A stretch of 64,000 nucleotides of DNA from Gemmatimonadota bacterium (GTDB lineage: Bacteria > Gemmatimonadota > Gemmatimonadetes > Palauibacterales > Palauibacteraceae). The DNA lies in contig OZ241352.1 of the NCBI GenBank assembly GCA_965200165.1, positions 2,308,756 through 2,372,755 of the forward strand. The letters are read 5' to 3'. A model generated the notes under the pieces. It made no database searches. It had not been told where the DNA came from and saw only the letters and a list, made by a program, of their open reading frames with translations. The translations under genes were made by a program, and so were the position numbers. Shown piece after piece: positions 1 through 64,000 of the stretch (positions are counted from its first letter, which is position 1; every line of letters starts with the position of its first letter).

Positions 1-546
1 CATCATGTGCTTCCGAAGGACGCGGACCGGTGCGCCATCGCTGTCACGCGTGCGGATCAAGACACGCGCTTGTTGCCGCTGCTGATACGCACTGTGAAAA
101 ACCGACCACAGACCGTATTGGGCCCCGCCCGCCCCCAGCAGTGCCCAGCTCCCCGCCATGACACCCACACCGGCGACCAGCGCTGACCCGGAGATGAGTA
201 GATGTTTCCGGCGCCTCCGACCGAACTGATCCCCGTATCTCCATGCCGCAAACTCGGGGCGCATCGGGTTGCCGATGCGGACTATTGTGAGGCCCTCCTT
301 GAGCTTGGCCAGTCCCACGTTGTCGGAGGACACTCGCGTGCGAGTGGAACGGAACGCTCGTTCCAGGGCCTCAATCGCCTCCCACCGTGTCTCCAGAGGA
401 GAGAGGTTCCAGCGCTCACACCGGCGGCACACGACCCAGAGGCGTCCCTTGGCTTCGTCATAGGCAAGCCGCCGACCAACCGGGAACTCCTCGATGGCCT
501 CGTTCCTCCCAAGGTCCCTATGACAAAAAATACATTTGGTGTACAC
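1..546 (-). CDS. hypothetical protein (first 182 codons; gene runs off the left edge), double CxxC zinc-ribbon-like N-terminus followed by a hydrophobic helix
   Basis: Not in the supplied ORF track because it has no stop inside the window. Manual reverse-strand translation (frame whose last codon is pos 3..1) is stop-free from 546 to 1: V(GTG 546..544)[64 protein letters not shown]...[34 protein letters not shown]...VLRKHMM. Protein-like composition, divergent from the coxS-like gene. Start uncertain (GTG 546 or TTG 585, no clear SD). Confidence 0.45.
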
Positions 547-629
547 TGACGGTTGACCCGTACTCCGATTCGTTCCTAATCTCAAGGGCAGAAAGCAATC
601 TATACGGCGATACCGGAAGGAGAGATTCG

Positions 630-1097
630 ATGAAGCCAGTCTCCATGACCGTAAACGGCAAGGCGTGCGACGGTGTCGTCGAGCCCCGCACGCTCCTGGT
701 CCACTTCCTCCGGGAACACCTGGGACTGACCGGTACCAATGTAGGGTGCGACACATCGTCTTGCGGATCCTGCACCGTCCTGATGGATGGGGAGTCCGTC
801 AAATCCTGCACCGTCCTCGCGCTCCAAGCGGACGGCACGGACGTGACCACGGTGGAGGGACTCGCGACTAACGGCGACTGGCATCCCATCCAAATCGCAT
901 TCCACGAAAACCATGGGCTCCAGTGCGGCTTCTGTACGCCGGGCATGATGCTGGCCGCGGTGAGTCTCTTGGCCGAGAATCCGTCTCCCACCGAAGAGGA
1001 AATCCGCCTTGGATTGGAGGGCAACCTCTGCCGGTGCACGGGATACCATAACATCGTCAAGGCCGTCTCCGCGGCGGCCGAAGCCATGCGCAGCTAA
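630..1097 (+). CDS. [2Fe-2S]-binding small subunit of a xanthine dehydrogenase / aerobic CO dehydrogenase family molybdoenzyme (CoxS-like)
   Basis: ORF 387..1097 with start moved to ATG 630 ([11 protein letters not shown]) behind GGAAGGAGAG. Cluster motifs [12 protein letters not shown] (C-x4-C-x2-C), QCGFCTPGM and CRCTGY. Confidence 0.9.
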
Positions 1098-1120
1098 CAA
1101 CCCCGAAGGAGGTACGACGA

Positions 1121-3484
1121 ATGGCAACGGCGGAGAAATATGTCGGTGGGGGGGTTCCACGAAAGGAAGATCCGAAGCTCTTAACGGGGCAGGCGAAGTT
1201 CGTGGAGAGCCTCGAACTTCCGGGATTGTTGCACGTGGCGTTTGTTCGAAGCGAGTTCGGGGCGGCCGAGATCTCGTCGGTAGACCTTTCCGAGGCTCTC
1301 GAATCGCCGGGTGTGGTCACGGCATTCAGCGGTGAGGATCTAGCCGTCGAATGGGCAGCCGGCCTTCCCATGGCATGGCCGGTGACGGAGGACATTCGGA
1401 TACCGGATCACTGGCCGGTGGCCCAGGACAGGGTGCGCTATGTGGGCGACGCGGTTGCAGTGGTTGTCGCCGAGACTCGTGACCAGGCAGTCGATGCGGT
1501 GGAGCTGGTCATGGTGGACTACGAGGAAGGGGAGGCGGTGGTGGACGTCGAGAGCGCACTCGCCGAAGGCGCGCCCCTCGTCCACGAATCCTATGATGAC
1601 AACAAGTGTTACACCTGGAACCTGAGCAACGGAGATGTGGACGCGGCATTCGCGAAAGCGGACGTCGTTGTGAAGGAACGCTTCACGCAGCCACGGCTCA
1701 TTCCCAACGCGATCGAACCACGGGCCGTCGTCGTACAATCGATCCCGTCCGCAGGCGACTACACGGTCTGGAGCACGACCCAAATCCCTCACATCGCCAA
1801 GGTGCTCTTTGCTCTGACCCTGGGGATCCCCGAGGGCCAGATGCGAGTCATCGCCCCGGATGTGGGAGGGGGCTTCGGGTCTAAGCTGAACGTATATGCG
1901 GAGGAGGCGGTTTGTATCGCGCTCGCCCGCCGCTTGGGTCTACCGATGAAGTGGGTGGCGACGCGCAGCGAAGGCTATCTAGCGACCATCCACGGACGGG
2001 ATCAGGTCCAAGACATCGAGATCGCGGCCACCTCCGACGGGAAGATTCTCGGTTATCGGGTCAAGATCGCCGCCAACATGGGTGCCTATCTGCAGCTGGT
2101 AGCTCCCGGGGTCCCACTTCTGGGCGCGTTTCTTTACTGCGGGTGTTACGGCGGGGAAGCCTACGACTTCGAGTGCACCGGAGTGTTCACGAACACCACT
2201 CCGACAGATGCCTATAGAGGGGCGGGGAGGCCCGAGGCAACGTACGCCATCGAAAGGGCGATGGACTCCCTGGCTCGAAAAGTGGGTGTGGATACGCCGG
2301 AGATCCGACGACGGAACTTCCTCCCGGCCGGGGAGATGACTCAGAGCCCCGGTGGACTGGCATTCGACTCGACAGACTATGAGCCCGCGCTGGAAAGGGC
2401 TCTGGAGATGGCGGACTACGGAGATCTCCGGGCGCGTCAGGCGGCACTGCGAGGTGAGGGTGGGTCGAAGCAGTTGGGGGTGGGGCTATCGTCCTACGTT
2501 GAGATCTGTGGACTGGCTCCCTCGCAAGTTCTAGCCTCGCTGCGCTACGGTGCCGGGGGTTGGGATGCAGCGACGGTGCGTCTACTACCAACCGGTAAAG
2601 CGGAGGTGGTGACGGGGAGTTCGCCGCACGGCCAGGGTCATGTGACTTCGTGGTCCCAGATCGCGGCCGACCACTTCGGGATCTCCTACGAAGACGTGAC
2701 GGTTCTCCATAGCGACACGCACGTAGCACCACATGGGATGAACACTTATGGCAGCCGCAGTCTCTCCGTGGCCGGAGTCGCGCTGCACAATGCCTGCGAG
2801 CGTGTGGTGGACAAGGCCCGCAAACTGGCGGCGCATATCCTGGAGGTTGCGCCCGACGATCTGGATTACGAAGGCGGCACCTTCTCAGTGAAGGGAGTCC
2901 CGGACCGGACGCAGACTATGCCCGAGTTGGCCTACGCGGCATGGACGGCCCACAACCTGCCGGAAGATGTGGAACCGGGGATGGAGGCGAGCTGCGTCTA
3001 CGACCCCCCGAATTTCACTTTCCCCTTCGGTACCCACGTCGCAATTGTTGAAGTGGACACCGAAACCGGGGAGGTGGAGCTCCTCCGTTACGTGGCCGTG
3101 GACGACTGTGGCCCTGTCATCAATCCAGTGATCGTCGACGGGCAGGTGCATGGAGGGGTGGCTCAGGGCATCGCAGCGGCCATGTACGAAGCCGCCACCT
3201 ATGCGGAAGATGGGACGCTCACGACGTCCTCGATGATGAACTACCTCGTGCCTTCCGCGGCCGAGTTCCCCTCCTTCGAGACGGATCGGACGGTGACTCC
3301 CAGCACCACCAATCCCATGGGAGTAAAGGGGATAGGAGAAGCTGGGACGATCGGCGCGGCACCCGCCGTAATAAACGCGATCGTAGATGCACTGTCCCAT
3401 CTTGGGGTGACGGACATACCCATGCCGGCGAGCCCCGAAACTGTATGGCGCGCAATAGGGAGCGCAAAGGGGGGTAAAGCATGA
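1121..3484 (+). CDS. molybdopterin-binding large subunit, form-II CoxL-like (xanthine dehydrogenase family), substrate unknown
   Basis: 787 aa. DVGGGFGSK motif. Active-site loop AYRGAGR encoded at 2210..2230 (form-II signature, not the form-I AYRCSFR). Gene order S-L-M. Confidence 0.9.
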   Translation: MATAEKYVGGGVPRKEDPKLLTGQAKFVESLELPGLLHVAFVRSEFGAAEISSVDLSEALESPGVVTAFSGEDLAVEWAAGLPMAWPVTEDIRIPDHWPVAQDRVRYVGDAVAVVVAETRDQAVDAVELVMVDYEEGEAVVDVESALAEGAPLVHESYDDNKCYTWNLSNGDVDAAFAKADVVVKERFTQPRLIPNAIEPRAVVVQSIPSAGDYTVWSTTQIPHIAKVLFALTLGIPEGQMRVIAPDVGGGFGSKLNVYAEEAVCIALARRLGLPMKWVATRSEGYLATIHGRDQVQDIEIAATSDGKILGYRVKIAANMGAYLQLVAPGVPLLGAFLYCGCYGGEAYDFECTGVFTNTTPTDAYRGAGRPEATYAIERAMDSLARKVGVDTPEIRRRNFLPAGEMTQSPGGLAFDSTDYEPALERALEMADYGDLRARQAALRGEGGSKQLGVGLSSYVEICGLAPSQVLASLRYGAGGWDAATVRLLPTGKAEVVTGSSPHGQGHVTSWSQIAADHFGISYEDVTVLHSDTHVAPHGMNTYGSRSLSVAGVALHNACERVVDKARKLAAHILEVAPDDLDYEGGTFSVKGVPDRTQTMPELAYAAWTAHNLPEDVEPGMEASCVYDPPNFTFPFGTHVAIVEVDTETGEVELLRYVAVDDCGPVINPVIVDGQVHGGVAQGIAAAMYEAATYAEDGTLTTSSMMNYLVPSAAEFPSFETDRTVTPSTTNPMGVKGIGEAGTIGAAPAVINAIVDALSHLGVTDIPMPASPETVWRAIGSAKGGKA

Positions 3485-4335
3485 TTCCGGCATCATTCGA
3501 ATACGAGAAGGCGACATCCCTGGACCACGCACTCCGTCTTTTGCTTGATGGTGGGTGGGGCGCAATGCCGATCGCTGGTGGACACTCGCTCCTCCCCATG
3601 ATGAGGCTGCGTCTGGCGCGACCGGATCTCCTTGTGGACATCGGGGGCTTGGGAGAGCTCCGTGGAGTGGAGGAGTCCGACGAAGGGCTTACTATCGGTG
3701 CCCTGACAACGCATCATGCGCTTGCGGAATCCGATTTGGTGACCGAGGCATGCCCCTTAGTTGCGTGTGTGGCTGCCGAGATCGGGGACCCGCAGGTGCG
3801 ACACCGTGGGACCATTGGTGGGTCGGTCGCCCACGCGGATCCCGCTTCCGACTTCCCATCGACGCTTCTCGCGCTCGATGCGACCATGATCCTGACAGGC
3901 TCGGATGGGGAACGCGCCGTGCCGGCGAAAGATTTCTTTATCGGCCCATTCGAATCCGACAAGCAGCAGGGCGAACTCCTAACGGCGATACGTGTCCCGA
4001 AGCGCGTTGGGTGGGGCTGTGCCTACGAAAAGTTCCAGCGCCGGGCCCAGGATTGGGCGATCGTCGGTGTCGCGGCAGTAGTCAAGACAGATGATGGCGC
4101 CGTGTCGGAAGCCGGGATCGGTCTCACCAACTTCTCCGCCGTACCGGTGAGGGCAACTGTCGTGGAAGAAGCACTTGTTGGAGCCCAGGATTCGGCCGCC
4201 GTTGCCGCTGCTGCGGCGTTGGTCAGTGAGGCCGGCCCCGCCATGGAGGACGAGAACGCCAGCTCAGAGTATCGGATGCATCTGACTGAAGTTCTGATCC
4301 GCCGGGCCGTCGTCACGGCGATGGGCGGTGACTAA
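3481..4335 (+). CDS. FAD-binding medium subunit (CoxM-like)
   Basis: ATG 3481 overlaps the stop of the large subunit (ATGA). Motifs AGGHSLLPMMRLRLARP and GTIGGSVAHADPASD are typical of the CO dehydrogenase flavoprotein domain. Confidence 0.9.
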   Translation: MIPASFEYEKATSLDHALRLLLDGGWGAMPIAGGHSLLPMMRLRLARPDLLVDIGGLGELRGVEESDEGLTIGALTTHHALAESDLVTEACPLVACVAAEIGDPQVRHRGTIGGSVAHADPASDFPSTLLALDATMILTGSDGERAVPAKDFFIGPFESDKQQGELLTAIRVPKRVGWGCAYEKFQRRAQDWAIVGVAAVVKTDDGAVSEAGIGLTNFSAVPVRATVVEEALVGAQDSAAVAAAAALVSEAGPAMEDENASSEYRMHLTEVLIRRAVVTAMGGD

Positions 4336-7300
4336 GGCATCCGCCAAGTCAGTCCAGCCTTGATACGCCGCCCCTTGGGATCATGGGTAAAGCCGTCGTA
4401 GGAAAGCTCCCAGTTCACTAACGGGGGCGGTGTGTCGAACACGTTTGCCGCCGTCATGAAGGCCTCCAGATTGTTCGGAAGACGGGCGATGACCGTTGCG
4501 TCGATCGTCCCCATGGACGGGATGACTCGATAGTCGGGGTCCGCAGATTCGGGGTCGTCGTACGACGAGATGTAGTTGTAATGCCCGACGACTGAAAGGC
4601 GCTCCGTGTGGTAGCCCACAGAAGCCGTCCACTTCGACGTTGGCAGTGGCCATGCGAGCGTGTGATCCCGATTCAGCTTTCCGGCGCCCTCACGAGCCTC
4701 CACCAGCTCGACTCCTCCAATCTCGAGGGCTTCGACGTTATAGCTATTAGTGTACGTTCCGTTAAGCCCAAAGGCGAGTGACGAACCACCTGCCAACGGC
4801 AGACTCGAAGAGACACTCCAGTCCAAACCGGATGTCAGCATCCCGGGCCAATTGACCACGCGGTTTTGCATCCTCTCAATGAGTCGTGCCTCACACGTTC
4901 CCGTCCCCCAACCGTCGGGACAGCGGACGAACTCCTGCACGGCCCTTCGGGATGCGCCGCCCTCGTGATAGAGCCGAGTGATCGCCGCGTGGGGGATGAG
5001 CTCTATCAGGTCGCGGAAGTCATAACGCCACGCATCCACGGTGAGGTTGGTGCGGGTAGGGAAGTGGTACAGGACGAGGCCGACGTTCCGGGTGATCGCC
5101 CTTTCAGGGAGGAGATCACGGCTCCCGTAGGAATCGACCGCCTTGTAAACGTCCCCTTCCTGCACGTACTGCAGCGACGTCACCTTGTCTGTGTTGACGT
5201 CATCCACCGAGGGGACCCGGAACGAGGATTGGAAGGATGCCCGCAACGCCAGTTGGTAGTTGTCGGATTCAGAGACCCGAATGCGGGCGGCCACCTTAGG
5301 GTCGAAGCTGCTCGCCACATCGTGCGCTTCGTAGTTGGCAGCAAGCTGGATATCTAGCCATTCCCCGACATCTATCGGTATCTCCGAATAAAGCCGGTGG
5401 ACTGTCTGCGAAGCAGTGTACGGGAAAAAGCCCGTCGTAAACGTGTAGGCACCGGCTTGTTCGAGGCACGTTCGATCCCCCGGCACGGGGCAGGGGTTAA
5501 GCGTGAGGTCGCCCTGGTCGTTCGGATCTCCCGTTACGGCGATATGGCGCGCTTGGTAACCCAACGCGTAGCCGAGTCCAGACGCGATCTGGCCGCTCAG
5601 CGTGGCTTCTCCCGTCAGGAGTTCGGTTGTACTGGAAAGATCGACTTCCTCGTTGATCCAATCGATCAATTCGTTGGAGTTGGCTACGCCGGCGTCGAAC
5701 CAGGGGTTGTCTCGATCCGTATAGAGTGTGCCAGGTTGCTGGGCGCGCTGGATGGAGTTGCTGAAGGGATTGTAGTACATGCAGGATCCCACTCCCGGAC
5801 GAGCGTTCCCCGTGGGTCCCAACCTCATCCCGGCGGCGACTCCGGGGTCACGCAGGACACCGACTCCACAGTCGGGCCCCCCGAACCCTCGGTACGCCAA
5901 GAACTTCCGATATGCGTACTCGGCAGGCTGGTTCACATTCCCGGCAGCTCTGGAATAGCCGACCGCAACATCGAGTCTGTTCAGTCCACCGACCCCGTTG
6001 AAGTCGTGCTCTAGAGAGGCGGCGAGGCGCTGCGTCTGCGACTCTCGCCTCAACTCCCGGCCGGGACCCTTGTTCCCGACCATGCGACCGAAGAAGAACC
6101 AATCATCCTCGAGGCAATCCGCCTCTGACACGAACCCCGTTTCGGTTGCTCTCGTGGCGCAAAACGCCTGGCGCCCGGGGTTTTCAGGAAGAACCACCTG
6201 GAGCCCGTCGTAGAGTGCGATGGGGGGAAACGAAGGGGTGGTAAGCCATCCCGGTGTGACGGCATGTGCCCAGAGCCCCTCAACGTGGAGGTGGGTGTCG
6301 TCACCCAGTCCCTTGTTGAACTCGGCAAAGCCCCGCACGTGCGACTGTCGTTCTACAATGTTGTCCCAGGCAGCGTAACGGAACCGGCACGTTACTCCCG
6401 ATGGATGTCCCCCGAAGGCACCGCAATCCGGGTCCAGGAAGTGGGAAGCGGTTTCGCCGTAATGACTCTCGATCAAGGCGTCGGTGAACTCGCGCGGCGT
6501 CTCGTCACCCCTGAGAGTGGGCATCAGGAACGCCCCTGGATTCCCGTAGTAGGACCACCCTCCTCCTCCGGGCCCCGGGTAGTCGCGCAACCCCCAGTCT
6601 CGCTCCCGTATAGACAGCGCCTCGCGGCGCGCCCATTCGGCGGACACCACCAGATGCCCGTCATCACCCACCGAAGAGCCCCAGATCGCTCCGGCGTTGG
6701 AATCCCCTCCGCCACTGAAATAATCGTGCGCGGCCGTCACCTCAAACCCTTCGAAGTCGCTTCTGGTGACGTAGTTCACGACCCCTGCCACCGCGTCCGA
6801 GCCGTAAATGGCGGACGCCCCCTCCTTGAGGACATCAATGCGCTCGATCGAAATGGTGGGAAATGCGTTGACATCCACCGGTCGCCCCCCGATGAGGCGC
6901 GCCGGAGCATACACTTGACGCCTGCCGTTGAGGAGGACCAGTGTACGCGACGCTCCGAGTCCGCGGAGATTGACCGTAGCGACTGATTCCGGGATGAGGG
7001 ATCCGCTGCGGTTAAACCAGCTGTTGCGCTCTCCGACCGATCCCTGAACGACGCTCAGGCGTTTGAAGAAATCGACTGGGAGCGGTAACCCCTGCTCTTG
7101 GAGTTCCTCTCGACTCGCAACCTCGACGGCGTATGGGAGGCCGATCGAGGGTTGTTCGAAGTGTGTACCCGTGGCTACGACGCGCAGCTCCTCCAGGGCG
7201 ACGGTGCGTAGGGCCTCCAGCACAAGTGAGAGGGAGGTGGCTTGTCCCGCGGTGACCGTCACGCCACCCTCGGTGAATGGTGCAAACCCGATGGCGCTTA

Positions 7301-7583
7301 TTCGGATCTCGTACGTTCCGACGGGTAGTCCGTCGAACCGGAAGGTCCCGTCCGACCCTGTTGTGGTCTGGCGACCCTCCGTGAGGGCAGGTCCAGATAA
7401 CACCACGCCCGCGGCGGGTACTCTGAGCCCTTTCTCCTCCGAAACTGTCCCCCTGATGCCTCCCTGCTGAGCCTGCAGGAGGGCAGGTGCGAGAAAGCCG
7501 AGAACGAAAACCGCGGAGGAACTGATGATCGCAGGGTGGTGCCGGTGCCGTACCCTTTGAATCCTCACTCTACAATCCTCCAT
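4332..7583 (-). CDS. TonB-dependent receptor with N-terminal carboxypeptidase-regulatory-like domain
   Basis: ORF 4332..7673 with start moved to ATG 7583 (MEDCRVRIQRVRH..AVFVLGFLAPALLQAQQ signal) to avoid overlap with the adh start. GIRGTVSEE..GTYEIRISAIGF (CarboxypepD_reg). Plug motifs TLVLLNGRR and ERIDVLKEGASAIYGSDAVAGVVNYVTR. Long beta-barrel region. Confidence 0.85.
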   Translation of the reverse strand: MEDCRVRIQRVRHRHHPAIISSSAVFVLGFLAPALLQAQQGGIRGTVSEEKGLRVPAAGVVLSGPALTEGRQTTTGSDGTFRFDGLPVGTYEIRISAIGFAPFTEGGVTVTAGQATSLSLVLEALRTVALEELRVVATGTHFEQPSIGLPYAVEVASREELQEQGLPLPVDFFKRLSVVQGSVGERNSWFNRSGSLIPESVATVNLRGLGASRTLVLLNGRRQVYAPARLIGGRPVDVNAFPTISIERIDVLKEGASAIYGSDAVAGVVNYVTRSDFEGFEVTAAHDYFSGGGDSNAGAIWGSSVGDDGHLVVSAEWARREALSIRERDWGLRDYPGPGGGGWSYYGNPGAFLMPTLRGDETPREFTDALIESHYGETASHFLDPDCGAFGGHPSGVTCRFRYAAWDNIVERQSHVRGFAEFNKGLGDDTHLHVEGLWAHAVTPGWLTTPSFPPIALYDGLQVVLPENPGRQAFCATRATETGFVSEADCLEDDWFFFGRMVGNKGPGRELRRESQTQRLAASLEHDFNGVGGLNRLDVAVGYSRAAGNVNQPAEYAYRKFLAYRGFGGPDCGVGVLRDPGVAAGMRLGPTGNARPGVGSCMYYNPFSNSIQRAQQPGTLYTDRDNPWFDAGVANSNELIDWINEEVDLSSTTELLTGEATLSGQIASGLGYALGYQARHIAVTGDPNDQGDLTLNPCPVPGDRTCLEQAGAYTFTTGFFPYTASQTVHRLYSEIPIDVGEWLDIQLAANYEAHDVASSFDPKVAARIRVSESDNYQLALRASFQSSFRVPSVDDVNTDKVTSLQYVQEGDVYKAVDSYGSRDLLPERAITRNVGLVLYHFPTRTNLTVDAWRYDFRDLIELIPHAAITRLYHEGGASRRAVQEFVRCPDGWGTGTCEARLIERMQNRVVNWPGMLTSGLDWSVSSSLPLAGGSSLAFGLNGTYTNSYNVEALEIGGVELVEAREGAGKLNRDHTLAWPLPTSKWTASVGYHTERLSVVGHYNYISSYDDPESADPDYRVIPSMGTIDATVIARLPNNLEAFMTAANVFDTPPPLVNWELSYDGFTHDPKGRRIKAGLTWRMP

Positions 7584-7660
7584 GTGGCTGGGTAAGTCCC
7601 ATCCGGGACAACGCGTTGAGCTTCCATTAGTCTCTATACAGGTCGAAAAGAGGGCAAATC

Positions 7661-8710
7661 GTGAAAGCTGCAATCTATCGTCGTTACCAGGGCCCGCTTG
7701 CGATTGAGGAGTTTCCCGATCCTGAACCCAACCGCGACGGCGTCGTGGTCCGTGTGGAGGCCAACGGTATTTGCCGGAGCGATTGGCACGGGTGGATGGG
7801 TCACGATCCCGACATCACCCTTCCCCACGTACCAGGCCATGAGATTGCGGGCGTCGTGGAAGAGGTGGGTGCCGATGTAACACGCTGGCGGAGCGGTGAT
7901 CGTGTGTCTGTGCCGTTCATCGCCGGGTGCGGTCGGTGCATGTTGTGTCGGGCGGGAGAGCAGCAGGTGTGTGAACATCAATTCCAGCCGGGTTTCCACG
8001 GGTGGGGAGGGTTTGCGGAGCGCGTGGCACTGCGGCACGCTGACCTGACGCTCGCCGCGCTTCCGGAGGAAATCGATTTTGTTACGGCTGCCAGCCTCGG
8101 ATGTCGTTTCGCGACTTCATTCCGTGCGGTGCAAGCTCAGGGCAAGGTAACTGCCGGGGACTGGGTCGCCATTCATGGGTGTGGAGGCGTTGGTCTGGCG
8201 GCCGTGAACATTGCCCGGGCTTTGGGGGCGCAAGTGGTCGCCATCGACATTCGGGAGGAAGCTCTGGACATGGCCTGCGACCTGGGTGCCGTCGCGACTG
8301 TCAATGCAGCGACGTCACCAGACGTGGTGACCGAGATTCAGGATCTTACCGGCGGTGGGGCACACGTTTCGCTCGATGCGTTGGGGCATCCCGACACGTG
8401 CTTCAACTCCGTGGCCTGCTTGAGGCGACGGGGAAAGCATGTGCAGGTAGGGTTGATGACCGGGGATCACAGCCACCCACGTGTACCAATGGATCGGGTG
8501 ATCGGGTGGGAGCTTGAGATAGTCGGGAGTCACGGATTGCAGGCATGGGAATACGAACGCATGCTGCGGTTTGTAACCTCGGGGGCAGTGGATCCGACCC
8601 GCTTGATCACCGATAGGGTGACCTTGGAGGAGGGAACCCGAATCTTGATGGCGATGGGCGACTACGAAGTGCTCGGAGTCGTGGTGATTGAGCCGGTCCG
8701 CGTCACATAG
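7661..8710 (+). CDS. zinc-dependent alcohol dehydrogenase family (MDR) oxidoreductase
   Basis: GTG start. [13 protein letters not shown] and [12 protein letters not shown] catalytic-zinc motifs, structural-zinc Cys cluster [16 protein letters not shown], Rossmann motif [11 protein letters not shown]. Confidence 0.9.
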
Positions 8711-8767
8711 GCGAAACCTCCCTGGCGCGCCAGATCGAACTCACGGGCGACGCATTGCGAGTGCTGG

Positions 8768-10519
8768 TCACTGGAATGGCACCATCCGTGGCTCTACTGC
8801 CGCACCCTCCCAATCTGGATCGGCGGCCCCGATCCAAATGCCGTTCTCCGAATCGTACTGAATCCCGTGTATTCGACCAAAGGCACCGAAGCGAGGTGTC
8901 ACCTGTAGCTCGAACCCCAGGTCCCCGAACTGGTCCACCGACGCTGCGTTCCACCCGTCTCCCGGAGTGGTTTCCAGTGCCAGGTTGGACAGACCATCCG
9001 CTCCCACGTTGGGATGCACCCGCGGAGCGGCCAGCGCCTGGGGGAGTTCCAGCCCATCGTCTACAACTCGCGTCACTGCCTGAACGACCGCCGAGATAAT
9101 GCGGATGCCGCCTGCCGCTCCCAATACGAGGAAGGGTTCCCCCTCCCGCATGACCAACAACGGGGCGATGCCCGAGCGCGCGCGTTCCCCAGGTTCACTG
9201 ATCCCGAGGTAACCGCCCAAGGTGACCGCGTACAAGAAACCGAGCCCCGGCGTGGCGACCTTGGCCCCCATGGATGGCCCTATGGTCTGCGTAAGAGCCA
9301 CGACCATACCCTCGGAGTCGGCAGTCGAGAGGTGGGTGGTGTGTCCATCATTGAGGCCGAAATCGGTCCCCTCACCCACGAGTGCGCCCAATGGCCCCGC
9401 GCCCGTCAACGCCTCCACATCTCGCTCGGAGCCCGATACACCGGCCGCAGATGGCAGTCGCACCCGCGCCGCGAGCTCTTTGGCAAACGCTTTGGACGTG
9501 ACGCGCACGGCAGACGAATCCGACGCCGGACGGCGATACTCGCTCATGGCCAGACCGATCGCCTGTCCAACTGCGGATCCCCATTCTTCCTTCGTGTACT
9601 CTCCCCGATCAAAGTTCTCGAGGATCTGTAGAGCCAGGATCACGATCGCCCCTGAGGCAGGAATGTCGGAACCGACGAGCTCGAATCCTCGGTAAGATCC
9701 TCGCACAATTCGGGAATCCTCTGCGCGGTAGGCGGCGAGAGCCTCCGGTGTCAAGAAGCCACCGTTCGCGGCCATGTCGGCCGCGATCTTGCTCGCGATT
9801 GATCCCTCGTAAAAGGCTTCTCTGCCTCCCAGCGATATTTCACGGAGAGTGCGGGCCAAATCCGGCTGCACCACTCTCTCGCCGGGTCCAAATGGGGACC
9901 CGTCGGGTTTGAGGAAGTAGCGGCTGGCTGCGGCGGAGGAGGCAATCTCTGTCCGTGAACCCGCCTGTCGCCGAGCTTCTCCCGGGAGGAGACGATAGCC
10001 GTGTTCCGCGTAGTCGATGGCGGGTTGCATAACGGTGGTGAGAGGAAGCGAACCGTATTCCCGGTGAAGCCGCATGAGTCCGGCAATGACGCCGGGCACA
10101 CCGACAGTAGCATGTCCGAACGAAGCCTGAGGTGCGGTCTCCGGATCGTATCCAAGGGGGACCGATGTTGTCCCGTCGATACCGAACACATCGCCGTTTG
10201 GAGTTCGAATCAGGATCTGGTTCCGTCCACCGATAGAGTTCATGCTGGGTTCCACAACGGAAACTGCAAACGCTGCGGCTACGGCTGCGTCCGCCGCATT
10301 CCCGCCCAGTTCGAGCATCCTCGCACCGGCCGTTGCCGCCAACGGTTGTGCCGCCACCACGGCACCATTGGGTGAACGGCTTATCTGTCCGGCCCCTTGC
10401 GCCCACAGATGTGTGGCTGAACCGAGTGCGGTGAGCGTGCTGCCCAAGGTCAAGGCTCCCAACCGAAGCCCACGCCCTAACTTCCCAAATCCAGACGTGT
10501 CTCGAAGACTCCGCGTCAT
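8768..10519 (-). CDS. ggt: gamma-glutamyltransferase
   Basis: ORF 8768..10564 with start moved to ATG 10519 (MTRSLRD.., GGAGAG SD upstream, signal peptide). Autoprocessing/nucleophile region GHTTHLSTADSEGMVVALTQTIG. C-terminal GAADPDWEG. Confidence 0.9.
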   Translation of the reverse strand: MTRSLRDTSGFGKLGRGLRLGALTLGSTLTALGSATHLWAQGAGQISRSPNGAVVAAQPLAATAGARMLELGGNAADAAVAAAFAVSVVEPSMNSIGGRNQILIRTPNGDVFGIDGTTSVPLGYDPETAPQASFGHATVGVPGVIAGLMRLHREYGSLPLTTVMQPAIDYAEHGYRLLPGEARRQAGSRTEIASSAAASRYFLKPDGSPFGPGERVVQPDLARTLREISLGGREAFYEGSIASKIAADMAANGGFLTPEALAAYRAEDSRIVRGSYRGFELVGSDIPASGAIVILALQILENFDRGEYTKEEWGSAVGQAIGLAMSEYRRPASDSSAVRVTSKAFAKELAARVRLPSAAGVSGSERDVEALTGAGPLGALVGEGTDFGLNDGHTTHLSTADSEGMVVALTQTIGPSMGAKVATPGLGFLYAVTLGGYLGISEPGERARSGIAPLLVMREGEPFLVLGAAGGIRIISAVVQAVTRVVDDGLELPQALAAPRVHPNVGADGLSNLALETTPGDGWNAASVDQFGDLGFELQVTPRFGAFGRIHGIQYDSENGIWIGAADPDWEGAAVEPRMVPFQ

Positions 10520-10683
10520 GTTTCTCTCCTGTTTCTGTCTAAGGTGTTCGCGTCGTCGCAACACTCACATTGTTTTCCGGCCAGCCCGTTTGAGGGTTGC
10601 CTCAAATCCCCTTCTAAGGGCAATCTTCCCTCGTGGCACAGCTATCCAACCCCACCGAACGGAGTGCTTGGAGGTTGACAAAT

Positions 10684-12195
10684 ATGCGTTCGCGGCATGG
10701 TGCTCCATGCGTATCTCTGTTCTTCCAAAGCACCACCATTCTGCTGAGTATCGTTGCTGCGGGTTGCTCCCTCGCCCCCGCCCCGAATATCCCTGCTGCG
10801 GTCACCGAAGCCACCGCGGAGTGGGACTCAGCTGAGACCGACCCCGAGGATGCTCCTGAACCGATCCGATGGTGGGAGAACTTCGACGACCCACTGCTGG
10901 ACGATCTCGTTAACCGAGTACTCGCTGCGAACCTCGACCTGCGCGGCGCCCTCGCCCGACTCGAGGAGCTCCGGCAAAGATATCAAATTGCACGCGCCCC
11001 ACTTCTCCCGGCAATCGCCTTGGACGTGAATCGGACCGAGACGAGCACCCCTGCAAACACGGGGTTGGGGGCGCAGTTCGGGGGCGAAGAATTGGGTGGT
11101 TTCGGTTTCCAGTTCCCGGAACGCTTCGCATTCACCACCTGGAGCGCTTCCTTGGCTGTTTCGTATGAGCTGGATTTTTGGGGGCGCCTGAGGAATCAAT
11201 CCGGTGCCGCCCTCCGAGAGTTCCTCGCGACACGGGCTGACGCCGAAACCGTCCGGTTGCAGGTTATCGGATCGACCATATCGACTTACCTCGAACTCGT
11301 ATCCACCCGTCACCTACGAGAACTCGCCGAGCAGGACGTCGGGTTACTCACCGACCGTGAGCAGACGGCCAGTGACGCATACGCCGCCGGCCTTGTGCCC
11401 GTGTCCGAGCTCTACGCGGTCAGACAACGACTGCGGGCCGCCGAAAACAACCTGGCCTCTCTCGAAACGGCCACGACTGACGTCGAAGGCCGTCTTGGCA
11501 TTCTGTTGGCGAGGCCTTCCGTGGACCTTTCCGCGGAGCTCCCCACCGCTATCGGCGACGGCCCCGTCGGCGAATGGCCCGAACCTCGACTCCCCGCGTC
11601 CCTTTTGGAGGGTCGTCCCGATGTCATCGCCGCCGCCCAACGCATGGACGCAGCGCGTCTCCTCGTGGGTGCGCGCCGTGCGGAGCTCCTTCCGACTGTG
11701 TCGTTCAACGGTGCTGTGGGCCTCCAGGCAAGCGAACCGCAGGACGTGCTAGACTTCACCCAGTGGTTTCGCAACTTGGTGACGGGGCTGGTTGCGCCGA
11801 TCTTCCAAGGTGGTCGTTTGCGGGCCAACTTGGGGGTCGCCAGAGCTCAGTACGATGCGGCGGTGGTCCAGTATATTCGTACCGTTCTCACGGCCCACGC
11901 GGAGGTTAACACCAGCCTGTCCCGGTTCGCTGAGGAGCGGGAGCGCCACCGAAATGCTCTCGAAGCGGCCGCAGAGGCGCGCGACAGCTACCAAAGGGCG
12001 CGCGACAGTTACCTGCAGGGGGCTGGGGAATATGCAGTGTTTGTTGATGCCGGGGTGTCCCTTAACTCGGTCCTAGCTGCTCAGGCGATGGCTGTTCGCA
12101 GCCTGGGAGAGGCGCGACTCGGTGTCCATCGTGCACTAGGCGGAACCTGGTTGGAGGAGGACGTCGAGTCACCTACAACTCTTGGCTCAAAATGA
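10684..12195 (+). CDS. efflux transporter outer membrane factor lipoprotein (NodT/TolC family)
   Basis: ORF 10633..12195 with start moved to ATG 10684. Lipobox LSIVAAGCS. Two-repeat OMF pattern (WWENFDDPLLDDLV, LDLR..ARLEE, PTVSFNGAVG). Confidence 0.85.
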   Translation: MRSRHGAPCVSLFFQSTTILLSIVAAGCSLAPAPNIPAAVTEATAEWDSAETDPEDAPEPIRWWENFDDPLLDDLVNRVLAANLDLRGALARLEELRQRYQIARAPLLPAIALDVNRTETSTPANTGLGAQFGGEELGGFGFQFPERFAFTTWSASLAVSYELDFWGRLRNQSGAALREFLATRADAETVRLQVIGSTISTYLELVSTRHLRELAEQDVGLLTDREQTASDAYAAGLVPVSELYAVRQRLRAAENNLASLETATTDVEGRLGILLARPSVDLSAELPTAIGDGPVGEWPEPRLPASLLEGRPDVIAAAQRMDAARLLVGARRAELLPTVSFNGAVGLQASEPQDVLDFTQWFRNLVTGLVAPIFQGGRLRANLGVARAQYDAAVVQYIRTVLTAHAEVNTSLSRFAEERERHRNALEAAAEARDSYQRARDSYLQGAGEYAVFVDAGVSLNSVLAAQAMAVRSLGEARLGVHRALGGTWLEEDVESPTTLGSK

Positions 12196-13478
12196 TGTCC
12201 GATAACTACGATCACGCCCCCGACCAGAACGCGTCCAACGCGTCCTTCGCACGGCTCCGCAGATTTGCAGCTGAAAAGCAGTGGTTGCAGGTGGTGGCAC
12301 TACTCGGCTTCGGGGTACTGACGTTCGCCGTCCTCGTCAGTCTCCGCCAAGAGCCGGAACAGCTGGAACCGCAGAATCGAATCCCGTTGGTGAACGTTAC
12401 CCCGGCGCAGGTGAGCAGCGGCCCGATTCGGGTTTTGGGCGGAGGGACGATCAGGCCCCGGGCTGAGGTTTCAATCGCCCCCGAAGTCACCGGCCGGGTT
12501 ACTTGGGTGTCACCCGCTTTCGTAAGCGGAGCCCGCGTCTCGGCCGGAGAAGTCCTGCTTCATGTTGAAGAAAAGGATTATCAGGCCGCTCTCGATGCAG
12601 CGGAAGCGGAGGCGGCAAGGTTGGCTGTGAGCCTGCTTCAGGCGGAAGAGGCTGCAAATGTGGCGCAGTCAACGTGGCAGAGGTTGGCAGAGCGGGAAGG
12701 TCTGCCGAGTACGCCCCCCAACCCACTTGTCGTCCAGGAACCGCAGCTTGAAGCCGCACGCGCCGCGCTCAAGAGCGCCGAGGCACGTTTGGAGGGTGCG
12801 AGACTGGACCTCGAACGGACCCAACTCCGTGCGCCTTTCACAGGGATTGTTCGGGACGAGAATGCTGTTTTGGGACAGTTTGCGACGAGGGGGCAATCGA
12901 TCGGGCGCATCTACGCGACCGACGCCGTCGAGGTTGTTGTTGCCCTGGGAGATGACGATGCGGCCCTCATCGACCGTCTATGGGATGTCCGGCCTGGGAG
13001 TATTGAAACGCGTATTCCGGCGGTGGTGACTTCCAACTATGGCGGCGTGGACTACACATGGCCGGCATTCGTCGATCGTGCCGAGTCGGCCTTGGATGAA
13101 CTGACTCGCACGGTAGATGTGGTGGTACAGGTTCCAGACCCCTTCGCCCAGTCCACAAGCGGGCCCGCCAACCCACCGCTGTTCATCGGCAGCTACGCCA
13201 ACGTGGAGATCGAAGGAACCAGCTTCGACGCCTACGCCACCATCCCGGTCGCCGGCCTACGAGACGGGGAACAGGGGGATGAGGTCTGGATCGTTCAGCA
13301 GGACACGCTGCTCGCAGTGGTCCCCGTCACCAGGATCCAGGATTTGAGGAATGAAGTCATTGTGGTAGGAGATATAGCAGACGGCACCCCAGTGATAACG
13401 ACGCCCATGTCGGTTGTCACCGACGGAATGACGGTGCAAGTCGAGGGTACGTCCGAACCACAGGGTGACACGCCGTGA
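12192..13478 (+). CDS. efflux RND transporter periplasmic adaptor (membrane fusion protein)
   Basis: ATGA overlap with the OMF gene. N-terminal TM segment, coiled-coil hairpin segment (AALDAAEAEAARLAV.., LEAARAALKSAEARLEGARLDLERTQLRAPFTG), beta-barrel C-terminus. Confidence 0.85.
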   Translation: MMSDNYDHAPDQNASNASFARLRRFAAEKQWLQVVALLGFGVLTFAVLVSLRQEPEQLEPQNRIPLVNVTPAQVSSGPIRVLGGGTIRPRAEVSIAPEVTGRVTWVSPAFVSGARVSAGEVLLHVEEKDYQAALDAAEAEAARLAVSLLQAEEAANVAQSTWQRLAEREGLPSTPPNPLVVQEPQLEAARAALKSAEARLEGARLDLERTQLRAPFTGIVRDENAVLGQFATRGQSIGRIYATDAVEVVVALGDDDAALIDRLWDVRPGSIETRIPAVVTSNYGGVDYTWPAFVDRAESALDELTRTVDVVVQVPDPFAQSTSGPANPPLFIGSYANVEIEGTSFDAYATIPVAGLRDGEQGDEVWIVQQDTLLAVVPVTRIQDLRNEVIVVGDIADGTPVITTPMSVVTDGMTVQVEGTSEPQGDTP

Positions 13479-16400
13479 AGGGCCCGATTGCGTGGATGGT
13501 CCGAAATGGGGTGGCCGCGAATCTGCTCATGGTGTTTCTGTTCCTGGTCGGGTTCATCTCCGTCACCCAGTTGCCCCAAGAGTCCTTCCCTTCAATCTCG
13601 CTCGGGCTCATTCAGGTGCGGGTCGACTATCCCGGCGGCACGCCCGCCGAGATTGAGGAAGCGATCATCCAGCGGGTCGAGGAACGGATAGAGGGTATCG
13701 AAGGGATCGATCGGGTACTCGGCACGGCCGCCGAAAACAGTGGTGTGGTGGTCATCGAGCTGGAGACGAGTGCCGACGAACAGAAGGTACTCGACGACAT
13801 AAAGGGGGCCGTTGATCAGATAACCAGCTTCCCCGCCGAGGCCGAAGAGCCATCGGTCCAGATCGTGGAGCCGTTCCGTCGAGTGCAGGAGTTGGTCATC
13901 TACGGTGATGTGCCCGAGAACACTCTCAAAGAGGCGGCGCTTCGCATCCAGGACGATTTGACGGCACTGGATGTTATTTCGCGGGTCGATATTATCGGAG
14001 CCCGCCGCTACGAGGTCGCCATTGAGGTTCCGAAAGATGTGCTGCGGTCTTACGACCTCACGCTTCAGGAGGTCAGCCAGGCCGTGCGTCGCGGCAGCCT
14101 TGACCTTCCTGGTGGCAGCGTCGAGACGGATCAGGAGGAGATACGCGTGGCGGTGCGCGGGGAGAGTGCGACCCGCGACGGTTTCGCGGATATAGTGGTT
14201 CGCGCCGGAGCCAACGGTTCGATCCTCCGCCTAGGGGACATCGCCACCGTCCGAGACGGGTTCGAGGAACAAGACCTCACGTCTCTCTGGAACGGGCAAC
14301 CGTCCGTGACTGTCCGCGTCATGCGGTCCGAAGAAGATCAGCTGTTGGATATGGCTGAAGCGATCGAGAACTACGTGGCGCAGGATCTTCCGTCGGCCCT
14401 GCCGCGCGGTCTAAACGTGGATCTGGGCTGGGACGATGTGGCGATGCTCGAATCGCGCGTCAATATGCTCCTGGAGAACGGTTTGTGGGGGTTTGTCCTG
14501 GTTGTGGTCGCTCTCGCGATTTTCCTTAACCTGCGCCTCGCCATATGGACCGCCGTCGGGATCTCGGTATGCTTCGTTGGCACGTTCGCCGTCATGTCGG
14601 TACTCGACATAAGCATCACCATGATGTCGCTCTTCGCCTTTGTCCTCGCGTTGGGGATCGTGGTTGATGACGCGATCGTTGTGGGAGAGCACATCTACCA
14701 ACGAAGAGAGGATGGATTGTCGTCGGTGGACGCGGCCATCACGGGAGCGCGCCGCGTGGCAAAACCGGTGGTCTTTGCCGTACTCACGACTGTCGCTGCG
14801 TTTACCCCGCTCATGTTCGTTCCGGGAATCATGGGGAACGTAATCAAATCCATCCCGATTATAGTGATAGCCGTTCTCCTGTTTTCGCTTGTGGAGGCTC
14901 TGTTCATCTTTCCTTACCACCTATCTCATCTACCGACGGTCGGTCCCGGCAAGCCGAAGTCGAAGGGGTGGTTCGCTCGGTTTCAAGATGCAGTCCAACG
15001 CCTGGTGCAGTGGTTCGTGGACGGATGGTTGGATCGTTGGATCAGATTCGCGATCAGGCGTTGGGGGCTCACGCTTTCCGGGGTGATCGCAGTAGTGTTG
15101 ATAATCTTCGGCCTCATGGCGGGAGGACACGTCCCGGTCGTCTTGTTCCAGGAACTCGAGGGGAACTATGTCTTCGCCTACCTGGAGATGCCCGAGGGAA
15201 CAACGAGCACTCGTTCGAGGGAGATAGCGTCACGCCTTGAGGAGAAGGCGTGGGCTGTCGGCAGGGCCCTGCAAGAGGAGTTGCCCGAAGATGACCCCCC
15301 CCTCCTGCAGAACATCCAAACCACTGTCGGATTCAAACAATCCGACGCCCTAGGACCTGCAAGCGTACAGGCTGGCGTGCAGCCGAACATCGTCGAGGTG
15401 GCCGCTCAACTCCTTGGGCCAGAAGAACGAACCCTCCCTGTGGACGTGTTCATTAACGCGTGGCGGGACAGTATCGGCGTAATCCCCGGCGCCCGCCTGT
15501 TGACCGTCGAGGGTTCCGGCATCGATTTCGGAGCGCCCGTTTTGGTCGAGCTGACACACCCGGACGACGAGGCGCTGCAAGTAGCGGTGTCCGACGTCAA
15601 GGCGTTCTTGGCCGGAGTGTCGGGTATCGTCGACGTATTCGATGACCGGGGAACACCCAAGAGAGAGTTGCAGCTCGAACTAAAGCCGCAGGCCACTACC
15701 CTCGGAATAACGCTGGACGACCTCGCGAGGCAGGTGCGAGCAGCGTTCTTCGGTGTTGAGGGAGCCCGCTTCCAACGGGGACAAGAGGAGGTCAGAGTAT
15801 ACGCACGTCTGCCGGAGGATGAGAGGAGTTCGGTTACGGACCTCCGCGATTACCGTATCCGCGCACCGGGCGGTGGAGCTATCCCCCTGTCCGAGGTAGC
15901 TGACATCAGCTATATTGAGGCCCCGGCCACGATCCGGCGTATAGACGGAAGGCGGGCAGTCTCCGTTTCCGCGAACCTGGTTCCCGGGACCCTTAGTTCA
16001 CCGGAAGCCAACGTCTTGGCCGGCGACTATCTGGATGAGTTGGTACGGGATCGGCCTGGCCTGGGTTACGCGCTCGGCGGCCAGCAGGGCGAGACACTGG
16101 AATCCCTGACTTGGTTGGCGTTCGGATTCCTCGTTGCACTGGTAGCAATTTACGCGCTCCTCGCGATTCCGTTCCGCTCATACACCATCCCCTTGGTAAT
16201 TATGGGTGCGATTCCGCTGGGCCTGATTGGATCGGCCGTCGGTCACTTCATCATGGGTGTTCCCATTGGGATGATGTCGATGTTCGGGCTGGTTGGACTT
16301 GCGGGGGTGATGGTGAACGATGCGCTCGTGATGATGGACTTCGTCATGATCCGTTACCGGCGTGGGACGCCGATGGCTGAGGCTATTGTGAGAGGCGCAA

Positions 16401-16684
16401 AGGCCCGGTTCAGGCCCATAGCGCTGACGTCAGTAACCACCTTCATGGGGCTGTTCCCAATAATTTTGGAGAAGGGCCTTCAGGCTCAAATCATGGTCCC
16501 CATGGCTGTCAGCCTTGGGTTCGGCGTGCTTTTCGGGACAGTGGTTTTGATGGTTGCGGTGCCGCCGCTCGCCATGGCGAACTACCGGTTGCAAGAGCTG
16601 CTCCACGCTCTCAGGGGTCGTCGCCTGGTCGCTCCGGTAGCCGCTGGACACGAAGTGGGAGTATCTGCGCGCAGCGGCTACTAG
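13475..16684 (+). CDS. RND efflux permease (AcrB/AcrD/AcrF family)
   Basis: 1069 aa, GTGA overlap with the MFP gene. Typical 12-TM, two-large-loop architecture (AIVVGEHIYQRRE, NDALVMMDF). Confidence 0.95.
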   Translation: MKGPIAWMVRNGVAANLLMVFLFLVGFISVTQLPQESFPSISLGLIQVRVDYPGGTPAEIEEAIIQRVEERIEGIEGIDRVLGTAAENSGVVVIELETSADEQKVLDDIKGAVDQITSFPAEAEEPSVQIVEPFRRVQELVIYGDVPENTLKEAALRIQDDLTALDVISRVDIIGARRYEVAIEVPKDVLRSYDLTLQEVSQAVRRGSLDLPGGSVETDQEEIRVAVRGESATRDGFADIVVRAGANGSILRLGDIATVRDGFEEQDLTSLWNGQPSVTVRVMRSEEDQLLDMAEAIENYVAQDLPSALPRGLNVDLGWDDVAMLESRVNMLLENGLWGFVLVVVALAIFLNLRLAIWTAVGISVCFVGTFAVMSVLDISITMMSLFAFVLALGIVVDDAIVVGEHIYQRREDGLSSVDAAITGARRVAKPVVFAVLTTVAAFTPLMFVPGIMGNVIKSIPIIVIAVLLFSLVEALFIFPYHLSHLPTVGPGKPKSKGWFARFQDAVQRLVQWFVDGWLDRWIRFAIRRWGLTLSGVIAVVLIIFGLMAGGHVPVVLFQELEGNYVFAYLEMPEGTTSTRSREIASRLEEKAWAVGRALQEELPEDDPPLLQNIQTTVGFKQSDALGPASVQAGVQPNIVEVAAQLLGPEERTLPVDVFINAWRDSIGVIPGARLLTVEGSGIDFGAPVLVELTHPDDEALQVAVSDVKAFLAGVSGIVDVFDDRGTPKRELQLELKPQATTLGITLDDLARQVRAAFFGVEGARFQRGQEEVRVYARLPEDERSSVTDLRDYRIRAPGGGAIPLSEVADISYIEAPATIRRIDGRRAVSVSANLVPGTLSSPEANVLAGDYLDELVRDRPGLGYALGGQQGETLESLTWLAFGFLVALVAIYALLAIPFRSYTIPLVIMGAIPLGLIGSAVGHFIMGVPIGMMSMFGLVGLAGVMVNDALVMMDFVMIRYRRGTPMAEAIVRGAKARFRPIALTSVTTFMGLFPIILEKGLQAQIMVPMAVSLGFGVLFGTVVLMVAVPPLAMANYRLQELLHALRGRRLVAPVAAGHEVGVSARSGY

Positions 16685-16687
16685 CGG

Positions 16688-17581
16688 TTGATCCGTCGGC
16701 CCGACACCATTCTCGACGATGCGACAGGCGCGCTGGTGGAGGCCTTGTTGGAGGCCAGGGATCGGCGTGCGGCTATTCAGCTTCCCTCCAACCTGGGACT
16801 AGAGTGCGCCTACCGATTGGGGGCTCAGCTGGATCGGCGGCTTAGGTCCCGCGGCTTCCATGCGGTGGGTTACAAGGTGGGGTTCACGAACCCTGACGTA
16901 TGGGCGAAATGGGGGCTGGACGAGCCCATTCTTTTTCCGGTGTACGACCGTACCGTGGCACATACCACGACCCGAAAGGGAGTCGACACCAGGGCTACCG
17001 CCCCGCTATCCCCGTATCGCGCACCGCGGCTGGAGGTCGAAGTTGTCTTCGGTGTTTACCAGGGAGCGCAACCTGTACCGGGCCCAAGGACGGGTTCGGG
17101 GCTGCCGGCACACCTGGCCTGGGTGGCATTGGGCGTGGAGATCGTGGATTGTCATGAACGCTCCTGGCGGCTGAGTCCGGCGGGTTCGGTTGCCGATTTC
17201 GGGCTCCACGGTAAGCTGGTGATTGGTCCCAGGATCTTGGCAGCGGATCCGGGTTTTACCGAAGTGGTGGAGTACCTTGACTTCCTCCAGGTAAGCCTCT
17301 GGCGGAAGGGCGACGCCGAACCCACCGCTACAGGCAAGGGTAACCAGGTGCTCGGGCACCCGCTCTCCGTGCTGGAGGCGGTCCCGCGGCTCGCTCCGTA
17401 CTTTGATCCGCTGGACATCCCCGGCCCCGAAGGCATCGTTATGATCAGTACGGGAACGATGACCCCGCTAGCTTCCTGTCGGGCTGGGGAGACGTGGCAG
17501 GTGTGCGTTGGATCCGCCGACTCCCACTCCCGGGAGCCAACCTCAGCGCTAACGGGGTTCGAGGTAGCTCTTCTCGAGTAA
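16688..17581 (+). CDS. 2-keto-4-pentenoate hydratase-like (MhpD/FAH superfamily) hydratase/decarboxylase
   Basis: TTG start 3 nt after the RND stop. GYKVGFTNPDVWAKWGLDEPILFPVYD, PRLEVEVVFG, LGVEIVDCHE, LGHPLSVLEAV and ISTGTMTP follow the MhpD pattern (GRKVGLT, PRIEAEIA, LEVV, LGHPLNA, LTGAL). Confidence 0.7.
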   Translation: MIRRPDTILDDATGALVEALLEARDRRAAIQLPSNLGLECAYRLGAQLDRRLRSRGFHAVGYKVGFTNPDVWAKWGLDEPILFPVYDRTVAHTTTRKGVDTRATAPLSPYRAPRLEVEVVFGVYQGAQPVPGPRTGSGLPAHLAWVALGVEIVDCHERSWRLSPAGSVADFGLHGKLVIGPRILAADPGFTEVVEYLDFLQVSLWRKGDAEPTATGKGNQVLGHPLSVLEAVPRLAPYFDPLDIPGPEGIVMISTGTMTPLASCRAGETWQVCVGSADSHSREPTSALTGFEVALLE

Positions 17582-17705
17582 CCTGGGGGTGGTGCGCTAC
17601 TTGCATTGGTGGCGTGAGAGCTCTAGTTACACCTAGGAATAGTCCAGAATAGTTCGCGGAGTGGTGTCAACGTGATGCCAAACTGGTGCCAAGAACGGAG
17701 CGTTA

Positions 17706-19340
17706 ATGGCGTCAAAAGCACCTGGTAGTGCCGAAGCCGAAACGCTGCCAACCCGCTGGGCCAAGGTTATCGACCATACTCGGTGCATCGGGTGCCACGC
17801 GTGCACCACCGCGTGCAAGTCCGAGAACGATGTCCCTCTAGGAGTGACCCGCACTTACGTCAAATACGCGGATGTGGGGACGTTCCCGTCGACCCGACGT
17901 GCTTTCCAGGTCACCCGCTGCAACCAGTGCGACGATGCCCCGTGCACGACAGCGTGCCCGACCGGGGCGATGTTCCGCCGCCCTGACGGCATAGTGGATT
18001 TCGACAAGTCCATCTGCATCGGGTGCAAGGCCTGTATCGCAGCTTGTCCCTACGACGCCATCTTCATCAACCCCGAGGACCACTCCGCCGAGAAGTGCAA
18101 TTTCTGTGCCCATCGTATCGATGTGGGCCTCGAGCCGGCTTGCGTAACGGTGTGCCCGACGGAAGCCATCTTCGTGGGCGATTTGGACGATCCCGACTCC
18201 AAAGTGGCGAACGTGGTAGGCCGCGATCCTGTCACCGTCCGACGTCCGGAGAAGGAGACCCGGCCCAAGCTGTTCTACAAGGGAGCTCACCAGGCGACCT
18301 TGGATCCTCTCGCGGCCGTTCAACCCGACGGTGGGCTCTACATGTGGAGCGAGCAGGGGAGGGGGGCGCACGAAATCGGGGCGGGCCAACCCGCGGACTA
18401 CGCGGCACGCCATTTCGACGCCGCGAATTCGTCGGCTGCGGCCGTTCTTTCCTATGATGTCTCGCATAAGGCGCCTTGGGATTGGCGCGTGAGCCTCTAC
18501 ACCCTCACCAAGGGGATCTCGGCAGGCGTCTACCTGGCTGCGCTCCTGCTCTGCCTCCTTGGTGATCTCATTGGAGGCGGTTCTCTCGGCGGACCCGCCG
18601 GAAGTGGCTCCGCCGCTGGTTCGGGGTGGGAGAGTCAGGTGTGGTTGACGCTGGGGCCGCTACTTGGGCTTGGCGCCCTCGCGGTGACCGGAGCGCTTCT
18701 CATCTGGGATTTGGAACATCCAATGAGAGCTCATCTGATCTTTCTCCGGCCCAGGTTCCGCAGCTGGTTGGTGCGCGGAGCCTTTATCATCACAGGATAT
18801 GGCGTGGGGCTCGTGGCGCATCTGGGAGCCAGCGTTCTTGGGTGGGTCGACGTCGCGCGACTTCTGGCATGGTTCGTGGGCCCATTAGCTCTCGGCACTG
18901 CCGTTTACACGGCTTACCTGTTTGCGCAGGCGAAGGCTCGTGATCTGTGGCAAAACCCATTGCTGCCTCCGCACTTTGCCGTCCAAGCACTCCTGGCCGG
19001 TAGCGCAACGCTCATGTTTCTCCCGACCCTCGCCACCAACCCCATTCTCACCCTATTGGTTGTGTGCGCGGCCGTTGCCCACCTGCTGTTGGTGGTGGGC
19101 GAGGTCACACTCACCCACCCTACTGCCCACGCTGCCCTGGCCGTACACCACCTGGTCCGGGGGCGATATGCAAGGTGGTTCTGGATGGGCAATGTGCTGG
19201 TGACGGCAGCCGTCCTGCTCCTGGTCGTTCCACTGGAGGGGGCCTGGATTGCTCCGCTGGTCGCGATCGTAACCCTGGCTGGACTCCTCGCTTACGAACA
19301 CGCCTACGTGCAGGCGGGCCAGGCGGTGCCGCTGGCATGA
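17706..19340 (+). CDS. fusion of a four-cluster [4Fe-4S] electron-transfer subunit (DmsB/PsrB/TtrB-like) with an NrfD/PsrC-type 8-helix membrane quinone-interacting subunit
   Basis: Cys groups CIGCHACTTAC, CNQCDDAPCTTAC, CIGCKACIAAC and CNFCAHRIDVGLEPACVTVC in the first ~200 aa. From WDWRVSLYTLTKGISAG onward I count eight hydrophobic helices. No signal or Tat leader at the N-terminus. Confidence 0.85.
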   Translation: MASKAPGSAEAETLPTRWAKVIDHTRCIGCHACTTACKSENDVPLGVTRTYVKYADVGTFPSTRRAFQVTRCNQCDDAPCTTACPTGAMFRRPDGIVDFDKSICIGCKACIAACPYDAIFINPEDHSAEKCNFCAHRIDVGLEPACVTVCPTEAIFVGDLDDPDSKVANVVGRDPVTVRRPEKETRPKLFYKGAHQATLDPLAAVQPDGGLYMWSEQGRGAHEIGAGQPADYAARHFDAANSSAAAVLSYDVSHKAPWDWRVSLYTLTKGISAGVYLAALLLCLLGDLIGGGSLGGPAGSGSAAGSGWESQVWLTLGPLLGLGALAVTGALLIWDLEHPMRAHLIFLRPRFRSWLVRGAFIITGYGVGLVAHLGASVLGWVDVARLLAWFVGPLALGTAVYTAYLFAQAKARDLWQNPLLPPHFAVQALLAGSATLMFLPTLATNPILTLLVVCAAVAHLLLVVGEVTLTHPTAHAALAVHHLVRGRYARWFWMGNVLVTAAVLLLVVPLEGAWIAPLVAIVTLAGLLAYEHAYVQAGQAVPLA

Positions 19341-19341
19341 A

Positions 19342-22293
19342 ATGGCCGTCCGCATGAAACGGAGGACCGGCGTCAACAGGGCGCGGGTGCAGGAGCTGGA
19401 GCGGCGTGTTAGTGCGGCCCGCCGCGAAACCGAGGCACGCGGCGAGACATTCTATGAGGGCCCGAGCAGAGCGCATCTGGCCTCGTTCCCGCCCCGAGAG
19501 CGTTGGGATGATTGGATTGAGCTGGATTCGCGGGCCTGGCCGGAGCGTCGCGAACGCAGATATACCTTGGTGCCAACCACATGTTTCAACTGCGAATCCG
19601 CTTGTGGGCTCCTCGCATACGTGGACAAGGATACCTACGAGGTAGCCAAATTCGAAGGGAACCCGGAGCATCCCGGTTCCCGCGGGCGCAACTGTGCCAA
19701 GGGACCGGCCACCCTAAATCAGGTGGTGGATCCAGATCGTATCCTCTACCCGCTCAAGCGGGCCGGCAAAAGGGGAGAGGGCCGGTGGCAACGTGTGTCC
19801 TGGGGGGAAGCCCTTGAGGACATTGCGGGCCGTATTCGCAACGCGATCGACGAGAAACGTCACGACGAGATCATGTACCACGTGGGCCGCCCCGGCGAAG
19901 ACGGTTTCACCGAACGCATTCTGGCGTCCTGGGGAGTCGACGGACACAACTCGCACACCAACATCTGCTCGGCAGGGGCACGCGCCGGCTACCAATTCTG
20001 GCTCGGTATGGACCGTCCCAGCCCCGACCACGCCCGCGCGCAGGTCATCCTCCTTGTCAGTTCTCATCTGGAGGCGGGTCACTACTTCAACCCGCACGCC
20101 CAGAGGGTGATCGAGGGTGTCAAGGACGGCGCCAAGCTCATCGTCTTCGACACCCGTCTCTCCAATACTGCTACACACGCGGACTACTGGTTGCCGACAC
20201 AGCCCGGGTCCGAGGCCGCAGTTCTCCTCGCCATCGCGAACCACCTGATCGCAACGGGTGCGTGGGACCGCGACTTCGTCCGGCGGTGGTTCAACTGGGA
20301 GGAGTATCTCTCCGTCGAGAGACCAGACGAGCCGTGGACCTTCGAGTCGTTCGAGAACGCCCTCAAGGAGCTATATGCACACTGTACATGGGAGTGGGCG
20401 GCCGAAGAATCCGGTGTGGATGCCCGTACTCTCCGGGAGGTAGGCGAGGTCGTGGCCCGAGCCGGATCCCGCCTCTCTACACACAACTGGCGCAGCGCAG
20501 CCTCCGGAAATGAAGGGGGTTGGCAGGTAGCGCGAACCCTGTTTTTCCTGAATGCACTTACGGGTTCCGTAGCAACCGAAGGGGGCACGTACCCTAGCAG
20601 CTGGAACAAGTTCATCCCGAAGCCGATTCGTCTCCCCCGGCACCCGGATCAGTGGAACGAACTCACCTGGCCGGAGGAGTATCCTCTGACCATGTACGAG
20701 ACCTCCTTCCTCCTGCCGCACTTCCTGGCGGAGGGCCGGGGTCGTCTGGATGTCTACTTCACTCGGGTCTACAACCCGGTGTGGACCAATCCCGATGGTT
20801 TTACGTGGATGGAGGTGTTGAGGGACGAGGACAAGGTGGGGCTTCATGTGGCCCTTACTCCGACCTGGAACGAGACCGCCTATTTCGCGGACTACATTCT
20901 GCCGATGGGACACGGGCCTGAGCGTCACGATCTCCATTCCTACGAGACGCACGACGGCCAGTGGGTGGCTTTCAGACAGCCGGTGTTGCGTGCGGCCCGG
21001 GAGCGAGCGAGTGAGAGGGTTGCCGACACCCGCCACACGAATCCGGGAGAGGTGTGGGAGGAAAACGAGTTCTGGTTGGAACTCTCTTGGCGCATCGACC
21101 CCGATGGCTCACGCGGGATCCGCGACTTCGTGGCGTCAGAGAAGGACCCGGAGCAGCGCCTGTCGACCGACGAGTACTACAGCTGGATATTCGAGCACGC
21201 CGTGCCTGGTCTTCCCGAAAGGGCCGCAAAGGACGGCAAAAGCCCGATGGAATACATGCGGAGCGTTGGCGCTTTTGAGATCGAACGGGACATCGGTCCC
21301 CTTTACGAACAAAAGGTGTCGGCGGAAGAGCTCATCGACACAGGCGAGACCGAGCTCGGACGCGTGTACTCGAGGGCCCCGAAGCCAGCCGTCGTAAACC
21401 TTTCCCCCGTTGGGATGCCGGATGCGGACTCCGAGGGTCGGCGTCCGGTGGGAGTCCGTGTGGACGGGGAGATCTTGCGTGGATTTCCGACGCCCAGCGG
21501 CAAGCTGGAATTCTGGTCCTCCACCTTGGCCAGTTGGGGATGGCCTGAATACGCGATCCCCACCTACATCCGGAGTCACGTCCACCCCGAGGTGATGGAC
21601 TCGGATCAGATGTGCCTCATCTCCACGTTCCGATTGCCGGTGCAGATTCATACCCGCTCGGCTAACGCCAAGTGGTTGGATGAGATAGCCCATACGAACC
21701 CGTTGTGGTTGCACCCGAAGGACGCGCGCCGTCTAGACGTGGGGACGGGCGACCTCGTGCGCGTGGAGACCGAAATCGGACACTTCGTTCTGAAGGCATG
21801 GGTGACGGAGGGGATCCGGCCGGGGGTTGTCGCCTGCAGCCATCACATGGGGCGTTGGAAGCTCAGAGACGGTGGTCCTGAAGAGGGTCAGCGGCAGCTG
21901 ATGGCGACGGTGGACATATCCAAGCGCAGTGGCGCGTGGAACTTGCAGCGAGAGAGTGGTGCGAGCCCATACAAGTCCGCGGATCCCGACACCAGTAGGA
22001 TCTGGTGGCAGGATGTTGGTGTACACCAGAATCTTACCTTCCCGGTGCACCCCGACCCGATCTCAGGTATGCACTGCTGGCATCAGGCTGTGAGGGTGTT
22101 GAAGGCGAAGCCCGGCGACCGCTACGGAGATATACGTGTTGACCCCGAGGAGGCGCGACGAGTGTACCTTGAGTGGCTGGAGAAGACACGGGGGGCCAAG
22201 AGACACTCTCCCGACGGTACGCGCCGACCACATTGGTTGATCCGCCCCCTGAGACCTCAGCGATCCGCTTACGAACTCCCACAGTCAGGATAA
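19342..22293 (+). CDS. Mo/W-bis(pyranopterin guanine dinucleotide) oxidoreductase catalytic subunit (Psr/Phs/Ttr/Soe-like clade), apparently cytoplasmic
   Basis: 983 aa, ATG one nt after the upstream stop. FS0 motif CFNCESACGL..NPEHPGSRGRNCAKG. Candidate Mo-ligand region HTNICSAGARAGY. The first ~80 aa are highly charged with no hydrophobic h-region, so there is no Tat signal. Confidence 0.9.
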   Translation: MAVRMKRRTGVNRARVQELERRVSAARRETEARGETFYEGPSRAHLASFPPRERWDDWIELDSRAWPERRERRYTLVPTTCFNCESACGLLAYVDKDTYEVAKFEGNPEHPGSRGRNCAKGPATLNQVVDPDRILYPLKRAGKRGEGRWQRVSWGEALEDIAGRIRNAIDEKRHDEIMYHVGRPGEDGFTERILASWGVDGHNSHTNICSAGARAGYQFWLGMDRPSPDHARAQVILLVSSHLEAGHYFNPHAQRVIEGVKDGAKLIVFDTRLSNTATHADYWLPTQPGSEAAVLLAIANHLIATGAWDRDFVRRWFNWEEYLSVERPDEPWTFESFENALKELYAHCTWEWAAEESGVDARTLREVGEVVARAGSRLSTHNWRSAASGNEGGWQVARTLFFLNALTGSVATEGGTYPSSWNKFIPKPIRLPRHPDQWNELTWPEEYPLTMYETSFLLPHFLAEGRGRLDVYFTRVYNPVWTNPDGFTWMEVLRDEDKVGLHVALTPTWNETAYFADYILPMGHGPERHDLHSYETHDGQWVAFRQPVLRAARERASERVADTRHTNPGEVWEENEFWLELSWRIDPDGSRGIRDFVASEKDPEQRLSTDEYYSWIFEHAVPGLPERAAKDGKSPMEYMRSVGAFEIERDIGPLYEQKVSAEELIDTGETELGRVYSRAPKPAVVNLSPVGMPDADSEGRRPVGVRVDGEILRGFPTPSGKLEFWSSTLASWGWPEYAIPTYIRSHVHPEVMDSDQMCLISTFRLPVQIHTRSANAKWLDEIAHTNPLWLHPKDARRLDVGTGDLVRVETEIGHFVLKAWVTEGIRPGVVACSHHMGRWKLRDGGPEEGQRQLMATVDISKRSGAWNLQRESGASPYKSADPDTSRIWWQDVGVHQNLTFPVHPDPISGMHCWHQAVRVLKAKPGDRYGDIRVDPEEARRVYLEWLEKTRGAKRHSPDGTRRPHWLIRPLRPQRSAYELPQSG

Positions 22294-22304
22294 ATCCCAA
22301 GCCA

Positions 22305-23192
22305 GTGGAACTTTTCCGCGCTCTCGGAGTGCTACTCGAACCCCCCAACTCGACGAGTTGGCGTATAGGACAGGTGCTCCAGATGGGGACACCGCCGGCT
22401 GAGCCGGAGCACAACGAGCTCTTCCTGCTACAGCTTTATCCCTATGCATCCGTATTTCTGGGGAAAGACGGTACCCTGGGCGGGGATCCGCTCAGTCGAA
22501 TTGCCGACTGGTGGCGGGTTATGGACGTAGAGCTTCCTGGGGAACCAGACCATCTGGGCACCCTGCTTTCGGCCTACGCGGAGTTGGCGGACCGTGAAAT
22601 CGATGCCGAGACAGCGCCGTGCGAACGAAGTCCGGCTACATGGCGTGCTGTCCGCCGAGCTCTGCTGTGGGAGCACATGTTGCCGTGGATACCGGTTTTC
22701 ACGGCCAAGCTCAGGCACATCGCCCCCCCGTTCTACCAGAGTTGGGCCGACATGCTCGACGCGGCATTGGCGAGCGAGGTTGAACGCCTCGGGATGGGGC
22801 GGCAGCTGCCGCTGGCTCTGCGGGAGGCGGGGGCCGTCGCGGATCCTCGCGTTGTCGGGGGAGAAGAGTTCGTCGGTGCCCTCCTCAGTCCCGTGCGGAG
22901 CGGATTGGTCTTGACTCGGTCGGACCTCGCGTGGGCCGCTAGGGATTTGGGAATCGGACTCCGCGTCGGTGAACGCCGGTTCATCCTCCGTTCGATGCTC
23001 GCGCAGGACGCGGTGGCGACCCTTGAGTGGGTGGAGAACGAAGCGCGCGCCTGGAGAACGCTGCACCGCACGTGGATGGATATAGCCCCTCGATTGTCGC
23101 ACTTTTGGGCAGAGCGAGCCGGTGAGACGGGGCGGTTGGTGGCCGAGTTGGTGGACGATATCGAGACTGGGACGTCCGACGTTCTTGACTGA
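22305..23192 (+). CDS. TorD/DmsD-family redox enzyme maturation chaperone with ~130-aa C-terminal extension
   Basis: ORF 22173..23192 overlaps the catalytic gene. GTG 22305 (VELFRALGVLLEPP) is the first start after its stop; the alternative is ATG 22383. LYPYASVFLG, PDHLGTLLSAYAELA, LLWEHMLPWIPVF and PFYQSWADML match the TorD/DmsD pattern. Confidence 0.7.
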   Translation: MELFRALGVLLEPPNSTSWRIGQVLQMGTPPAEPEHNELFLLQLYPYASVFLGKDGTLGGDPLSRIADWWRVMDVELPGEPDHLGTLLSAYAELADREIDAETAPCERSPATWRAVRRALLWEHMLPWIPVFTAKLRHIAPPFYQSWADMLDAALASEVERLGMGRQLPLALREAGAVADPRVVGGEEFVGALLSPVRSGLVLTRSDLAWAARDLGIGLRVGERRFILRSMLAQDAVATLEWVENEARAWRTLHRTWMDIAPRLSHFWAERAGETGRLVAELVDDIETGTSDVLD

Positions 23193-23202
23193 CAAACGTG
23201 GA

Positions 23203-24411
23203 GTGACCGACAAGCGTTCGGTTCCGCTGGACGCAGCCCGTTTCCGGGTATTCTTCTTGTTGCTGCTGGTGGTTGGCGTGACTCTGCTCTTCGGGCACAT
23301 GGTTCGCCCCTTCCTCATGGCTCTCCTCTTGGCCGCGATCTTCAGCGGTGTGCTCTACCCCGTTCACGAACGGATCTCCAAGGCCTTCCGGGGACGGACT
23401 ACGGTGGCTGCGATGTGTACCTTGCTTGCCTTCGCCATCCTTCTGATCGCCCCCACCGTGGCGTTTCTGGGGGTGGTCATGGGGCAGGCCGTTCACGTCA
23501 CCCAGGCAGCCGGGCCCGCGATCTCCGCCTTCCAGGAGCAGTTGAGACAGCCGGGGGCACTAGACCGCTTGCTCGAAGGCATCCCCTTCATGGACCAGAT
23601 CCGTCCATGGGAGGGACAAATCGTGCAGAAGGCCGGTGAACTGGCGGCCGGACTCGGGGGCTTTGTGGTGCGGGGAATCGGCGACCTTTCTGCCGCGACG
23701 ATGCGTCTCGCGGTTCTCGCGTTTGTTACCCCCTACGCGATGTTCTACTTCCTCACCAAGGGGCCGAAGCTCCTGGATACGGTGCTTCACTACATACCCC
23801 TATCAGACGCCGATGAACGACGCCTCTTGACGCGATTTGTGTCGGTTACGCGCGCCATGGTAAAGGGGACATTTTTGATTGGCATCCTGCAGGGTGCACT
23901 TGCGGGCCTGGCATTCATGGCCGTCGGCATCCCGTCCGCTGCCTTTTGGGGCACGGTCATGGCTGTCCTCTGCATCGTGCCGGTGCTGGGTTCGGCATTG
24001 GTGTGGATACCCGCGTCGATCTACCTCCTTGTCACGGGTGAGACGGTGGCGGGGGTCGGGTTGATCTTGTGGTGCGGGTTGGTGGTTGGGACGATGGACA
24101 ACTTCTTGCGGCCGTTTCTGGTCGGTCGTGACACCGAAATGCCGGACCTCATGATCCTCCTCGGAACCCTCGGGGGGCTCGGTGTGTTCGGGGTTGCGGG
24201 GATCATAATCGGGCCGATCGTGGCCGCAGTCTTCATCACCGTTTGGGAACTCTACGGCGAGTCTTTCGGCGACCTCCTGCCAGCCCCTGCATCCGGACCA
24301 ACGACAGAAGTCGAGTTTAGCCCTGCCGGAGGGGCGGAATCCGGGAGTGATGGTGGCGGGCGGCCCGAACCGGACATGTCTACAGCCGAAGCCGATTCAA
24401 GGGAAGAATGA
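23203..24411 (+). CDS. AI-2E family transporter (PerM/UPF0118)
   Basis: ORF 23122..24411 with start moved to GTG 23203, after the upstream stop. Multiple TM helices. FLTKGPKLLD, VTRAMVKGTFLIGILQGALAG and NFLRPFLVGRDTEMP are typical of the family. Confidence 0.8.
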   Translation: MTDKRSVPLDAARFRVFFLLLLVVGVTLLFGHMVRPFLMALLLAAIFSGVLYPVHERISKAFRGRTTVAAMCTLLAFAILLIAPTVAFLGVVMGQAVHVTQAAGPAISAFQEQLRQPGALDRLLEGIPFMDQIRPWEGQIVQKAGELAAGLGGFVVRGIGDLSAATMRLAVLAFVTPYAMFYFLTKGPKLLDTVLHYIPLSDADERRLLTRFVSVTRAMVKGTFLIGILQGALAGLAFMAVGIPSAAFWGTVMAVLCIVPVLGSALVWIPASIYLLVTGETVAGVGLILWCGLVVGTMDNFLRPFLVGRDTEMPDLMILLGTLGGLGVFGVAGIIIGPIVAAVFITVWELYGESFGDLLPAPASGPTTEVEFSPAGGAESGSDGGGRPEPDMSTAEADSREE

Positions 24412-27400
24412 CCTCAATAGCAAAAAGTCGATACATGAACGCGATCGCCGGTTTGACACTTGCAACGTCCATCCTGGCGGGACTGGCTTGGCCGGTGGCG
24501 GCGCAAGGGACCCCGGAGCAAGAGTCCGGTGAACAGGAATACCCGGGGGAGACCCTTATCGAGGCCCTTGAGTGGCGTTCCATAGGACCCGCCAACATGT
24601 CCGGCCGCGTCACGGACGTGGAGGGCATTCCAGGAACGCCCGTCTTCTACATTGCCACGGCAACCGGGGGTATCTGGAAGACGACCAACCACGGCATCAC
24701 GTTCCGATCCCTGTTCACTGAGGAGCGGGTGGTCTCGATGGGGGACATCGCCATCTCTCCGAGCGACACCAGCATCGTTTGGGCGGGGACGGGGGAAGAG
24801 GACTCTCGGAATTCGATTTCGCCCGGGGGCGGCGTGTACAAATCCGAGGATGGCGGGATCACGTGGGAGCTAATGGGTCTCGAGGAGACGCAGGCAGTCG
24901 GCCGTATCGTGGTTCATCCGACGGATCCCGATCTCGTCTACGTCGCGGCACTCGGTCACATATGGAATGCCAACGAGGAACGCGGCCTCTATCGAACGCA
25001 AGACGGAGGCGAGACGTGGGAGAGGATTCTCCACGTATCCGACAAGGCGGGGTTCGTCGATATCGCTATGCACCCGAACGACCCCGCAGTGCTGTTCGCT
25101 TCCAGCTGGGAGAGGGTGCGAGGCCCGTGGTTTTTGCAGAGCGGGGGCCCTGGCAGCGGCATTTGGCGATCCGAGGACGGTGGTGATTCTTGGACCAGGT
25201 TGGGGGGCGGCGGCCTCCCGGAAACCGAAATGGGGCGGGTAGGGCTGGCCATCGCGCACTCCGATCCGTCGATCATGTATGCTCTGATCGAAGCGGCCGA
25301 CCCCGAGGAACCGGAGGAACCCGAGGAAGACGACCCGGAGGAGGACGACGCGGAGGAAGACGACTCGGACAACCCTGAGACCGAGGAAGACCAAAGTGGG
25401 GATGGCCAACGCGGCTCAGGGCTTTACAGGTCGGAGGATGGGGGAAGTACCTGGAGGTGGATGAACGGGAGCAACACCAGACCGTTCTACTACTCCCAGG
25501 TACGTGTGGACCCGTCCGATCCTGATTTCGTCATATGGTCATCTACTCCGGTGCGGCTCTCGAAGGACGGGGGCCAGACCATCGGTCAGACGACGCTTGG
25601 GCTACATGTCGATCATCATGCTCTCTGGTGGGATGTCACCAATCCCAACTACATGGTGGTTGGGAACGACGGTGGGATCGGCATCACATGGGACAAGGGT
25701 GGTAACTGGGATTTCCCTAACCCCATGGCACTCGGCCAGTTCTACGCCGTGTCCTACAACATGGACATCCCTTACCGAGTTTGCGGTGGTTTGCAGGACA
25801 ACGGGACCTGGTGCGGTCCTAGTCGGCGGCGCTCCGGGGGAATCACGAATGCGATGTGGGCCACCGTCAACGGAGGCGATGGGTTCTACGCCCCGCAGGA
25901 TAAAGTCGATCCCGATTTGATGTGGGCGGAATCACAGGGCGGCAATATGGTCCGCCTCAACACCAACAGCGGAAGCCGGCGTGCACTGGCGAAACCCAAT
26001 TGGTCCGAGGGGACTCGCGCACTACGTGATGAGTTGGCCCTTGTGGACCCTGCGGACTCGGCTCGGGCCAACGAACTGGCGGCCCGTATTTCGGCTGATT
26101 CGGCTGCAATGGTTCTGCGTTGGAACTGGAACACGCCTATGGTTGTGTCGAGTCACGATCGGGAAGTGTTTTACGCCGGGGCGAACCGGGTCTTGAAATC
26201 TACCGCACGCGGAGACGATCTCGTGCCCATTTCGCCCGATCTTTCCTATGCGGACAGTCAAAAGATTCGCATCAGCACCGGAACGACGGGCGGCATAACT
26301 CGCGACGTGACAGGGGCAGAGACTTACGCCACGATCACCGCTCTCGCTGAATCGCCGCGGAATGCGGGGTGGTTGTTCGCCGGGACCGACGATGGCCGAG
26401 TGTGGATGACACGCGATGACGCTGGATCGTGGACCGAGCTTACCGGAAGATTCCCAGGGGCTCCCGAGGGCACCTACGTGAGTCGCATCGAGCCTTCTCA
26501 CCACACTGACAGTCGATTCTATGTGACCTTCGACGGCCATCGGTCGGGCGACTTTGCTCCCTATCTGTATGTGACCAACGATGGCGGGGATACCTTCGTT
26601 CGGCTGAAGGAGGGCCTTCCTACAGGGGGCCCAGATTTCATACATGTGGTTCGGGAGGACCCCGTTAACGAGAACCTCTTGTTCGTGGGCACGGACGTCG
26701 GGGTTTACGTGTCACTCGATCGAGGTGCCTTCTGGCACAGGTTCATGAACGGGCTGCCCACGGTTCCGGTGCACGACCTGAAAGTTCATCCGCGAGACAG
26801 GGAGCTTATTGCGGGGACCCACGGACGCTCGGTGTGGATCGTGGACATAGCCCCGCTAGCGCACGTCGCGGGACGAGACATGGATTCGGACATTTGGTTC
26901 GCCGAGCCCCGAGTCGCGCTACAGTTCGGTGACCCCTTCGTGGGTGGGGAGTCGACAGGACACCGTTTCTACAGGGGTGTGCCAAGTCCGTACGGTGCGG
27001 AGTTCATGTTCTATGTGTCGAGGGAAACGGTGTCGACCCTGAGAGATGAGGCGCGCGCGCGGCGAGATTCAATCCAAGCGGCCGCCGAGGCAGCGGGAGA
27101 AGAGGCGCCGCCCAACCGCCCATTCCAGGCGGAGATTGCCGTGATGACGCTCGAGGGAGACACGGTTCAGCATCTCTCGAGTTCGCTCTCCGGTGGCCTC
27201 CGCCGGGTTTACTGGGACTATTCGGTGCGGGTTGAGACGCCTCCCCTGTCGCCTGCCGAACGGCGCGACAGCTTGCGCATCGTTGAAGGAATCCAAGCAG
27301 TTGCGGATTCGTTTGTGGCCGAGGGCGAGGAGCCCGATGCTGTGGAGCGGATCGCTGAGCAGCTCCGCAACACTATTGGGCGCAGGACTCCGTCGGGCCC

Positions 27401-27713
27401 CATCGGCGGTGGGTCGGGGGCGATGACCACAATGGAGTTCAGAGAGCGACCGGGGGAGTCCTACACTGAACGTTCGCGTTCACGGACTCGCCGCCGGCCT
27501 GATCGCGCGAACCGGCCACCATCCCTCAACCGCAGGTTTTCGGACGAGCTAAGGGAACGCGGGTTGATCGGAACAGCCCTTTTTACCCGCCGAAGGAGCG
27601 GTTCCGAGATCGCGGAGCCCGGTCGATACCGTGTGGTGCTACGGATTGGGGCCCTGGAGTTTGAGAGTGAGTTGGAGATTGTCCGCAAACCCGGTTACGT
27701 GCCCAACCCCTGA
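24408..27713 (+). CDS. BNR/Asp-box repeat, sortilin/VPS10-like beta-propeller protein (secreted)
   Basis: ATGA overlap with the AI-2E gene. Signal peptide (AGLTLATSILAGLAWPVAAQG). Repeated Asp-boxes SEDGGITW, TQDGGETW, SEDGGDSW, SEDGGSTW, SKDGGQT and TNDGGDTF. Confidence 0.8.
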   Translation: MTSIAKSRYMNAIAGLTLATSILAGLAWPVAAQGTPEQESGEQEYPGETLIEALEWRSIGPANMSGRVTDVEGIPGTPVFYIATATGGIWKTTNHGITFRSLFTEERVVSMGDIAISPSDTSIVWAGTGEEDSRNSISPGGGVYKSEDGGITWELMGLEETQAVGRIVVHPTDPDLVYVAALGHIWNANEERGLYRTQDGGETWERILHVSDKAGFVDIAMHPNDPAVLFASSWERVRGPWFLQSGGPGSGIWRSEDGGDSWTRLGGGGLPETEMGRVGLAIAHSDPSIMYALIEAADPEEPEEPEEDDPEEDDAEEDDSDNPETEEDQSGDGQRGSGLYRSEDGGSTWRWMNGSNTRPFYYSQVRVDPSDPDFVIWSSTPVRLSKDGGQTIGQTTLGLHVDHHALWWDVTNPNYMVVGNDGGIGITWDKGGNWDFPNPMALGQFYAVSYNMDIPYRVCGGLQDNGTWCGPSRRRSGGITNAMWATVNGGDGFYAPQDKVDPDLMWAESQGGNMVRLNTNSGSRRALAKPNWSEGTRALRDELALVDPADSARANELAARISADSAAMVLRWNWNTPMVVSSHDREVFYAGANRVLKSTARGDDLVPISPDLSYADSQKIRISTGTTGGITRDVTGAETYATITALAESPRNAGWLFAGTDDGRVWMTRDDAGSWTELTGRFPGAPEGTYVSRIEPSHHTDSRFYVTFDGHRSGDFAPYLYVTNDGGDTFVRLKEGLPTGGPDFIHVVREDPVNENLLFVGTDVGVYVSLDRGAFWHRFMNGLPTVPVHDLKVHPRDRELIAGTHGRSVWIVDIAPLAHVAGRDMDSDIWFAEPRVALQFGDPFVGGESTGHRFYRGVPSPYGAEFMFYVSRETVSTLRDEARARRDSIQAAAEAAGEEAPPNRPFQAEIAVMTLEGDTVQHLSSSLSGGLRRVYWDYSVRVETPPLSPAERRDSLRIVEGIQAVADSFVAEGEEPDAVERIAEQLRNTIGRRTPSGPIGGGSGAMTTMEFRERPGESYTERSRSRTRRRPDRANRPPSLNRRFSDELRERGLIGTALFTRRRSGSEIAEPGRYRVVLRIGALEFESELEIVRKPGYVPNP
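25299..25406 (+). repeat. acidic low-complexity insert (GAG/GAC-rich) inside the BNR protein
   Basis: Encodes DPEEPEEPEEDDPEEDDAEEDDSDNPETEEDQSGDG between two Asp-box blades. Confidence 0.8.
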
Positions 27714-27805
27714 CTAGGACTGGGATCTTCCACATATCCTGAGCAGCGGAACTCTCACCGGCCGAGAGGGTAGCATGTTGTAGAGCGGTCAGGAGGGGGG
27801 ATGCC

Positions 27806-29158
27806 ATGCACATGATGAAGAGAGCAGCACGGACAGAGAGTCGGGTCGGTTGGCTGTGGACGACTATCGCCAGTTTGGTGCTGGCTATGGGGGCCACCGC
27901 GGGTCCTGTTTTTGGGCAAGCGGGGGCGGGGAATAGAGAGCGAATGACCTTGGATGAAGCGCTGGCTCGTGCGGAAGAAGGTGACCCGGGGAACACGGGG
28001 TGGGCTAGGAACCTTCTGCGGCAGACGGGCGGGCGCCGCCCAGTTCAAGAACTTGATGCGCTGGCGAACAAGTTGTTCGATTTGGCGCTACACGGTGATA
28101 TGGAGACGGGTGGGGCAGGAGATGCGGCTCGCAGTGCACTCATGGTTGCTGCGAGTAAGGAAACCCCTCCTGGTGGGATCCCCTACGACAGGGCCTTTGA
28201 CTTGCTGCGCCAAGTGTATGAGAAACGAGCACAGGACGCGGTTGATGAAGTGGACCCGGTAGACGAAACGTTGAAATCGTGGGCTGGCGACGCCATGAGG
28301 GCCGTCTACTTAGCAGATCCTTCTGGTCGAGGAGGTGCTTACCTGTTGCAGTTGCTGGAACGTCATGAGCCACCCGAACGGGGGACAGGCCATTCTACAT
28401 GGTGTTATGCAGCGTACATGTTGAACATGGGTCATGACTGGTATGCCAGACCACGCAAGTCTGAACTGCCAGAGCAGTATAAGGAGGACTATGCAGCGCA
28501 CTGCAACGGGCGTCGTGCAAAGCACGCAGGTCGCCGGTTAGTACCGGCAATTATACTTGATAAAGCGCCGATGACCTTGGAGGAATCCGACGTGGAAGAA
28601 GGCGACGCAGGGCACATATGGGGGAGATGGAGCTTTCTGCGGCAGACGGAGGGACACCGCCCGGTTCAAGAACTTGATGCGCTGGCAGACAGCTTGTTCG
28701 ATCTGGCACTACACGGTGATATGGAGCCGGGTGGGGCAGGAGATGCGGCTCGCAGAGCACTCCTAGCTGCTACGAATAAGAAGGTCCATGGTGGGATCCC
28801 ATACGATAGGGGTTTTGACTTGCTGCGCCGAGTGTATGAGAAGCGAGAACAGGGTGCGGTTGACCAACAATCAAAGTCGTGGGCTGCCAGAGCCATGAGG
28901 GCCGTCTACTTGGCGGATTCTGATCTCGGTGGTGCTTACCTTTTGCAGCTATTGGAGAATCATGAGCCACCCGAACGGGGGACCGGCCATTCCACATGGT
29001 GTTACGCGGCGGACCTACTGCACAGGGGACACGAGAAGGCTGTGGCGTGGTACGTGACGGGGTCGGTCATCACACTAAACATGCGCAAGTCTGAACTACC
29101 AGAGCAGTACGAGGAAGACTTTGCAGCGCACTGCGCTGCGGGTCGTGCCAAGCACTAA
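27806..29158 (+). CDS. hypothetical secreted protein made of two tandem ~200-aa copies of an uncharacterised domain
   Basis: SD AGGAGGGGGG 27791..27800. Signal peptide WTTIASLVLAMGATAGPVFGQ. Copy 1 and copy 2 share LRQT.G.RPVQELDALA..LFDLALHGDME.GGAGDAAR, GGIPYDR.FDLLR.VYEKR, AMRAVYLAD, GGAYLLQLLE.HEPPERGTGHSTWCYAA and RKSELPEQY.ED.AAHC..GRAKH. Confidence 0.7.
   Translation: MHMMKRAARTESRVGWLWTTIASLVLAMGATAGPVFGQAGAGNRERMTLDEALARAEEGDPGNTGWARNLLRQTGGRRPVQELDALANKLFDLALHGDMETGGAGDAARSALMVAASKETPPGGIPYDRAFDLLRQVYEKRAQDAVDEVDPVDETLKSWAGDAMRAVYLADPSGRGGAYLLQLLERHEPPERGTGHSTWCYAAYMLNMGHDWYARPRKSELPEQYKEDYAAHCNGRRAKHAGRRLVPAIILDKAPMTLEESDVEEGDAGHIWGRWSFLRQTEGHRPVQELDALADSLFDLALHGDMEPGGAGDAARRALLAATNKKVHGGIPYDRGFDLLRRVYEKREQGAVDQQSKSWAARAMRAVYLADSDLGGAYLLQLLENHEPPERGTGHSTWCYAADLLHRGHEKAVAWYVTGSVITLNMRKSELPEQYEEDFAAHCAAGRAKH
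27944..28570 (+). repeat. tandem repeat copy 1 (intragenic)
   Basis: Starts ATGACCTTGGATGAAGC (MTLDEA). Identical 27-mer GGGTGGGGCAGGAGATGCGGCTCGCAG at 28108..28134, also present at 28729..28755. Confidence 0.85.
28571..29158 (+). repeat. tandem repeat copy 2 (intragenic)
   Basis: Starts ATGACCTTGGAGGAATC (MTLEES). Shares long identical nucleotide runs with copy 1 (for example TTCAAGAACTTGATGCGCTGGC). Similarity continues past the end of each copy (AGCACGCAGGTCGCCGGTTAGTACCGGCAATTATAC versus AGCACTAAGTGGCTACCGACTAATTCCGGCAGTTCTAT). Confidence 0.85.
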
Positions 29159-29184
29159 GTGGCTACCGACTAATTCCGGCAGTT

Positions 29185-29814
29185 CTATCTTTTTAGAGGC
29201 TCCGGCGGCCTCTTCGGTGCCAGTGAGATAGCTCGAATGTAGACGAGGTCGTCCAGCGGGGAGTTGTCGCCACTCCCCGAGTTAGCCGCAATGTGGAACA
29301 TTACGGGGCCTGGGGTGTTGGGAGGCCGCCACCGGAAGGCCCACTCCGCCTCTTGTCCCCCGGCCGCTGAACCAGCCTGGGTATGTTGGATGTACTCCAC
29401 TCCGGTATCCGCGTCGATGACTATCTGCGTGCGCCCGTCCTCCGGGGTCACTTCACCCGCCGTTTGCCCACTCCGTCTATCCGTGTCGGCAAACCGAAAT
29501 GCTCCCTGGAACCCCGCCGCAAACATCTCGAAGCTTCGGAGGCGGACGGTGACACGGTACTCGCTGCCTGGGGCATAGCTCTCTGGGAGGCCTTCCAATT
29601 GGAGCGACGAGGGATCGTCGTCCTCCGGAGAACCGATGTGGCATTCTGTGCAGGTTGCCTCGCCGAAACCGCCCGTGTATCCCGGTGGGGCCCCTTCCAC
29701 GTGCACGAAGCCGGCCGTACCCGTCTTTACAGTTGCGGAGCCGAACGCCACGGCGATGAGCATGGTCAAGCACCGCCAACCGTGTTTACCCATCGGTTTT
29801 AGGCCTCGCACCAT
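29185..29814 (-). CDS. hypothetical secreted protein with a single CXXCH motif and a predicted beta-sandwich (DOMON/reeler-like by pattern only)
   Basis: Signal-like N-terminus (WRCLTMLIAVAFGSATVKTG). GAPPGYTGGFGEATCTECHIGS contains C-T-E-C-H. Alternating beta-strand-like pattern to the end (WAFRWRPP, VMFHIAANSGSGDNSP). Start could be ATG 29793. Confidence 0.55.
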   Translation of the reverse strand: MVRGLKPMGKHGWRCLTMLIAVAFGSATVKTGTAGFVHVEGAPPGYTGGFGEATCTECHIGSPEDDDPSSLQLEGLPESYAPGSEYRVTVRLRSFEMFAAGFQGAFRFADTDRRSGQTAGEVTPEDGRTQIVIDADTGVEYIQHTQAGSAAGGQEAEWAFRWRPPNTPGPVMFHIAANSGSGDNSPLDDLVYIRAISLAPKRPPEPLKR

Positions 29815-29879
29815 GATGACACCGGGTCGCGGGGAACCCTCACGCCACGGGGGCCCCTCGACCGATCCCGTGGTCCTAC

Positions 29880-30923
29880 TTAAGGGGCTCCGGCAGTCAC
29901 GATAGCCCGACCCACCGTGTTGGCGTCGGTTCCGAACCAGATCGAGTCGGTGCTTTCGTCGTAGTACGTGTGACGGATGGTGCCGCCCCCGCTAGGGACG
30001 TCCAGCATTCCCACGAATTCCTCGGTTGACGTGTCGAATCCCACGAACCGGTTGGGTTGGATCCCGGTCTCGACTAACCACACCCGATCGTATTTGTCGA
30101 TATCTACTCCATAAGGCCGCGACTGGTCCCCCGCCGGAAGGTCGTGTTCACGCAGGAACCCCTCACCCTCGACCACGAGGCCCAGCTTCCCCCTGCTGTA
30201 ATCCACGTACCAGATACGATCTTGCGAATCGATCACGAGTCGCCGGGGCCGCGCCCCCTCCGGGAGATCGTATAGGATCAGTTCGAAGGATGCCGGGTCC
30301 ACCATGCCGATGAGATTGGAGTTGAAGTGGGCAATCCAGGGGCGATTGGCGGAGTCCATCTTGATGCCGTAAGGCCTACTCGAACCCCTGCCGCCTCTCG
30401 TCTCGACCTCCGGAGCCTCGACGAGTCGCACCGCTCTAGTATCGGTGTCCAGGAAGCCCACCAGATTGCCGCCTTGGACGGAGAACCAGATGTTGCCGTC
30501 GTCGTCCCAGATCAAGGTGTGAGGGTCCCGAGCCCTTTCGTCGGGCATCATGATCTTTTGGATCTCTCCACTGCCCGGATCAATCACGCCGATGTGCTCA
30601 GCTCTGTTCCCGGCGTACCACACCATGCCGTCATCCGCGACGATGAGATTGTGCGGGCCCGTGCCGTCATCCATGTCAAACCGCTGGAAGCCACCCGTCT
30701 TCGGGTCCAGGACCGCGGCATAGTGGCTGCGTTGGCCGACGAACCAGACGCGACCGTCCGGTGCCACGAAGGGGTCTCTCGGTCGGCTCTCCTCGTAGGG
30801 CACCGTCCATTCTTCGATCGAGATAAGATCGCCGTTGGCCGTCATGTCTTGGGCTGCGGCATCGACGGATACCCCGAGCGAAAAGCTTACGAGTATTGCG
30901 GTGCGGGTGGTTAGGTCCATCAT
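29880..30923 (-). CDS. Vgb (streptogramin/virginiamycin B lyase)-like six-bladed beta-propeller protein, secreted
   Basis: Signal peptide. Repeated blade motif PHNLIVADDGMVWYAGNRAEHIGVIDP, PHTLIWDDDGNIWFSVQGGNLVGFLD, PYGIKMDSANRPWIAHFNSNLIGMVDP, PRRLVIDSQDRIWYVDYSRGKLG, PYGVDIDKYDRVWLVE. Confidence 0.7.
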   Translation of the reverse strand: MMDLTTRTAILVSFSLGVSVDAAAQDMTANGDLISIEEWTVPYEESRPRDPFVAPDGRVWFVGQRSHYAAVLDPKTGGFQRFDMDDGTGPHNLIVADDGMVWYAGNRAEHIGVIDPGSGEIQKIMMPDERARDPHTLIWDDDGNIWFSVQGGNLVGFLDTDTRAVRLVEAPEVETRGGRGSSRPYGIKMDSANRPWIAHFNSNLIGMVDPASFELILYDLPEGARPRRLVIDSQDRIWYVDYSRGKLGLVVEGEGFLREHDLPAGDQSRPYGVDIDKYDRVWLVETGIQPNRFVGFDTSTEEFVGMLDVPSGGGTIRHTYYDESTDSIWFGTDANTVGRAIVTAGAP

Positions 30924-31055
30924 GGATTCCCCCCTTCATACGGATCCGTGCGGATTAGACAACGGGCATCACCCAAGCCAACACTTGGCTGGAGGAATCC
31001 GCTGACTACTGTGGCAACGTTCCCTGAGGGGCGCCCGTCCCCACAGGGAGGGGGA

Positions 31056-34000
31056 TCAGAAGCCCGGGTTGAGGCTAAACTGCCAGAACCACCCCTTGCC
31101 CGGGCGGTCGAACGGCCGGACGAAGTCGAGCTCCGCGATCAACAATCCGAAGACGTTGGCCCGCGCGAAGATGCCAACGCTCGACACCCAGTCACGTTCC
31201 GAAAACGCGCAGTCCTCGGAGCAGTTGAAGTCGTCATAGCTCGTCCATGTCTTCCCCATGTCGTAGAAGGCACCAACCTCCACCGGAGGTATGCCCGGAC
31301 TAGGTATCAAGCCAATCCCCCCGAGCAACGGAAGACGGAGCTCTGCGTTCATGACGCCGAGGCGACTCCCCACGAGTTGGTCGAATGCGGGACACGAGAA
31401 CGCCCCGGTGGATCCAGCGGCACCGATGCACTCGCTGAGGTCGAAGGAGTCGTTGGCGTACCCGCGTACGAGCGATGGATACCCCAAGTAGAGCCGACCA
31501 AGCCGATAGTCGCTGGAACCGGGGCCCCAGCGACCCAGATGGAGGCCGCGCAAGGCTATCGTGAAGGGCGCCATGCGGATGTAGCGGCGAAAATCGGCGT
31601 TCACGGTCACGTACCGGAGGGTTCCCACCGAGGGCTCAACCGAGACTCGGTACCGCTGCCCGATGATCGGACTGGTGCCCCCGAAAATCGAACTGTCGTA
31701 TACCAGCGCGACACTCCCGCTGGTCTGGAACATCGATGGTGGTGCGCAACCGAAGAACTCGTCCTCCCCGCAGTCGGCGATATCGACCGTATTCCTGCCG
31801 ACGAGTTGACCGGTGAACGTGTCCGAGAAGAACTGCTCTATCTCTCCAGCGAAATCCACCTGTTGAGCACCCGCCCCGAACTCAATGCGAGAATTCCGAT
31901 TGAACGGGTAGGCGAGGATACCGCGCACCTGTCTATTGATTTCGAAGAACCGCTGGTCGGTCCATACGTCCACCAGGCGACCTTCTATCTGTACCCGTTG
32001 GATCCCGAGCTGCCGTGAGATAATCGGGATCTGCCCCGCGATGGCGGCCCAGTTCCACCGACTGGATCGATTCTCGTAACCGGCCAATAACGCCGTACCC
32101 TGAATCGCATTCCCAAAAGACGTATTGACCTGCAGCAAAGTCGAAAGGGTGTGGTCACCGAGCAGGTCCGAGAAGAAGAGGCTCGCGCCCCCGGCAAGGA
32201 AGACACCGTAGTCACTGGCCCCAAATGCAATCGATGGCTGGGAGATGAAGTCCAGTGAGAGCCGGGTCGAGTACTCCCCTTCGTCGAAGGTGATCGGATC
32301 GGCGAGGCCCAGACGCGCGTTCTCGAGCAACTCAGCGTGTGTCGTGGAGATCCTTTCCCGTGGCGGAATAATCGAGGCATCCACCTCCACGAGGAGATCG
32401 GGTGCTGTCACCCCCGCTAACACCTCGTCGTCCTCGATCACGTAGATCTCGTAGCTGAACGGCCCGCCTTTATTGACGCTGAACGCGAGTTCACCCGTCT
32501 CACGAGCGACTGAAATGGCGGGACTCAGCGCCGAAAGACCGCTCACACCCGTCCACAGGTCCGTGACTAGGTGGAGCCTGCGCGTTGCCATGTCGAGACG
32601 GTACAGATTCGAGATACCGTCGTGGTCGGAGACGAAGAAAAGATCACCACCGTCAGGCGACCACTGGGGGTTGTAGTTGCGGAACTGGTCGTCGAAGCCC
32701 GGGAGGGCCTCAACGGAGCCAGTCTCCAGGTCGTACAGCGCAACATGGTACGTTCCCGGAACCAGCAACTCGAGGTCCGTGGTATATCGATCCGTCGTAA
32801 ACGCGATGTAACGTCCGTCTGGGGACCACGCCGGGTGCAAATCGGCGAATGGGTCTGACGTAAGACGCGACACCTGTTCCGTGTCCAGATCGATGGTGTA
32901 TAGGTCCGTGAACCCATTCTGGTGCCCTGTGAAGGCGACGTTCCTTCCGTCCGGGGACCACACCGGATTGAAAATCTCTCCTATCCCCGTGTGTTCCAGT
33001 CGGATGTCGCGCTCGATACTCCCGTCGCTCATGTCCATGATCGTGAGCATCGGGTCACCCGTCTTGATCCCTGCAACCGCGAACAGGCGCCCTCCCGGAT
33101 GCCAGTCACCGGAGGAGTGAATGAACTGTAGGCTCTCAAAGTGCGGATCCACGACGTTGTTGGTGAGACGCCGCTTGACCTCGCCGGTCCGAGCATCCGC
33201 CAGGAACATCTCGATCGAGAAAAGGTCGCTCTGCGATACGTATACCAGCTCGTCGCCATCTGGTGAGAGGGACGGACCCAGATTCAGTTTCCCTTCTTCC
33301 GGGGGCTCGTAGACGACGCGGCGCCCGTAATTGTCGGGGTTTTCCGTCTCCTCGCGGGCGTCGGCAAAGTAGACTTCCAGCTCGTTCCTCCAACGCTCGG
33401 AGAGCTCGCCCAACGGCACCTCAAGCACGGCTTCGATGGCTCCCATCGCACTCCCCGTACGAGCTGCCAGATTGAGAATGCGGCCGATCTTATCGTCACC
33501 AAAGGTTCCGCCGATGAACGACCATAGGGCGTGTCCGAACCGGTAGGGGAAGAACCGGCCCGAATTGAGGTCGGGAATGGTCGGGAACCCATCTTCCAGA
33601 TCCAACGCATCCCGCATCCACATCGTGGTGAACGGATCGATGGGGCCTATCGCGAGGTACTCGGCCATCCCTTCGATAAACCACAGTGGGAGGCGCATCG
33701 CCCCTGGTACGTTTAACCCTGGTCCTCCTCCTCCTTGGCCGGTCATGTCGAATTGGAAGGCGTGAACGAGTTCGTGCCCGAGGAGGTGGTCGGTTTCGTG
33801 GAGCGACACCATCATCGGCATGACAAGCCGGCGCTTGATGATCTCCGTGAACCCCTGGGTCCCTTCGTCTATGAACTGGGCGGTCGTGTTGGTCTGCTCA
33901 AAGTCAGTGTGGTCGGCGTAGAGGATGAGGGGCTGGCGCTCTCGAAACTCGTGGTTGAGCACGCGGGAGAGGCGGGCGTACCAGCGTTCCGCCTGGCGAC

Positions 34001-34202
34001 CGACCATCACTGCGCCCTCGGCGGCCTCCTCGTAGTAGTAGATGTCAAAGTGCTCGGTCTTGAGGACCTCGAAGTCGAATGACCGGTAGACCACCTTGTT
34101 GCGTCCGAAGGAGCGCCCCGCTTGGGCCTCGAGAGCCGAAGCCACGCAGACCAGTGCCGCGAGAGAAGCAGCGAGAGAAAGAACAAATCGACTACGAACC
34201 AT
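31056..34202 (-). CDS. three-part outer-membrane protein: MA-clan HExxH metallopeptidase-like domain, TolB-like PD40 beta-propeller(s), and a C-terminal Omp85/BamA-type beta-barrel
   Basis: ORF 31056..34253 with start moved to ATG 34202 (MVRSRFVLSLAASLAALVCVASALEAQ signal). HLLGHELVHAFQF plus WFIEGMAEYL. PD40 motifs WSPDGRNVAFTG, WSPDGRYIAFTT, WSPDGGDLFFVSD, LSPDGDELVYVS. C-terminus GAFYDMGKTW..SVGIFARANVFGLLIAELDFVRPF..WFWQFSLNPGF ends in Phe. Confidence 0.8.
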   Translation of the reverse strand: MVRSRFVLSLAASLAALVCVASALEAQAGRSFGRNKVVYRSFDFEVLKTEHFDIYYYEEAAEGAVMVGRQAERWYARLSRVLNHEFRERQPLILYADHTDFEQTNTTAQFIDEGTQGFTEIIKRRLVMPMMVSLHETDHLLGHELVHAFQFDMTGQGGGGPGLNVPGAMRLPLWFIEGMAEYLAIGPIDPFTTMWMRDALDLEDGFPTIPDLNSGRFFPYRFGHALWSFIGGTFGDDKIGRILNLAARTGSAMGAIEAVLEVPLGELSERWRNELEVYFADAREETENPDNYGRRVVYEPPEEGKLNLGPSLSPDGDELVYVSQSDLFSIEMFLADARTGEVKRRLTNNVVDPHFESLQFIHSSGDWHPGGRLFAVAGIKTGDPMLTIMDMSDGSIERDIRLEHTGIGEIFNPVWSPDGRNVAFTGHQNGFTDLYTIDLDTEQVSRLTSDPFADLHPAWSPDGRYIAFTTDRYTTDLELLVPGTYHVALYDLETGSVEALPGFDDQFRNYNPQWSPDGGDLFFVSDHDGISNLYRLDMATRRLHLVTDLWTGVSGLSALSPAISVARETGELAFSVNKGGPFSYEIYVIEDDEVLAGVTAPDLLVEVDASIIPPRERISTTHAELLENARLGLADPITFDEGEYSTRLSLDFISQPSIAFGASDYGVFLAGGASLFFSDLLGDHTLSTLLQVNTSFGNAIQGTALLAGYENRSSRWNWAAIAGQIPIISRQLGIQRVQIEGRLVDVWTDQRFFEINRQVRGILAYPFNRNSRIEFGAGAQQVDFAGEIEQFFSDTFTGQLVGRNTVDIADCGEDEFFGCAPPSMFQTSGSVALVYDSSIFGGTSPIIGQRYRVSVEPSVGTLRYVTVNADFRRYIRMAPFTIALRGLHLGRWGPGSSDYRLGRLYLGYPSLVRGYANDSFDLSECIGAAGSTGAFSCPAFDQLVGSRLGVMNAELRLPLLGGIGLIPSPGIPPVEVGAFYDMGKTWTSYDDFNCSEDCAFSERDWVSSVGIFARANVFGLLIAELDFVRPFDRPGKGWFWQFSLNPGF

Positions 34203-34332
34203 GAGGCCTCCGGGACGGGCGCTGAGCAATGGCGAGCCTGACCGGACCCGCACAATTCAAAACGTACCCGAGGTTGCAGGGTGTCGCTACACAGGGTTAC
34301 AGACTACACGTCCCTATTCGTCGATAGGTCAC

Positions 34333-35001
34333 TTAAGGACGACTGAAAGACGGAGAGTCATCGCAAGAACGGTAGAATCCTCCGAGTCGGGTTCGGGCCT
34401 GGTCCGCGTCAACGATGTTTCGGAAGGGTCCTGTTTCGATACGGTGACCACCGTCATACGGCGAAAGAATGGCGTCGTAACCCGCTTGTTCCACTCGATC
34501 CACGACAGCGGCCACCCGCTCAGGGTCCCGGAAGTACCCTACCTGGAGGATGACGCACCCCCCCCGGCTGGTGACGGCATCGGCGCTGCGAAGGATGGTG
34601 ATTTTCACCCTGGCCGTACCGGGGCCAATCATTCCGAGGGAGCGCGCCGCCGCCCTCGAGACGTCCAAGACTCGCCCCTTCACGAAGGGACCGCGGTCGT
34701 TGACCATGAGTCTGATCTCCCTCCCGGTGTCCTGGTTTTCTACTAAGATAAAGGTGCCGAGGGGGAGTTCTTGATGAGCGGCAGTCCACCCGTCCATATC
34801 GTAAATGGTGCCGGAAGCGGTCGGCTGACCATGGAATGGGTGACCATACCACGAAGCGATTCCTTCCTGCACCCACCCGACCGGGTAGTCGAGGACATCG
34901 GGTGGCGTTGGGGTTGGTCCGGTGGCGGGGGGGCTTGTCCGGGACGCACAACCTTGGGTTGCCAGAAGGGTGGCGAGCAAGAGGACGGCGAGCGGCCGCA
35001 T
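34333..35001 (-). CDS. rlpA: septal ring lytic transglycosylase RlpA-family lipoprotein with C-terminal SPOR domain
   Basis: ORF 34333..35187 with start moved to ATG 35001 (MRPLAVLLLATLLATQGC lipobox), 4 nt after the stop of the upstream gene. DPBB motif GIASWYGHPFHGQPTASGTIYD..AAHQELPLGT..VNDRGPFVKGRVLDVSRAAA. SPOR-like ILQVGYFRDPERVAAVVDRVEQAGYDA. Confidence 0.85.
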   Translation of the reverse strand: MRPLAVLLLATLLATQGCASRTSPPATGPTPTPPDVLDYPVGWVQEGIASWYGHPFHGQPTASGTIYDMDGWTAAHQELPLGTFILVENQDTGREIRLMVNDRGPFVKGRVLDVSRAAARSLGMIGPGTARVKITILRSADAVTSRGGCVILQVGYFRDPERVAAVVDRVEQAGYDAILSPYDGGHRIETGPFRNIVDADQARTRLGGFYRSCDDSPSFSRP

Positions 35002-35005
35002 CCCG

Positions 35006-36415
35006 TTAGAGCGGTCCGTCACCCCAAGGTCCCCAGATTCCAAGGGTGAAGCTGGGGTTTCCTGGACCTTCGCTACTGATGTCTCCTTGAAGGTTGATGA
35101 AAAGCGTGCGACCCCCCGGTGAGAAACAAGCTCCTGCGAACTCCCGATTGTTGAGGATGTTCTGTGCGAAGGGGAAAATCTCGCCATCCCGGGTCAATCC
35201 TTGCAGATGAGTGGTGCCGGCGTTGTCTTCACAAATCAGGATTCCGCCTCTCGGACTCACCGTGATGTTGTCGGGACTGTCCAAGACCTCCGGGGAGGGG
35301 GATTCGAATACGAGAGTAAGAGATTCCTCGGACGGCGAATAACGCCAAACCTGTCCCAGCTGCGCGTCTCCACCGTTGGTGGCGTGAAAGTAGACGCTTT
35401 GATCGGCGAAGAAGCATCCCTCCAGGCGGGAGAAGCGCGCCCCGCCCAGTGCGTAACCCTGCGTCCATACAGAGCGTGGTTCGGCCTCTGCCGTTTCCGG
35501 ATCGGGATCTTCAATAGGCACCCATTCGACGCCTCTTTCGACTCCGAGCCTCTGGTTGGTACGAAGGTCGGCCTGTGGAGCATCTCGTATGGCGAGCATT
35601 TCCAACACCCCGCCATCCTCGAGGACCTCGGGGGTGTGAGGACGAAATCGATAGAACCCAGCCCTTCGATTCATGTCTTCAGTCTCGTAGACGTACCCGG
35701 TCTTCGGATCCACGGCGACAGCCTCGTGGACGAAGCGGCCCATGTCCCTCAGCGGGATGGCGTCGACGGGGCCGTCGGAAAAGGCCGGGACCTCAAAGAT
35801 GTACCCGTGTGGTACCGAGAACCCTCGCGTGGGACCCATCGTGGTTTCCTCACACGTGAGCCATGTGCCCCAGGGTGTAATGCCGCCAGCACAGTTCACG
35901 GCGGTTCCGCCCAGGCTCGCAAAATCACGCTCCAGGTGGGGACGTCCCGAAGAATCGATTCTGACTTCCAGGGTAGTGGTGCCGCCGCCCGCTTGGGAGT
36001 CCCAGGCTAGGCTGGGAGAAACAATCGGTGGGGTGAGGCCGGGAGGGTCGAATACTTCCTGGTTGCGGACCAGCCGAACGAGATCGTGGCCCGCTTCATC
36101 CTGCCCGATCTCGAAGAGCCCCATGCCGTCGTGGGCCCGAGGCGTCGGCAGGCCGTCCGACATCAACTGGCCCTCCGCGCCCAGCACGGTGTACGAGAAC
36201 CCTTCCGGCAAGGCCAGTTCGGGACCCGCCGGAATGAGGGGCCCGTAACCCGCGCCTTCCGTGACGATGGACCCGCGATTTTCTAGGCAAGCTGCGAGGG
36301 GCGCAACGGACGAGGCCAGGGCAGAGGCTCCGGCCCACCTGACGAAATCCCTGCGGCGAACCATAGTCGGTGTTTTGTGGCTCAGAGGTGACCTTTTGAC
36401 GTTGGGCGTCGTCAT
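35006..36415 (-). CDS. PhoX/DUF839-family exported protein (putative phosphatase) with Tat signal
   Basis: ORF 35006..36469 with start moved to ATG 36415. Twin-arginine leader MVRRRDFVRWAGASALASSVAPLAA. Hallmark GTAVNCAGGITPWGTWLTCEETT. PEGFSYTVL, HGYIFEVPA, FVHEAVAVDPKTGYVYETED. Confidence 0.8.
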   Translation of the reverse strand: MTTPNVKRSPLSHKTPTMVRRRDFVRWAGASALASSVAPLAACLENRGSIVTEGAGYGPLIPAGPELALPEGFSYTVLGAEGQLMSDGLPTPRAHDGMGLFEIGQDEAGHDLVRLVRNQEVFDPPGLTPPIVSPSLAWDSQAGGGTTTLEVRIDSSGRPHLERDFASLGGTAVNCAGGITPWGTWLTCEETTMGPTRGFSVPHGYIFEVPAFSDGPVDAIPLRDMGRFVHEAVAVDPKTGYVYETEDMNRRAGFYRFRPHTPEVLEDGGVLEMLAIRDAPQADLRTNQRLGVERGVEWVPIEDPDPETAEAEPRSVWTQGYALGGARFSRLEGCFFADQSVYFHATNGGDAQLGQVWRYSPSEESLTLVFESPSPEVLDSPDNITVSPRGGILICEDNAGTTHLQGLTRDGEIFPFAQNILNNREFAGACFSPGGRTLFINLQGDISSEGPGNPSFTLGIWGPWGDGPL

Positions 36416-36552
36416 TTCAATGAATCGTTCCGGTCTTGCCTGTGGTGCCAGACGTGACCATGGTAACATACCACATTCAGGGTTGTGGGCGGGAGCGCGG
36501 CATAGTCCCCTCTCGTTGGTTACGGGCCATTCGGAAGATAAGGGAGAAGGTC

Positions 36553-37326
36553 ATGAAGAGGTCAGTTGTTCGAATCGGGTTGCCGTTACTGTTTCTGGCA
36601 GGTCCCCTCTCCGTCGAAGGACAGGCGTTCGCGGATTTTTGTCCCGAAGGAGATGAGGAGACACAGGCCGCGGTCGTGGGGTATGTGGTGGACCCGGATG
36701 CCGAGACCATCCTCCCCGGGGCAACGGTGGCTGCGAGCTGGGTCGGCGACGGAATGAGACAGAGAGCAGAGGCGCAGTCAGGACTCGACGGCCTTTATGT
36801 GATCTGCGGGTTGCCGAGGGAAGCGGTCCTTACGCTAAGGGCCACCATGGGTGCTCTTCGGGGCGAGGCGGCCGAGTACATGACCGCGGTGTCGTTGGCG
36901 CAGCAGGATTTGAATCTCTCGTTGACAGCCCCCCAGGAAGATGAAGACGACGTGCGGGCCGAGATCGGCAACCTCAGCGGTGGTTCGGCGGCGGTTCTCA
37001 ACTCCGAGGTCATCCGTGCGGAGGACCTGGTCAATTTTCCGGAGATGAGCGTGTACGATCTCTTGCGGCGCCACAACAAACTGCGGTTTGATCGGCGCTC
37101 GGGTGGAGAGATCATTCTGCTCGCAACGACCAGATCAATGTCGGGTGCGAATATGACAGGGGTCCAGCTGCGGGTCGACGAACGCCGGGAACTAGGTGGT
37201 GTGGACGCTCTCAAGGAGATGTCGATCGACCAGGTCCGGAGGATAGAGATCTTGGATCGGGGTCAGGCTTCCAATCGTTACGGAGGGGACGGCTGGTCTG
37301 GTGCGATCTCCATCACGACTCGATAA
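36553..37326 (+). CDS. secreted carboxypeptidase-regulatory-like domain protein with a TonB-receptor-plug-like C-terminus (no barrel)
   Basis: ORF 36436..37326 with start moved to ATG 36553 behind AGGGAGAAGG. Signal MKRSVVRIGLPLLFLAGPLSVEGQ. VVGYVVDPDAETILPGATVAA..GLYVICGLP. C-terminal IRRIEILDRGQASNRYGGDGWSGAISITTR. Confidence 0.6.
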   Translation: MKRSVVRIGLPLLFLAGPLSVEGQAFADFCPEGDEETQAAVVGYVVDPDAETILPGATVAASWVGDGMRQRAEAQSGLDGLYVICGLPREAVLTLRATMGALRGEAAEYMTAVSLAQQDLNLSLTAPQEDEDDVRAEIGNLSGGSAAVLNSEVIRAEDLVNFPEMSVYDLLRRHNKLRFDRRSGGEIILLATTRSMSGANMTGVQLRVDERRELGGVDALKEMSIDQVRRIEILDRGQASNRYGGDGWSGAISITTR

Positions 37327-38002
37327 CGGCGGGCGGTCTGCCGTTGCGCTGACGCTCTCCGTCGCGCTCCATGTGGCGGTGCTGGCTTGGGCTGCCCTGC
37401 CGGGAGGCGAGGTGGGGCCGGTCGAGGTTGTACCGTTGGATCGGCCGGGCCTTGCATCGGCGGATCAGCAGCCCAGGGAGTTTATAGAGATCGTACAGAT
37501 TCGTCCGCCTGGGCAAATCCCTTCAGGCGGTTCGGGGACTCCAGGAAGTGCCGCAGCTCCGCGTGCTGAAGCCGCCTCCCCCGCGGCTGATAAAGTGTCC
37601 GCTATCGCTTCTACCGCTCCGCCGAGTGTCCCTCTCTCCGCTCCCTTGGCCCAGGGGGTCACCTTGGAACTGGCCCTCGCACAGCTTTCGCCCGTGGCCG
37701 TCCCACCGATGGCGGAGATTGTCGGGGTAGGATCTGACGCCACGGCCCGGCCCAACCGCGGGATCCTTCACGCCGACCCCACCGAGCCCGAAAAACGGCC
37801 CCTTCGATCTCCCACGAGCGCCTGGGGAGCCGGGGACATGGGGGCTCTTTCCGGCGGATTAGGTGGCGGAATAGGTGGAGGAACATCGAGGGGGCCCGGA
37901 ACCGATTGCATTACAGCGGGTTCATTCCCCAGAGGCAAAGGCGGAATCGGCGGCCTGATCGGTACTGGACGGGGGAGCGGACGTCCGCACCGGGGCTGGT
38001 AG
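37301..38002 (+). CDS. hypothetical Pro/Ala/Gly-rich protein with TonB-like N-terminal anchor; coding status uncertain
   Basis: GTG start. AVALTLSVALHVAVLAWAAL resembles the TonB N-terminal helix, followed by a Pro-rich spacer. No recognisable TonB C-terminal domain. The Gly-rich tail may be non-coding noise. Confidence 0.3.
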   Translation: MRSPSRLDNGGRSAVALTLSVALHVAVLAWAALPGGEVGPVEVVPLDRPGLASADQQPREFIEIVQIRPPGQIPSGGSGTPGSAAAPRAEAASPAADKVSAIASTAPPSVPLSAPLAQGVTLELALAQLSPVAVPPMAEIVGVGSDATARPNRGILHADPTEPEKRPLRSPTSAWGAGDMGALSGGLGGGIGGGTSRGPGTDCITAGSFPRGKGGIGGLIGTGRGSGRPHRGW

Positions 38003-38052
38003 ACGCCGTCTAGCACAGCCACACCATCAACACCGGAGCTCTCCACGGGCTG

Positions 38053-40461
38053 TTGGTCGCCCTCTCGCTCTTGGTAGGTACCCCGCACGACTACACAGGT
38101 GTGGGTGAAGTCGTTATCGGTGAGCGCCTGACGGCGACGGGCCAATCGAACCTGGGCGCCGCCCTCAGCGAACTCGACCCCGCATCGTACAACCCTTCCC
38201 GCCAACTCCTCCTTGAATCGAGCATCCGACCCTACCAGAGGCGTGGCCTCGGCGTGGAACACACAGTGGTGATGGTCAATGGAGTGCGCCGCCATTCGTC
38301 GGCCGCTGTCCAGACAGGACGTGCGACCGCCTTCCCCGGTGGCAGCGGCGTCGACCTGAGGTCGATTCCCTTGGCAGCTGTTGCCGGTGTTGTCGTTGAC
38401 GATGGCTGGAGATCAACGAGGACTGCGGGTGGTGCCGGCGGCACATTGGACGTGCGGCTCCGGAGTGAGGTTACACGCCCCGAATTCGGGGTGACACTCG
38501 GCAGTCATGCTCCCTCCCACTGGCCGTCGGACGGTCGCAGGTACGACTTATCGGGCCACTGGGGATTGGGACTGGGCGAGCATGGCACCATCAACTTGAC
38601 CATCGCGCATGGCCAGCGGGGTGCCACCAATCGGGCTGCGCCCGATCCGCGCGATCAGATAACGCCGTTCGACGCCGATTCAGTTGCTCGGGGAGAGGTT
38701 ATCCGCAAGGTGAACCAGGTACCTCAACCCAATCATCAATGGGGCGAGGGGGCTGGAAACAACAGCGGGATATTCGTGAATGTGGGATATCCTCTCGGTG
38801 AGGAGGTTGGAGGGGCAGAACTTTATGGGTTCGGTGGGTACGGCCACAGGCTCGAACAGATCGCTGGCCTGCGGAACAGGGGGCTCGATGTAGACAACTG
38901 GCCGCAGCTGTACCCCGAGGGGAACCTGCCCCAGCTGGACGCAGTGTTGAAGGACGCGTCGTGGGTGACCGGGGTGCGGTGGGGTTCGGAAGACTCCACT
39001 CGGTGGGACGGGAGCGTTAGATACGGCGAGAGCCGGGTCGGAACCGACCTTTTCAACACCCAGAATCCTTCGCTTGGGCCATGCCTTGAGGTAGCGTGCG
39101 CGCCGGGACTCGACCGCCTGTTCGGGACGTCAGATGACCCTGGGATACCTAACAAGCGCCGATTCTCGGCTGGCTCTCTGGGCCGGTCAGAGTTGGGATT
39201 GTCCGCTGAGGTTATCCACCCGTTGACGGTCCCACTGGCTCGGATCCCAGCCGTGTTGGCCGTGGGCGTCGAGCTTCGTCGGGAGGGCTACCGGATTGGG
39301 GCCGGGGATTCGGAGTCGTGGCTCAATGGATACCATCCGAATCAAGTTGGTGGGGTGAACACGGTCGGTTCGTCGTTGATGGCCGGATTCCGTGCGAGCG
39401 AGGCGGGAAGCTGGAGCAGGTTTGGGGCCGGGCTATTCGCTGAGTTGGGTGCCGAGGTTGCCGAGGGCGTGCGTTCTTCGTTCGGTGGACGTATCGAGCA
39501 TACGCCTGGTTTAGGGCTCGCCGTTGCTGGAGCCCTGACGTTCGAGGCAACGGTGGCCGAGGGATTCGATTTTCGCGGAGCTGCCTCAACTGGTTTCCGG
39601 ACGCCCTCGCTGAGCGAATCCCACTATGGGCATATCCGGGAGAGCTTGGTCGCAGGTCCCCAAGGTGGCGAGGGCACGCAGTCGGTGATCGAAACGGGGA
39701 TCTTTCCGGTCGGGAATGCTGGCGCCCGCGCCCTCGGTGCCGTGGATCTACGCCGAGAGCGAATGAATTCCCTGCGAGGCGCCCTTGTCTTGGTACCCCA
39801 CGAGGGACTGGAGATGTCTTTCGGTGTCTGGTATACGATGGTGAACGATATGGTGGTGCTCTCGGAGGAGATCCCGTCCCCAGTTTCCGGAGATCTGGTA
39901 CGCACCTTCTTCAATGCCCTGGACGTAGAGACGTACGGTGCCGATGTGGCGTTCGCGTGGCAGCGTGCATGGTCGGAATCCGCTCGTGCCGAGGTGGGAG
40001 TTACTTGGACTTGGAACCGCGTCGACGTCCGCTGCATATCCGGCGACCTCAACAGATGCGTCTCGCAGGAGCTGTCAGCTGTCGGGGGTATCGTGGACCC
40101 GAAACGTGTTTTTTTTGCCGAAGAGGGGCGGCCGGATTGGCGGGGACGCGCCCATGGCCGGCTAACGCTGGGCCGGTTTCAGAGCGAAATAGCGTTCAAC
40201 GGGTTCGGGGAGCAGGAAGAATTGATTTGGCTTGGGGCGAACGGGCTGCCGGAGGTTGTGCGCAGCTTCGGATCTCGAACGTTGATCGACCTTACGGCTT
40301 CTCTGGAGATCGGGAGTCGTTGGCGGCTGACGGTCGGGGCGGAAAACGTCTTTGACATCTTCCCGCCCCGCTCGGACGGCATATTCCCCTATCGCGATAG
40401 CTCGGCTTCGGGGTTCACCGGGCGATTCGTATACGCCCGGATCGATTCGTCCTTCTTCTGA
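38053..40461 (+). CDS. TonB-dependent receptor (plug plus 22-strand-type barrel), no recognisable signal peptide, possibly 5'-truncated
   Basis: TTG start. In-frame TAG at 38011 limits any upstream extension. Plug pattern VVIGERLTATGQSNLGAALSELDP..VMVNGVRR..DLRSIPLAAVAGVVV..AGGTLDVRLRS. Barrel ends GFTGRFVYARIDSSFF (terminal Phe). Confidence 0.65.
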   Translation: MVALSLLVGTPHDYTGVGEVVIGERLTATGQSNLGAALSELDPASYNPSRQLLLESSIRPYQRRGLGVEHTVVMVNGVRRHSSAAVQTGRATAFPGGSGVDLRSIPLAAVAGVVVDDGWRSTRTAGGAGGTLDVRLRSEVTRPEFGVTLGSHAPSHWPSDGRRYDLSGHWGLGLGEHGTINLTIAHGQRGATNRAAPDPRDQITPFDADSVARGEVIRKVNQVPQPNHQWGEGAGNNSGIFVNVGYPLGEEVGGAELYGFGGYGHRLEQIAGLRNRGLDVDNWPQLYPEGNLPQLDAVLKDASWVTGVRWGSEDSTRWDGSVRYGESRVGTDLFNTQNPSLGPCLEVACAPGLDRLFGTSDDPGIPNKRRFSAGSLGRSELGLSAEVIHPLTVPLARIPAVLAVGVELRREGYRIGAGDSESWLNGYHPNQVGGVNTVGSSLMAGFRASEAGSWSRFGAGLFAELGAEVAEGVRSSFGGRIEHTPGLGLAVAGALTFEATVAEGFDFRGAASTGFRTPSLSESHYGHIRESLVAGPQGGEGTQSVIETGIFPVGNAGARALGAVDLRRERMNSLRGALVLVPHEGLEMSFGVWYTMVNDMVVLSEEIPSPVSGDLVRTFFNALDVETYGADVAFAWQRAWSESARAEVGVTWTWNRVDVRCISGDLNRCVSQELSAVGGIVDPKRVFFAEEGRPDWRGRAHGRLTLGRFQSEIAFNGFGEQEELIWLGANGLPEVVRSFGSRTLIDLTASLEIGSRWRLTVGAENVFDIFPPRSDGIFPYRDSSASGFTGRFVYARIDSSFF

Positions 40462-40463
40462 GG

Positions 40464-41663
40464 TTACATGCCCGAGCCCGGCCACGGCGGACCCTGGTGC
40501 TCGGCCTCCACCGGTCCCAGGCCACGATACACGAACTTCTGAACGCGCTTCCCTTCGTAGGTCTCCGTAGTGTAGATGTTGCCCCCGGAGTCCGTGGCGA
40601 TGCTGTGGACCGCAAAGAACTGGCCCGGTTGGCGACCGCCGTCCCCGAAGCTCGTAAGGACCTCCAGTGAGGCGCGGTCCATGATGTAGACCCGCATGTT
40701 CTTTCCGTCCGCCACGTACATGTACTGCTGATCGGCGTCCCGAGAGAACGCGATGTCCCAGGTCGACCCGTCGCCGAGCGTGCGGGGGGCGATGCGGACT
40801 TCGTCCACATAGGTCCCATCTCGCTGGAAAACTTGGATCCGGTCATTGGGGCGGTCACACACGTAGACCATCCCGTCGTGAGACGGCTCGGCGCAGTGTA
40901 CCGGCGTGCGGAACTGCTGAATGAGGGGGGCATCCGGGTCGTATGGCGGCGTGGGAGTGTCGTCCGGGGCGTTTCCGTAGGCTCCCCAGAACCTCTTAAA
41001 GGCGCCCGTCGAGGCGTCCAGGACCGCAACTCGGCGACCACCATATCCATCGGCGAGATATGCCTCATTCATCTCCGCATCAAAGGAGATTTTGGCGACC
41101 CGATTGAAACGGATCTCGCTATGGCTGTCGGCCCCGGGACCGGCGAGCGGCTCCCCGTAGGATGCTAGGAACTCCCCATCCCGCGAGAACTTAAGGATGT
41201 GCGTGTCGTTGGGACCGTTACCACCGATCCAGATGTTGTCCATGTGGTCGACGGTGATCCCGTGATTCGACGCTGGCCATTCGTACTCTTCGCTGGGCCC
41301 TCCCCAGGAGTTGACGAGATTGCCGTCTGGGTCGAACTCGAGAACCGGCGGGGCCGCGCGGCAGCATTCCCCAATCGGAGGATCGGCATCGGCACCGCCT
41401 TCGGTGCGTTCGGTCAGATTGCCCCTGTGCACGATGAAAACGTGGTCACGGGAGTCTACGCCTACGCCAATCGCAGATCCGAGCACCCAGTGGTCCGGAA
41501 GTGGCTGGGGCCAAAACGGATCGACCTCGAAACGAGGGGCTTGGGTTTGTCCACCCTCCCCACCTGCGTCAGAGTTGGCGTTTGCAGTGCCCTGACAGGC
41601 GACGAAGATCGAAGTTGTTGCTGCGCCGAGCGCTATGGAGGCAACGGCCTTTCGGATAGACAC
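40464..41663 (-). CDS. NHL-repeat six-bladed beta-propeller lipoprotein (peptidyl-alpha-hydroxyglycine amidating lyase-like)
   Basis: Lipobox IFVACQG. Blades VDSRDHVFIVHRG, DNIWIGGNGPNDTHILKFSRDGEF, NEAYLADGYGGRRVAVLD, MVYVCDRPNDRIQVFQRDGTY, YMYVADGKNMRVYIMD, GGNIYTTETYEGKRVQKF. Confidence 0.8.
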   Translation of the reverse strand: MSIRKAVASIALGAATTSIFVACQGTANANSDAGGEGGQTQAPRFEVDPFWPQPLPDHWVLGSAIGVGVDSRDHVFIVHRGNLTERTEGGADADPPIGECCRAAPPVLEFDPDGNLVNSWGGPSEEYEWPASNHGITVDHMDNIWIGGNGPNDTHILKFSRDGEFLASYGEPLAGPGADSHSEIRFNRVAKISFDAEMNEAYLADGYGGRRVAVLDASTGAFKRFWGAYGNAPDDTPTPPYDPDAPLIQQFRTPVHCAEPSHDGMVYVCDRPNDRIQVFQRDGTYVDEVRIAPRTLGDGSTWDIAFSRDADQQYMYVADGKNMRVYIMDRASLEVLTSFGDGGRQPGQFFAVHSIATDSGGNIYTTETYEGKRVQKFVYRGLGPVEAEHQGPPWPGSGM

Positions 41664-41929
41664 GAGTTTCTCCTTCCACGGACGGAAACCTATTCGTTAG
41701 CCAGCTTCTCAGATTAACCCTGACTATCCTCGTTAGTCCAGACTTTCGGCGGTGTCGGGGTGAAATCCGAGGGAGGTGCCGAGAGAGGGTGCCGACGGCG
41801 GATGCGAAGTGACATTGTTATGTCGACGGTGGCCGCCGCTGGATAGGGCGGTGCCGGCAGCCGGGCGAATTTTCGGAGGAGACCCGGTTGGCACCTACGC
41901 CAATACACCCACGCCAATAAAGGAGAGTG

Positions 41930-43312
41930 ATGGGCATCATGACCTTCCGGCGGGCCTTGTGTCTGGCAATCGTAGTGCTGGGGACGAGTGTGTTCGTCAC
42001 GACGAAGCTGGCCGCACCTGAAGGGGCGGAGCACGATTCCCCCGCTGTGGCCGCTCCCCACGATATCCCCGCCGACGTGACTGTCCGCGTGTTTGTCAGA
42101 CCGGTCGATACCCAGCTTCACATGCTTATACGAGTCCCCTTGGAGGCAATGCGGGACGTGGATTTCCCCCAGTATGGGCGCGGTTATCTGGACTTGGATG
42201 CAGCCGGTCCCTTCCTTAGGGACGCTGCGCAACTCTGGCTTGCCGACTATGTCGAAGTATTCGAAGAGGATCGCCGGTTGGCGGTTCCCGAGATACGCCA
42301 GGTCCGCGTCTCCCTGCCTTCCGATCGCTCCTTCCGTTCCTACGAAACCGCCGAAGCGCACTTCACCGACCCCGGATTGGATCCGAACCTTGATCTTCCG
42401 TGGCGACAGGCCCTACTCGACGTGTGGCTTGTGTACGACATTGAATCGGAAGAGTCGCGCTTCTCGATGAACCCGGGATTCGCTCACCTTGGCCTACGCA
42501 CCGTCTCCGTCCTGCGTCTCTTGGCACCCGACCGACCGGAGAGAGTGTTCCAGTACCTGGGTGACCCGGGGCTCGTTCGGCTGGATCCTCGATGGCACCA
42601 GGCCGTCCTCCGCTTCGCGATCCTCGGGTTCGAGCACATCCTGGACGGGATCGATCACATCCTCTTCCTCCTATGTCTTCTCATCCCGTTGCGCCGAATC
42701 TGGGCAGTTGTACCGGTGGTCACGTCGTTCACGGTCGCTCACTCTATCACTCTGATCGCCTCCGCCTTCGGATTCGCTCCGCGCGCTCTGTGGTTCCCGG
42801 CACTCATCGAGACTCTGATCGCGCTGTCCATCGTCTTTATGGCCGTCGAAAACATCATCGGTCATCGGCCCCGGCGGCGGTGGGCGGTGGCTTTCGGATT
42901 TGGCCTCGCGCATGGGTTCGGGTTCTCTTTTGTCCTCGCGGAGACGCTGCAGTTTGCGGGTTCGCACCTGGTCGCTTCGCTGTTGGCGTTCAATGTGGGT
43001 GTGGAGATTGGGCAGTTGGTCATTGTCGTCATTGCGATGCCGTTGCTGGGCTGGATCTTCCGCGTGTGGGACGTGGGGCGGGTCGGAACTATCATCCTCT
43101 CGGTCTTGATCGGGCACACCGGCTGGCACTGGATGACCGACAGGGGATCGGAGCTGCTCGCGTATGACTTTAGTTGGCCCCCGACCAGCGGAGAATTGTG
43201 GAGCACCGTGACGCGATGGGGACTCCTGCTGCTCCTGGTCTTGGGAATGGGGTTCGCCCTCGAACGCGGGTTTCGGTACCTCTCCTCCCGACGTCAAGGA
43301 AGTCAAGAATGA
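41930..43312 (+). CDS. HupE/UreJ-family membrane protein (putative Ni/Co transporter) with ~200-aa N-terminal exported domain
   Basis: AAGGAGAG SD at 41920..41927, with GTG 41927, ATG 41930 and ATG 41939 as possible starts. Signal peptide. GFEHILDGIDHILFLLCLLIP is the HupE signature (HxxxGxDH). Six further TM helices. Confidence 0.8.
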   Translation: MGIMTFRRALCLAIVVLGTSVFVTTKLAAPEGAEHDSPAVAAPHDIPADVTVRVFVRPVDTQLHMLIRVPLEAMRDVDFPQYGRGYLDLDAAGPFLRDAAQLWLADYVEVFEEDRRLAVPEIRQVRVSLPSDRSFRSYETAEAHFTDPGLDPNLDLPWRQALLDVWLVYDIESEESRFSMNPGFAHLGLRTVSVLRLLAPDRPERVFQYLGDPGLVRLDPRWHQAVLRFAILGFEHILDGIDHILFLLCLLIPLRRIWAVVPVVTSFTVAHSITLIASAFGFAPRALWFPALIETLIALSIVFMAVENIIGHRPRRRWAVAFGFGLAHGFGFSFVLAETLQFAGSHLVASLLAFNVGVEIGQLVIVVIAMPLLGWIFRVWDVGRVGTIILSVLIGHTGWHWMTDRGSELLAYDFSWPPTSGELWSTVTRWGLLLLLVLGMGFALERGFRYLSSRRQGSQE

Positions 43313-43440
43313 CGTATCGACTGCGGGGAGATGACAGGTTTGGGGGAGTGTGCGTCTGGCGGAGGGACGCCACAAAACAGAATTTGCCAAGGGGTGGAGG
43401 CAACGACACGACTGCGAGCTATAACGAGAGGAGAGGCGGC

Positions 43441-44508
43441 ATGTTGAAACCAGGAATCGCGAAGAACGGCCCCGACGGAGGGACGCTGCTGGGGAGAGTG
43501 CTGTTGTTATGCGGAGTCGGCCTTGTTGGAACCGGGTTGGTTACCCCCGGTCCGGTCGGTGCTCAGTTGACGGCCCCCAATCCGTACCGTGCTGCCGATG
43601 GATGGGGCGATCTCCCGGAGGGCCGGTCCTGGGGGGCGACCAGTGCCGTTTTCCCGACACCCGGTGGGGAGATGATCTGGGTGGGCGAGCGCTGCGGGGC
43701 GAACGTCTGCGTGGGCAGCAACGATGACCCGGTGCTTCTGTTTGATTTGGAAGGAAACTTGGTGCGCAGCTTCGGGGCGGGCCTGATCGCATGGCCCCAC
43801 GGCATGTTCGTGGAGCCGGACGGAAGCGTGTGGCTCGCCGATGCGACGGGGTTCGCTGCCGTGCCCGAAGGATGGGGGCACGTCGTTTACAAGTTCAGCC
43901 CCGAGGGCGAGGTCTTGATGACCCTCGGCGAGCGCGGCGTGGCCGGGGGTGGAGAGACTCACTTCACCAAACCGTCAGATGTTCTAGTGGCACCCGACGG
44001 GAGCATCTTCGTGGCCGATGGGCATGATGCGGGCGGCAACAACCGGATTGTGAAATTCGACGGCGATGGGACGTATCTCATGGAGTGGGGCCAGACAGGA
44101 ACGGCAAATGGCGAGTTCAGGGATCCGCATGCATTGGCAATGGATTCCCAGGGACGCCTTTTCGTGGGGGACCGTGCGAATAGCCGGATACAGATCTTTG
44201 ACCAGGAGGGCAACCACCTCGAGACCTGGCACCAATTCGGCCGCCCGAGCGGCCTCTACATTGACGAAAACGATGTCCTTTATGCGACCGATTCGGAATC
44301 GAATGCGGGAAGGAACAAGGGGTGGCTGCGAGGGATTTACATCGGCGATGCGCGGACCGGTTGGGTGACTCACTTCATCCCCGACCCGGAGCCGGACCCG
44401 GACTCGTCTGGTACGAGCGGGGCTGAGGGCATCGCCGTAGACCGGCACGGGCACATCTATGGAGCTGAGGTAGGGCCCCGGCAGATGCGGAAATACGTCA
44501 AGCGCTAG
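43441..44508 (+). CDS. NHL-repeat beta-propeller protein (amidating-lyase-like), exported; paralogue-like to 40464..41663
   Basis: ORF 43174..44508 with start moved to ATG 43441 behind GAGAGGAGAGG. Signal LLLCGVGLVGTGLV. Blades GSVWLADATG, GSIFVADGHDAGGNNRIVKFDGDGTY, GRLFVGDRANSRIQIFDQEGNH, DVLYATDSES, GHIYGAEVGPRQMRKY. Confidence 0.8.
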   Translation: MLKPGIAKNGPDGGTLLGRVLLLCGVGLVGTGLVTPGPVGAQLTAPNPYRAADGWGDLPEGRSWGATSAVFPTPGGEMIWVGERCGANVCVGSNDDPVLLFDLEGNLVRSFGAGLIAWPHGMFVEPDGSVWLADATGFAAVPEGWGHVVYKFSPEGEVLMTLGERGVAGGGETHFTKPSDVLVAPDGSIFVADGHDAGGNNRIVKFDGDGTYLMEWGQTGTANGEFRDPHALAMDSQGRLFVGDRANSRIQIFDQEGNHLETWHQFGRPSGLYIDENDVLYATDSESNAGRNKGWLRGIYIGDARTGWVTHFIPDPEPDPDSSGTSGAEGIAVDRHGHIYGAEVGPRQMRKYVKR

Positions 44509-44530
44509 CAGTACCGTAGACAGCGAAACT

Positions 44531-44551
44531 CCGGGGCCAACGAAGCCCCGG
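44531..44551 (+). terminator. GC-rich hairpin between the NHL gene and the endostatin-like gene (terminator-like, no U-tract)
   Basis: CCGGGGC-CAACGAA-GCCCCGG: perfect 7-bp stem and 7-nt loop, 23 nt after the stop at 44508. No T run follows, so terminator function is uncertain. Confidence 0.25.
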
Positions 44552-44610
44552 GGACAACGATGACAACCCTGGAACACTTACGGAACCCGAAACAGCGGAG
44601 GTCTGGGAAC

Positions 44611-45300
44611 ATGCGAAGAACGATGGGAATGTCGGCCCTGGTGCTGGCAATGATAGGGGTCGCTGGACCGGCGGTTAGCCCGGCGAGTGCCCAAGACGAG
44701 AGGACTAGTTTCTTCATTACGAGTTCCAATCCCGGGGACGGCGCCGATCTCGGAGGGCTCGATGGGGCCGACGCGTTTTGCGAAAATCTGGCTATGGCGG
44801 CCGATCTTCCGGAAAGGACCTGGCGCGCCTACTTGAGCACCACGGGAGAGGGCGGCGTGAACGCCCGTGACCGCATCGGGCCGGGGCCGTGGTACAACAC
44901 CGAAGGCACTCTCATCGCGAGAGACGTGGACCACCTCCACAGCAACGGCCCTAACCTCACCAAGGCGACGATCCTCACGGAGACAGGAACCCCCGTGAAC
45001 GGCCGCGGAGACACTCCTAACCAGCACGACATCCTCACCGGATCCCTAATGAACGGGATGGCCTCGGCCGACGAAGGCGACACTACCTGCAGCAACTGGA
45101 CGTCCAGCGGGGAGGGGAGCGCGCTGGTGGGTCACCATGATCGCATCGGCGGCGGTCAGAATCCCACCTCCTGGAATCAGGCCCACGGATCGCGGGGTTG
45201 CAGCTTGGCAGATCTCAGGGGTACGGGTGGAGACGGTCGTTTCTACTGTTTTGCCGTCGACGGTCCCGGTGAGAACTCGCTCCGCGATCGGAGACGCTGA
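44611..45300 (+). CDS. secreted endostatin-like / DUF1554-like (C-type-lectin-fold) protein
   Basis: ORF 44560..45300 with start moved to ATG 44611 (MRRTMGMSALVLAMIGVAGPAVSPASAQ). By eye it aligns to collagen XVIII endostatin: GLDGADAFC..TWRAYLST versus GIRGADFQC..TFRAFLSS, ILTGSLMNG versus VWHGSDPNG, TCSNWTS versus YCETWRT, GC..RFYCFAV versus SC..YIVLCIE. All four Cys are conserved. Confidence 0.55.
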   Translation: MRRTMGMSALVLAMIGVAGPAVSPASAQDERTSFFITSSNPGDGADLGGLDGADAFCENLAMAADLPERTWRAYLSTTGEGGVNARDRIGPGPWYNTEGTLIARDVDHLHSNGPNLTKATILTETGTPVNGRGDTPNQHDILTGSLMNGMASADEGDTTCSNWTSSGEGSALVGHHDRIGGGQNPTSWNQAHGSRGCSLADLRGTGGDGRFYCFAVDGPGENSLRDRRR

Positions 45301-45325
45301 CACGGCAGATCAGGCCCTCTAATCA

Positions 45326-46951
45326 GTGAGGGCCCGTAGCGAGTTTGACGTAGTAGTGATCGGAGGGGGGCCGGCGGGTTGCTCCGTGGCATCCTTCCTC
45401 GCCCGCCGAGGACACACCGTGGCACTTGCGACTCGCCCTGAGCCGCCCGCGCCATGGCTCGGGGAATCCATACCGCCGTCGGCCCGCAAGCTTCTCGCTA
45501 CGGGAGGCATGTTGGAAGTCATGGAGCGGGCGGGCTTCGTGCAAAACCTGGGGAACGTGGTGTGGTGGGCGGACACCTCCGGCCGCGAGGAAAGATTCCC
45601 AGCGGGGTCACACGGGTTCCATGTGCAGCGGCGGGAACTGGAAAGTTTGTTCCAGCGGTCGGTGCGGGCGGCTGGCGCGACGGTCCTGTCGGAGGGACCC
45701 GTAACGAGCGTTTCCCGTTCGAAAGGCGAGGACTGGTGTGTGAGCGCGGCCGGTGGAGTCGAATGGCGCGCCAACTGGGTGGTGGATGCCTCTGGGCGAG
45801 CGGGCGTGGTGGCTCGCAAGGGACTCCGGATAAACGAGACCGAACTGTCCACCCTTGCGCTGGCCGCCGAGTGGCGGGGAGGAGCGAGAGCACCTGGGTA
45901 CACTCTCGTCGAGAGTTACCGTGATGGCTGGGCCTGGTCGGTGCCGACATCCGCAAATACCCGTTGCGTTACAGTCATGTTCGATCCCCGACGTACCGGT
46001 GCAGCACGGGGGCAGTCGGGACTCATGGATCTGTGGCGGTCGGAGCTGGACAAGGCTGGCCGTCTGTCGGAGCTGCTCTCCGACGGCGCCGTAACGGGAC
46101 CCGCCCGTGTCTGCCCCGCCTCGGTTTACCGCGCTGTCCGGTATGCCGAACCCGGCCTACTCCTCGTAGGCGACGCCGGCTCCTTCCTCGATCCCCTGTC
46201 GTCGTACGGAGTGAAGAAGGCCCTGTCATCGGCGTGGTTGGCAGGAGTGGTGCTGAACACCCTTCTTTCGGAGGAGGAGATGACCTCTCCCGCCCTCGCG
46301 ACGTACCACCAAAAAGAAGAAGAGGTCGTGCGGACATGCGCACGCGAGGCGCTTTCCTTTTTGCGCCACGCAGCACGGGTCCACGGCGACGAGTTCTGGG
46401 TGTCCCGGTCGCGGGCCGCCGAAAAAGCAGGGGCACAGAGGGGCAGCAGCGAGGAGGCTCCAACGCTGACAGACTCGGAGGCTGAAGGGTTCCTGGCAGG
46501 GGAAGGTGTTCGTGCGGCATTCGAGGCCATGCGTACGACTGACCGGATCCACTTCAAAGCTGGACGAGGGGTAAGAACAGTTCAGCGACCGGTCGTCGTC
46601 GGGGACCGGATGCGTTTGGAATCACACCTGATAAGTGAGCGTTGTCCGCGGGCTACCCGGTTTGTGAGGGGAATTGACGTCCTCGAGGTTGTGGCTCGGG
46701 CGTCGAAGGTGTCGGGAGCCGACCGGGTGCCGGACATCTTCGAAAGCTGCCGGCGGGAGATGTATCGGCGAGACCATTCGATGAGCCTACCCGATTTCCT
46801 CGCCGTTCTTTCGTTTGCGGTGACTGCCGGCTTTCTGGAGATAAAGCCCGAAGGGGACGCCACAAATCACATATGGCGCCGTTTTGAGCAAGTGCTCACC
46901 TTAGATGTACCAAACGAACACCCAAGCGACCGCCCACAGGGGGATGGATGA
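45326..46951 (+). CDS. qhpG: FAD-dependent monooxygenase of the qhp cluster (QhpG-like; halogenase-like fold)
   Basis: GTG start. DVVVIGGGPAGCSVASFLARRG (GxGxxG), GWAWSVP (WxWx[IV]P-like), LLVGDAGSFLDPLSSYGVKKAL. ATGA overlap with qhpA. Assignment rests mainly on operon context. Confidence 0.7.
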   Translation: MRARSEFDVVVIGGGPAGCSVASFLARRGHTVALATRPEPPAPWLGESIPPSARKLLATGGMLEVMERAGFVQNLGNVVWWADTSGREERFPAGSHGFHVQRRELESLFQRSVRAAGATVLSEGPVTSVSRSKGEDWCVSAAGGVEWRANWVVDASGRAGVVARKGLRINETELSTLALAAEWRGGARAPGYTLVESYRDGWAWSVPTSANTRCVTVMFDPRRTGAARGQSGLMDLWRSELDKAGRLSELLSDGAVTGPARVCPASVYRAVRYAEPGLLLVGDAGSFLDPLSSYGVKKALSSAWLAGVVLNTLLSEEEMTSPALATYHQKEEEVVRTCAREALSFLRHAARVHGDEFWVSRSRAAEKAGAQRGSSEEAPTLTDSEAEGFLAGEGVRAAFEAMRTTDRIHFKAGRGVRTVQRPVVVGDRMRLESHLISERCPRATRFVRGIDVLEVVARASKVSGADRVPDIFESCRREMYRRDHSMSLPDFLAVLSFAVTAGFLEIKPEGDATNHIWRRFEQVLTLDVPNEHPSDRPQGDG

Positions 46952-48633
46952 TCCGACTTGCTGCCACCGCAGCCATTGCGCTAGTCGTTTCCGCCGTCTC
47001 CGCCGTCGTCTGCGAGGCTCAGGCTCCCCAGTCGGATGGCCCGTCTCGATCACCGGTCGCCGAAGCGGAAGACGTCGGGTTCCCGATCGAGAACCAGATC
47101 ATTGTACGGCGGTGTCAGAGGTGTCACGAGCGCGACGACGAAGGCCGTATGTCGCGGATCTCGTACGAGCGGAAGACCCCCGAGGGTTGGCAGACTTCGA
47201 TTCGTCGCATGTTGGCCCTCAACGGCGTGCAGCTTTCCCCAAACGAAGCCCGCGAGGCCGTGCGGTATTTGGCCAACTACCAGGGCCTCTCGCCCGAGGA
47301 GTTGGAACCGGGTCGATTCGAGGTCGAACGCCGGCTGATTGACCATGTTTACGAGGCCAACCGGGATGTGGAAAACACCTGTATCCAGTGTCACAGCATG
47401 GGCCGCGTGATCACGCAGCGTCGTACCAGGGAAGAGTGGGAGCTGCTTATGGCGACCCACCGAGGTCTATACCCGTTGGTCGATTTCCAAGCATTCCGCG
47501 GCGGCGGTGGTTTTGAGCCGATGGAGGAAGCGATCGATCACCTCTCGGAGGCATATCCGCTCCGGACCCCTGAGTGGTCGGCATGGTCGGCGTCGATGCG
47601 ACCACCACGACTGTCCGGGACCTGGGCGCTTTCGGGATTCGAACCGGGTAAGGGGCGCCTCTTCGGGAAGGTGGAGATTACCCCAGGTGGCGCCGCAGAC
47701 GAGTTCCGGACGACGGCTTCGTGGACGTGGGCCGAAACGGGCGAAACCGAGGACCGGGCGGGACAGGCGATCGTATACACAGGGTACCAGTGGAGGGGTC
47801 GCTCGAATTCGGAAGCGACCGACGCCATGCGCGAGGTGATGGTGGTCGACCGGAGCTGGCGCACAATGACCGGGCGCTGGTTTGCCGGTGCGTACGATGA
47901 GTTTGGGCCCGACGTGACCCTTACCCGGATGGAGGCGGAGGGTGCCGTGACAGCGGTTCATCCCCAGGCCCTCCTGCGGGGCCAGCAGCACGAGGTTTCG
48001 GTGTATGGGGTCAACATGCCGGCTGCGGGAGCGCCGACCGAGTTTGACTTTGGTCCGGGGGTCAGCGTGGAGTCGGTGGTGTCGGCCGGCGACTCGGAGG
48101 TGCGACTAACACTTGACGTCGCCGCGGACGCCGCCGTGGGGTCTCGGGATCTCTTTGCGGGCACCACCTTTGTGGAGGGTGCGGTCAGCGTACACGATGG
48201 CGTAGATCGCATCGAAGTCCTACCGGAGGCCGGGATGGCACGCGTCGGCGGAGCGAACTTCCCGAAGGGGTACCAGGCATACGACGCGATCGGATGGGAT
48301 GACGGTGCCGACGGAGAGGCGGGCACGGAAGATGACGTAAGGCTGGGCCGGGTCCCCGTCACCTGGAGCCTAGAGGAGTACACGGCCACCTTCGACGACA
48401 ACGACCTAGCATATGTGGGTACCCTGTCTGCAGAGGGGACCTTTGAACCGGCAGCGGACGGACCCAACCCCGAACGTGATGGTATGCGCAATAACGTCGG
48501 AGATGTGTGGGTGGTAGCCACGTACGACGGCGGGGAAGAACCGCTACGCGCACGTGCTCACCTGATCGTCACTGTGCCGCTGTACCTGAGGTGGGAACCG
48601 TGGCGCGGCTTCCCCACGGAGCTGGTTCCATGA
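46948..48633 (+). CDS. qhpA: quinohemoprotein amine dehydrogenase alpha subunit (di-haem cytochrome c)
   Basis: Sec signal MIRLAATAAIALVVSAVSAVVCEAQA. Two CXXCH motifs: CQRCH at 47113..47127 and CIQCH at 47380..47394. ~400 aa of beta-rich domains follow. Operon context. Confidence 0.85.
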   Translation: MIRLAATAAIALVVSAVSAVVCEAQAPQSDGPSRSPVAEAEDVGFPIENQIIVRRCQRCHERDDEGRMSRISYERKTPEGWQTSIRRMLALNGVQLSPNEAREAVRYLANYQGLSPEELEPGRFEVERRLIDHVYEANRDVENTCIQCHSMGRVITQRRTREEWELLMATHRGLYPLVDFQAFRGGGGFEPMEEAIDHLSEAYPLRTPEWSAWSASMRPPRLSGTWALSGFEPGKGRLFGKVEITPGGAADEFRTTASWTWAETGETEDRAGQAIVYTGYQWRGRSNSEATDAMREVMVVDRSWRTMTGRWFAGAYDEFGPDVTLTRMEAEGAVTAVHPQALLRGQQHEVSVYGVNMPAAGAPTEFDFGPGVSVESVVSAGDSEVRLTLDVAADAAVGSRDLFAGTTFVEGAVSVHDGVDRIEVLPEAGMARVGGANFPKGYQAYDAIGWDDGADGEAGTEDDVRLGRVPVTWSLEEYTATFDDNDLAYVGTLSAEGTFEPAADGPNPERDGMRNNVGDVWVVATYDGGEEPLRARAHLIVTVPLYLRWEPWRGFPTELVP

Positions 48634-50117
48634 GCTCCTCGGCTCCCATCCCGCACGAGCACCCCACCGGGATGGCGGGCGTGGTCCCCGACTCCAGGCT
48701 CTGCCGTCGCGAATTCCATTCTTTTGAAGCCGGCGATCAGCGTTTCATCTATCTCGTTCCATCAGCGGGGATCTTCCGACTCGGTCCGGAGGCTGCGGCG
48801 ATCTTGGACATCCTCGCCTACGGTCCTCGCACCCCCGGTGAAATCATCGATTTCCTTCGCGAACGATTCTCCTCCGAAGCGGTGTGGAGGGGTATGGGGG
48901 AGCTCCGGAACATCAGGGCTATTGGGGACTTCGGGGTGCCCGTGGAAAGTGTGGCAAACGATCTCCCTCCCGAGGGGTTCCCGCTCACCACGATGGTCCT
49001 CAACGTCACCAACAAATGCAATCTCGCCTGCACCTACTGCTACGAATATGGAGAGGACAAGATCGTCGACCCGACCTGCACCGACGATCCGAAGTTCATG
49101 TCCGACTCGACGGCGCGCGATGGAGTCGAGTTCCTATTCCGGGAATCCGGCCCGGTGGAAGTCGTCCACCTCACCTTCTTTGGTGGGGAGACACTGCTCA
49201 ATTTCAACGTTCTCCAAGAAACCGTGGCGTACGCCAGGAGTCGCGCAGAGGAAGTTGGAAAACGAATCGAGTTCAGCCTCACGACGAACGCAACCTTGCT
49301 GAAGCCCGCCATAATCGAATGGCTCGCTGAGAATGAGATAGGGGTCACGGTGTCGATTGACGGTCCCAAGGAGATGCAGGACCGCATGCGCGTCTTCCAC
49401 AGCGGAAAAGGGTCCTACGAAGTGGTTCAACCACGTATCAAGGAGCTCTTGCGTCGTCATAAGACAAGGCCGATCGGGGCACGGGTCACCCTCACCCGGG
49501 AGAACATCGACATTCCCCGCATTTATCGACATCTGGTGGATGAGATGGGTTTTTGGGAAGTTGGTTTCGCGCCGGTAACGACGGCTTCCGGACGCGATTA
49601 CGAGATCGAACACGAGGGATACACCCGGATGTTGAGGCAGTTCGAGGAGCTGGCTAATGAATGGCTTGAGGCTGCCGTCGAAAACCGCCACCACGGATTT
49701 TCAAACGTCAAAGACACCCTGGAAGAGATCCACAAGGGGGTGAGCAAGGCCTATCCGTGCGGAGCGGGATTGGGTCTCATGGGTGTAACTACCGGGGGCG
49801 ACGTGTCCCTCTGTCACCGCTTCGCCTACTCCGACGACCACTCGTTTGGGACCGTGGCCGAGGGCATCGATCGGGATCGACAGCGGGACTTTCTTGAGGC
49901 CCACCATGTTAGCAAGAAACCCGAATGTCATGTTTGCTGGGCCCGCCCCATCTGTTCGGGGGGGTGTTACCACGAGGCGCATACGAGATACGGAGAGACG
50001 ACAGCCCCCAATTTGCACTTTTGCAACTGGGTACGGAGCTGGACGCATACGTGTTTGGAGGTCTACGGAGAGTTGTCACAGCGTAATCCCGGGTACTTGG
50101 CTCGGTTCGACCATTGA
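48630..50117 (+). CDS. qhpD: radical SAM / SPASM-domain peptide-modifying enzyme (QhpD, thioether-forming)
   Basis: ORF 48507..50117 with start moved to ATG 48630 (ATGA overlap with the qhpA stop). CNLACTYC at 49017..49040. C-terminal auxiliary-cluster cysteines CGAGLG..LCHRF..CHVCWARPICSGGCYHEAH. Confidence 0.9.
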   Translation: MSSSAPIPHEHPTGMAGVVPDSRLCRREFHSFEAGDQRFIYLVPSAGIFRLGPEAAAILDILAYGPRTPGEIIDFLRERFSSEAVWRGMGELRNIRAIGDFGVPVESVANDLPPEGFPLTTMVLNVTNKCNLACTYCYEYGEDKIVDPTCTDDPKFMSDSTARDGVEFLFRESGPVEVVHLTFFGGETLLNFNVLQETVAYARSRAEEVGKRIEFSLTTNATLLKPAIIEWLAENEIGVTVSIDGPKEMQDRMRVFHSGKGSYEVVQPRIKELLRRHKTRPIGARVTLTRENIDIPRIYRHLVDEMGFWEVGFAPVTTASGRDYEIEHEGYTRMLRQFEELANEWLEAAVENRHHGFSNVKDTLEEIHKGVSKAYPCGAGLGLMGVTTGGDVSLCHRFAYSDDHSFGTVAEGIDRDRQRDFLEAHHVSKKPECHVCWARPICSGGCYHEAHTRYGETTAPNLHFCNWVRSWTHTCLEVYGELSQRNPGYLARFDH

Positions 50118-50152
50118 CCCGGGGTCGCTCGCCGGCGACCTGCGGCTGGAAC

Positions 50153-50160
50153 AAAGGAGG
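50153..50160 (+). promoter_or_regulatory. Shine-Dalgarno sequence for qhpC
   Basis: AAAGGAGG, 8 nt upstream of TTG 50169. It is the strongest SD I saw in the cluster. Confidence 0.6.
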
Positions 50161-50168
50161 ATGACGCA

Positions 50169-50549
50169 TTGCATCACGTAAAGGGAATCAACCAGAAGGC
50201 GGGTCGCATTGAGGCCCAGCTCGAGATGGAAGCGGAGCGGGATTTGTCCCCTGAGGATGTCGATGTGACGGGTTCGAATGACGTCGTGGGCTTGGAAAGT
50301 CGGCCGCCGGAGGACGGACCACACTTTCCGCTCGGGTGCTCATTGGTATTTGCGCCGGGGTGGGAGGTGGACTCCAGCGGGGGTACCGCGGGTCTCTGCC
50401 AGCCGGTGGAACGCGATCTCTTCGACTGTCATCTCGCCTGCTTCTGGCCTGCTCACGTTCCAGACCAGCTCAATCACTCACCGGACTGGACGGCCAAGTG
50501 CGCAGCAGCTCAGAAGGATTGGCGAAAACTGGATCTCGTTTTTCCGTGA
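50169..50549 (+). CDS. qhpC: quinohemoprotein amine dehydrogenase gamma subunit precursor (CTQ- and thioether-bearing peptide)
   Basis: Core GCSLVFAPGWEVDSSGGTAGLCQPVERDLFDCHLACFWPAHVPDQ..DWRKLDLVFP. C57, E66, C77, D83, C87, C91, W93 (TGG 50445..50447) and D99 reproduce the spacing of Cys7/Glu16, Cys27/Asp33, Cys37, Cys41, Trp43 and Asp49 of the Paracoccus gamma subunit. Start is TTG 50169 (strong SD) or ATG 50226. Confidence 0.9.
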   Translation: MHHVKGINQKAGRIEAQLEMEAERDLSPEDVDVTGSNDVVGLESRPPEDGPHFPLGCSLVFAPGWEVDSSGGTAGLCQPVERDLFDCHLACFWPAHVPDQLNHSPDWTAKCAAAQKDWRKLDLVFP

Positions 50550-51688
50550 TAACGGCTCCTGTTCGATCCGCTTTCCGCCGGCTTTTCTTCGTCGCCACCC
50601 TCTTCCTTCTCGTCCTTGACGGGTGGGGTTCCTCCGTGGAAGCCCAGACAGCTTCCGAGGCGCGGGGGGGAGAGCAACGCACCGCGCACTGGTACATGGG
50701 CACCTACAGCAACGAAGTGCTGGTGTGGGACGAGGCGACCGAGGAGGTGGTGGATCGAGTCCCCGTGAAGCATGCGATCCCAACGCGGATCAGCGTGTCG
50801 AAGGATCGGTCTCGGCTTTTTGTCCTTGATGCCTTCTTCGAGACGATGGAGATCGTGGCGCTCGATTCCAAGGAATCTCTCGGTGAGTTTACACTGAGCG
50901 AGGGCGATACGCGCCGCTGGATCGCGGAGTACAGAGTACATCCGTCCAACACTTGGATGGCGATGACAGTCCGTTCACGAACCCGGCTAGCCGATCGTTA
51001 CCGGATTGATGAGCCCGTGCTCCTCGCGTACGACCTGGAGTCCTACAGCGTAAGGGATACAATCCCGTGGCCGGACGACGACGCCGACCAGATCGGTGCG
51101 TTCCGTTTTTCGCCCGATGGCGAGACCCTCTACATGTTTGCGGACGATCTGGTGGCGGTGGACTCCGAAACGTACGAAGAGCTCGACCGATGGGAGATTT
51201 CAGAGCCATTCGAGCCGGGCCTGGGCCGGATGTCGCTGCCATTTGCGCAGAGTCCATACCAGGAGGCCGAGGGGGTGTACACAGGACTCTTCCGAATGCG
51301 GGATCCGGTACAGAACCGCAACCTGATGGGCGTGGCGACCGTGGACATGGCTGCGCAGAACGTGGATTTCCGTCCCATTGGACCCTCCGACGGGGTCACC
51401 TTCTCGCTTTCGCCGGATGGAACGAAGGGGTATGGACTCAAATCCCAGATCGGGTCGTACGAGTTGTGGAAGTTCGATCTGGATGCGGGGAGGGTGGATG
51501 CGCGGATCCCCTTTGCCGGCCGTCCTCGCATGGCGCTGATGCCGAGTGCGAATGGTGAGTACCTCTACATCTATAACGCTGGGAACACCATCGATATCTA
51601 CGACGAGGAGAACTTTGAGTATCTCCGTACGGTTGAATTCGACGCGGACATGACGCGGGTAGTCGTAGTCCCCGATCCGGGGAGGTGA
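50546..51688 (+). CDS. qhpB: quinohemoprotein amine dehydrogenase beta subunit (7-bladed beta-propeller)
   Basis: ORF 50336..51688 with start moved to GTG 50546 (GTGA overlap with the qhpC stop). This gives signal peptide VITAPVRSAFRRLFFVATLFLLVLDGWGSSVEAQ. YVTN-like blades (LFVLDAFFETMEIVALDS, FRFSPDGETLYMFADDLVAVDSET, YLYIYNAGNTIDIYDEENFE). Confidence 0.8.
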   Translation: MITAPVRSAFRRLFFVATLFLLVLDGWGSSVEAQTASEARGGEQRTAHWYMGTYSNEVLVWDEATEEVVDRVPVKHAIPTRISVSKDRSRLFVLDAFFETMEIVALDSKESLGEFTLSEGDTRRWIAEYRVHPSNTWMAMTVRSRTRLADRYRIDEPVLLAYDLESYSVRDTIPWPDDDADQIGAFRFSPDGETLYMFADDLVAVDSETYEELDRWEISEPFEPGLGRMSLPFAQSPYQEAEGVYTGLFRMRDPVQNRNLMGVATVDMAAQNVDFRPIGPSDGVTFSLSPDGTKGYGLKSQIGSYELWKFDLDAGRVDARIPFAGRPRMALMPSANGEYLYIYNAGNTIDIYDEENFEYLRTVEFDADMTRVVVVPDPGR

Positions 51689-53457
51689 CGGGCCGGGAGA
51701 GCCCCTTCCGAGACCCGCATCTGAGGCGGGCCCTCGCATACATTCGGCCCCGTGCCGGGTCCCTGGTTCCGGTTGTCCTACTCTCCCTGACTGGGACTGG
51801 CCTGGGTTTGGTACTTCCCTGGCTTTCCAAAGTGATGGTGGACGACGCCATCCTGGCAGGTGATTTCCCCCTTCTCGCAACCACGGTGGGTTGGTTCGTG
51901 GTGATCACGGTCGGGATTTTCGTCACCAATGTGCTCAGCGGCATGCGGTATACGCGGGTGTCGGCCGAAATCCTGTTTGACATGCGGCTGACTCTGTACC
52001 GGCACCTCCAGTTGCTGTCGCCGCGCTTTTACGCCGGCCGTCCCCTCGGGGACATAGTCTCTCGGATCAACAATGACATTGGCGAGGTTCAGCGCGTAAC
52101 GAGCGATGCGCTCCTTGCCAGTTTCGGGCACGTGTTATTCCTGGCCGGAACGGTGGGCATGCTGGCGTGGCTGGATCCAGTGCTTTTTGCCGTGGGGTGC
52201 GTGGCTCTGCCTCCTAGCCTGTGGGCCTTGATTCGGTACCGTCGACAGCTGGAGGGACGCGTGCGGACCCTTCGGGAGCGCAGCGCCGAGATAGGGAACT
52301 TCCTGATCGAGACGATTCAGGGGATGAGATTGGTGGTTGCGAGCAACGCTCAGGAGCGGGAAGTCGCGCGCTTCGGCCGGCACAACGCACACTTTGTGAA
52401 GGCGCTACTGTCGATGCGTTTATTCACGTATCTGGCGGGTGGGTTGCCGGGTTTGTTGCTGCAAACCGGGACGGCGGCCGTCTTCCTGTACGGTGGGTAC
52501 AGGGTCATCGGCGGCCAGATGACGCTGGGGACCTTCGTGGCGTTCATGGCTTACCAGATGCGTCTCCTGTCTCCGGTGCAGGGACTGATGGGTTTGTATG
52601 CGAACCTCGCCAGTGCCCGAGCCTCTCTCGTCCGGGTGCATGAACTGCTCGACACCCCTCCCGATGTGGCAGACGCGCCGGGAGCCGAGCGCTTGGTGGC
52701 TCCAGCCGGAAGGATTGCCTTGGAGGGAGTTGGACTCGACTTTGGGCGGGGAGGACCGGTACTCGACGGAGTGGATCTCCAGGTCGAACCCGGGGAGGTG
52801 GTCGCCCTCGTGGGGCCCAGCGGAAGCGGCAAATCGACGATAGCGGATCTCTTGCAACGGCATCTGGATCCAGACCACGGGAGGTTGCTGCTCAACGGCG
52901 TGGACCTGCGTCGGATTGCGTTGGCAGACGTGCGGCGGCATGTGATGGTTGTGAATCGGACGCCTTACTTGTTGCACTCTTCGATCCAGGACAACGTGCT
53001 CTATGCTCGTCCTGAGGCTTCCACCGAGGAGGTGGAGGAGGCGCTGCGCGCCGCCGATCTCGGGGATTTGATAGACGCGCTGCCGGAGAAGGTGGACACC
53101 GTGGTCGGTGAACGGGGTCGGCAATTGTCGGCTGGGGAACGCCAGCGGCTGGCCGTGGCGCGGGCGCTAGTCGCGGATACGGCGGTGTTGGTGCTGGATG
53201 AGGGGACAGGAGCGTTGGATCCCGCTTCCGAAGGCCGCGTGCTTGCCAGTTACGCCAAACTGATGAGGGGACGGACCACGATCATCATCACTCACAGAGA
53301 GGAACTGGCGCGGCGGGCCCATCGGGTGATGGTCTTGGATCAGGGGCGAATCGTGCAGGAAGGTCGTCCAGAAGCGTTGGCGAACGAGCCGGGTCCGTAC
53401 CGTGCTCTGTTTGCAGGAAGCCTTGATGGCGGGTTGCAGTCGAACGGGCGCGGCTAA
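51685..53457 (+). CDS. qhpF: ABC exporter, fused permease/ATPase (QhpF-like)
   Basis: GTGA overlap with qhpB. Six-TM exporter domain. Walker A GPSGSGKST, signature LSAGERQRL, Walker B VLVLDEGT. Confidence 0.85.
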   Translation: MTGRESPFRDPHLRRALAYIRPRAGSLVPVVLLSLTGTGLGLVLPWLSKVMVDDAILAGDFPLLATTVGWFVVITVGIFVTNVLSGMRYTRVSAEILFDMRLTLYRHLQLLSPRFYAGRPLGDIVSRINNDIGEVQRVTSDALLASFGHVLFLAGTVGMLAWLDPVLFAVGCVALPPSLWALIRYRRQLEGRVRTLRERSAEIGNFLIETIQGMRLVVASNAQEREVARFGRHNAHFVKALLSMRLFTYLAGGLPGLLLQTGTAAVFLYGGYRVIGGQMTLGTFVAFMAYQMRLLSPVQGLMGLYANLASARASLVRVHELLDTPPDVADAPGAERLVAPAGRIALEGVGLDFGRGGPVLDGVDLQVEPGEVVALVGPSGSGKSTIADLLQRHLDPDHGRLLLNGVDLRRIALADVRRHVMVVNRTPYLLHSSIQDNVLYARPEASTEEVEEALRAADLGDLIDALPEKVDTVVGERGRQLSAGERQRLAVARALVADTAVLVLDEGTGALDPASEGRVLASYAKLMRGRTTIIITHREELARRAHRVMVLDQGRIVQEGRPEALANEPGPYRALFAGSLDGGLQSNGRG

Positions 53458-53464
53458 CCCGAGC

Positions 53465-54187
53465 GTGGCCGGCCGCATCACCATCGCCGTAATCGACAGT
53501 GGGGTGCATCCGAAGCACCCTCACATCGGCCCGATGGGGAAGGGTTTCTCGCTTGTGTCGAGTCAGGGTGGCGAGGCGGATACGGTGGATCGGCTCGGAC
53601 ATGGCACTGCAGTGATGGCAGCGATACAGGAGAAGGCACCGGCGGCGCGCCTCTTCCCGGTTCGGGTGTTCGGCGAGACCCTGAAGACGGACGGAGATAC
53701 GCTGGCCAAGGCGTTGGAGAGGGCCTCACGCCAGGGGTGTGATTTGGCGAACCTCAGCCTGGGGACGCGGAACGCGGAGCGGGAAACCCTCTTGGGTCAA
53801 ACTGTGGAACGAGCCCTACAGCGGGGAACGTTGGTGGTCGCCGCCTTTGAGGATGCGGGAGTGCGGTGGCTGCCAGGGAGCCTTCCAGGGGTCCTTGGCG
53901 TGGGCGCCGATCCCAGTCTGCCACGACATGAGTTGCGGGTCGAGCAAGATTCGGGCCGGAGGGTGCTGTTCGCTTCGCCCTATCCTCGACCTATTCCGGG
54001 GGTGCCTCCCGAACGAAACCTGAACGGCATCAGCTTTGCCGTGGCCAACGCGACAGGGCTGTTGGCCCTCATCCTGGAGAACGACCTTTCTTTGAGGACT
54101 CCAGAGGAAGTGCTGGACGCCGCCTCAAACCCGATACCCCACACCAAGCCCGATACCCCGAGACACCAAGGGAGGGTAGTTCCATGA
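53465..54187 (+). CDS. qhpE: small subtilisin-like serine protease (QhpE-like leader peptidase)
   Basis: ORF 53402..54187. GTG 53465 is the first start after the qhpF stop; ATG 53426 would overlap it by 32 nt. Triad candidates are D in IAVIDSGV, H in LGHGTAVMA, S in NGISFAVANATG. Only ~240 aa. Confidence 0.75.
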   Translation: MAGRITIAVIDSGVHPKHPHIGPMGKGFSLVSSQGGEADTVDRLGHGTAVMAAIQEKAPAARLFPVRVFGETLKTDGDTLAKALERASRQGCDLANLSLGTRNAERETLLGQTVERALQRGTLVVAAFEDAGVRWLPGSLPGVLGVGADPSLPRHELRVEQDSGRRVLFASPYPRPIPGVPPERNLNGISFAVANATGLLALILENDLSLRTPEEVLDAASNPIPHTKPDTPRHQGRVVP

Positions 54188-55407
54188 AACCTCGCTGCGT
54201 GGCTATCGCCCGTGTACTCATCCTCGGAGCAATCTTGTCTGCGATGGCGGGCTGTGCTCCGGATGCAAGCGGTCCGTCCTGGCCGGGCACCACCTGGGCA
54301 GTGTCCACACCGGAAGCGGAGGGATTCGATCCCGGTGCCATTGATTCCTTGATCGCGGACATCGACTCCGGTCGTTACGGTCTCATCGATCACTTCCTCC
54401 TAATCCGAAACGGGCGTGTGGTGGCGAACCGTCGATGGGATCACGCAGCGGAATATGCCGAGATCCTCCGTGGGGTCGGGGATACCACTGATCATCAATA
54501 CAACTATGATCATCCAGCCTGGCACCCGTACTACAGGGAGACCGATCTCCATACCCTCCAGTCGGTTACCAAGAGCGTGACCTCGGTCGCCTTCGGCATC
54601 GCCGTGGATGAGGGTCACATCGCGAGCGTCGAGGCTCCGGCTTGGGAGTGGTTCGAATCTCTGGGGGTGGACATGACCGAACCTCTGCGGGCGGCAGCCA
54701 CACTCGAGGATTTTCTGACCATGCGGAGCGGGATCGACTGGGCTACACGGGGCCAAACTTATGACGACGATACGCACCCAACCGTGGAGTTGGAGGCCAG
54801 TGATCGGTGGATCGATTACGTGTTGGGACGCCCCGTCGAAACCGAACCCGGGACAGAGTTCGATTACAATGACGGAGTGAGTGTGCTCCTGGGGAAGATC
54901 GTCGGGGAGGCGACTGGACAGCGGCTCGACTCGTGGGCAGAGGAGCGTTTGTTTGGACCGATCGGAATCGATGAATACTACTGGAAGATTACGCCCGATG
55001 GAGAGGTGGACAGCGAGGGCGGTCTGTACCTGTCGGTCTATGACTTGGCCCGCGTCGGTTATCTGATGCTGCGCGGAGGTGATTGGGACGGGCATCAGAT
55101 CGTATCGCAAGAGTGGGTGGAGATGTCTACATTGCCGATCGTCGAGAACGTCGGGTACGGATACCAGTGGTGGGTCCCGGTTCGGGAGGGGGGTCGGGCA
55201 CGGGTGTTCGCGGGGAATGGCTACGGCGGCCAATTCGTCCACGTCGTTCCGGAGCACGACATCGTGTCTGTCTTTTTCGGGTGGACACTTCATGAGCGGC
55301 CCGAGTTATCCAGTTGGCTAGCGTTGCAGGAGCGGGTTCTTCCGGCCGTGATAGATGGTCAGGTAATCGATACTCAGGCCACCGATACCCAAGGAAGTGA
55401 CTCATGA
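54184..55407 (+). CDS. serine hydrolase of the beta-lactamase / D-aminopeptidase fold (S12-like), lipoprotein
   Basis: ATGA overlap with qhpE. Lipobox LSAMAGC. SxxK motif in LQSVTKSVTS. Typical family length (407 aa). Confidence 0.8.
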   Translation: MKPRCVAIARVLILGAILSAMAGCAPDASGPSWPGTTWAVSTPEAEGFDPGAIDSLIADIDSGRYGLIDHFLLIRNGRVVANRRWDHAAEYAEILRGVGDTTDHQYNYDHPAWHPYYRETDLHTLQSVTKSVTSVAFGIAVDEGHIASVEAPAWEWFESLGVDMTEPLRAAATLEDFLTMRSGIDWATRGQTYDDDTHPTVELEASDRWIDYVLGRPVETEPGTEFDYNDGVSVLLGKIVGEATGQRLDSWAEERLFGPIGIDEYYWKITPDGEVDSEGGLYLSVYDLARVGYLMLRGGDWDGHQIVSQEWVEMSTLPIVENVGYGYQWWVPVREGGRARVFAGNGYGGQFVHVVPEHDIVSVFFGWTLHERPELSSWLALQERVLPAVIDGQVIDTQATDTQGSDS

Positions 55408-57488
55408 AGCTTGGCCTTCGATTTGGCGGCGGGGTTCTTTCCGCCGTGAGCGGTTGGGCCGCCCCAGCTCTCTGGAGCGTCGCAATAGGCACCGGCGCCA
55501 CCTCACTCGTGGCCCAGGAACCCCAGGAACCACGGGAAGCCCGCCCCATGACGGTCGAGGATGTCCTCGAACTCCGGACGGTTTCGCAGCTTGCGGTTAG
55601 TCCGGACGGCAGCTGGGTCGCCTACGTGGTGTCCGAACGAAGTATGGAGGAGGACAGACTGGAGACTGACGTGTGGGTGGTCCCGTCGGACGGCGGTCCC
55701 GAGGACGCTAGGCAACTCACGTTTCGTCCGGGCTCCGACGGTTCTCCTCAATGGCACCCCTCCGGTGGGTGGCTGGCGTTCGCGTCTGACCGCGACGACA
55801 GGAGACAGGTCTATGGGATTCGACCCAATGGCGGTGAGGCTTGGCCCGTAACCTCCCATGAGACGGGCGTCGGGAGTTATCGGTTCTCGCCGGATGGCGG
55901 GAGCCTGGCGTTCGCGGCCAATCCCCCACCCACGGACGCCGATCGCGAGTTAGAGGAAGTGCGCGGGAGGCCGATGGTGTGGGATTCAGTCTATACGGAC
56001 CAGTGGTCGCACCTGTATGTGGCGGAGCTGAAACGCGACCGTGCCGATTCGGCTGTCCAGTGGTCTCCGGACGGAATGCACGTCCAGCAATTCGTATGGT
56101 CACCGGATTCGAAAGCGATTGCCTTCAGCGCTCGTGCGTCCCCCGTGCTGAGGACCGTGTACGACGCTGCCACCCATGTAACGACTGGTCCGGATGCAAC
56201 CCCCTTGATGGTCACCTCTCTTCCGGGGTCCGACGATCCGGTGGCGTGGCACGAGGATGTGGGGCTCATCGTTTCCGGATCGGGACAGACGCTAGGGACG
56301 TTTAACCGGCAGCTGTGGCGAGTGTCGGCTTCCGGCGAAGAGAGTCCTGGGACGCCCGTGTCGCTAACCGGCGATCTGGATGAGAATGCCAGATTCGTTC
56401 ATGCCGACGGGTCACGACTCATCGTGGCTGCGTCCCACCGCACCGGTGCGACCGTGTACCGGATTGATCTTGCCGACGGAGTGCCCACGGGGTTGCCGGT
56501 CGACCTCACGGATGGGAGCCGCTTCTACTCAAATGTGGTTGCCTCCGCAGATGGTGGGGTGCTCGCCTTTACCGCTGAGGACGGGCATTCGCCGGCTGAC
56601 ATCCACGCGACCCCGGAGAACACCTTCGCACCGTCTCGACTGACTGACGTCAACCCGCATGTGGCGGGTCTCGACCTCGGCGCGCAGCGAGTCGAACGGT
56701 GGATGTCACGCGCGGACGGAGAGCAAATCGAAGGAGTATTGACGCTGCCGGTCGGATATGTGGATGGAGACCGCGTGCCCTTGGTTCTCGTAATCCATGG
56801 TGGTCCGTCGGGAGTCTCATCCGACCGATTCCACGCCACCCGAGGCGCTTACCCGGTCCAGGTATACGCGGGTATGGGATTCGCCGTCCTCCAACCGAAC
56901 TACCGAGGATCGACAGGCTATGGCGAACGGTTCCGTGGCCTGAACCGAGGCGACATCTCCGGACGCGACTGGATAGACATCGATTCGGGCGTGGACGCGA
57001 TGGTCGAACGAGGAATCGCCGATCCGGAGCGTCTGGCGGTAAGCGGATGGAGCTTCGGCGGTCACCACACTTACTGGGGGATCACACAGACCGACCGCTT
57101 CAAAGCGGCGAGTGCCGGTGCGGGGGCCAATGACCTGATCTCGATGTACTCGCAGACCGACATCCCGGAGTTCTATCACACGTATCTGGGTCCCAAGCCG
57201 TGGGAAGATTGGGAGCTGTACGAAGAACGTTCGGCGTACCGACACGTTACGAATGTGACGACCCCGTTGTTGATTCAGGTTGGAGAGAACGATGAGCGTG
57301 TGCCCGCCGAGCAGAGCATCCAGTTCTTCGAGGCGGTCAGGGCGATTGGGAAGGCACCGGCCGAACTGGTGATCTATCCCGGACAACCACACGGCGTACG
57401 GTCACCGCGCCTGCAACGAGACCTCATGTCCCGCAACGTGGAGTGGCTGGCACGGTGGGTGCTGCGCCGTACGGAGATGGTGCCGTAA
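55404..57488 (+). CDS. S9-family prolyl oligopeptidase / acylaminoacyl-peptidase with N-terminal beta-propeller, exported
   Basis: ATGA overlap with the upstream gene. Signal peptide. PD40-like SPDGSWVAYV, WHPSGGWLAFASD, FSPDGGSLAFAA. Catalytic GWSFGGHHT, then ENDERVP and GQPHGV. Confidence 0.9.
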   Translation: MKLGLRFGGGVLSAVSGWAAPALWSVAIGTGATSLVAQEPQEPREARPMTVEDVLELRTVSQLAVSPDGSWVAYVVSERSMEEDRLETDVWVVPSDGGPEDARQLTFRPGSDGSPQWHPSGGWLAFASDRDDRRQVYGIRPNGGEAWPVTSHETGVGSYRFSPDGGSLAFAANPPPTDADRELEEVRGRPMVWDSVYTDQWSHLYVAELKRDRADSAVQWSPDGMHVQQFVWSPDSKAIAFSARASPVLRTVYDAATHVTTGPDATPLMVTSLPGSDDPVAWHEDVGLIVSGSGQTLGTFNRQLWRVSASGEESPGTPVSLTGDLDENARFVHADGSRLIVAASHRTGATVYRIDLADGVPTGLPVDLTDGSRFYSNVVASADGGVLAFTAEDGHSPADIHATPENTFAPSRLTDVNPHVAGLDLGAQRVERWMSRADGEQIEGVLTLPVGYVDGDRVPLVLVIHGGPSGVSSDRFHATRGAYPVQVYAGMGFAVLQPNYRGSTGYGERFRGLNRGDISGRDWIDIDSGVDAMVERGIADPERLAVSGWSFGGHHTYWGITQTDRFKAASAGAGANDLISMYSQTDIPEFYHTYLGPKPWEDWELYEERSAYRHVTNVTTPLLIQVGENDERVPAEQSIQFFEAVRAIGKAPAELVIYPGQPHGVRSPRLQRDLMSRNVEWLARWVLRRTEMVP

Positions 57489-59197
57489 TGAGTTTGCAGC
57501 GCGCTGCCTGCGCCCCTGTCAGATGGGGTGTCCTTACGGCTGCGGTTCTTTTTGCGGCATGCACGCCGGGAGCGGGGCCGGACGGTGACCAGGACAAATC
57601 AGCGAGCGGCAGTACGCACGAGGAGCTCGTGGCGTTCTTCTTGGAGTGGAGGGAGTTCGAGGCCCCATCGTTCGTGGAGGGTGTCCCCGACTACTCGTCG
57701 GATGCCATGACGGCCCAGCATCAGGAACTTGGTTCCTGGATGGATCGGCTGGCAGCCTTTGATACCACGGGCTGGAGCGTCTCCGAACAGATTGATTGGC
57801 ACATCGTCCGAGCTGAACTAAACGGGCTCGATTTCGACCATCGCGTTCGCCGCCCCTGGGCCCGCGACCCCGCATATTATGCGTCCATATTTCCATCCCG
57901 GAGCGATGTCCCCGCGCACGAGGGTCCTGTGGTTCACGGCTGGATCGACCTGTGGGAATACGATTACCCGCTATCCGAAGCCGATGCTGCGGCTCTGGCG
58001 GATCGGATCTCTCGAATTCCTCGGTTGCTCGAGGCTGCGGTCCTCAATCTGGCGGGGGCGGAGGCCAGGGACCTCTGGATGGCCGGGATTCGATCGTTCA
58101 GAGCACAGGTTTCCGATCTCGACGACTTAGCCAGACGCGTGAATGGTACCAGTGAGGCCTTGGACGCAGCCATCGCCGCTGCTAGAGCCGCCTCCGATTC
58201 ATTTCGACAGTGGATAGAGGAGGAGGCCAGTTCCCGAGTCGGTCCTTCGGGGCTCGGGCGAGACCACTACACCTGGTACATGCAGAACGTCCACCTGGTT
58301 CCTTACAGTTGGGACGAACAGGTGACGATCATGCGCCGCGAGTTGGCCCGCGCCCACTCGTCGCTCCGCCTCGAAGAGAACCGGAACCGCGACCTCCCCG
58401 AACTGCCGAGGATTGCGTCCGCCGAGGAGTATGACCGGAGACTGAACACTTCCGTCGATCGCTACATGCGCTTCCTTGAAGCGGAAGGCGTACAGACGAC
58501 TGAGCCCTGGATGGATCCGGCACTTAGGGCGGTCAATGGCCGCTTCACCCCCGCCGAACCCGGAGAAATCAGGAACTTTTTCCAGGAGGTGAACTATCGG
58601 GACCCCGACGCCTTTCGCCCGCACATGCACCACTGGATCGAGCTCGCGCAGATGGAGGAGGACCCGCATCCCAGTCGGATTCGTGCAACACCCGCCCTGT
58701 ACAACATCTACGACGCACGCTCGGAGGGGCTGGCCACCGGGGTCGAAGAGATGTTCATGCACCTCGGCCTCCTTGAAGGATCGCCCCGTTCTCGCGAATT
58801 GACGTGGATCATGCTCGCCCAACGGGGGGCGCGGGCACTGAGCGGTCTCCATCTGCACGGCGGCGGGTTCAACCTTGAGGAGGCCGTAGCCCATGCCATG
58901 CGCTGGACTCCGCGCGGATGGTTGCCGGACGGGGCCTTGGTGCGGGGAGAGCAGCACCTCTACCTGCGCCAACCTGGCTACGGAACCAGTTACATCACGG
59001 GGAAGATCCAGATCGAAGAGCTACTGGCCGAGTACGCCCTCCTGGAGGGTAACGGCTTCACGGTGAAGGGGTTCTTCGACGCCTTCTACGAAGCCGGCGT
59101 CATTCCGACCGTGCTTACTCGCTGGGAGATGACGGGGGAGGTAGACCCGATCCTGCTTCAGGGAACGATAGGCATGGAGGATGTCATACGACCGTGA
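57488..59197 (+). CDS. DUF885-family protein (lipoprotein)
   Basis: ORF 57443..59197 with start moved to ATG 57488 (TAATG overlap with the S9 stop). Lipobox LFAACT. DHYTWYMQNVHLVPYSWDE and RQPGYGTSYITGKIQIEELLAEY match the DUF885 pattern as I remember it. Confidence 0.75.
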   Translation: MSLQRAACAPVRWGVLTAAVLFAACTPGAGPDGDQDKSASGSTHEELVAFFLEWREFEAPSFVEGVPDYSSDAMTAQHQELGSWMDRLAAFDTTGWSVSEQIDWHIVRAELNGLDFDHRVRRPWARDPAYYASIFPSRSDVPAHEGPVVHGWIDLWEYDYPLSEADAAALADRISRIPRLLEAAVLNLAGAEARDLWMAGIRSFRAQVSDLDDLARRVNGTSEALDAAIAAARAASDSFRQWIEEEASSRVGPSGLGRDHYTWYMQNVHLVPYSWDEQVTIMRRELARAHSSLRLEENRNRDLPELPRIASAEEYDRRLNTSVDRYMRFLEAEGVQTTEPWMDPALRAVNGRFTPAEPGEIRNFFQEVNYRDPDAFRPHMHHWIELAQMEEDPHPSRIRATPALYNIYDARSEGLATGVEEMFMHLGLLEGSPRSRELTWIMLAQRGARALSGLHLHGGGFNLEEAVAHAMRWTPRGWLPDGALVRGEQHLYLRQPGYGTSYITGKIQIEELLAEYALLEGNGFTVKGFFDAFYEAGVIPTVLTRWEMTGEVDPILLQGTIGMEDVIRP

Positions 59198-59213
59198 ATC
59201 ACTGGACCAGAGA

Positions 59214-60842
59214 CTAGGGGCCAGAAGCACCCAACGGAGGGGCATCCTGCGGTGGCCGACGATGCTGCGTTGCCTGTTCGTAGGCGTAACCGAAGCGTAT
59301 AAGCAGACCTTCTTCGAAGGGTCGTGCCATCAACTCCAGTCCGACTGGGAGGCCATCATTCGTGAATCCCGCCGGTACTGTGATGGCGGGGAAGCCTGTT
59401 AGGGGACTCAGCAGGCGATTATCCCCCAACCCGTATTGGTCAGTCGGTGTGGGGTTGGTCTCGACATCTGGGGCGATGAGTGTGGGGGGATGATCGAAGG
59501 TGGAGTACGCGATCGCGTCCAAATCGTGTTCCGCCATCGCCGCAAGCACGTTCCGCCTGATCTCGTTTCGCGCGAGGAGATAATCGAGATAGCCCGGGTC
59601 GCCGGTGGTCTTGCCGAGGGACGACGCCAACCCCCTTGAACGCCATGGCGTAACGATCCCGGAAAGCAGTATCGCCCTCAGGCTCTTGTATGGGGCGCCA
59701 GGGTGTTGGGCCAGGTACTCGTCGGTTGCCGATTCCGTCTCGTAGGAGTTGAGTGAGAAGACCGCATTCACCCGGTCGATGCCTTGGATTTCCAAGCTGT
59801 CGAGGGCAGTCGCCCCCAGTTCTCGGAGGTTGTGTACGGCCTCGTCGACCCTTTGCCGGACCTCCTGAAATCCAGCTGAATTGGTGTCGACCCCACGGTC
59901 CATGGGTTCGCGGATGACCCCGATGCGGGTACCCCGGAGCCCGTCGAGATCTAATGCCTCCGCATACGAATCCGGTATCCGGCCCCATGCGCGCGCCGTT
60001 ATAGGGTCGCCCGGGTCATAGCCCACGATTACGTCAAGGAGGATCGCGGCGTCGGCGACGGTGCGAGTAATGGGCCCCATCGTGTCTGTGGTGGGGTTCG
60101 CAGGCATCATTCCGTGACGACTCACCAGCTCAAGTGTGGGCCTAAGCCCGACCAGCGAAGCCACGGCAGCCGGCCCCCGGATCGAACCACCGGTGTCCTC
60201 ACCGATACCTACGAGGCCCATGTTGGCTGCGATCCCCACGCTGGTCCCGCCAGACGACCCGCTTGGGTTGCGCGCCGGATCGTACGCGTTGCGGATAATC
60301 CCGAACCCCGACCCGACGTACCGCGACGCGAACTCGCCCATGTTGGTCTTGGCCAGGATGATCGCCCCAGCCTCCTTCATGCGAAGCACCACCGTGGCGT
60401 CTCGGTCAGGCACGAAGTCGCTGAAGAGTGCCGACCCATAGGTCGTCGGCATGTCGCTGGTTTCGACCTGATCCTTGAGGAGCACCGGTACGCAGTGCAG
60501 GGGACCGGTGAGCCCCTCGGCCTCAAACCGCCGGTCCAATTCCGTTGCCTCTTCCAAGGCTCGCTCGTTGAGTGCGCCAACGGCGTTCAGCATGGGACCC
60601 TGCCGGTTGTACGCCTCGATACGATCTAGATAACCCTGCACCAGCCCGGCGCAAGATAGGTTGCCGGACTCGAACGCAGTGTGGACTCCGGCTATCGTCG
60701 CCTCCTCAATCTCGAAGGCTTGGCTCGCAACGGCGGGGGGAGCGGCGAATGAAGTGGCGAGCCCGGCCGCGAAAGAAACTCCAAGTGCACCCGAGCATAC
60801 CGCTCTGCCAAGCAGGCCGAAGTGCTGCCGGAGATAGCTCAT
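59214..60842 (-). CDS. amidase-signature family amidase, exported
   Basis: Signal peptide. AS sequence NPSGSSGGTSVGIAANMGLVGIGEDTGGSIRGPAA. Confidence 0.9.
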   Translation of the reverse strand: MSYLRQHFGLLGRAVCSGALGVSFAAGLATSFAAPPAVASQAFEIEEATIAGVHTAFESGNLSCAGLVQGYLDRIEAYNRQGPMLNAVGALNERALEEATELDRRFEAEGLTGPLHCVPVLLKDQVETSDMPTTYGSALFSDFVPDRDATVVLRMKEAGAIILAKTNMGEFASRYVGSGFGIIRNAYDPARNPSGSSGGTSVGIAANMGLVGIGEDTGGSIRGPAAVASLVGLRPTLELVSRHGMMPANPTTDTMGPITRTVADAAILLDVIVGYDPGDPITARAWGRIPDSYAEALDLDGLRGTRIGVIREPMDRGVDTNSAGFQEVRQRVDEAVHNLRELGATALDSLEIQGIDRVNAVFSLNSYETESATDEYLAQHPGAPYKSLRAILLSGIVTPWRSRGLASSLGKTTGDPGYLDYLLARNEIRRNVLAAMAEHDLDAIAYSTFDHPPTLIAPDVETNPTPTDQYGLGDNRLLSPLTGFPAITVPAGFTNDGLPVGLELMARPFEEGLLIRFGYAYEQATQHRRPPQDAPPLGASGP

Positions 60843-62623
60843 CAGTTACCCACCTCGATCCAAGGTGTTCTCACGACGCCGCCCTTGTCCGAGGCCGCCA
60901 CGACGCGCACGGACAGCTCACCCTCCGCCGCCGGACGGATGGTCCAGGAGGCCGTCGCCGATGGCTCCGAAACTGCTTCCAGGAAGGGATTCGAACCGGC
61001 CAAGTGTGGCAGGCGTACACGAGCCCTACCTGAGATGATCTCCCCATTCTGGACTTCGAGGGTGGCCGTGGGTGGTCGGACTACCTGGTTCTGGAGGATA
61101 CCGTTCGGTCCGGGAGAGCCCTCTGCTCCGCGGTCGGTGAGACTCGTGGGAAGGAATCCTGAATTGGTGACCGTCGCCGCCACCTGAACCGTGCCATCGT
61201 CATTGAAAGTGGTGACAGTGTTACTCACCTCGATAAGGGGAGATTGTTCCGCTAGGTATAGAATCCATGGGATCTGTTGGGTGGTTTCCTCCTCCAAGAA
61301 CTCGGCCGGGGGGTTCTGTCCCCAGAAAAGGGAGTACCATCCCCCGATCTCCACCTCCCCGTACTCCGGGTGGTCGTATGGAGCCCAGTCGGTGAAGTAG
61401 TAGCCATCTAGTTCTTCATCGTTGAAGCGGTGTTGCTCCGCCTCCGAGAGTTCGCCATCTCCGTCGTAGTCCGTGACCCATGCCTCCGGCCCCGGTGAGA
61501 ATTCGGGCACCCAACCAATCACGCCTTGGTCCCAGAATGCCCAGGAGATGAGGGTGCCGTAGCGGTGCAGAGTCGGATGTGTCGCGCTGGGCACGACCGG
61601 ACGGCCGGTGGTGCGCGTGTACTCCTCACCCAGGTGCACGATCAGGGCGAGATCTATCTGCGGAAATAGCGAGGGTGCAGATGCCGAGGGGAGCCTGAAC
61701 ACGAACCCGCCAGACGTATGCCCGTGCACGATCCCGGTGATGTTCCGGTGGGAGTTGAGGAACTCGACGGTCGCGCGCGTCTCCGGCTCCGACAACGGGT
61801 AGTCCCCAGACCCCGGTTGCAGGTGCCAGCGCTCCCAGTTTCTGGGGAAGTTGCGGTTCATATCGATCCCCCCGACCCCGTCCTCGTTGAGGGCTCCGTC
61901 ACCGTCGTTGTCTATCCCTTCGGAGAGTACCCGGTACCGCTGGCCGGTCATCATCCCCCCGGGATCCCGGTGCAGGATCCGGGAGTCGTCGGGGTCGATC
62001 ACGAAGTCGCCTTCCGGGTCGGGTATCCTCATCTGAGTCAAGCGACCGTCTCCGTCCAAGTCATCCGGCGGATCCTCATCAGCGACGCCATCGTGGTCCT
62101 GGTCGATGGGGCGGGTGGTGCTCCGGAGCCGCTCGTCCTCCAACAACGCAAGGTCGGCTCCGTCGGGATTGAACTTGGGTCGCACATAGAAGGTGCGGGT
62201 GTCGAGGAGGGACGTGACCTGATCGTCCTGGCCGTACCCGTTCAGGAGATACGCGATGACGTGTGTGGCCACTGAGGAGCCCGTGAGTTCGCGGGCGTGA
62301 ATGCCCCCGTCGACGTACAGGGCGGGTTTCTCGGAGGCAGGTCCCGTCGCTTCGTTCGTTATCGTCATCACCCGGAGCGGGTAACCCAAGAGACTCTCGC
62401 CGATCGTGGATATTTCCGTCAGCCCCGGATGGAGAGCGGCGAGTTCATCTAGGATGCGGTCGGTCTCGGCGGCGGTGTAATACCGGTCAAGGTCGATGGA
62501 ACCATCCGCCGCGACCAGGGCCGCTCCATTCGCGCCGGTAGCAATCCCGGATTCCTGCGATGGGGTGCAAGCAAAAGCCAATCCGGTCGCGAGAACAGTA
62601 CATGCTTTGGTGGCAGCGGCCAT
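60842..62623 (-). CDS. M14-family zinc carboxypeptidase lipoprotein
   Basis: ORF 60842..62713 with start moved to ATG 62623 behind AGGAGG. Lipobox LAFACT. Zinc site GGIHARELTGS and VHGHTSGG. Stop overlaps the amidase start (TGATG). Confidence 0.85.
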   Translation of the reverse strand: MAAATKACTVLATGLAFACTPSQESGIATGANGAALVAADGSIDLDRYYTAAETDRILDELAALHPGLTEISTIGESLLGYPLRVMTITNEATGPASEKPALYVDGGIHARELTGSSVATHVIAYLLNGYGQDDQVTSLLDTRTFYVRPKFNPDGADLALLEDERLRSTTRPIDQDHDGVADEDPPDDLDGDGRLTQMRIPDPEGDFVIDPDDSRILHRDPGGMMTGQRYRVLSEGIDNDGDGALNEDGVGGIDMNRNFPRNWERWHLQPGSGDYPLSEPETRATVEFLNSHRNITGIVHGHTSGGFVFRLPSASAPSLFPQIDLALIVHLGEEYTRTTGRPVVPSATHPTLHRYGTLISWAFWDQGVIGWVPEFSPGPEAWVTDYDGDGELSEAEQHRFNDEELDGYYFTDWAPYDHPEYGEVEIGGWYSLFWGQNPPAEFLEEETTQQIPWILYLAEQSPLIEVSNTVTTFNDDGTVQVAATVTNSGFLPTSLTDRGAEGSPGPNGILQNQVVRPPTATLEVQNGEIISGRARVRLPHLAGSNPFLEAVSEPSATASWTIRPAAEGELSVRVVAASDKGGVVRTPWIEVGN

Positions 62624-62767
62624 TGGTCCTCCTGAGGGTTGGGAAGGTGGTGTGAACGTCGTTGTGGTTGACGGATCGCGGCAAGTACGGGCAATCCGTT
62701 GCCTGTACCCCATTTATGTCGGCATAATGCAAGAGTGTGACTTCGGCTGGACTATAAAGGGGGGACG

Positions 62768-64000
62768 GTGACGCTAGAGAATCAAGATAGGGCCAAGATT
62801 CGATACGAACCCGACGAACACCCCCCGCACGGCCTGGCCATGGGCTTGGCACTTCAGCTCATGATGCTGGAGCTCGGCGAGATCGTTCTGATTCCGGTGG
62901 TCGTGGTTCGGGCGGCCGGACTCGACGACGCCTACCTCGCCTGGGCCGCATTCGCAGCCCTCGCAATCTCCGGCATAACTACGATGCTCCAGGCGGCCCG
63001 CGTGGGGAAGATCGGATCGGGCTACATCCTGCTCATGGTCACCTCCGGGGCTTTCATCGCCGTGTGTGTGGCAGCTTTGACACAGGGTGGCCCGGGGCTT
63101 CTCATGGCCCTGTTGATTGCTTCCTCACTGTTCCAGTTCGGAATCGCCTCTCGACTTGCACTCCTTAGGCGGATCATCACGCCGACCGTGGCCGGTACGG
63201 TGATGATGCTGATCGCGGTCTCGATTTTGCCCGTGATCGCTGAGCTTATGGGGGAGATCCCGGAGGGGGTATCCGGGAGCGGTGTTGTATTGAGTGTCGT
63301 CATCACCCTCGGGGTGACGGCGATAATGGTTCTGCGTGGAACCGGTTCCGCACGGCGTTGGGCCCCGATAGCCGGTGTTTTCAGTGGGTGCGTGGTAGCA
63401 ACCAGCTTTGGTCTGTACGAATGGGAGAGGATCGTAGAGGCAGGTTGGTTCGGGATCCCGGTCGATGGTTGGCCAGGTTTGTCGCTCGACTTCGGTCCCG
63501 CTTTCTGGGCTTTGCTGCCCGCGTTTGTGTTCGTCACCCTGATCGGGACGATCGAAACGGTGGCGGATGTAGTGGGGATCCAGAAGGTGTCATGGCGCAC
63601 TCCGCGGGCGACCGATTTCAAATCCGTGCAGGGTGCGGTGGCGGCGGATGGTGTCGGGAACCTGCTCTCGGGCCTAACGGGAACCGTCCCCAACACCACC
63701 TGCGCTTCGGGCGTGGCGACGGTGGAGATAACAGGAGTGGCTTCGCGCCGGGTGGGTATCTATATCGGTGTATTCTTCCTGGCACTCGTCTTCTTCCCGA
63801 AAGCGCTGGCGATTTTCCTGGCCATCCCCGGGCCGGTGGCGGCGGGATACCTCCTGGTGATGATCTCGATGCTGTTCACCTTAGGGATTCGCATCGTGGT
63901 CAAGGATGGAATGGACATCCGCAAAGCCGCCATTGTGGGACTCGCGTTCTGGATCGGGGCTGGATTTCAGTACGAGGTGTTCTTCCCCGGCGGGTTGGAA
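62768..64000 (+). CDS. nucleobase:cation symporter-2 (xanthine/uracil permease) family transporter, 3' end outside window
   Basis: Not in the ORF track (no stop in window). Manual translation from GTG 62768: VTLENQDRAKIRYEPDEHPPHGLAMGLALQLMMLELGEIVLIPVVVVRAAGL..GSGYILLMVTSGAFIAV..ITPTVAGTVMMLIAVSILPV... Stop-free to 64000, multi-TM, NCS2-like pattern. Confidence 0.75.
   Translation, partial: MTLENQDRAKIRYEPDEHPPHGLAMGLALQLMMLELGEIVLIPVVVVRAAGLDDAYLAWAAFAALAISGITTMLQAARVGKIGSGYILLMVTSGAFIAVCVAALTQGGPGLLMALLIASSLFQFGIASRLALLRRIITPTVAGTVMMLIAVSILPVIAELMGEIPEGVSGSGVVLSVVITLGVTAIMVLRGTGSARRWAPIAGVFSGCVVATSFGLYEWERIVEAGWFGIPVDGWPGLSLDFGPAFWALLPAFVFVTLIGTIETVADVVGIQKVSWRTPRATDFKSVQGAVAADGVGNLLSGLTGTVPNTTCASGVATVEITGVASRRVGIYIGVFFLALVFFPKALAIFLAIPGPVAAGYLLVMISMLFTLGIRIVVKDGMDIRKAAIVGLAFWIGAGFQYEVFFPGGLE

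Follow-up and report, generated by a model that had tools for sequence, protein, structure and literature searches.

A cytoplasm-facing molybdoenzyme with a fused ferredoxin–NrfD subunit in a Gemmatimonadota bacterium: a candidate sulfite:quinone oxidoreductase

Three adjoining genes in the window (the whole 64,000-nucleotide stretch of Gemmatimonadota DNA analysed here) appear to encode a quinone-linked molybdoenzyme whose electron-transfer and anchor subunits are joined in one polypeptide. The locus raises the question of whether this fusion is genuine, on which side of the membrane the enzyme works, and on what substrate. The layout given in the first-pass annotation, namely proteins of 544 and 983 residues and a TorD-like protein with gaps of 1 and 11 nt, was found again at the same coordinates: the BC fusion gene is followed after 1 nt by the catalytic gene, whose TAA is separated from the start of the chaperone gene by 11 nt. 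The frame of the third gene is open from 22173; GTG 22305 was taken as its true start because the proteins of homologues begin MELFRAL. The features are as follows.

17706..19340, + strand: BC fusion gene, fused electron-transfer and anchor subunit (544 aa; ORF, Pfam Fer4_11 and NrfD)
17754..18290, + strand: four-cluster ferredoxin domain, residues ~17–195, no signal peptide (PsrB match)
18465..19325, + strand: NrfD/PsrC-type eight-helix, putative quinone-interacting anchor, residues 254–540, N-terminus predicted cytoplasmic (AF2, Foldseek, K+R counts)
19342..22293, + strand: Mo-bisPGD catalytic subunit gene, without Tat signal (983 aa; Pfam domains)
19342..19575, + strand: charged N-terminal extension, residues 1–78, RVSAAR.ETEARGETFYPGPSR.HLA.FPP.ERWDDW, not a signal peptide (40/40 homologues)
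19582..19695, + strand: FS0 [4Fe-4S] motif C81-x2-C84-x3-C88 ... C118 (invariant in 120/120 clusters)
19966..19968, + strand: Cys209 codon, predicted Mo ligand, motif HTNICSAGAR (alignment to PsrA Cys173)
22305..23192, + strand: REMP chaperone gene (NarJ/TorD/DmsD family), GTG start (295 aa; Pfam PF02613)
22800..23192, + strand: all-helical C-terminal extension of the chaperone, residues ~166–295 (conserved motif across phyla)

The reported domain, motif and conservation features of the three genes lie far beyond chance. Promoter and terminator scans yielded a number of sites not above that in shuffled sequence.

Within the 544-residue protein, Pfam placed Fer4_11 at residues 67–159 (84 bits) and NrfD at residues 254–540 (62.6 bits). 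The ferredoxin domain matched PsrB (2vpw_B) with 176 bits over residues 17–194, and its best NCBIfam models were TtrB and NrfC, each under its cut-off (TtrB 182 against 416). The AF2 model contains eight transmembrane helices, with pLDDT above 90 in the anchor, and its best PDB match by Foldseek was PsrC (2vpw_C; TM-score 0.77, target-normalised). All four ferredoxin Cys groups are invariant across 61 homologues, and Pfam, AF2 and the invariant Cys thus agree with the original reading of four Cys groups followed by eight NrfD-type helices. Homologues of the fusion make up more than 7,900 clusters, and both domains were present in all of the top 120. The fusion was read in a single, stop-free frame in 65 related loci, and no cleanly split B and C genes were seen among the related loci examined for the fusion frame. 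Frameshifts or stops in the BC gene were confined to three loci (L020, L072 and L080), where they are probably MAG errors or decay. An assembly frameshift artefact was thereby ruled out; the fusion is widespread and represents the normal state of the family.

The 983-residue protein gave Pfam matches above cut-off to Molybdop_Fe4S4 (residues 76–127), Molybdopterin (133–534) and Molydop_binding (761–841), and by its sequence it is a member of the complex iron–sulfur molybdoenzyme/DMSO-reductase (Mo-bisPGD) superfamily. No variation was seen at C81, C84, C88, C118 or Cys209 in any of the 120 family clusters. Cys209 aligned with the Mo ligand of PsrA, Cys173, and with the counterpart Cys of ArrA; the residue after it is Ser, whereas in the active site of formate dehydrogenases Sec/Cys is followed by His. 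The N-terminal ~78 residues are charged, lack a hydrophobic stretch and were kept in 40/40 homologues inspected; the FS0 motif and the ~80-residue charged N-terminus without an h-region, as first described, are thus both confirmed. The YPP.E.W portion of this extension was also found behind the Tat leader of a Tat-bearing relative (P0300). The catalytic subunit reached no curated NCBIfam threshold: PhsA scored best (201 bits, cut-off 694), and the other scores were 140/666 for Fdh-alpha, 116/1600 for ArrA, 100/1750 for TtrA and 95/814 for FDH-N alpha. Its best solved relative is PsrA (119 bits). With scores below thresholds in every case, the protein fell neither among the periplasmic Psr/Phs/Ttr/Arr reductases, whose Tat leader it lacks, nor among the FdnGH-like formate dehydrogenases, from which the Ser after Cys209 also sets it apart.

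The third protein is, by its modelled all-helical DmsD fold, a redox enzyme maturation protein of the NarJ/TorD/DmsD family. Nitrate_red_del (PF02613) was matched with 49 bits (cut-off 22), and the AF2 model (pLDDT 89) gave a Foldseek probability of 1.0 to DmsD (1s9u/3efp), YcdY and TtrD. Of the 65 assessable loci, 47 have such a gene after the catalytic one. Co-occurrence of the catalytic N-terminal motif with the chaperone gene was not clean: at least nine loci, counted with a pattern that was too strict, carry the motif with no chaperone within 1.5 kb. The extra tail of ~130 residues noted at the outset is real: it is found in 40/47 chaperones, with the motif PVRSG.ILTR.DL.RAAR.LGLGLR.GER kept across phyla. 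Foldseek returned no PDB match for this extension on its own, and a C-terminal domain of this kind stands outside the REMP family definition. NarJ, from the same family, provides a precedent, since it serves a cytoplasmic enzyme and binds a Tat-less N-terminal tail; the DmsD-like protein may act in a NarJ-like manner, holding the Tat-less apo-subunit for cofactor insertion.

No Tat or Sec signal was detected, with any start, in the window proteins or their homologues. Extended upstream of 19342, the reading frame runs over the last part of the BC gene, and all homologues start inside the conserved charged segment, which rules out a leader hidden behind an alternative start. The ferredoxin domain is likewise leaderless, as the first reading had it, since it begins at residue ~17 with no signal peptide before it. 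Orientation was inferred by the positive-inside rule, with Tat-exported relatives and SoeC as controls. The window anchor carries 12 K+R in the loops on the ferredoxin side versus 1 in the loops across the membrane; averaged over 61 homologues, the counts are 8.4 and 0.9, and all 61 are N-in. In the Tat-exported relatives the counts are reversed (Azoarcus 3 versus 10, Sulfurovum 5 versus 15), whereas a true SoeC is biased in the same sense as the window anchor (9 versus 0). Because the bias is inverted relative to the exported relatives and resembles that of SoeC, the enzyme is predicted to face the cytoplasm, and a position of both the ferredoxin domain and the catalytic subunit on that side of the membrane is supported by these counts. 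The cytoplasm-facing orientation claimed in the first-pass annotation therefore stood up to the controls. That the enzyme is instead exported by an unrecognised route, or that the fusion is an artefact after all, is scarcely conceivable. TorD/DmsD-type chaperones usually go with Tat substrates, and there is an RR pair (MKRRTG) within the catalytic N-terminus, but no hydrophobic region follows this pair in what is a conserved charged segment, and a NarJ-type chaperone already serves a cytoplasmic enzyme. A leaderless ferredoxin domain ahead of TM1 would moreover have to cross the membrane, against a charge bias that is strongly N-in in 61/61 homologues, and a fusion kept in a single frame across 65 loci does not look like an artefact.

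At least 598 species genomes contain relatives of the catalytic subunit. Homologues from different phyla were 72–83% identical to it; for the family, identity is put at 70–80% across Gemmatimonadota, Acidobacteriota, Actinomycetota, Chloroflexota and Dormibacterota, with haloarchaeal members at about 52%. One class was sampled with 300 genomes, chosen via a MAG titled 'Gammaproteobacteria bacterium RHO1_bin_70', and 138 of these contained a family match; since the matches are about 80% identical to the window, the sampled class is probably the window's own. No SoeA was obtained from that sample. As the SoeA reference we accepted the A-B-C locus on pPHS1_P of Paraburkholderia graminis (L130), because JGI names its close homologues 'sulfite dehydrogenase (quinone) subunit SoeA'. 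Plasmid matches from Variovorax, Ralstonia, Azospirillum, Rhizobium and Phaeobacter were rejected as SoeA, being other molybdoenzymes, e.g. FDH-N-like. The tree placed the catalytic subunit in a clade of its own, which also holds Tat-bearing members, with SoeA on a separate long branch; a sister position of the window family and SoeA was not formally rejected by the AU test (p = 0.063). The expectation that the catalytic subunit would lie outside characterised clades was thus confirmed by the tree and by the NCBIfam thresholds. JGI gives the family the generic COG name 'anaerobic selenocysteine-containing dehydrogenase', which we read as meaning that it is not placed in JGI's SoeA orthologue group. 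Name look-ups for representative homologues returned generic names only, and the matches were mostly fragments or unnamed proteins. The match to the reference SoeA, 27% identity over 272 residues (117 bits), does not surpass those to PhsA or ArxA; together with the separate clade and the COG name, this speaks against the catalytic subunit being an orthologue of SoeA.

Substrate is not readable from sequence within the Psr/Phs/Ttr/Soe group, and gene context was surveyed in 80 related loci. Fusions of MBL-fold and rhodanese domains, the domain make-up of persulfide dioxygenase–rhodanese, occur in 23/80 loci from at least five phyla, and SulP genes in 8/80; rhodanese, DsrE2 and ArsR genes are also among the neighbours. 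Parts of sulfate ABC transporters lie near related loci, with binding protein and permease above NCBIfam cut-offs, and in Pyrinomonadaceae several loci have sulfate/thiosulfate ABC importers next to the operon. Rhodococcus jostii RHA1 carries on pRHL3 trx, three MBL-fold genes, ArsR, DsrE, TusA, BC fusion, catalytic gene and Mrp, and a Natrinema locus has a rhodanese–MBL gene, a TauE/SafE sulfite exporter, BC fusion, catalytic gene, Mrp and MobA. In Thermomicrobium roseum, where the operon is expressed, a CsoR-family regulator that has two Cys but lacks His is encoded directly upstream; this protein and the ArsR regulators may be persulfide sensors. Because relatives adjoin persulfide dioxygenase–rhodanese, TauE, SulP, DsrE, TusA and ArsR/CsoR genes, sulfite:quinone oxidoreductase is the best reading. 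With modest confidence, the products of the locus may be described as a two-subunit complex iron–sulfur molybdoenzyme and its assembly chaperone, facing the cytoplasm and oxidising toxic sulfite to sulfate in a quinone-linked reaction; the substrate, judged from the gene context of relatives, is most probably sulfite. The substrate, which had been left unassigned, still comes with no family threshold reached, but it is no longer wholly unassigned, as context points to sulfite.

In the proposed mechanism, the catalytic subunit, with its Mo-bisPGD, Cys209 ligand and FS0 cluster, would dock on the ferredoxin domain of the fusion, and a cytoplasmic substrate, most probably sulfite, would be oxidised at Mo, in that case to sulfate. 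Substrate oxidation and quinone protonation would take place on the same side of the membrane, and the enzyme would therefore not form a redox loop; any energy conservation would require proton conduction through the NrfD module. The complex would be a functional analogue of SoeABC with a separate origin, inside a clade that also holds Tat-exported members.

In the window itself the neighbours of the operon are not sulfur genes: the upstream side holds an RND efflux system and a hydratase, the downstream side an AI-2E transporter and a BNR protein. Within the genome, the closest persulfide-dioxygenase-like gene is 1.2 Mb distant. This setting counts against sulfite, as do the distance from SoeA given above and the four SUOX-fold genes of the window genome, which could oxidise sulfite already.

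Among other substrates, a different sulfur species handled by the same architecture is possible, if rather unlikely: thiosulfate, tetrathionate or polysulfide might be reduced with quinol, or sulfane sulfur or thiosulfonate borne by TusA/DsrE might be oxidised. PhsA and TtrB are the best curated matches of the catalytic subunit and the ferredoxin domain, and PsrA is the best solved one; DsrE and TusA lie directly upstream in RHA1, rhodanese is recurrent, and the importers beside the Pyrinomonadaceae loci carry sulfate or thiosulfate. The PhsA and TtrB matches are, however, far under family cut-offs, a quinol-driven cytoplasmic sulfur reductase would have no obvious role in carriers that are mostly aerobic heterotrophs, and persulfide dioxygenase together with TauE/SulP neighbours indicates sulfite as the leftover intermediate. 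The importers at some loci would equally fit a thiosulfate-using enzyme. The narrower version, in which the enzyme oxidises TusA/DsrE-delivered sulfane sulfur or thiosulfonate instead of free sulfite and passes the electrons to quinone, is a distant prospect; if true, it would constitute a third, Mo-dependent cytoplasmic route from persulfide to sulfite/sulfate beside reverse Dsr and sHdr, operating in marine and soil-dwelling aerobic heterotrophs.

It is improbable that the enzyme, still taken as cytoplasmic, works on a non-sulfur substrate, be it arsenite, an oxyanion of selenium or nitrogen, or an organic S- or N-oxide. The nearest unfused Tat-bearing relative (Azoarcus sp. KH32C plasmid, 33.5% identity) adjoins genes for a PhnD-like binding protein, a sigma-54 regulator and a histidine kinase, a gene set similar to that in the arx operon of Cereibacter azotoformans, and ArsR-family regulators are common neighbours of a family whose window member has no adjoining sulfur genes. 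Yet some ArsR/SmtB regulators are persulfide sensors, no recurrence of ars, arr, aio, selenium or nitrogen genes was seen around the family, and 70–80% identity across phyla fits a single universal small substrate. Highly improbable is a formate:quinone oxidoreductase, the activity behind the tentative name 'FqoABC' that Calisto and Pereira (2021) gave to a similar NrfD-containing complex (PMC8076601). They argue from the resemblance between the peripheral subunits and FdnGH; the 'FqoABC' taxa (Actinobacteria, Chlorobi, Chloroflexi and Crenarchaeota) resemble the list for the window family, and the T. roseum gene is annotated 'formate dehydrogenase'. Against it, the Fdh-alpha score lies far under its cut-off and below that of PhsA, the residue after Cys209 is Ser and not His, and sulfur genes recur in the 80 loci, where formate-related genes do not. 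When the published residue numbers of FqoC (ct0494) were mapped by hand onto the window anchor, the spacing did not match.

On the preferred reading, sulfite oxidation, SoeABC of Allochromatium vinosum and Aquifex aeolicus would be a counterpart in function. It shares with the window a Tat-less Mo-bisPGD subunit, a four-cluster ferredoxin and an eight-helix, NrfD-type N-in anchor, and with the window family a sulfur-oxidation gene context and the proposed reaction. It differs in that B and C are separate genes in the order A-B-C, whereas the window has a BC fusion and then A, and SoeA has no N-terminal extension. All three modules have their best solved relative in PsrABC of Thermus thermophilus (PDB 2VPW-2VPZ), which also has a Cys Mo ligand; unlike the window enzyme, PsrABC is Tat-exported and periplasm-facing, with three separate subunits and an oppositely oriented anchor. 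The gene order B-C-A-TorD, of ttrBCA/srdBCA type, recurs in Tat-exported relatives from Azoarcus sp. KH32C (L089) and Sulfurovum mangrovi (L134), whose catalytic subunits are 33–39% identical to that of the window. In both, nrfD is a separate gene and the anchor bias is N-out; in Azoarcus, B and C are separate and the catalytic subunit has an RRTFLK leader. NarGHJI is a cytoplasm-facing, unexported Mo-bisPGD enzyme with a chaperone of the same family; it belongs to another clade and has a haem b anchor, NarI, instead of NrfD, and Asp as the NarG ligand. The MOLY cluster of sulfur disproportionators was set aside as an extracellular, different enzyme.

The first-pass annotation knew of no characterised example of the fused architecture. 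None is characterised, but the architecture is already in the literature with a predicted role, as PSRLC3, 'FqoABC' and nrfD-hybA-bisC; '2-3 ORF nrfD-hybA-bisC' operons are on record (PMC4464133). PSRLC3 of green sulfur bacteria is described as a two-gene complex, a PsrA-like subunit and one further gene ('2 genes encoding PSRLC3', PMC5473276), with an inferred role as 'an alternative sulfite-oxidizing system' (PMC6338057; see also PMC9324843). By that published description it resembles the window enzyme in its two structural genes and proposed cytoplasmic sulfite oxidation; it differs in being a genomic prediction in Chlorobi only, whereas the window enzyme is from Gemmatimonadota and has a dedicated chaperone gene. 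The window locus is accordingly a real, intact new member of an already known kind, and not a new type of system.

Few molybdoenzymes that still lack an assigned function are as conserved and widespread as this family. It would offer a second instance in which an NrfD-anchored, Tat-exported enzyme has been turned inward, useful for studying how chaperone use and the topology of membrane proteins evolve. The family may escape standard sulfur-gene catalogues; JGI does not call its members SoeA. Should aerobic heterotrophs rely on it as their main cytoplasmic sulfite oxidiser, the capacity for sulfite oxidation would be estimated too low in metagenomes of soil, sediment and sponge symbionts. SoeABC went undetected according to a study of the Bohai Sea; MAGs whose isolate names bear the station codes of that study, matched by name only, carry the window-type enzyme.

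The operon comprises three co-directional genes, in the layout that the first-pass annotation had described. Their ORFs and Pfam domains are as follows:

17706..19340, + strand, BC fusion gene (ORF, 544 aa)
19342..22293, + strand, catalytic subunit gene (ORF, 983 aa; Molybdop_Fe4S4, Molybdopterin and Molydop_binding)
GTG 22305..23192, + strand, chaperone gene (295 aa; match to Nitrate_red_del, PF02613)

The 544-aa protein carries a four-cluster ferredoxin domain (Fer4_11, residues 67–159) and NrfD (residues 254–540) in a single polypeptide, and the TGA of its gene is followed by one base and then the ATG of the catalytic gene. The chaperone frame is itself open from 22173; because homologues begin MELFRAL, the start was placed at the GTG at 22305, 11 nt past the catalytic gene TAA, which agrees with the gap originally reported. 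None of the window proteins reached an NCBIfam equivalog cut-off (PhsA, 201 bits versus 694; TtrB, 182 versus 416). The operon is an intact, ordinary member of its family.

An assembly frameshift, raised earlier as a possible source of the fusion, does not explain it: in 65 fetched loci a single stop-free frame covers the ferredoxin and NrfD domains, and cleanly separate B and C genes were seen in none of the fetched family loci. Fusion copies with an internal stop or frameshifts were found at three loci (L020, L072 and L080), and reflect either assembly errors in the MAGs or decay of the gene. Searches with the fusion and with the catalytic subunit each gave at least 8,000 candidates. Among the best 120 of these, all 120 fusion relatives had both domains, at 61–73% identity, and the catalytic-subunit relatives were 72–83% identical and came from Gemmatimonadota, Acidobacteriota, Dormibacterota, and others. 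When a single genome was scanned for each species, the family was placed in at least 598 genomes, with identities of 68–80%, among the matches listed, in Gemmatimonadota, Acidobacteriota, Actinomycetota, Chloroflexota, Dormibacterota, and Binatia. For the class holding one relative, 138 of 300 sampled genomes gave a match. Cultured carriers include Thermomicrobium roseum (61% identity), Rhodococcus jostii RHA1 on pRHL3 (57%), and Natrinema species (52%). The family is very widespread and highly conserved; it has been predicted before and never characterised.

Coupling of the fusion and catalytic genes by 1 nt is not universal, because small ORFs lie between them in several Pyrinomonadaceae loci (L016, L018, L024, L031, L040, and others); one recurrent intervening ORF encodes a DinB-family protein. 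A MAG titled 'Gammaproteobacteria bacterium RHO1_bin_70' (L079, genome G001) appears classed with genomes whose copies are ∼80% identical to that of the window, and its NCBI title is probably a mislabel of a Gemmatimonadota genome.

For membrane orientation, the N termini and the anchor loops were considered together. Residues 1 to ∼78 of the catalytic subunit form a charged segment without a hydrophobic stretch; its sequence, RVSAAR.ETEARGETFYPGPSR.HLA.FPP.ERWDDW, is kept in 40 of 40 homologues inspected, and it belongs to the protein itself rather than to a leader. The ferredoxin domain of the fusion starts at residue ∼17, which bears out the claim that neither protein has an export leader. 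In the AlphaFold2 model of the fusion (mean pLDDT 71.5, >90 across the membrane part), eight helices span the membrane, and PsrC is the top-ranked structure in the PDB (target-normalised TM-score 0.77). Across 61 homologues, ferredoxin-side loops contain a mean of 8.4 Lys + Arg (minimum 6), versus 0.9 (maximum 3) in loops of the opposite side. This bias is reversed in control anchors of Tat-exported relatives (3 versus 10 in Azoarcus, 5 versus 15 in Sulfurovum) and is shared by SoeC (9 versus 0). Taken with the leaderless N terminus, these values indicate that the enzyme faces the cytoplasm, as first proposed, with its anchor inverted relative to Psr-type anchors.

Among relatives with a solved structure, PsrA, ArrA, and acetylene hydratase score best against the catalytic subunit (∼110–119 bits). 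For comparison with SoeABC, the set on Paraburkholderia graminis plasmid pPHS1_P was used as reference, in which A (977 aa, no leader), B, and C are separate genes; homologues 82–89% identical to this A subunit bear the JGI name 'sulfite dehydrogenase (quinone) subunit SoeA'. The window subunit aligned to this SoeA with 27% identity across 272 residues (117 bits), and scored 148 bits against PhsA and 120 bits against ArxA. A quick maximum-likelihood tree gives the family a clade of its own (SH-aLRT 100), apart from SoeA, which lies on a long branch together with PhsA and ArxA. The clade also holds the Tat-bearing relatives P0246, P0300, and P0268, two of which are placed at its base without resolution; P0300 retains the YPP.E.W part of the N-terminal extension behind its Tat leader. 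A position as sister to SoeA was not formally rejected (AU test, p = 0.063); an origin independent of SoeA is therefore likely, not proven. The window enzyme would be a functional analogue of SoeABC; by sequence it is not an orthologue.

A locus of Azoarcus sp. KH32C (L089; plasmid pAZKH, 59931–65091) has the order B, C, A, TorD of the window, but B and C are unfused and the catalytic subunit, 33.5% identical, carries an RRTFLK leader. It adjoins genes for a PhnD-like binding protein, a histidine kinase, and a sigma-54 regulator; the arx operon of Cereibacter azotoformans (L093) has similar neighbours. L089 is a candidate locus for a periplasmic oxyanion enzyme, its substrate unassigned.

In the active site, the residue aligned with Cys173, the Mo ligand in PsrA, is Cys209, which lies in the motif HTNICSAGAR. 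All 120 of 120 family clusters keep Cys209 and the four FS0 cysteines unchanged; in total, 325 of 983 positions show no variation. The residue directly after this predicted ligand is Ser rather than His, the residue found there in formate dehydrogenases. For three sequences inside the clade (P0242, P0250, and P0268), the alignment shows no cysteine at the Mo-ligand position; these may be non-catalytic derivatives like ActB and QrcB, or else misaligned.

The AlphaFold2 model of the chaperone (pLDDT 89) matched DmsD, YcdY, and TtrD with probability 1.0 across ∼170–200 residues. The other ∼130 residues, the tail pointed out at first pass, form a helical domain with the conserved motif PVRSG.ILTR.DL.RAAR.LGLGLR.GER; no separate structural match was found for this C-terminal domain. 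The chaperone gene is present in 47 of 65 assessable loci, 40 of the 47 with the tail. Hypothetically, it might serve the Tat-less N-terminal extension in a NarJ-like manner; co-occurrence of the catalytic N-terminal motif with the chaperone gene gave no clean result. In six Gemmatimonadota loci (positions 23203–27713 of the window, and L003, L004, L005, L006, and L013) the gene next downstream of the chaperone encodes an AI-2E (PerM-type) transporter, and the window, L003, and L013 share the gene beyond it as well. This adjacency is lineage-specific synteny; the transporter could export the product of the enzyme, or its position could be mere packing.

To address function, ORFs from 80 related loci were clustered and recurrent neighbours annotated. 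Fusions of MBL-fold and rhodanese domains, the make-up of persulfide dioxygenase-rhodanese, occur at 23 of the 80 loci in at least five phyla, and SulP permeases at eight. Also recurrent are components of sulfate ABC transporters, of which the binding protein and the permease exceed curated cut-offs, as well as rhodaneses, DsrE2, and ArsR regulators. On RHA1 pRHL3, DsrE and TusA precede the two structural genes, with thioredoxin, three MBL-fold genes, and ArsR regulators around them; in Natrinema, a rhodanese-MBL protein and a TauE/SafE sulfite exporter precede them. In T. roseum a CsoR-family regulator does so, keeping the two cysteines of copper-sensing CsoR and missing the histidine, a pattern that matches the persulfide sensor CstR. 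The T. roseum genes are, by order and annotation, probably trd_A0630 to trd_A0628, all three of which show expression both in exponential growth and in stationary phase. From the family gene context, the enzyme probably oxidises cytoplasmic sulfite to sulfate and passes electrons to quinone, by which sulfite would be removed from the cytoplasm. The neighbours of the window's own operon are unrelated genes, and elsewhere its genome holds four SUOX-fold genes and, far from the operon, a persulfide-dioxygenase-like gene; the inferred function is therefore drawn from the family, not this locus.

The four SUOX-fold (Oxidored_molyb) genes of this 2.9-Mb genome lie at G000:C1:1441874–1443741 (L135, L137), 1409306, and 750763; two are ∼1 kb apart on opposite strands. 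Its only other large molybdopterin enzyme (G000:C1:1890533–1891801, L084) has one in-frame TGA in a 931-aa open frame, and may be a selenocysteine formate dehydrogenase.

A review of NrfD-like subunits mentions no fusion, gives SoeC as the only inverted anchor, and tentatively names 'FqoABC', a formate:quinone oxidoreductase, for an uncharacterised complex of Actinobacteria, Chlorobi, Chloroflexi, and Crenarchaeota (PMC8076601). Bay et al. (2015) left unexplained '2-3 ORF nrfD-hybA-bisC' operons with TorD/DmsD-like chaperones (PMC4464133). In three papers, PSRLC3 of green sulfur bacteria is 'an alternative sulfite-oxidizing system' of '2 genes', 'inferred to be sulfite oxidase' (PMC6338057, PMC5473276, PMC9324843); that the present family is PSRLC3 is plausible. 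Overall, the first-pass observation was confirmed and its interpretation supported (intact genes, a real fusion, a cytoplasm-facing enzyme, its own clade). The family merits experiment; the window's instance adds little new.

SoeABC was undetected in every sample of a Bohai Sea sediment study (PMC12345210). Four loci carrying the family enzyme (L006, L013, L050, and L052) come from MAGs whose isolate names, beginning BHB10, M3, and M8, match Bohai Sea station codes; if these MAGs, matched by name only, are from that study, they would exemplify the family escaping sulfur-gene surveys.

Follow-up and report, generated by a model that had tools for sequence, protein, structure and literature searches.

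The question raised by this locus is whether seven tightly packed genes, at positions 45326-54187 of the window (the whole 64,000-nucleotide stretch of DNA analysed here), amount to a working quinohemoprotein amine dehydrogenase (QHNDH, EC 1.4.9.1) system or to something that resembles one. We found the region to hold a complete and intact gene set for QHNDH and its maturation machinery, in the order QhpG, A, D, C, B, F and E. All seven ORFs lie co-directionally on the + strand, are intact and retain their catalytic motifs. An earlier note on this DNA had proposed just this gene content, together with a non-proteobacterial host. The content is borne out by family HMMs, Pfam, solved structures and the predicted fold of the beta subunit, and the host belongs to the Gemmatimonadota, close to Candidatus Palauibacter. 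The motifs and folds that the note had picked out (CQRCH and CIQCH in alpha, CNLACTYC in QhpD, the Cys-rich peptide of 126 aa, the propeller, the ABC exporter and the subtilase) were likewise recovered. By homology, the cassette would very probably allow this bacterium to make a periplasmic QHNDH. Experiments in Paracoccus and Pseudomonas have established what QhpD, E, F and G do (PMC7876137). The cluster gives no new mechanism; the literature already covers the enzyme, the way it is matured and the fact that its gene order varies. The features, with the evidence for each, are as follows.

45326..46951, + strand: qhpG, probable FAD-dependent peptidyl-tryptophan dihydroxylase, 541 aa, long CmlS-like form (HMM, motifs, fold)
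46948..48633, + strand: qhpA, di-haem c alpha subunit, 561 aa (TIGR03908, Pfam, PDB matches, CxxCH motifs)
48630..50117, + strand: qhpD, radical-SAM/SPASM thioether-forming maturase, 495 aa (TIGR03906, motifs)
50169..50549, + strand: qhpC, gamma precursor, 126 aa, with a leader of ~41-50 aa and a cross-linked CTQ core (HMM, Pfam, alignment)
50546..51688, + strand: qhpB, beta subunit, 380 aa, divergent seven-bladed propeller with signal peptide (HMM, AF2, Foldseek)
51685..53457, + strand: qhpF, fused ABC exporter (TMD + NBD), 590 aa (Pfam, motifs, conserved position)
53426..54187, + strand: qhpE, probable leader peptidase, small, cytoplasmic and subtilisin-like, 253 aa (ATG 53426) or 240 aa (GTG 53465) (HMM, PF00082, triad)

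Three proteins, alpha, gamma and QhpD, exceed their curated NCBIfam equivalog cutoffs; QhpG and QhpE fall just under theirs, and beta far under. The alpha subunit reaches 498 bits with TIGR03908 (cutoff 274), contains all four Pfam domains of QHNDH alpha (PF09098, PF14930, PF09099 and PF09100), in keeping with a di-haem c domain and three beta-barrel domains, and finds 1JMX_A as its best PDB match (E 1.6e-83), with 1JJU_A at E 8e-68. Its haem motifs, CQRCH and CIQCH, are at residues 56 and 145, and the N-terminus, judged by eye, carries the signal peptide MIRLAATAAIALVVSAVSAVVCEAQ. The gamma precursor reaches 117 bits with NF037958 (cutoff 50) and 115 bits with PF08992. No gaps are needed to align it with either crystal structure, 1JJU_C or 1JMX_G, and it is 49-51% identical to the crystallised subunits over the whole core. 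On 1JJU_C, the pairs C57/E66 and C77/D83 correspond to Cys7/Glu16 and Cys27/Asp33, while C87, C91, W93 and D99 correspond to Cys37, Cys41, Trp43 and Asp49. All eight residues are invariant in 81 of 81 relatives, so that the former claim of a peptide keeping every cross-link residue at identical spacing is upheld.

Among the maturation proteins, QhpD reaches 548 bits with TIGR03906 (cutoff 453); its CX3CX2C motif, CNLACTYC, is at residue 130, and its C-terminus is of the Cys-rich SPASM kind. The top family of QhpG is its own (NF049967, 222.6 bits, cutoff 240), followed by CmlS at 111.9 bits and by weak matches to LodB and GoxB; the protein shows the motifs GGGPAG and WAWSVP. These same proteins invite a quite different reading, in which the locus is a RiPP/halogenase natural-product cluster and the Cys-rich peptide a secreted product instead of an enzyme subunit. 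QhpD does score against ranthipeptide and SCIFF maturases as well; public homologues of the first gene bear the names “tryptophan 7-halogenase” and “halogenation protein CepH”; and the AF2 model of QhpG (pLDDT 88) retrieves halogenase CmlS (3I3L) first in Foldseek and QhpG (7CTQ) second, about equal. By fold and by pairwise sequence, the window protein is as near to the halogenases CmlS and CndH as to Paracoccus QhpG. However, Asn74, nearly invariant in the clade, aligns with Lys76, the catalytic lysine of CndH, and the score of the protein with the QhpG HMM is double that with the CmlS model. The identity of the peptide to crystallised gammas extends over the whole core, and dedicated genes for alpha and beta lie within the same translationally coupled unit as the peptide gene. 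Asn74, the HMM scores, the gamma identity and the coupled subunit genes effectively refute the natural-product reading, whose probability we consider next to negligible.

Two maturation proteins remain, QhpE and QhpF. QhpE has NF049966 as its top family (152 bits, cutoff 165), matches PF00082, displays the triad motifs DSG, HGT and GISFA, and shows no signal peptide. QhpF combines PF00664 with PF00005 and has a Walker A (GPSGSGKS), a signature (LSAG) and a Walker B (VLVLDE) motif. No QhpF-specific NCBIfam model was matched, all matches being to other ABC exporter families and each below cutoff; the protein is homologous to the ABC genes of the clusters on Paracoccus pPAN2 (28% identity) and in Novosphingobium (44%), and the position of its gene is conserved across related loci.

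The beta subunit is strongly diverged. It matches TIGR03907 over its full length (E 5.8e-18), its 65.1 bits falling short of the cutoff of 223.2, and a phmmer search of the PDB with this protein found no QHNDH beta. Its AF2 model has a pLDDT of 86.4 and a pTM of 0.83. Foldseek places 1JJU_B first (E 7.8e-20) and 1JMX_B second, with TM scores of 0.72/0.80 at 17-18% identity; the third-ranked structure scores 0.53/0.52, and among the matches listed no other exceeds a TMq of 0.56. As modelled, beta thus has a QhpB-type fold, matching QHNDH betas clearly ahead of other propellers. One could envision that so divergent a subunit belongs to a CTQ quinohemoprotein that resembles QHNDH and shares its maturation, but whose physiological substrate or role is other than that of the Paracoccus and Pseudomonas enzymes, which are n-butylamine/phenylethylamine dehydrogenases. 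Examples would be polyamines, methylated amines or amino-sugars of marine or sponge habitats, or a role unrelated to growth on amines. In the crystal structures, beta helps to form the substrate channel; gamma residues R82, D86 and H88, which surround the CTQ site, are clade-specific and invariant; and, unlike in Paracoccus, the cluster has no linked AraC amine-responsive regulator or aldehyde dehydrogenase. Yet the catalytic base D83 and the full CTQ/cross-link scaffold are unchanged, alpha stands well above its equivalog cutoff, and the neighbourhood genes indicate no particular alternative substrate. We regard a different substrate or role as quite improbable.

A separate peculiarity of gamma lies in Cys111, the fifth of its five cysteines, which is clade-specific and invariant in all 81 relatives. 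Since the cross-links take up the other four gamma cysteines, mature alpha contains no cysteines besides those of its haem motifs and beta lacks them altogether, Cys111 would be left without a disulfide partner. It is tempting to speculate, though we think it unlikely, that the gamma of this lineage carries chemistry absent from the crystallised enzymes, Cys111 forming a fourth QhpD thioether (for example to the invariant Asp86) or serving as a functional thiol near CTQ. If true, this chemistry and the strongly diverged beta would set the lineage apart as a second, structurally distinct QHNDH type.

The arrangement of the genes is that of a tightly coupled unit. ATGA overlaps join G to A (46948-46951) and A to D (48630-48633), and GTGA overlaps join C to B (50546-50549) and B to F (51685-51688). 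The overlap with the qhpA stop sets the start of qhpD at 48630 (495 aa) in preference to the longest-ORF start at 48507; similarly, the overlap at 50546-50549 sets the start of qhpB and hence its 380 aa. A 51-nt spacer separates D from C, with a Shine-Dalgarno sequence, AAGGAGG, 7 nt ahead of the TTG start at 50169. For the F/E junction there are two options: a 7-nt spacer before GTG 53465, giving the QhpE of ~240 aa described in the earlier note, or a 32-nt overlap from ATG 53426, as placed by an independent gene caller. A chain of ATGA/TAATG overlaps, missed previously, runs on downstream into three further genes (54184-59197) that are not shared with related Gemmatimonadota and Acidobacteriota clusters. 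Also overlooked was the upstream neighbour of qhpG, which lies only 25 nt away. The seven genes would probably be co-transcribed.

We could assign neither a promoter nor a terminator to the cluster; promoter-like sites were fewer than in shuffled sequence. No large ORF of the 64-kb window contains an HTH or AraC domain, in agreement with the former claim that a qhpR-type regulator is missing, and no regulator family is conserved beside the clusters of the related clade. We found no linked aldehyde dehydrogenase or electron acceptor (cupredoxin, cytochrome) at the cluster. The missing regulator, the scarcity of promoter-like sites and the three components under their family cutoffs might together suggest a decaying or non-expressed remnant. 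This is very improbable: the seven coupled ORFs have kept their catalytic motifs, the gene model is identical across independent assemblies, and scores below cutoff are shared throughout the clade, itself conserved in hundreds of genomes.

An intact cassette raises in turn the matter of its gene order, which the earlier note had called non-canonical. The order does differ from that of Paracoccus; it is not unusual, being the norm in a very large clade. In 81 of 81 related loci we found G-A-D-C-B-F-E or a contiguous subset of it, all seven genes appearing in this order in the 38 fully covered loci, and qhpG lies directly upstream of qhpA in 67. The gamma motif of the clade occurs in at least 554 stretches of species-representative genomes. 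G-A-D-C-B-F-E is therefore the normal order of a large, partly mis-annotated lineage and no oddity. The qhp operon at large has been reported in more than 1300 species, with variable arrangement, order and strand (PMC7876137). The lineage occurs in Gemmatimonadota, Acidobacteriota and some Alphaproteobacteria, and is marked by the strongly diverged beta, a longer, CmlS-like QhpG, a longer leader, the fifth gamma Cys and an F-E tail with no linked AraC regulator or aldehyde dehydrogenase.

How such clusters are named in public records had been predicted as well, and the prediction was half right. In relatives, QhpG is indeed mislabelled (“tryptophan 7-halogenase” or “CepH”), as is beta (“hypothetical” or “YncE”), but gamma is named correctly by PGAP. 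Alpha and QhpD would probably be named correctly too, because both pass curated cutoffs. The result is a systematic annotation gap, affecting beta and QhpG, in a lineage of at least several hundred species genomes, and the mislabels mean that genome-mining tools can take these clusters for halogenated-RiPP clusters. Our analysis also predicts, for a Gemmatimonadota genome of Palauibacterales-like type, a capacity to oxidise amines in the periplasm. The Palauibacterales, an order of uncultured bacteria that is widespread in marine sediments and sponges, have been described at order level with no mention of this capacity in the main text (PMC10469786).

For the pathway, we infer each chemical step and the substrate from homology to the Paracoccus and Pseudomonas systems. 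QhpC would be made with an N-terminal leader, by which QhpD would hold it while forming three Cys-to-Glu/Asp thioethers (C57-E66, C77-D83 and C91-D99). QhpG would then dihydroxylate W93, which with C87 would yield cysteine tryptophylquinone (CTQ). After removal of the leader by QhpE and export by QhpF, the knotted peptide would assemble in the periplasm with the Sec-exported di-haem QhpA and the propeller QhpB. The enzyme would convert primary amines to aldehydes and ammonia, electrons passing from CTQ through the two haems to a soluble acceptor.

Compared with the locus of Paracoccus denitrificans/P. pantotrophus (pPAN2; 1JJU), the window has the same seven functions, the same core A-D-C-B order and a gamma in which every cross-link and CTQ residue is spaced identically. 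Identity is 51% for the gamma core, 34% for alpha, 36% for QhpD, 29% for QhpE, 28% for QhpF and 28% for QhpG; no match between the two betas is detectable by tblastn. The Paracoccus qhpG is divergent, upstream and encodes 412 aa, whereas that of the window is co-directional and encodes 541 aa. The Paracoccus tail runs E-F and then into an AraC regulator and an aldehyde dehydrogenase, whereas the window has F-E and neither gene. The Paracoccus gamma leader is 28 aa (PMC7876137), shorter than the ~41-50 aa seen here, and its gamma has Ala at the position of Cys111.

The Pseudomonas putida enzyme (1JMX), matured by a QhpCDG complex, provides the best PDB match for alpha, a gapless gamma and the beta fold, and it differs from the window in the same respects as Paracoccus. 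It reportedly uses azurin as acceptor, whereas the window has no linked cupredoxin or cytochrome. The CTQ oxidases LodA and GoxA (with the flavoproteins LodB and GoxB) and the TTQ methylamine dehydrogenase (with MauG) likewise obtain a tryptophylquinone through a dedicated modifying enzyme, but have no thioether-knotted small subunit, radical-SAM enzyme or di-haem subunit; the likeness is one of analogy, not of membership.

Closer counterparts exist within the lineage. A megaplasmid of the alphaproteobacterium Novosphingobium sp. RL4 encodes a window-type beta (25% identity, E 1e-37), a gamma with the LCQPVERD motif and the fifth Cys, and an F-E tail; its QhpG-like ORF is found not ahead of A but between B and F. 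Clusters of this type are thus not restricted to non-Proteobacteria. Public Gemmatimonadota and Acidobacteriota MAGs (Candidatus Palauibacter, Longimicrobiales, Vicinamibacterales) match the window in G-A-D-C-B-F-E order and strand and share its divergent beta, fifth Cys and long QhpG. Identity of the window proteins to the nearest species representatives ranges from only 49% (G) up to 80% (D), and the window therefore represents a distinct species or genus.

The cluster, which the earlier note identified correctly, belongs to a known system. Found in a Palauibacterales-like genome, it is a new member of a qhp lineage that is large and in part wrongly annotated. The seven co-directional genes that had been claimed are borne out by an ORF listing of the window, in which seven plus-strand ORFs occupy 45326-54187, and by the junctions in the sequence; every motif quoted for their products was found. 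The junctions are as follows.

46948-46951, + strand, ATGA joining the qhpG stop and the qhpA start, read from sequence
48630-48633, + strand, ATGA joining the qhpA stop and the qhpD start, read from sequence
qhpD to qhpC, + strand, 51-nt spacer with AAGGAGG at its end, 7 nt before the TTG start at 50169
50546-50549, + strand, GTGA joining qhpC and qhpB, read from sequence
51685-51688, + strand, GTGA joining qhpB and qhpF, read from sequence
qhpF to qhpE, + strand, 7-nt spacer (GTG at 53465, 240 aa) or 32-nt overlap (ATG at 53426, 253 aa)

The ATGA junction with qhpA places the true qhpD start at 48630 (495 aa) rather than at the longest-ORF start, 48507. The same model, with G-A-D-C-B-F-E lengths of 541/561/495/126/380/590/253 aa, was obtained when an independent gene caller was applied to two further assemblies of this organism. 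Operon boundaries could not be set, as a scan for sigma-70 promoters and terminators returned fewer sites than in shuffled sequence; an Rfam scan of 40-60 kb of the window gave no match.

Products were named with NCBIfam equivalog models and their curated bit cutoffs.

Scores of the qhp products against NCBIfam models
alpha, TIGR03908: 498 bits, cutoff 274 (above)
QhpD, TIGR03906: 548 bits, cutoff 453 (above)
gamma, NF037958: 117 bits, cutoff 50 (above)
QhpG, NF049967: 222.6 bits, cutoff 240 (below)
QhpE, NF049966: 152 bits, cutoff 165 (below)
beta, TIGR03907: 65 bits, cutoff 223 (below)

Pfam matched four of four alpha-specific domains as well as the gamma domain, and among PDB entries alpha matched 1JMX_A (E 1.6e-83). 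The gamma subunit had been said to keep every cross-link residue at identical spacing. Alignment to both crystallised gamma subunits is gapless and the mapping exact: Cys7/Glu16, Cys27/Asp33, Cys37, Cys41, Trp43 and Asp49 of 1JJU correspond to C57/E66, C77/D83, C87, C91, W93 and D99 in the window.

The beta subunit is the most elusive at the sequence level, since a phmmer search of the PDB retrieves no QHNDH beta and Pfam gives no domain. The closest named sequences among 854 homologues collected, 44 of which were aligned, come from Candidatus Palauibacter sp. and Gemmatimonadota MAGs. The earlier concern that this propeller might resemble QhpB only generically was looked at with a predicted model (pLDDT 86.4, pTM 0.83). 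A Foldseek search of the PDB puts 1JJU_B at the top (E 7.8e-20, TM 0.72/0.80, 18% identity), followed by 1JMX_B; the third hit has a TM of 0.53/0.52, and the other listed hits all have a TMq of at most 0.56. With QHNDH betas ranking first, well ahead of the rest, the protein is a genuine yet strongly diverged QhpB. A Tat signal in QhpB (FRRLFF) was considered and dropped because the RR is not kept in the clade consensus.

Whether QhpG is a halogenase was weighed on several grounds. In pairwise comparison the protein scores higher with the halogenase CndH (102 bits) than with Paracoccus QhpG 7CTQ (66 bits). Among family models, the QhpG HMM scores about twice as high as the next best, that of CmlS (111.9 bits), and in 67 related loci qhpG immediately precedes qhpA. 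In the alignment, Asn74, nearly invariant in the clade, takes the position of CndH Lys76, the catalytic residue of that halogenase; this substitution counts against the halogenase reading. Fold comparison does not separate QhpG from halogenases: a search with the AF2 model (pLDDT 88.3) ranks CmlS first and 7CTQ second. This ranking is expected, as the paper on the Paracoccus QhpG structure also reports CmlS as its closest match by fold (PMC7876137). The C-terminal 202 aa found no match in a PDB sequence search; in the model this part includes a unit of three strands and three helices, which is consistent with the C-terminal winged-helix domain described for Paracoccus QhpG (PMC7876137). The clade proteins are typically larger (500-545 aa) than those of Paracoccus (412-432 aa).

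Automated annotation had been expected to mislabel the cluster, and in part it does. QhpG homologues are called 'tryptophan 7-halogenase', 'halogenation protein CepH' or a generic oxidoreductase, and those beta homologues that are named appear as 'hypothetical protein' or 'YncE'. The expectation fails for the gamma subunit of relatives, which PGAP names correctly, and would probably fail for alpha and QhpD, which pass their cutoffs.

The nearest relatives of every qhp product belong to Gemmatimonadota, chiefly Candidatus Palauibacter (order Palauibacterales), as expected from the proposal that the host is non-proteobacterial. The species representatives closest to the window share with it only 49-51% identity for G, 65-70% for A, 79-80% for D, 73-77% for C, 67-72% for B, 71-76% for F and 58-61% for E. 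G+C stays at about 62% across the window and does not shift at the cluster.

No qhpR-type regulator had been seen in the window, and this holds: Pfam detects no HTH or AraC domain in the large ORFs judged to be genes, and the gaps between these are too short for a further gene. When flanking ORFs from 82 loci were clustered, no family was common to more than nine loci, indicating that neither a regulator nor an aldehyde dehydrogenase nor an electron acceptor accompanies the cassette as a conserved partner. Other genes in the window are listed below.

387-4335, three-subunit molybdenum hydroxylase (2Fe-2S, MoCo, FAD) of the xanthine dehydrogenase/aldehyde oxidase family
7661-8710, Zn-dependent alcohol dehydrogenase
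17706-23192, molybdopterin oxidoreductase operon: fused 4Fe-4S/NrfD subunit, 983-aa catalytic subunit, NarJ-like chaperone
36436-40461, + strand, TonB-dependent receptor seemingly split over three consecutive ORFs: 36436-37326 (CarboxypepD_reg and Plug), 37301-38002 (no domain), 38053-40461 (beta-barrel)
41927-45300, trio of a HupE/UreJ_2 membrane protein, an NHL-repeat protein and a 246-aa exported protein
54184-59197, chain of ATGA/TAATG overlaps running on past qhpE into genes for a beta-lactamase-family serine hydrolase, an S9 (Dpp5/Atxe2-like) peptidase and a DUF885 protein

The molybdenum hydroxylase and the alcohol dehydrogenase, 40 kb from qhp, are the window's only candidates for handling the aldehyde product; the molybdopterin oxidoreductase operon is unrelated to the cluster. 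The split of the receptor may reflect a frameshift or a misassembly. The trio adjoins qhp in about 12 Palauibacter-like loci, mostly upstream of G and in two (L013, L025) downstream of E. Searches of Pfam, NCBIfam and the PDB gave no match for its 246-aa protein, yet this protein is 75-83% identical among Palauibacter-like relatives and thus better conserved than QhpG (49%). The three genes coupled to qhpE were considered as qhp parts and dropped; since none is linked to qhp in related loci, they are probably co-transcribed passengers.

Some features of gamma are peculiar to the clade. Cys111 (50499-50501) and Asp86 (50424-50426) are invariant in 81 of 81 relatives, whereas the subunits of Paracoccus and P. 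putida carry Ala in place of Cys111 and Gly in place of Asp86. The sole cysteines of mature alpha are the four that bind haem, and beta lacks Cys altogether, so that Cys111 has no partner for a disulfide within the enzyme. The simplest reading is a buried free thiol resulting from an Ala-to-Cys swap; participation in a fourth thioether is an alternative of low probability. The qhpC leader (50169-50330) is longer than that of Paracoccus: the distance from start codon to first cross-link Cys, 34 residues in Paracoccus, ranges from about 36 to 70 across the clade through an insert of variable length. A motif, M-x-H-L-K-x-I-N-Q-K-A, is conserved at the leader N-terminus. From the likeness of the conserved DVVG-L motif to the Paracoccus QhpE cleavage site, VVA|M, we infer a window leader of about 41-50 aa, with candidate QhpE cuts behind DVVG (residue 41) or close to residue 50.

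The lineage is widespread. Scanning one genome per GTDB species with a gamma alignment yielded at least 600 stretches bearing the clade motifs LCQPVERD / CFWPA[HQ]VP, at least 554 of them confirmed. The best 80 of these come from Gemmatimonadota (Palauibacter, Longimicrobiales, Gemmatimonadales) and Acidobacteriota (Vicinamibacterales, Blastocatellia). Together with one earlier locus they were surveyed by tblastn with the window proteins: 38 of the 81 loci carry all seven genes on a single strand as G-A-D-C-B-F-E, the others uninterrupted parts of that series, in many cases cut off by a contig end, and none showed a different order or strand. The order, described earlier as non-canonical, does differ from that of Paracoccus but is the rule within the clade, and is not a novelty. 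Five 20-kb Longimicrobiales/Gemmatimonadota loci (L041, L045, L049, L057, L058) gave only C and B, in some cases joined by D or F, while tblastn under a 40% coverage filter detected neither A nor G; the clusters may be incomplete, sequence may be masked, or the filter itself may be the cause. The F-E junction tolerates insertions: in L001, from a relative whose beta is about 50% identical, qhpF and qhpE are separated by a HipA-like/HTH pair together with a toxin-antitoxin pair of the PIN/RHH kind (13165-15042).

A third arrangement occurs on the Novosphingobium sp. RL4 megaplasmid (L083), where a QhpG-like ORF (13301-14590) lies between qhpB and qhpF, giving A-D-C-B-(G-like)-F-E. The match to the QhpG model is confined to the C-terminal half of this ORF, which may point to a frameshift in the gene or to a wrong choice of ORF. 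The PLSDB table of this 1.8-Mb record holds one feature in all. Beta and gamma are of the window type, so that such clusters are not limited to non-Proteobacteria. On the annotated plasmid pPAN2 of Paracoccus pantotrophus, the genes run qhpG, A-D-C-B-E-F, an AraC regulator and an aldehyde dehydrogenase, with qhpG and the AraC gene on the strand opposite to A-D-C-B-E-F; the window cluster differs from it in the strand of G, in its F-E tail, and in having neither regulator nor aldehyde dehydrogenase.
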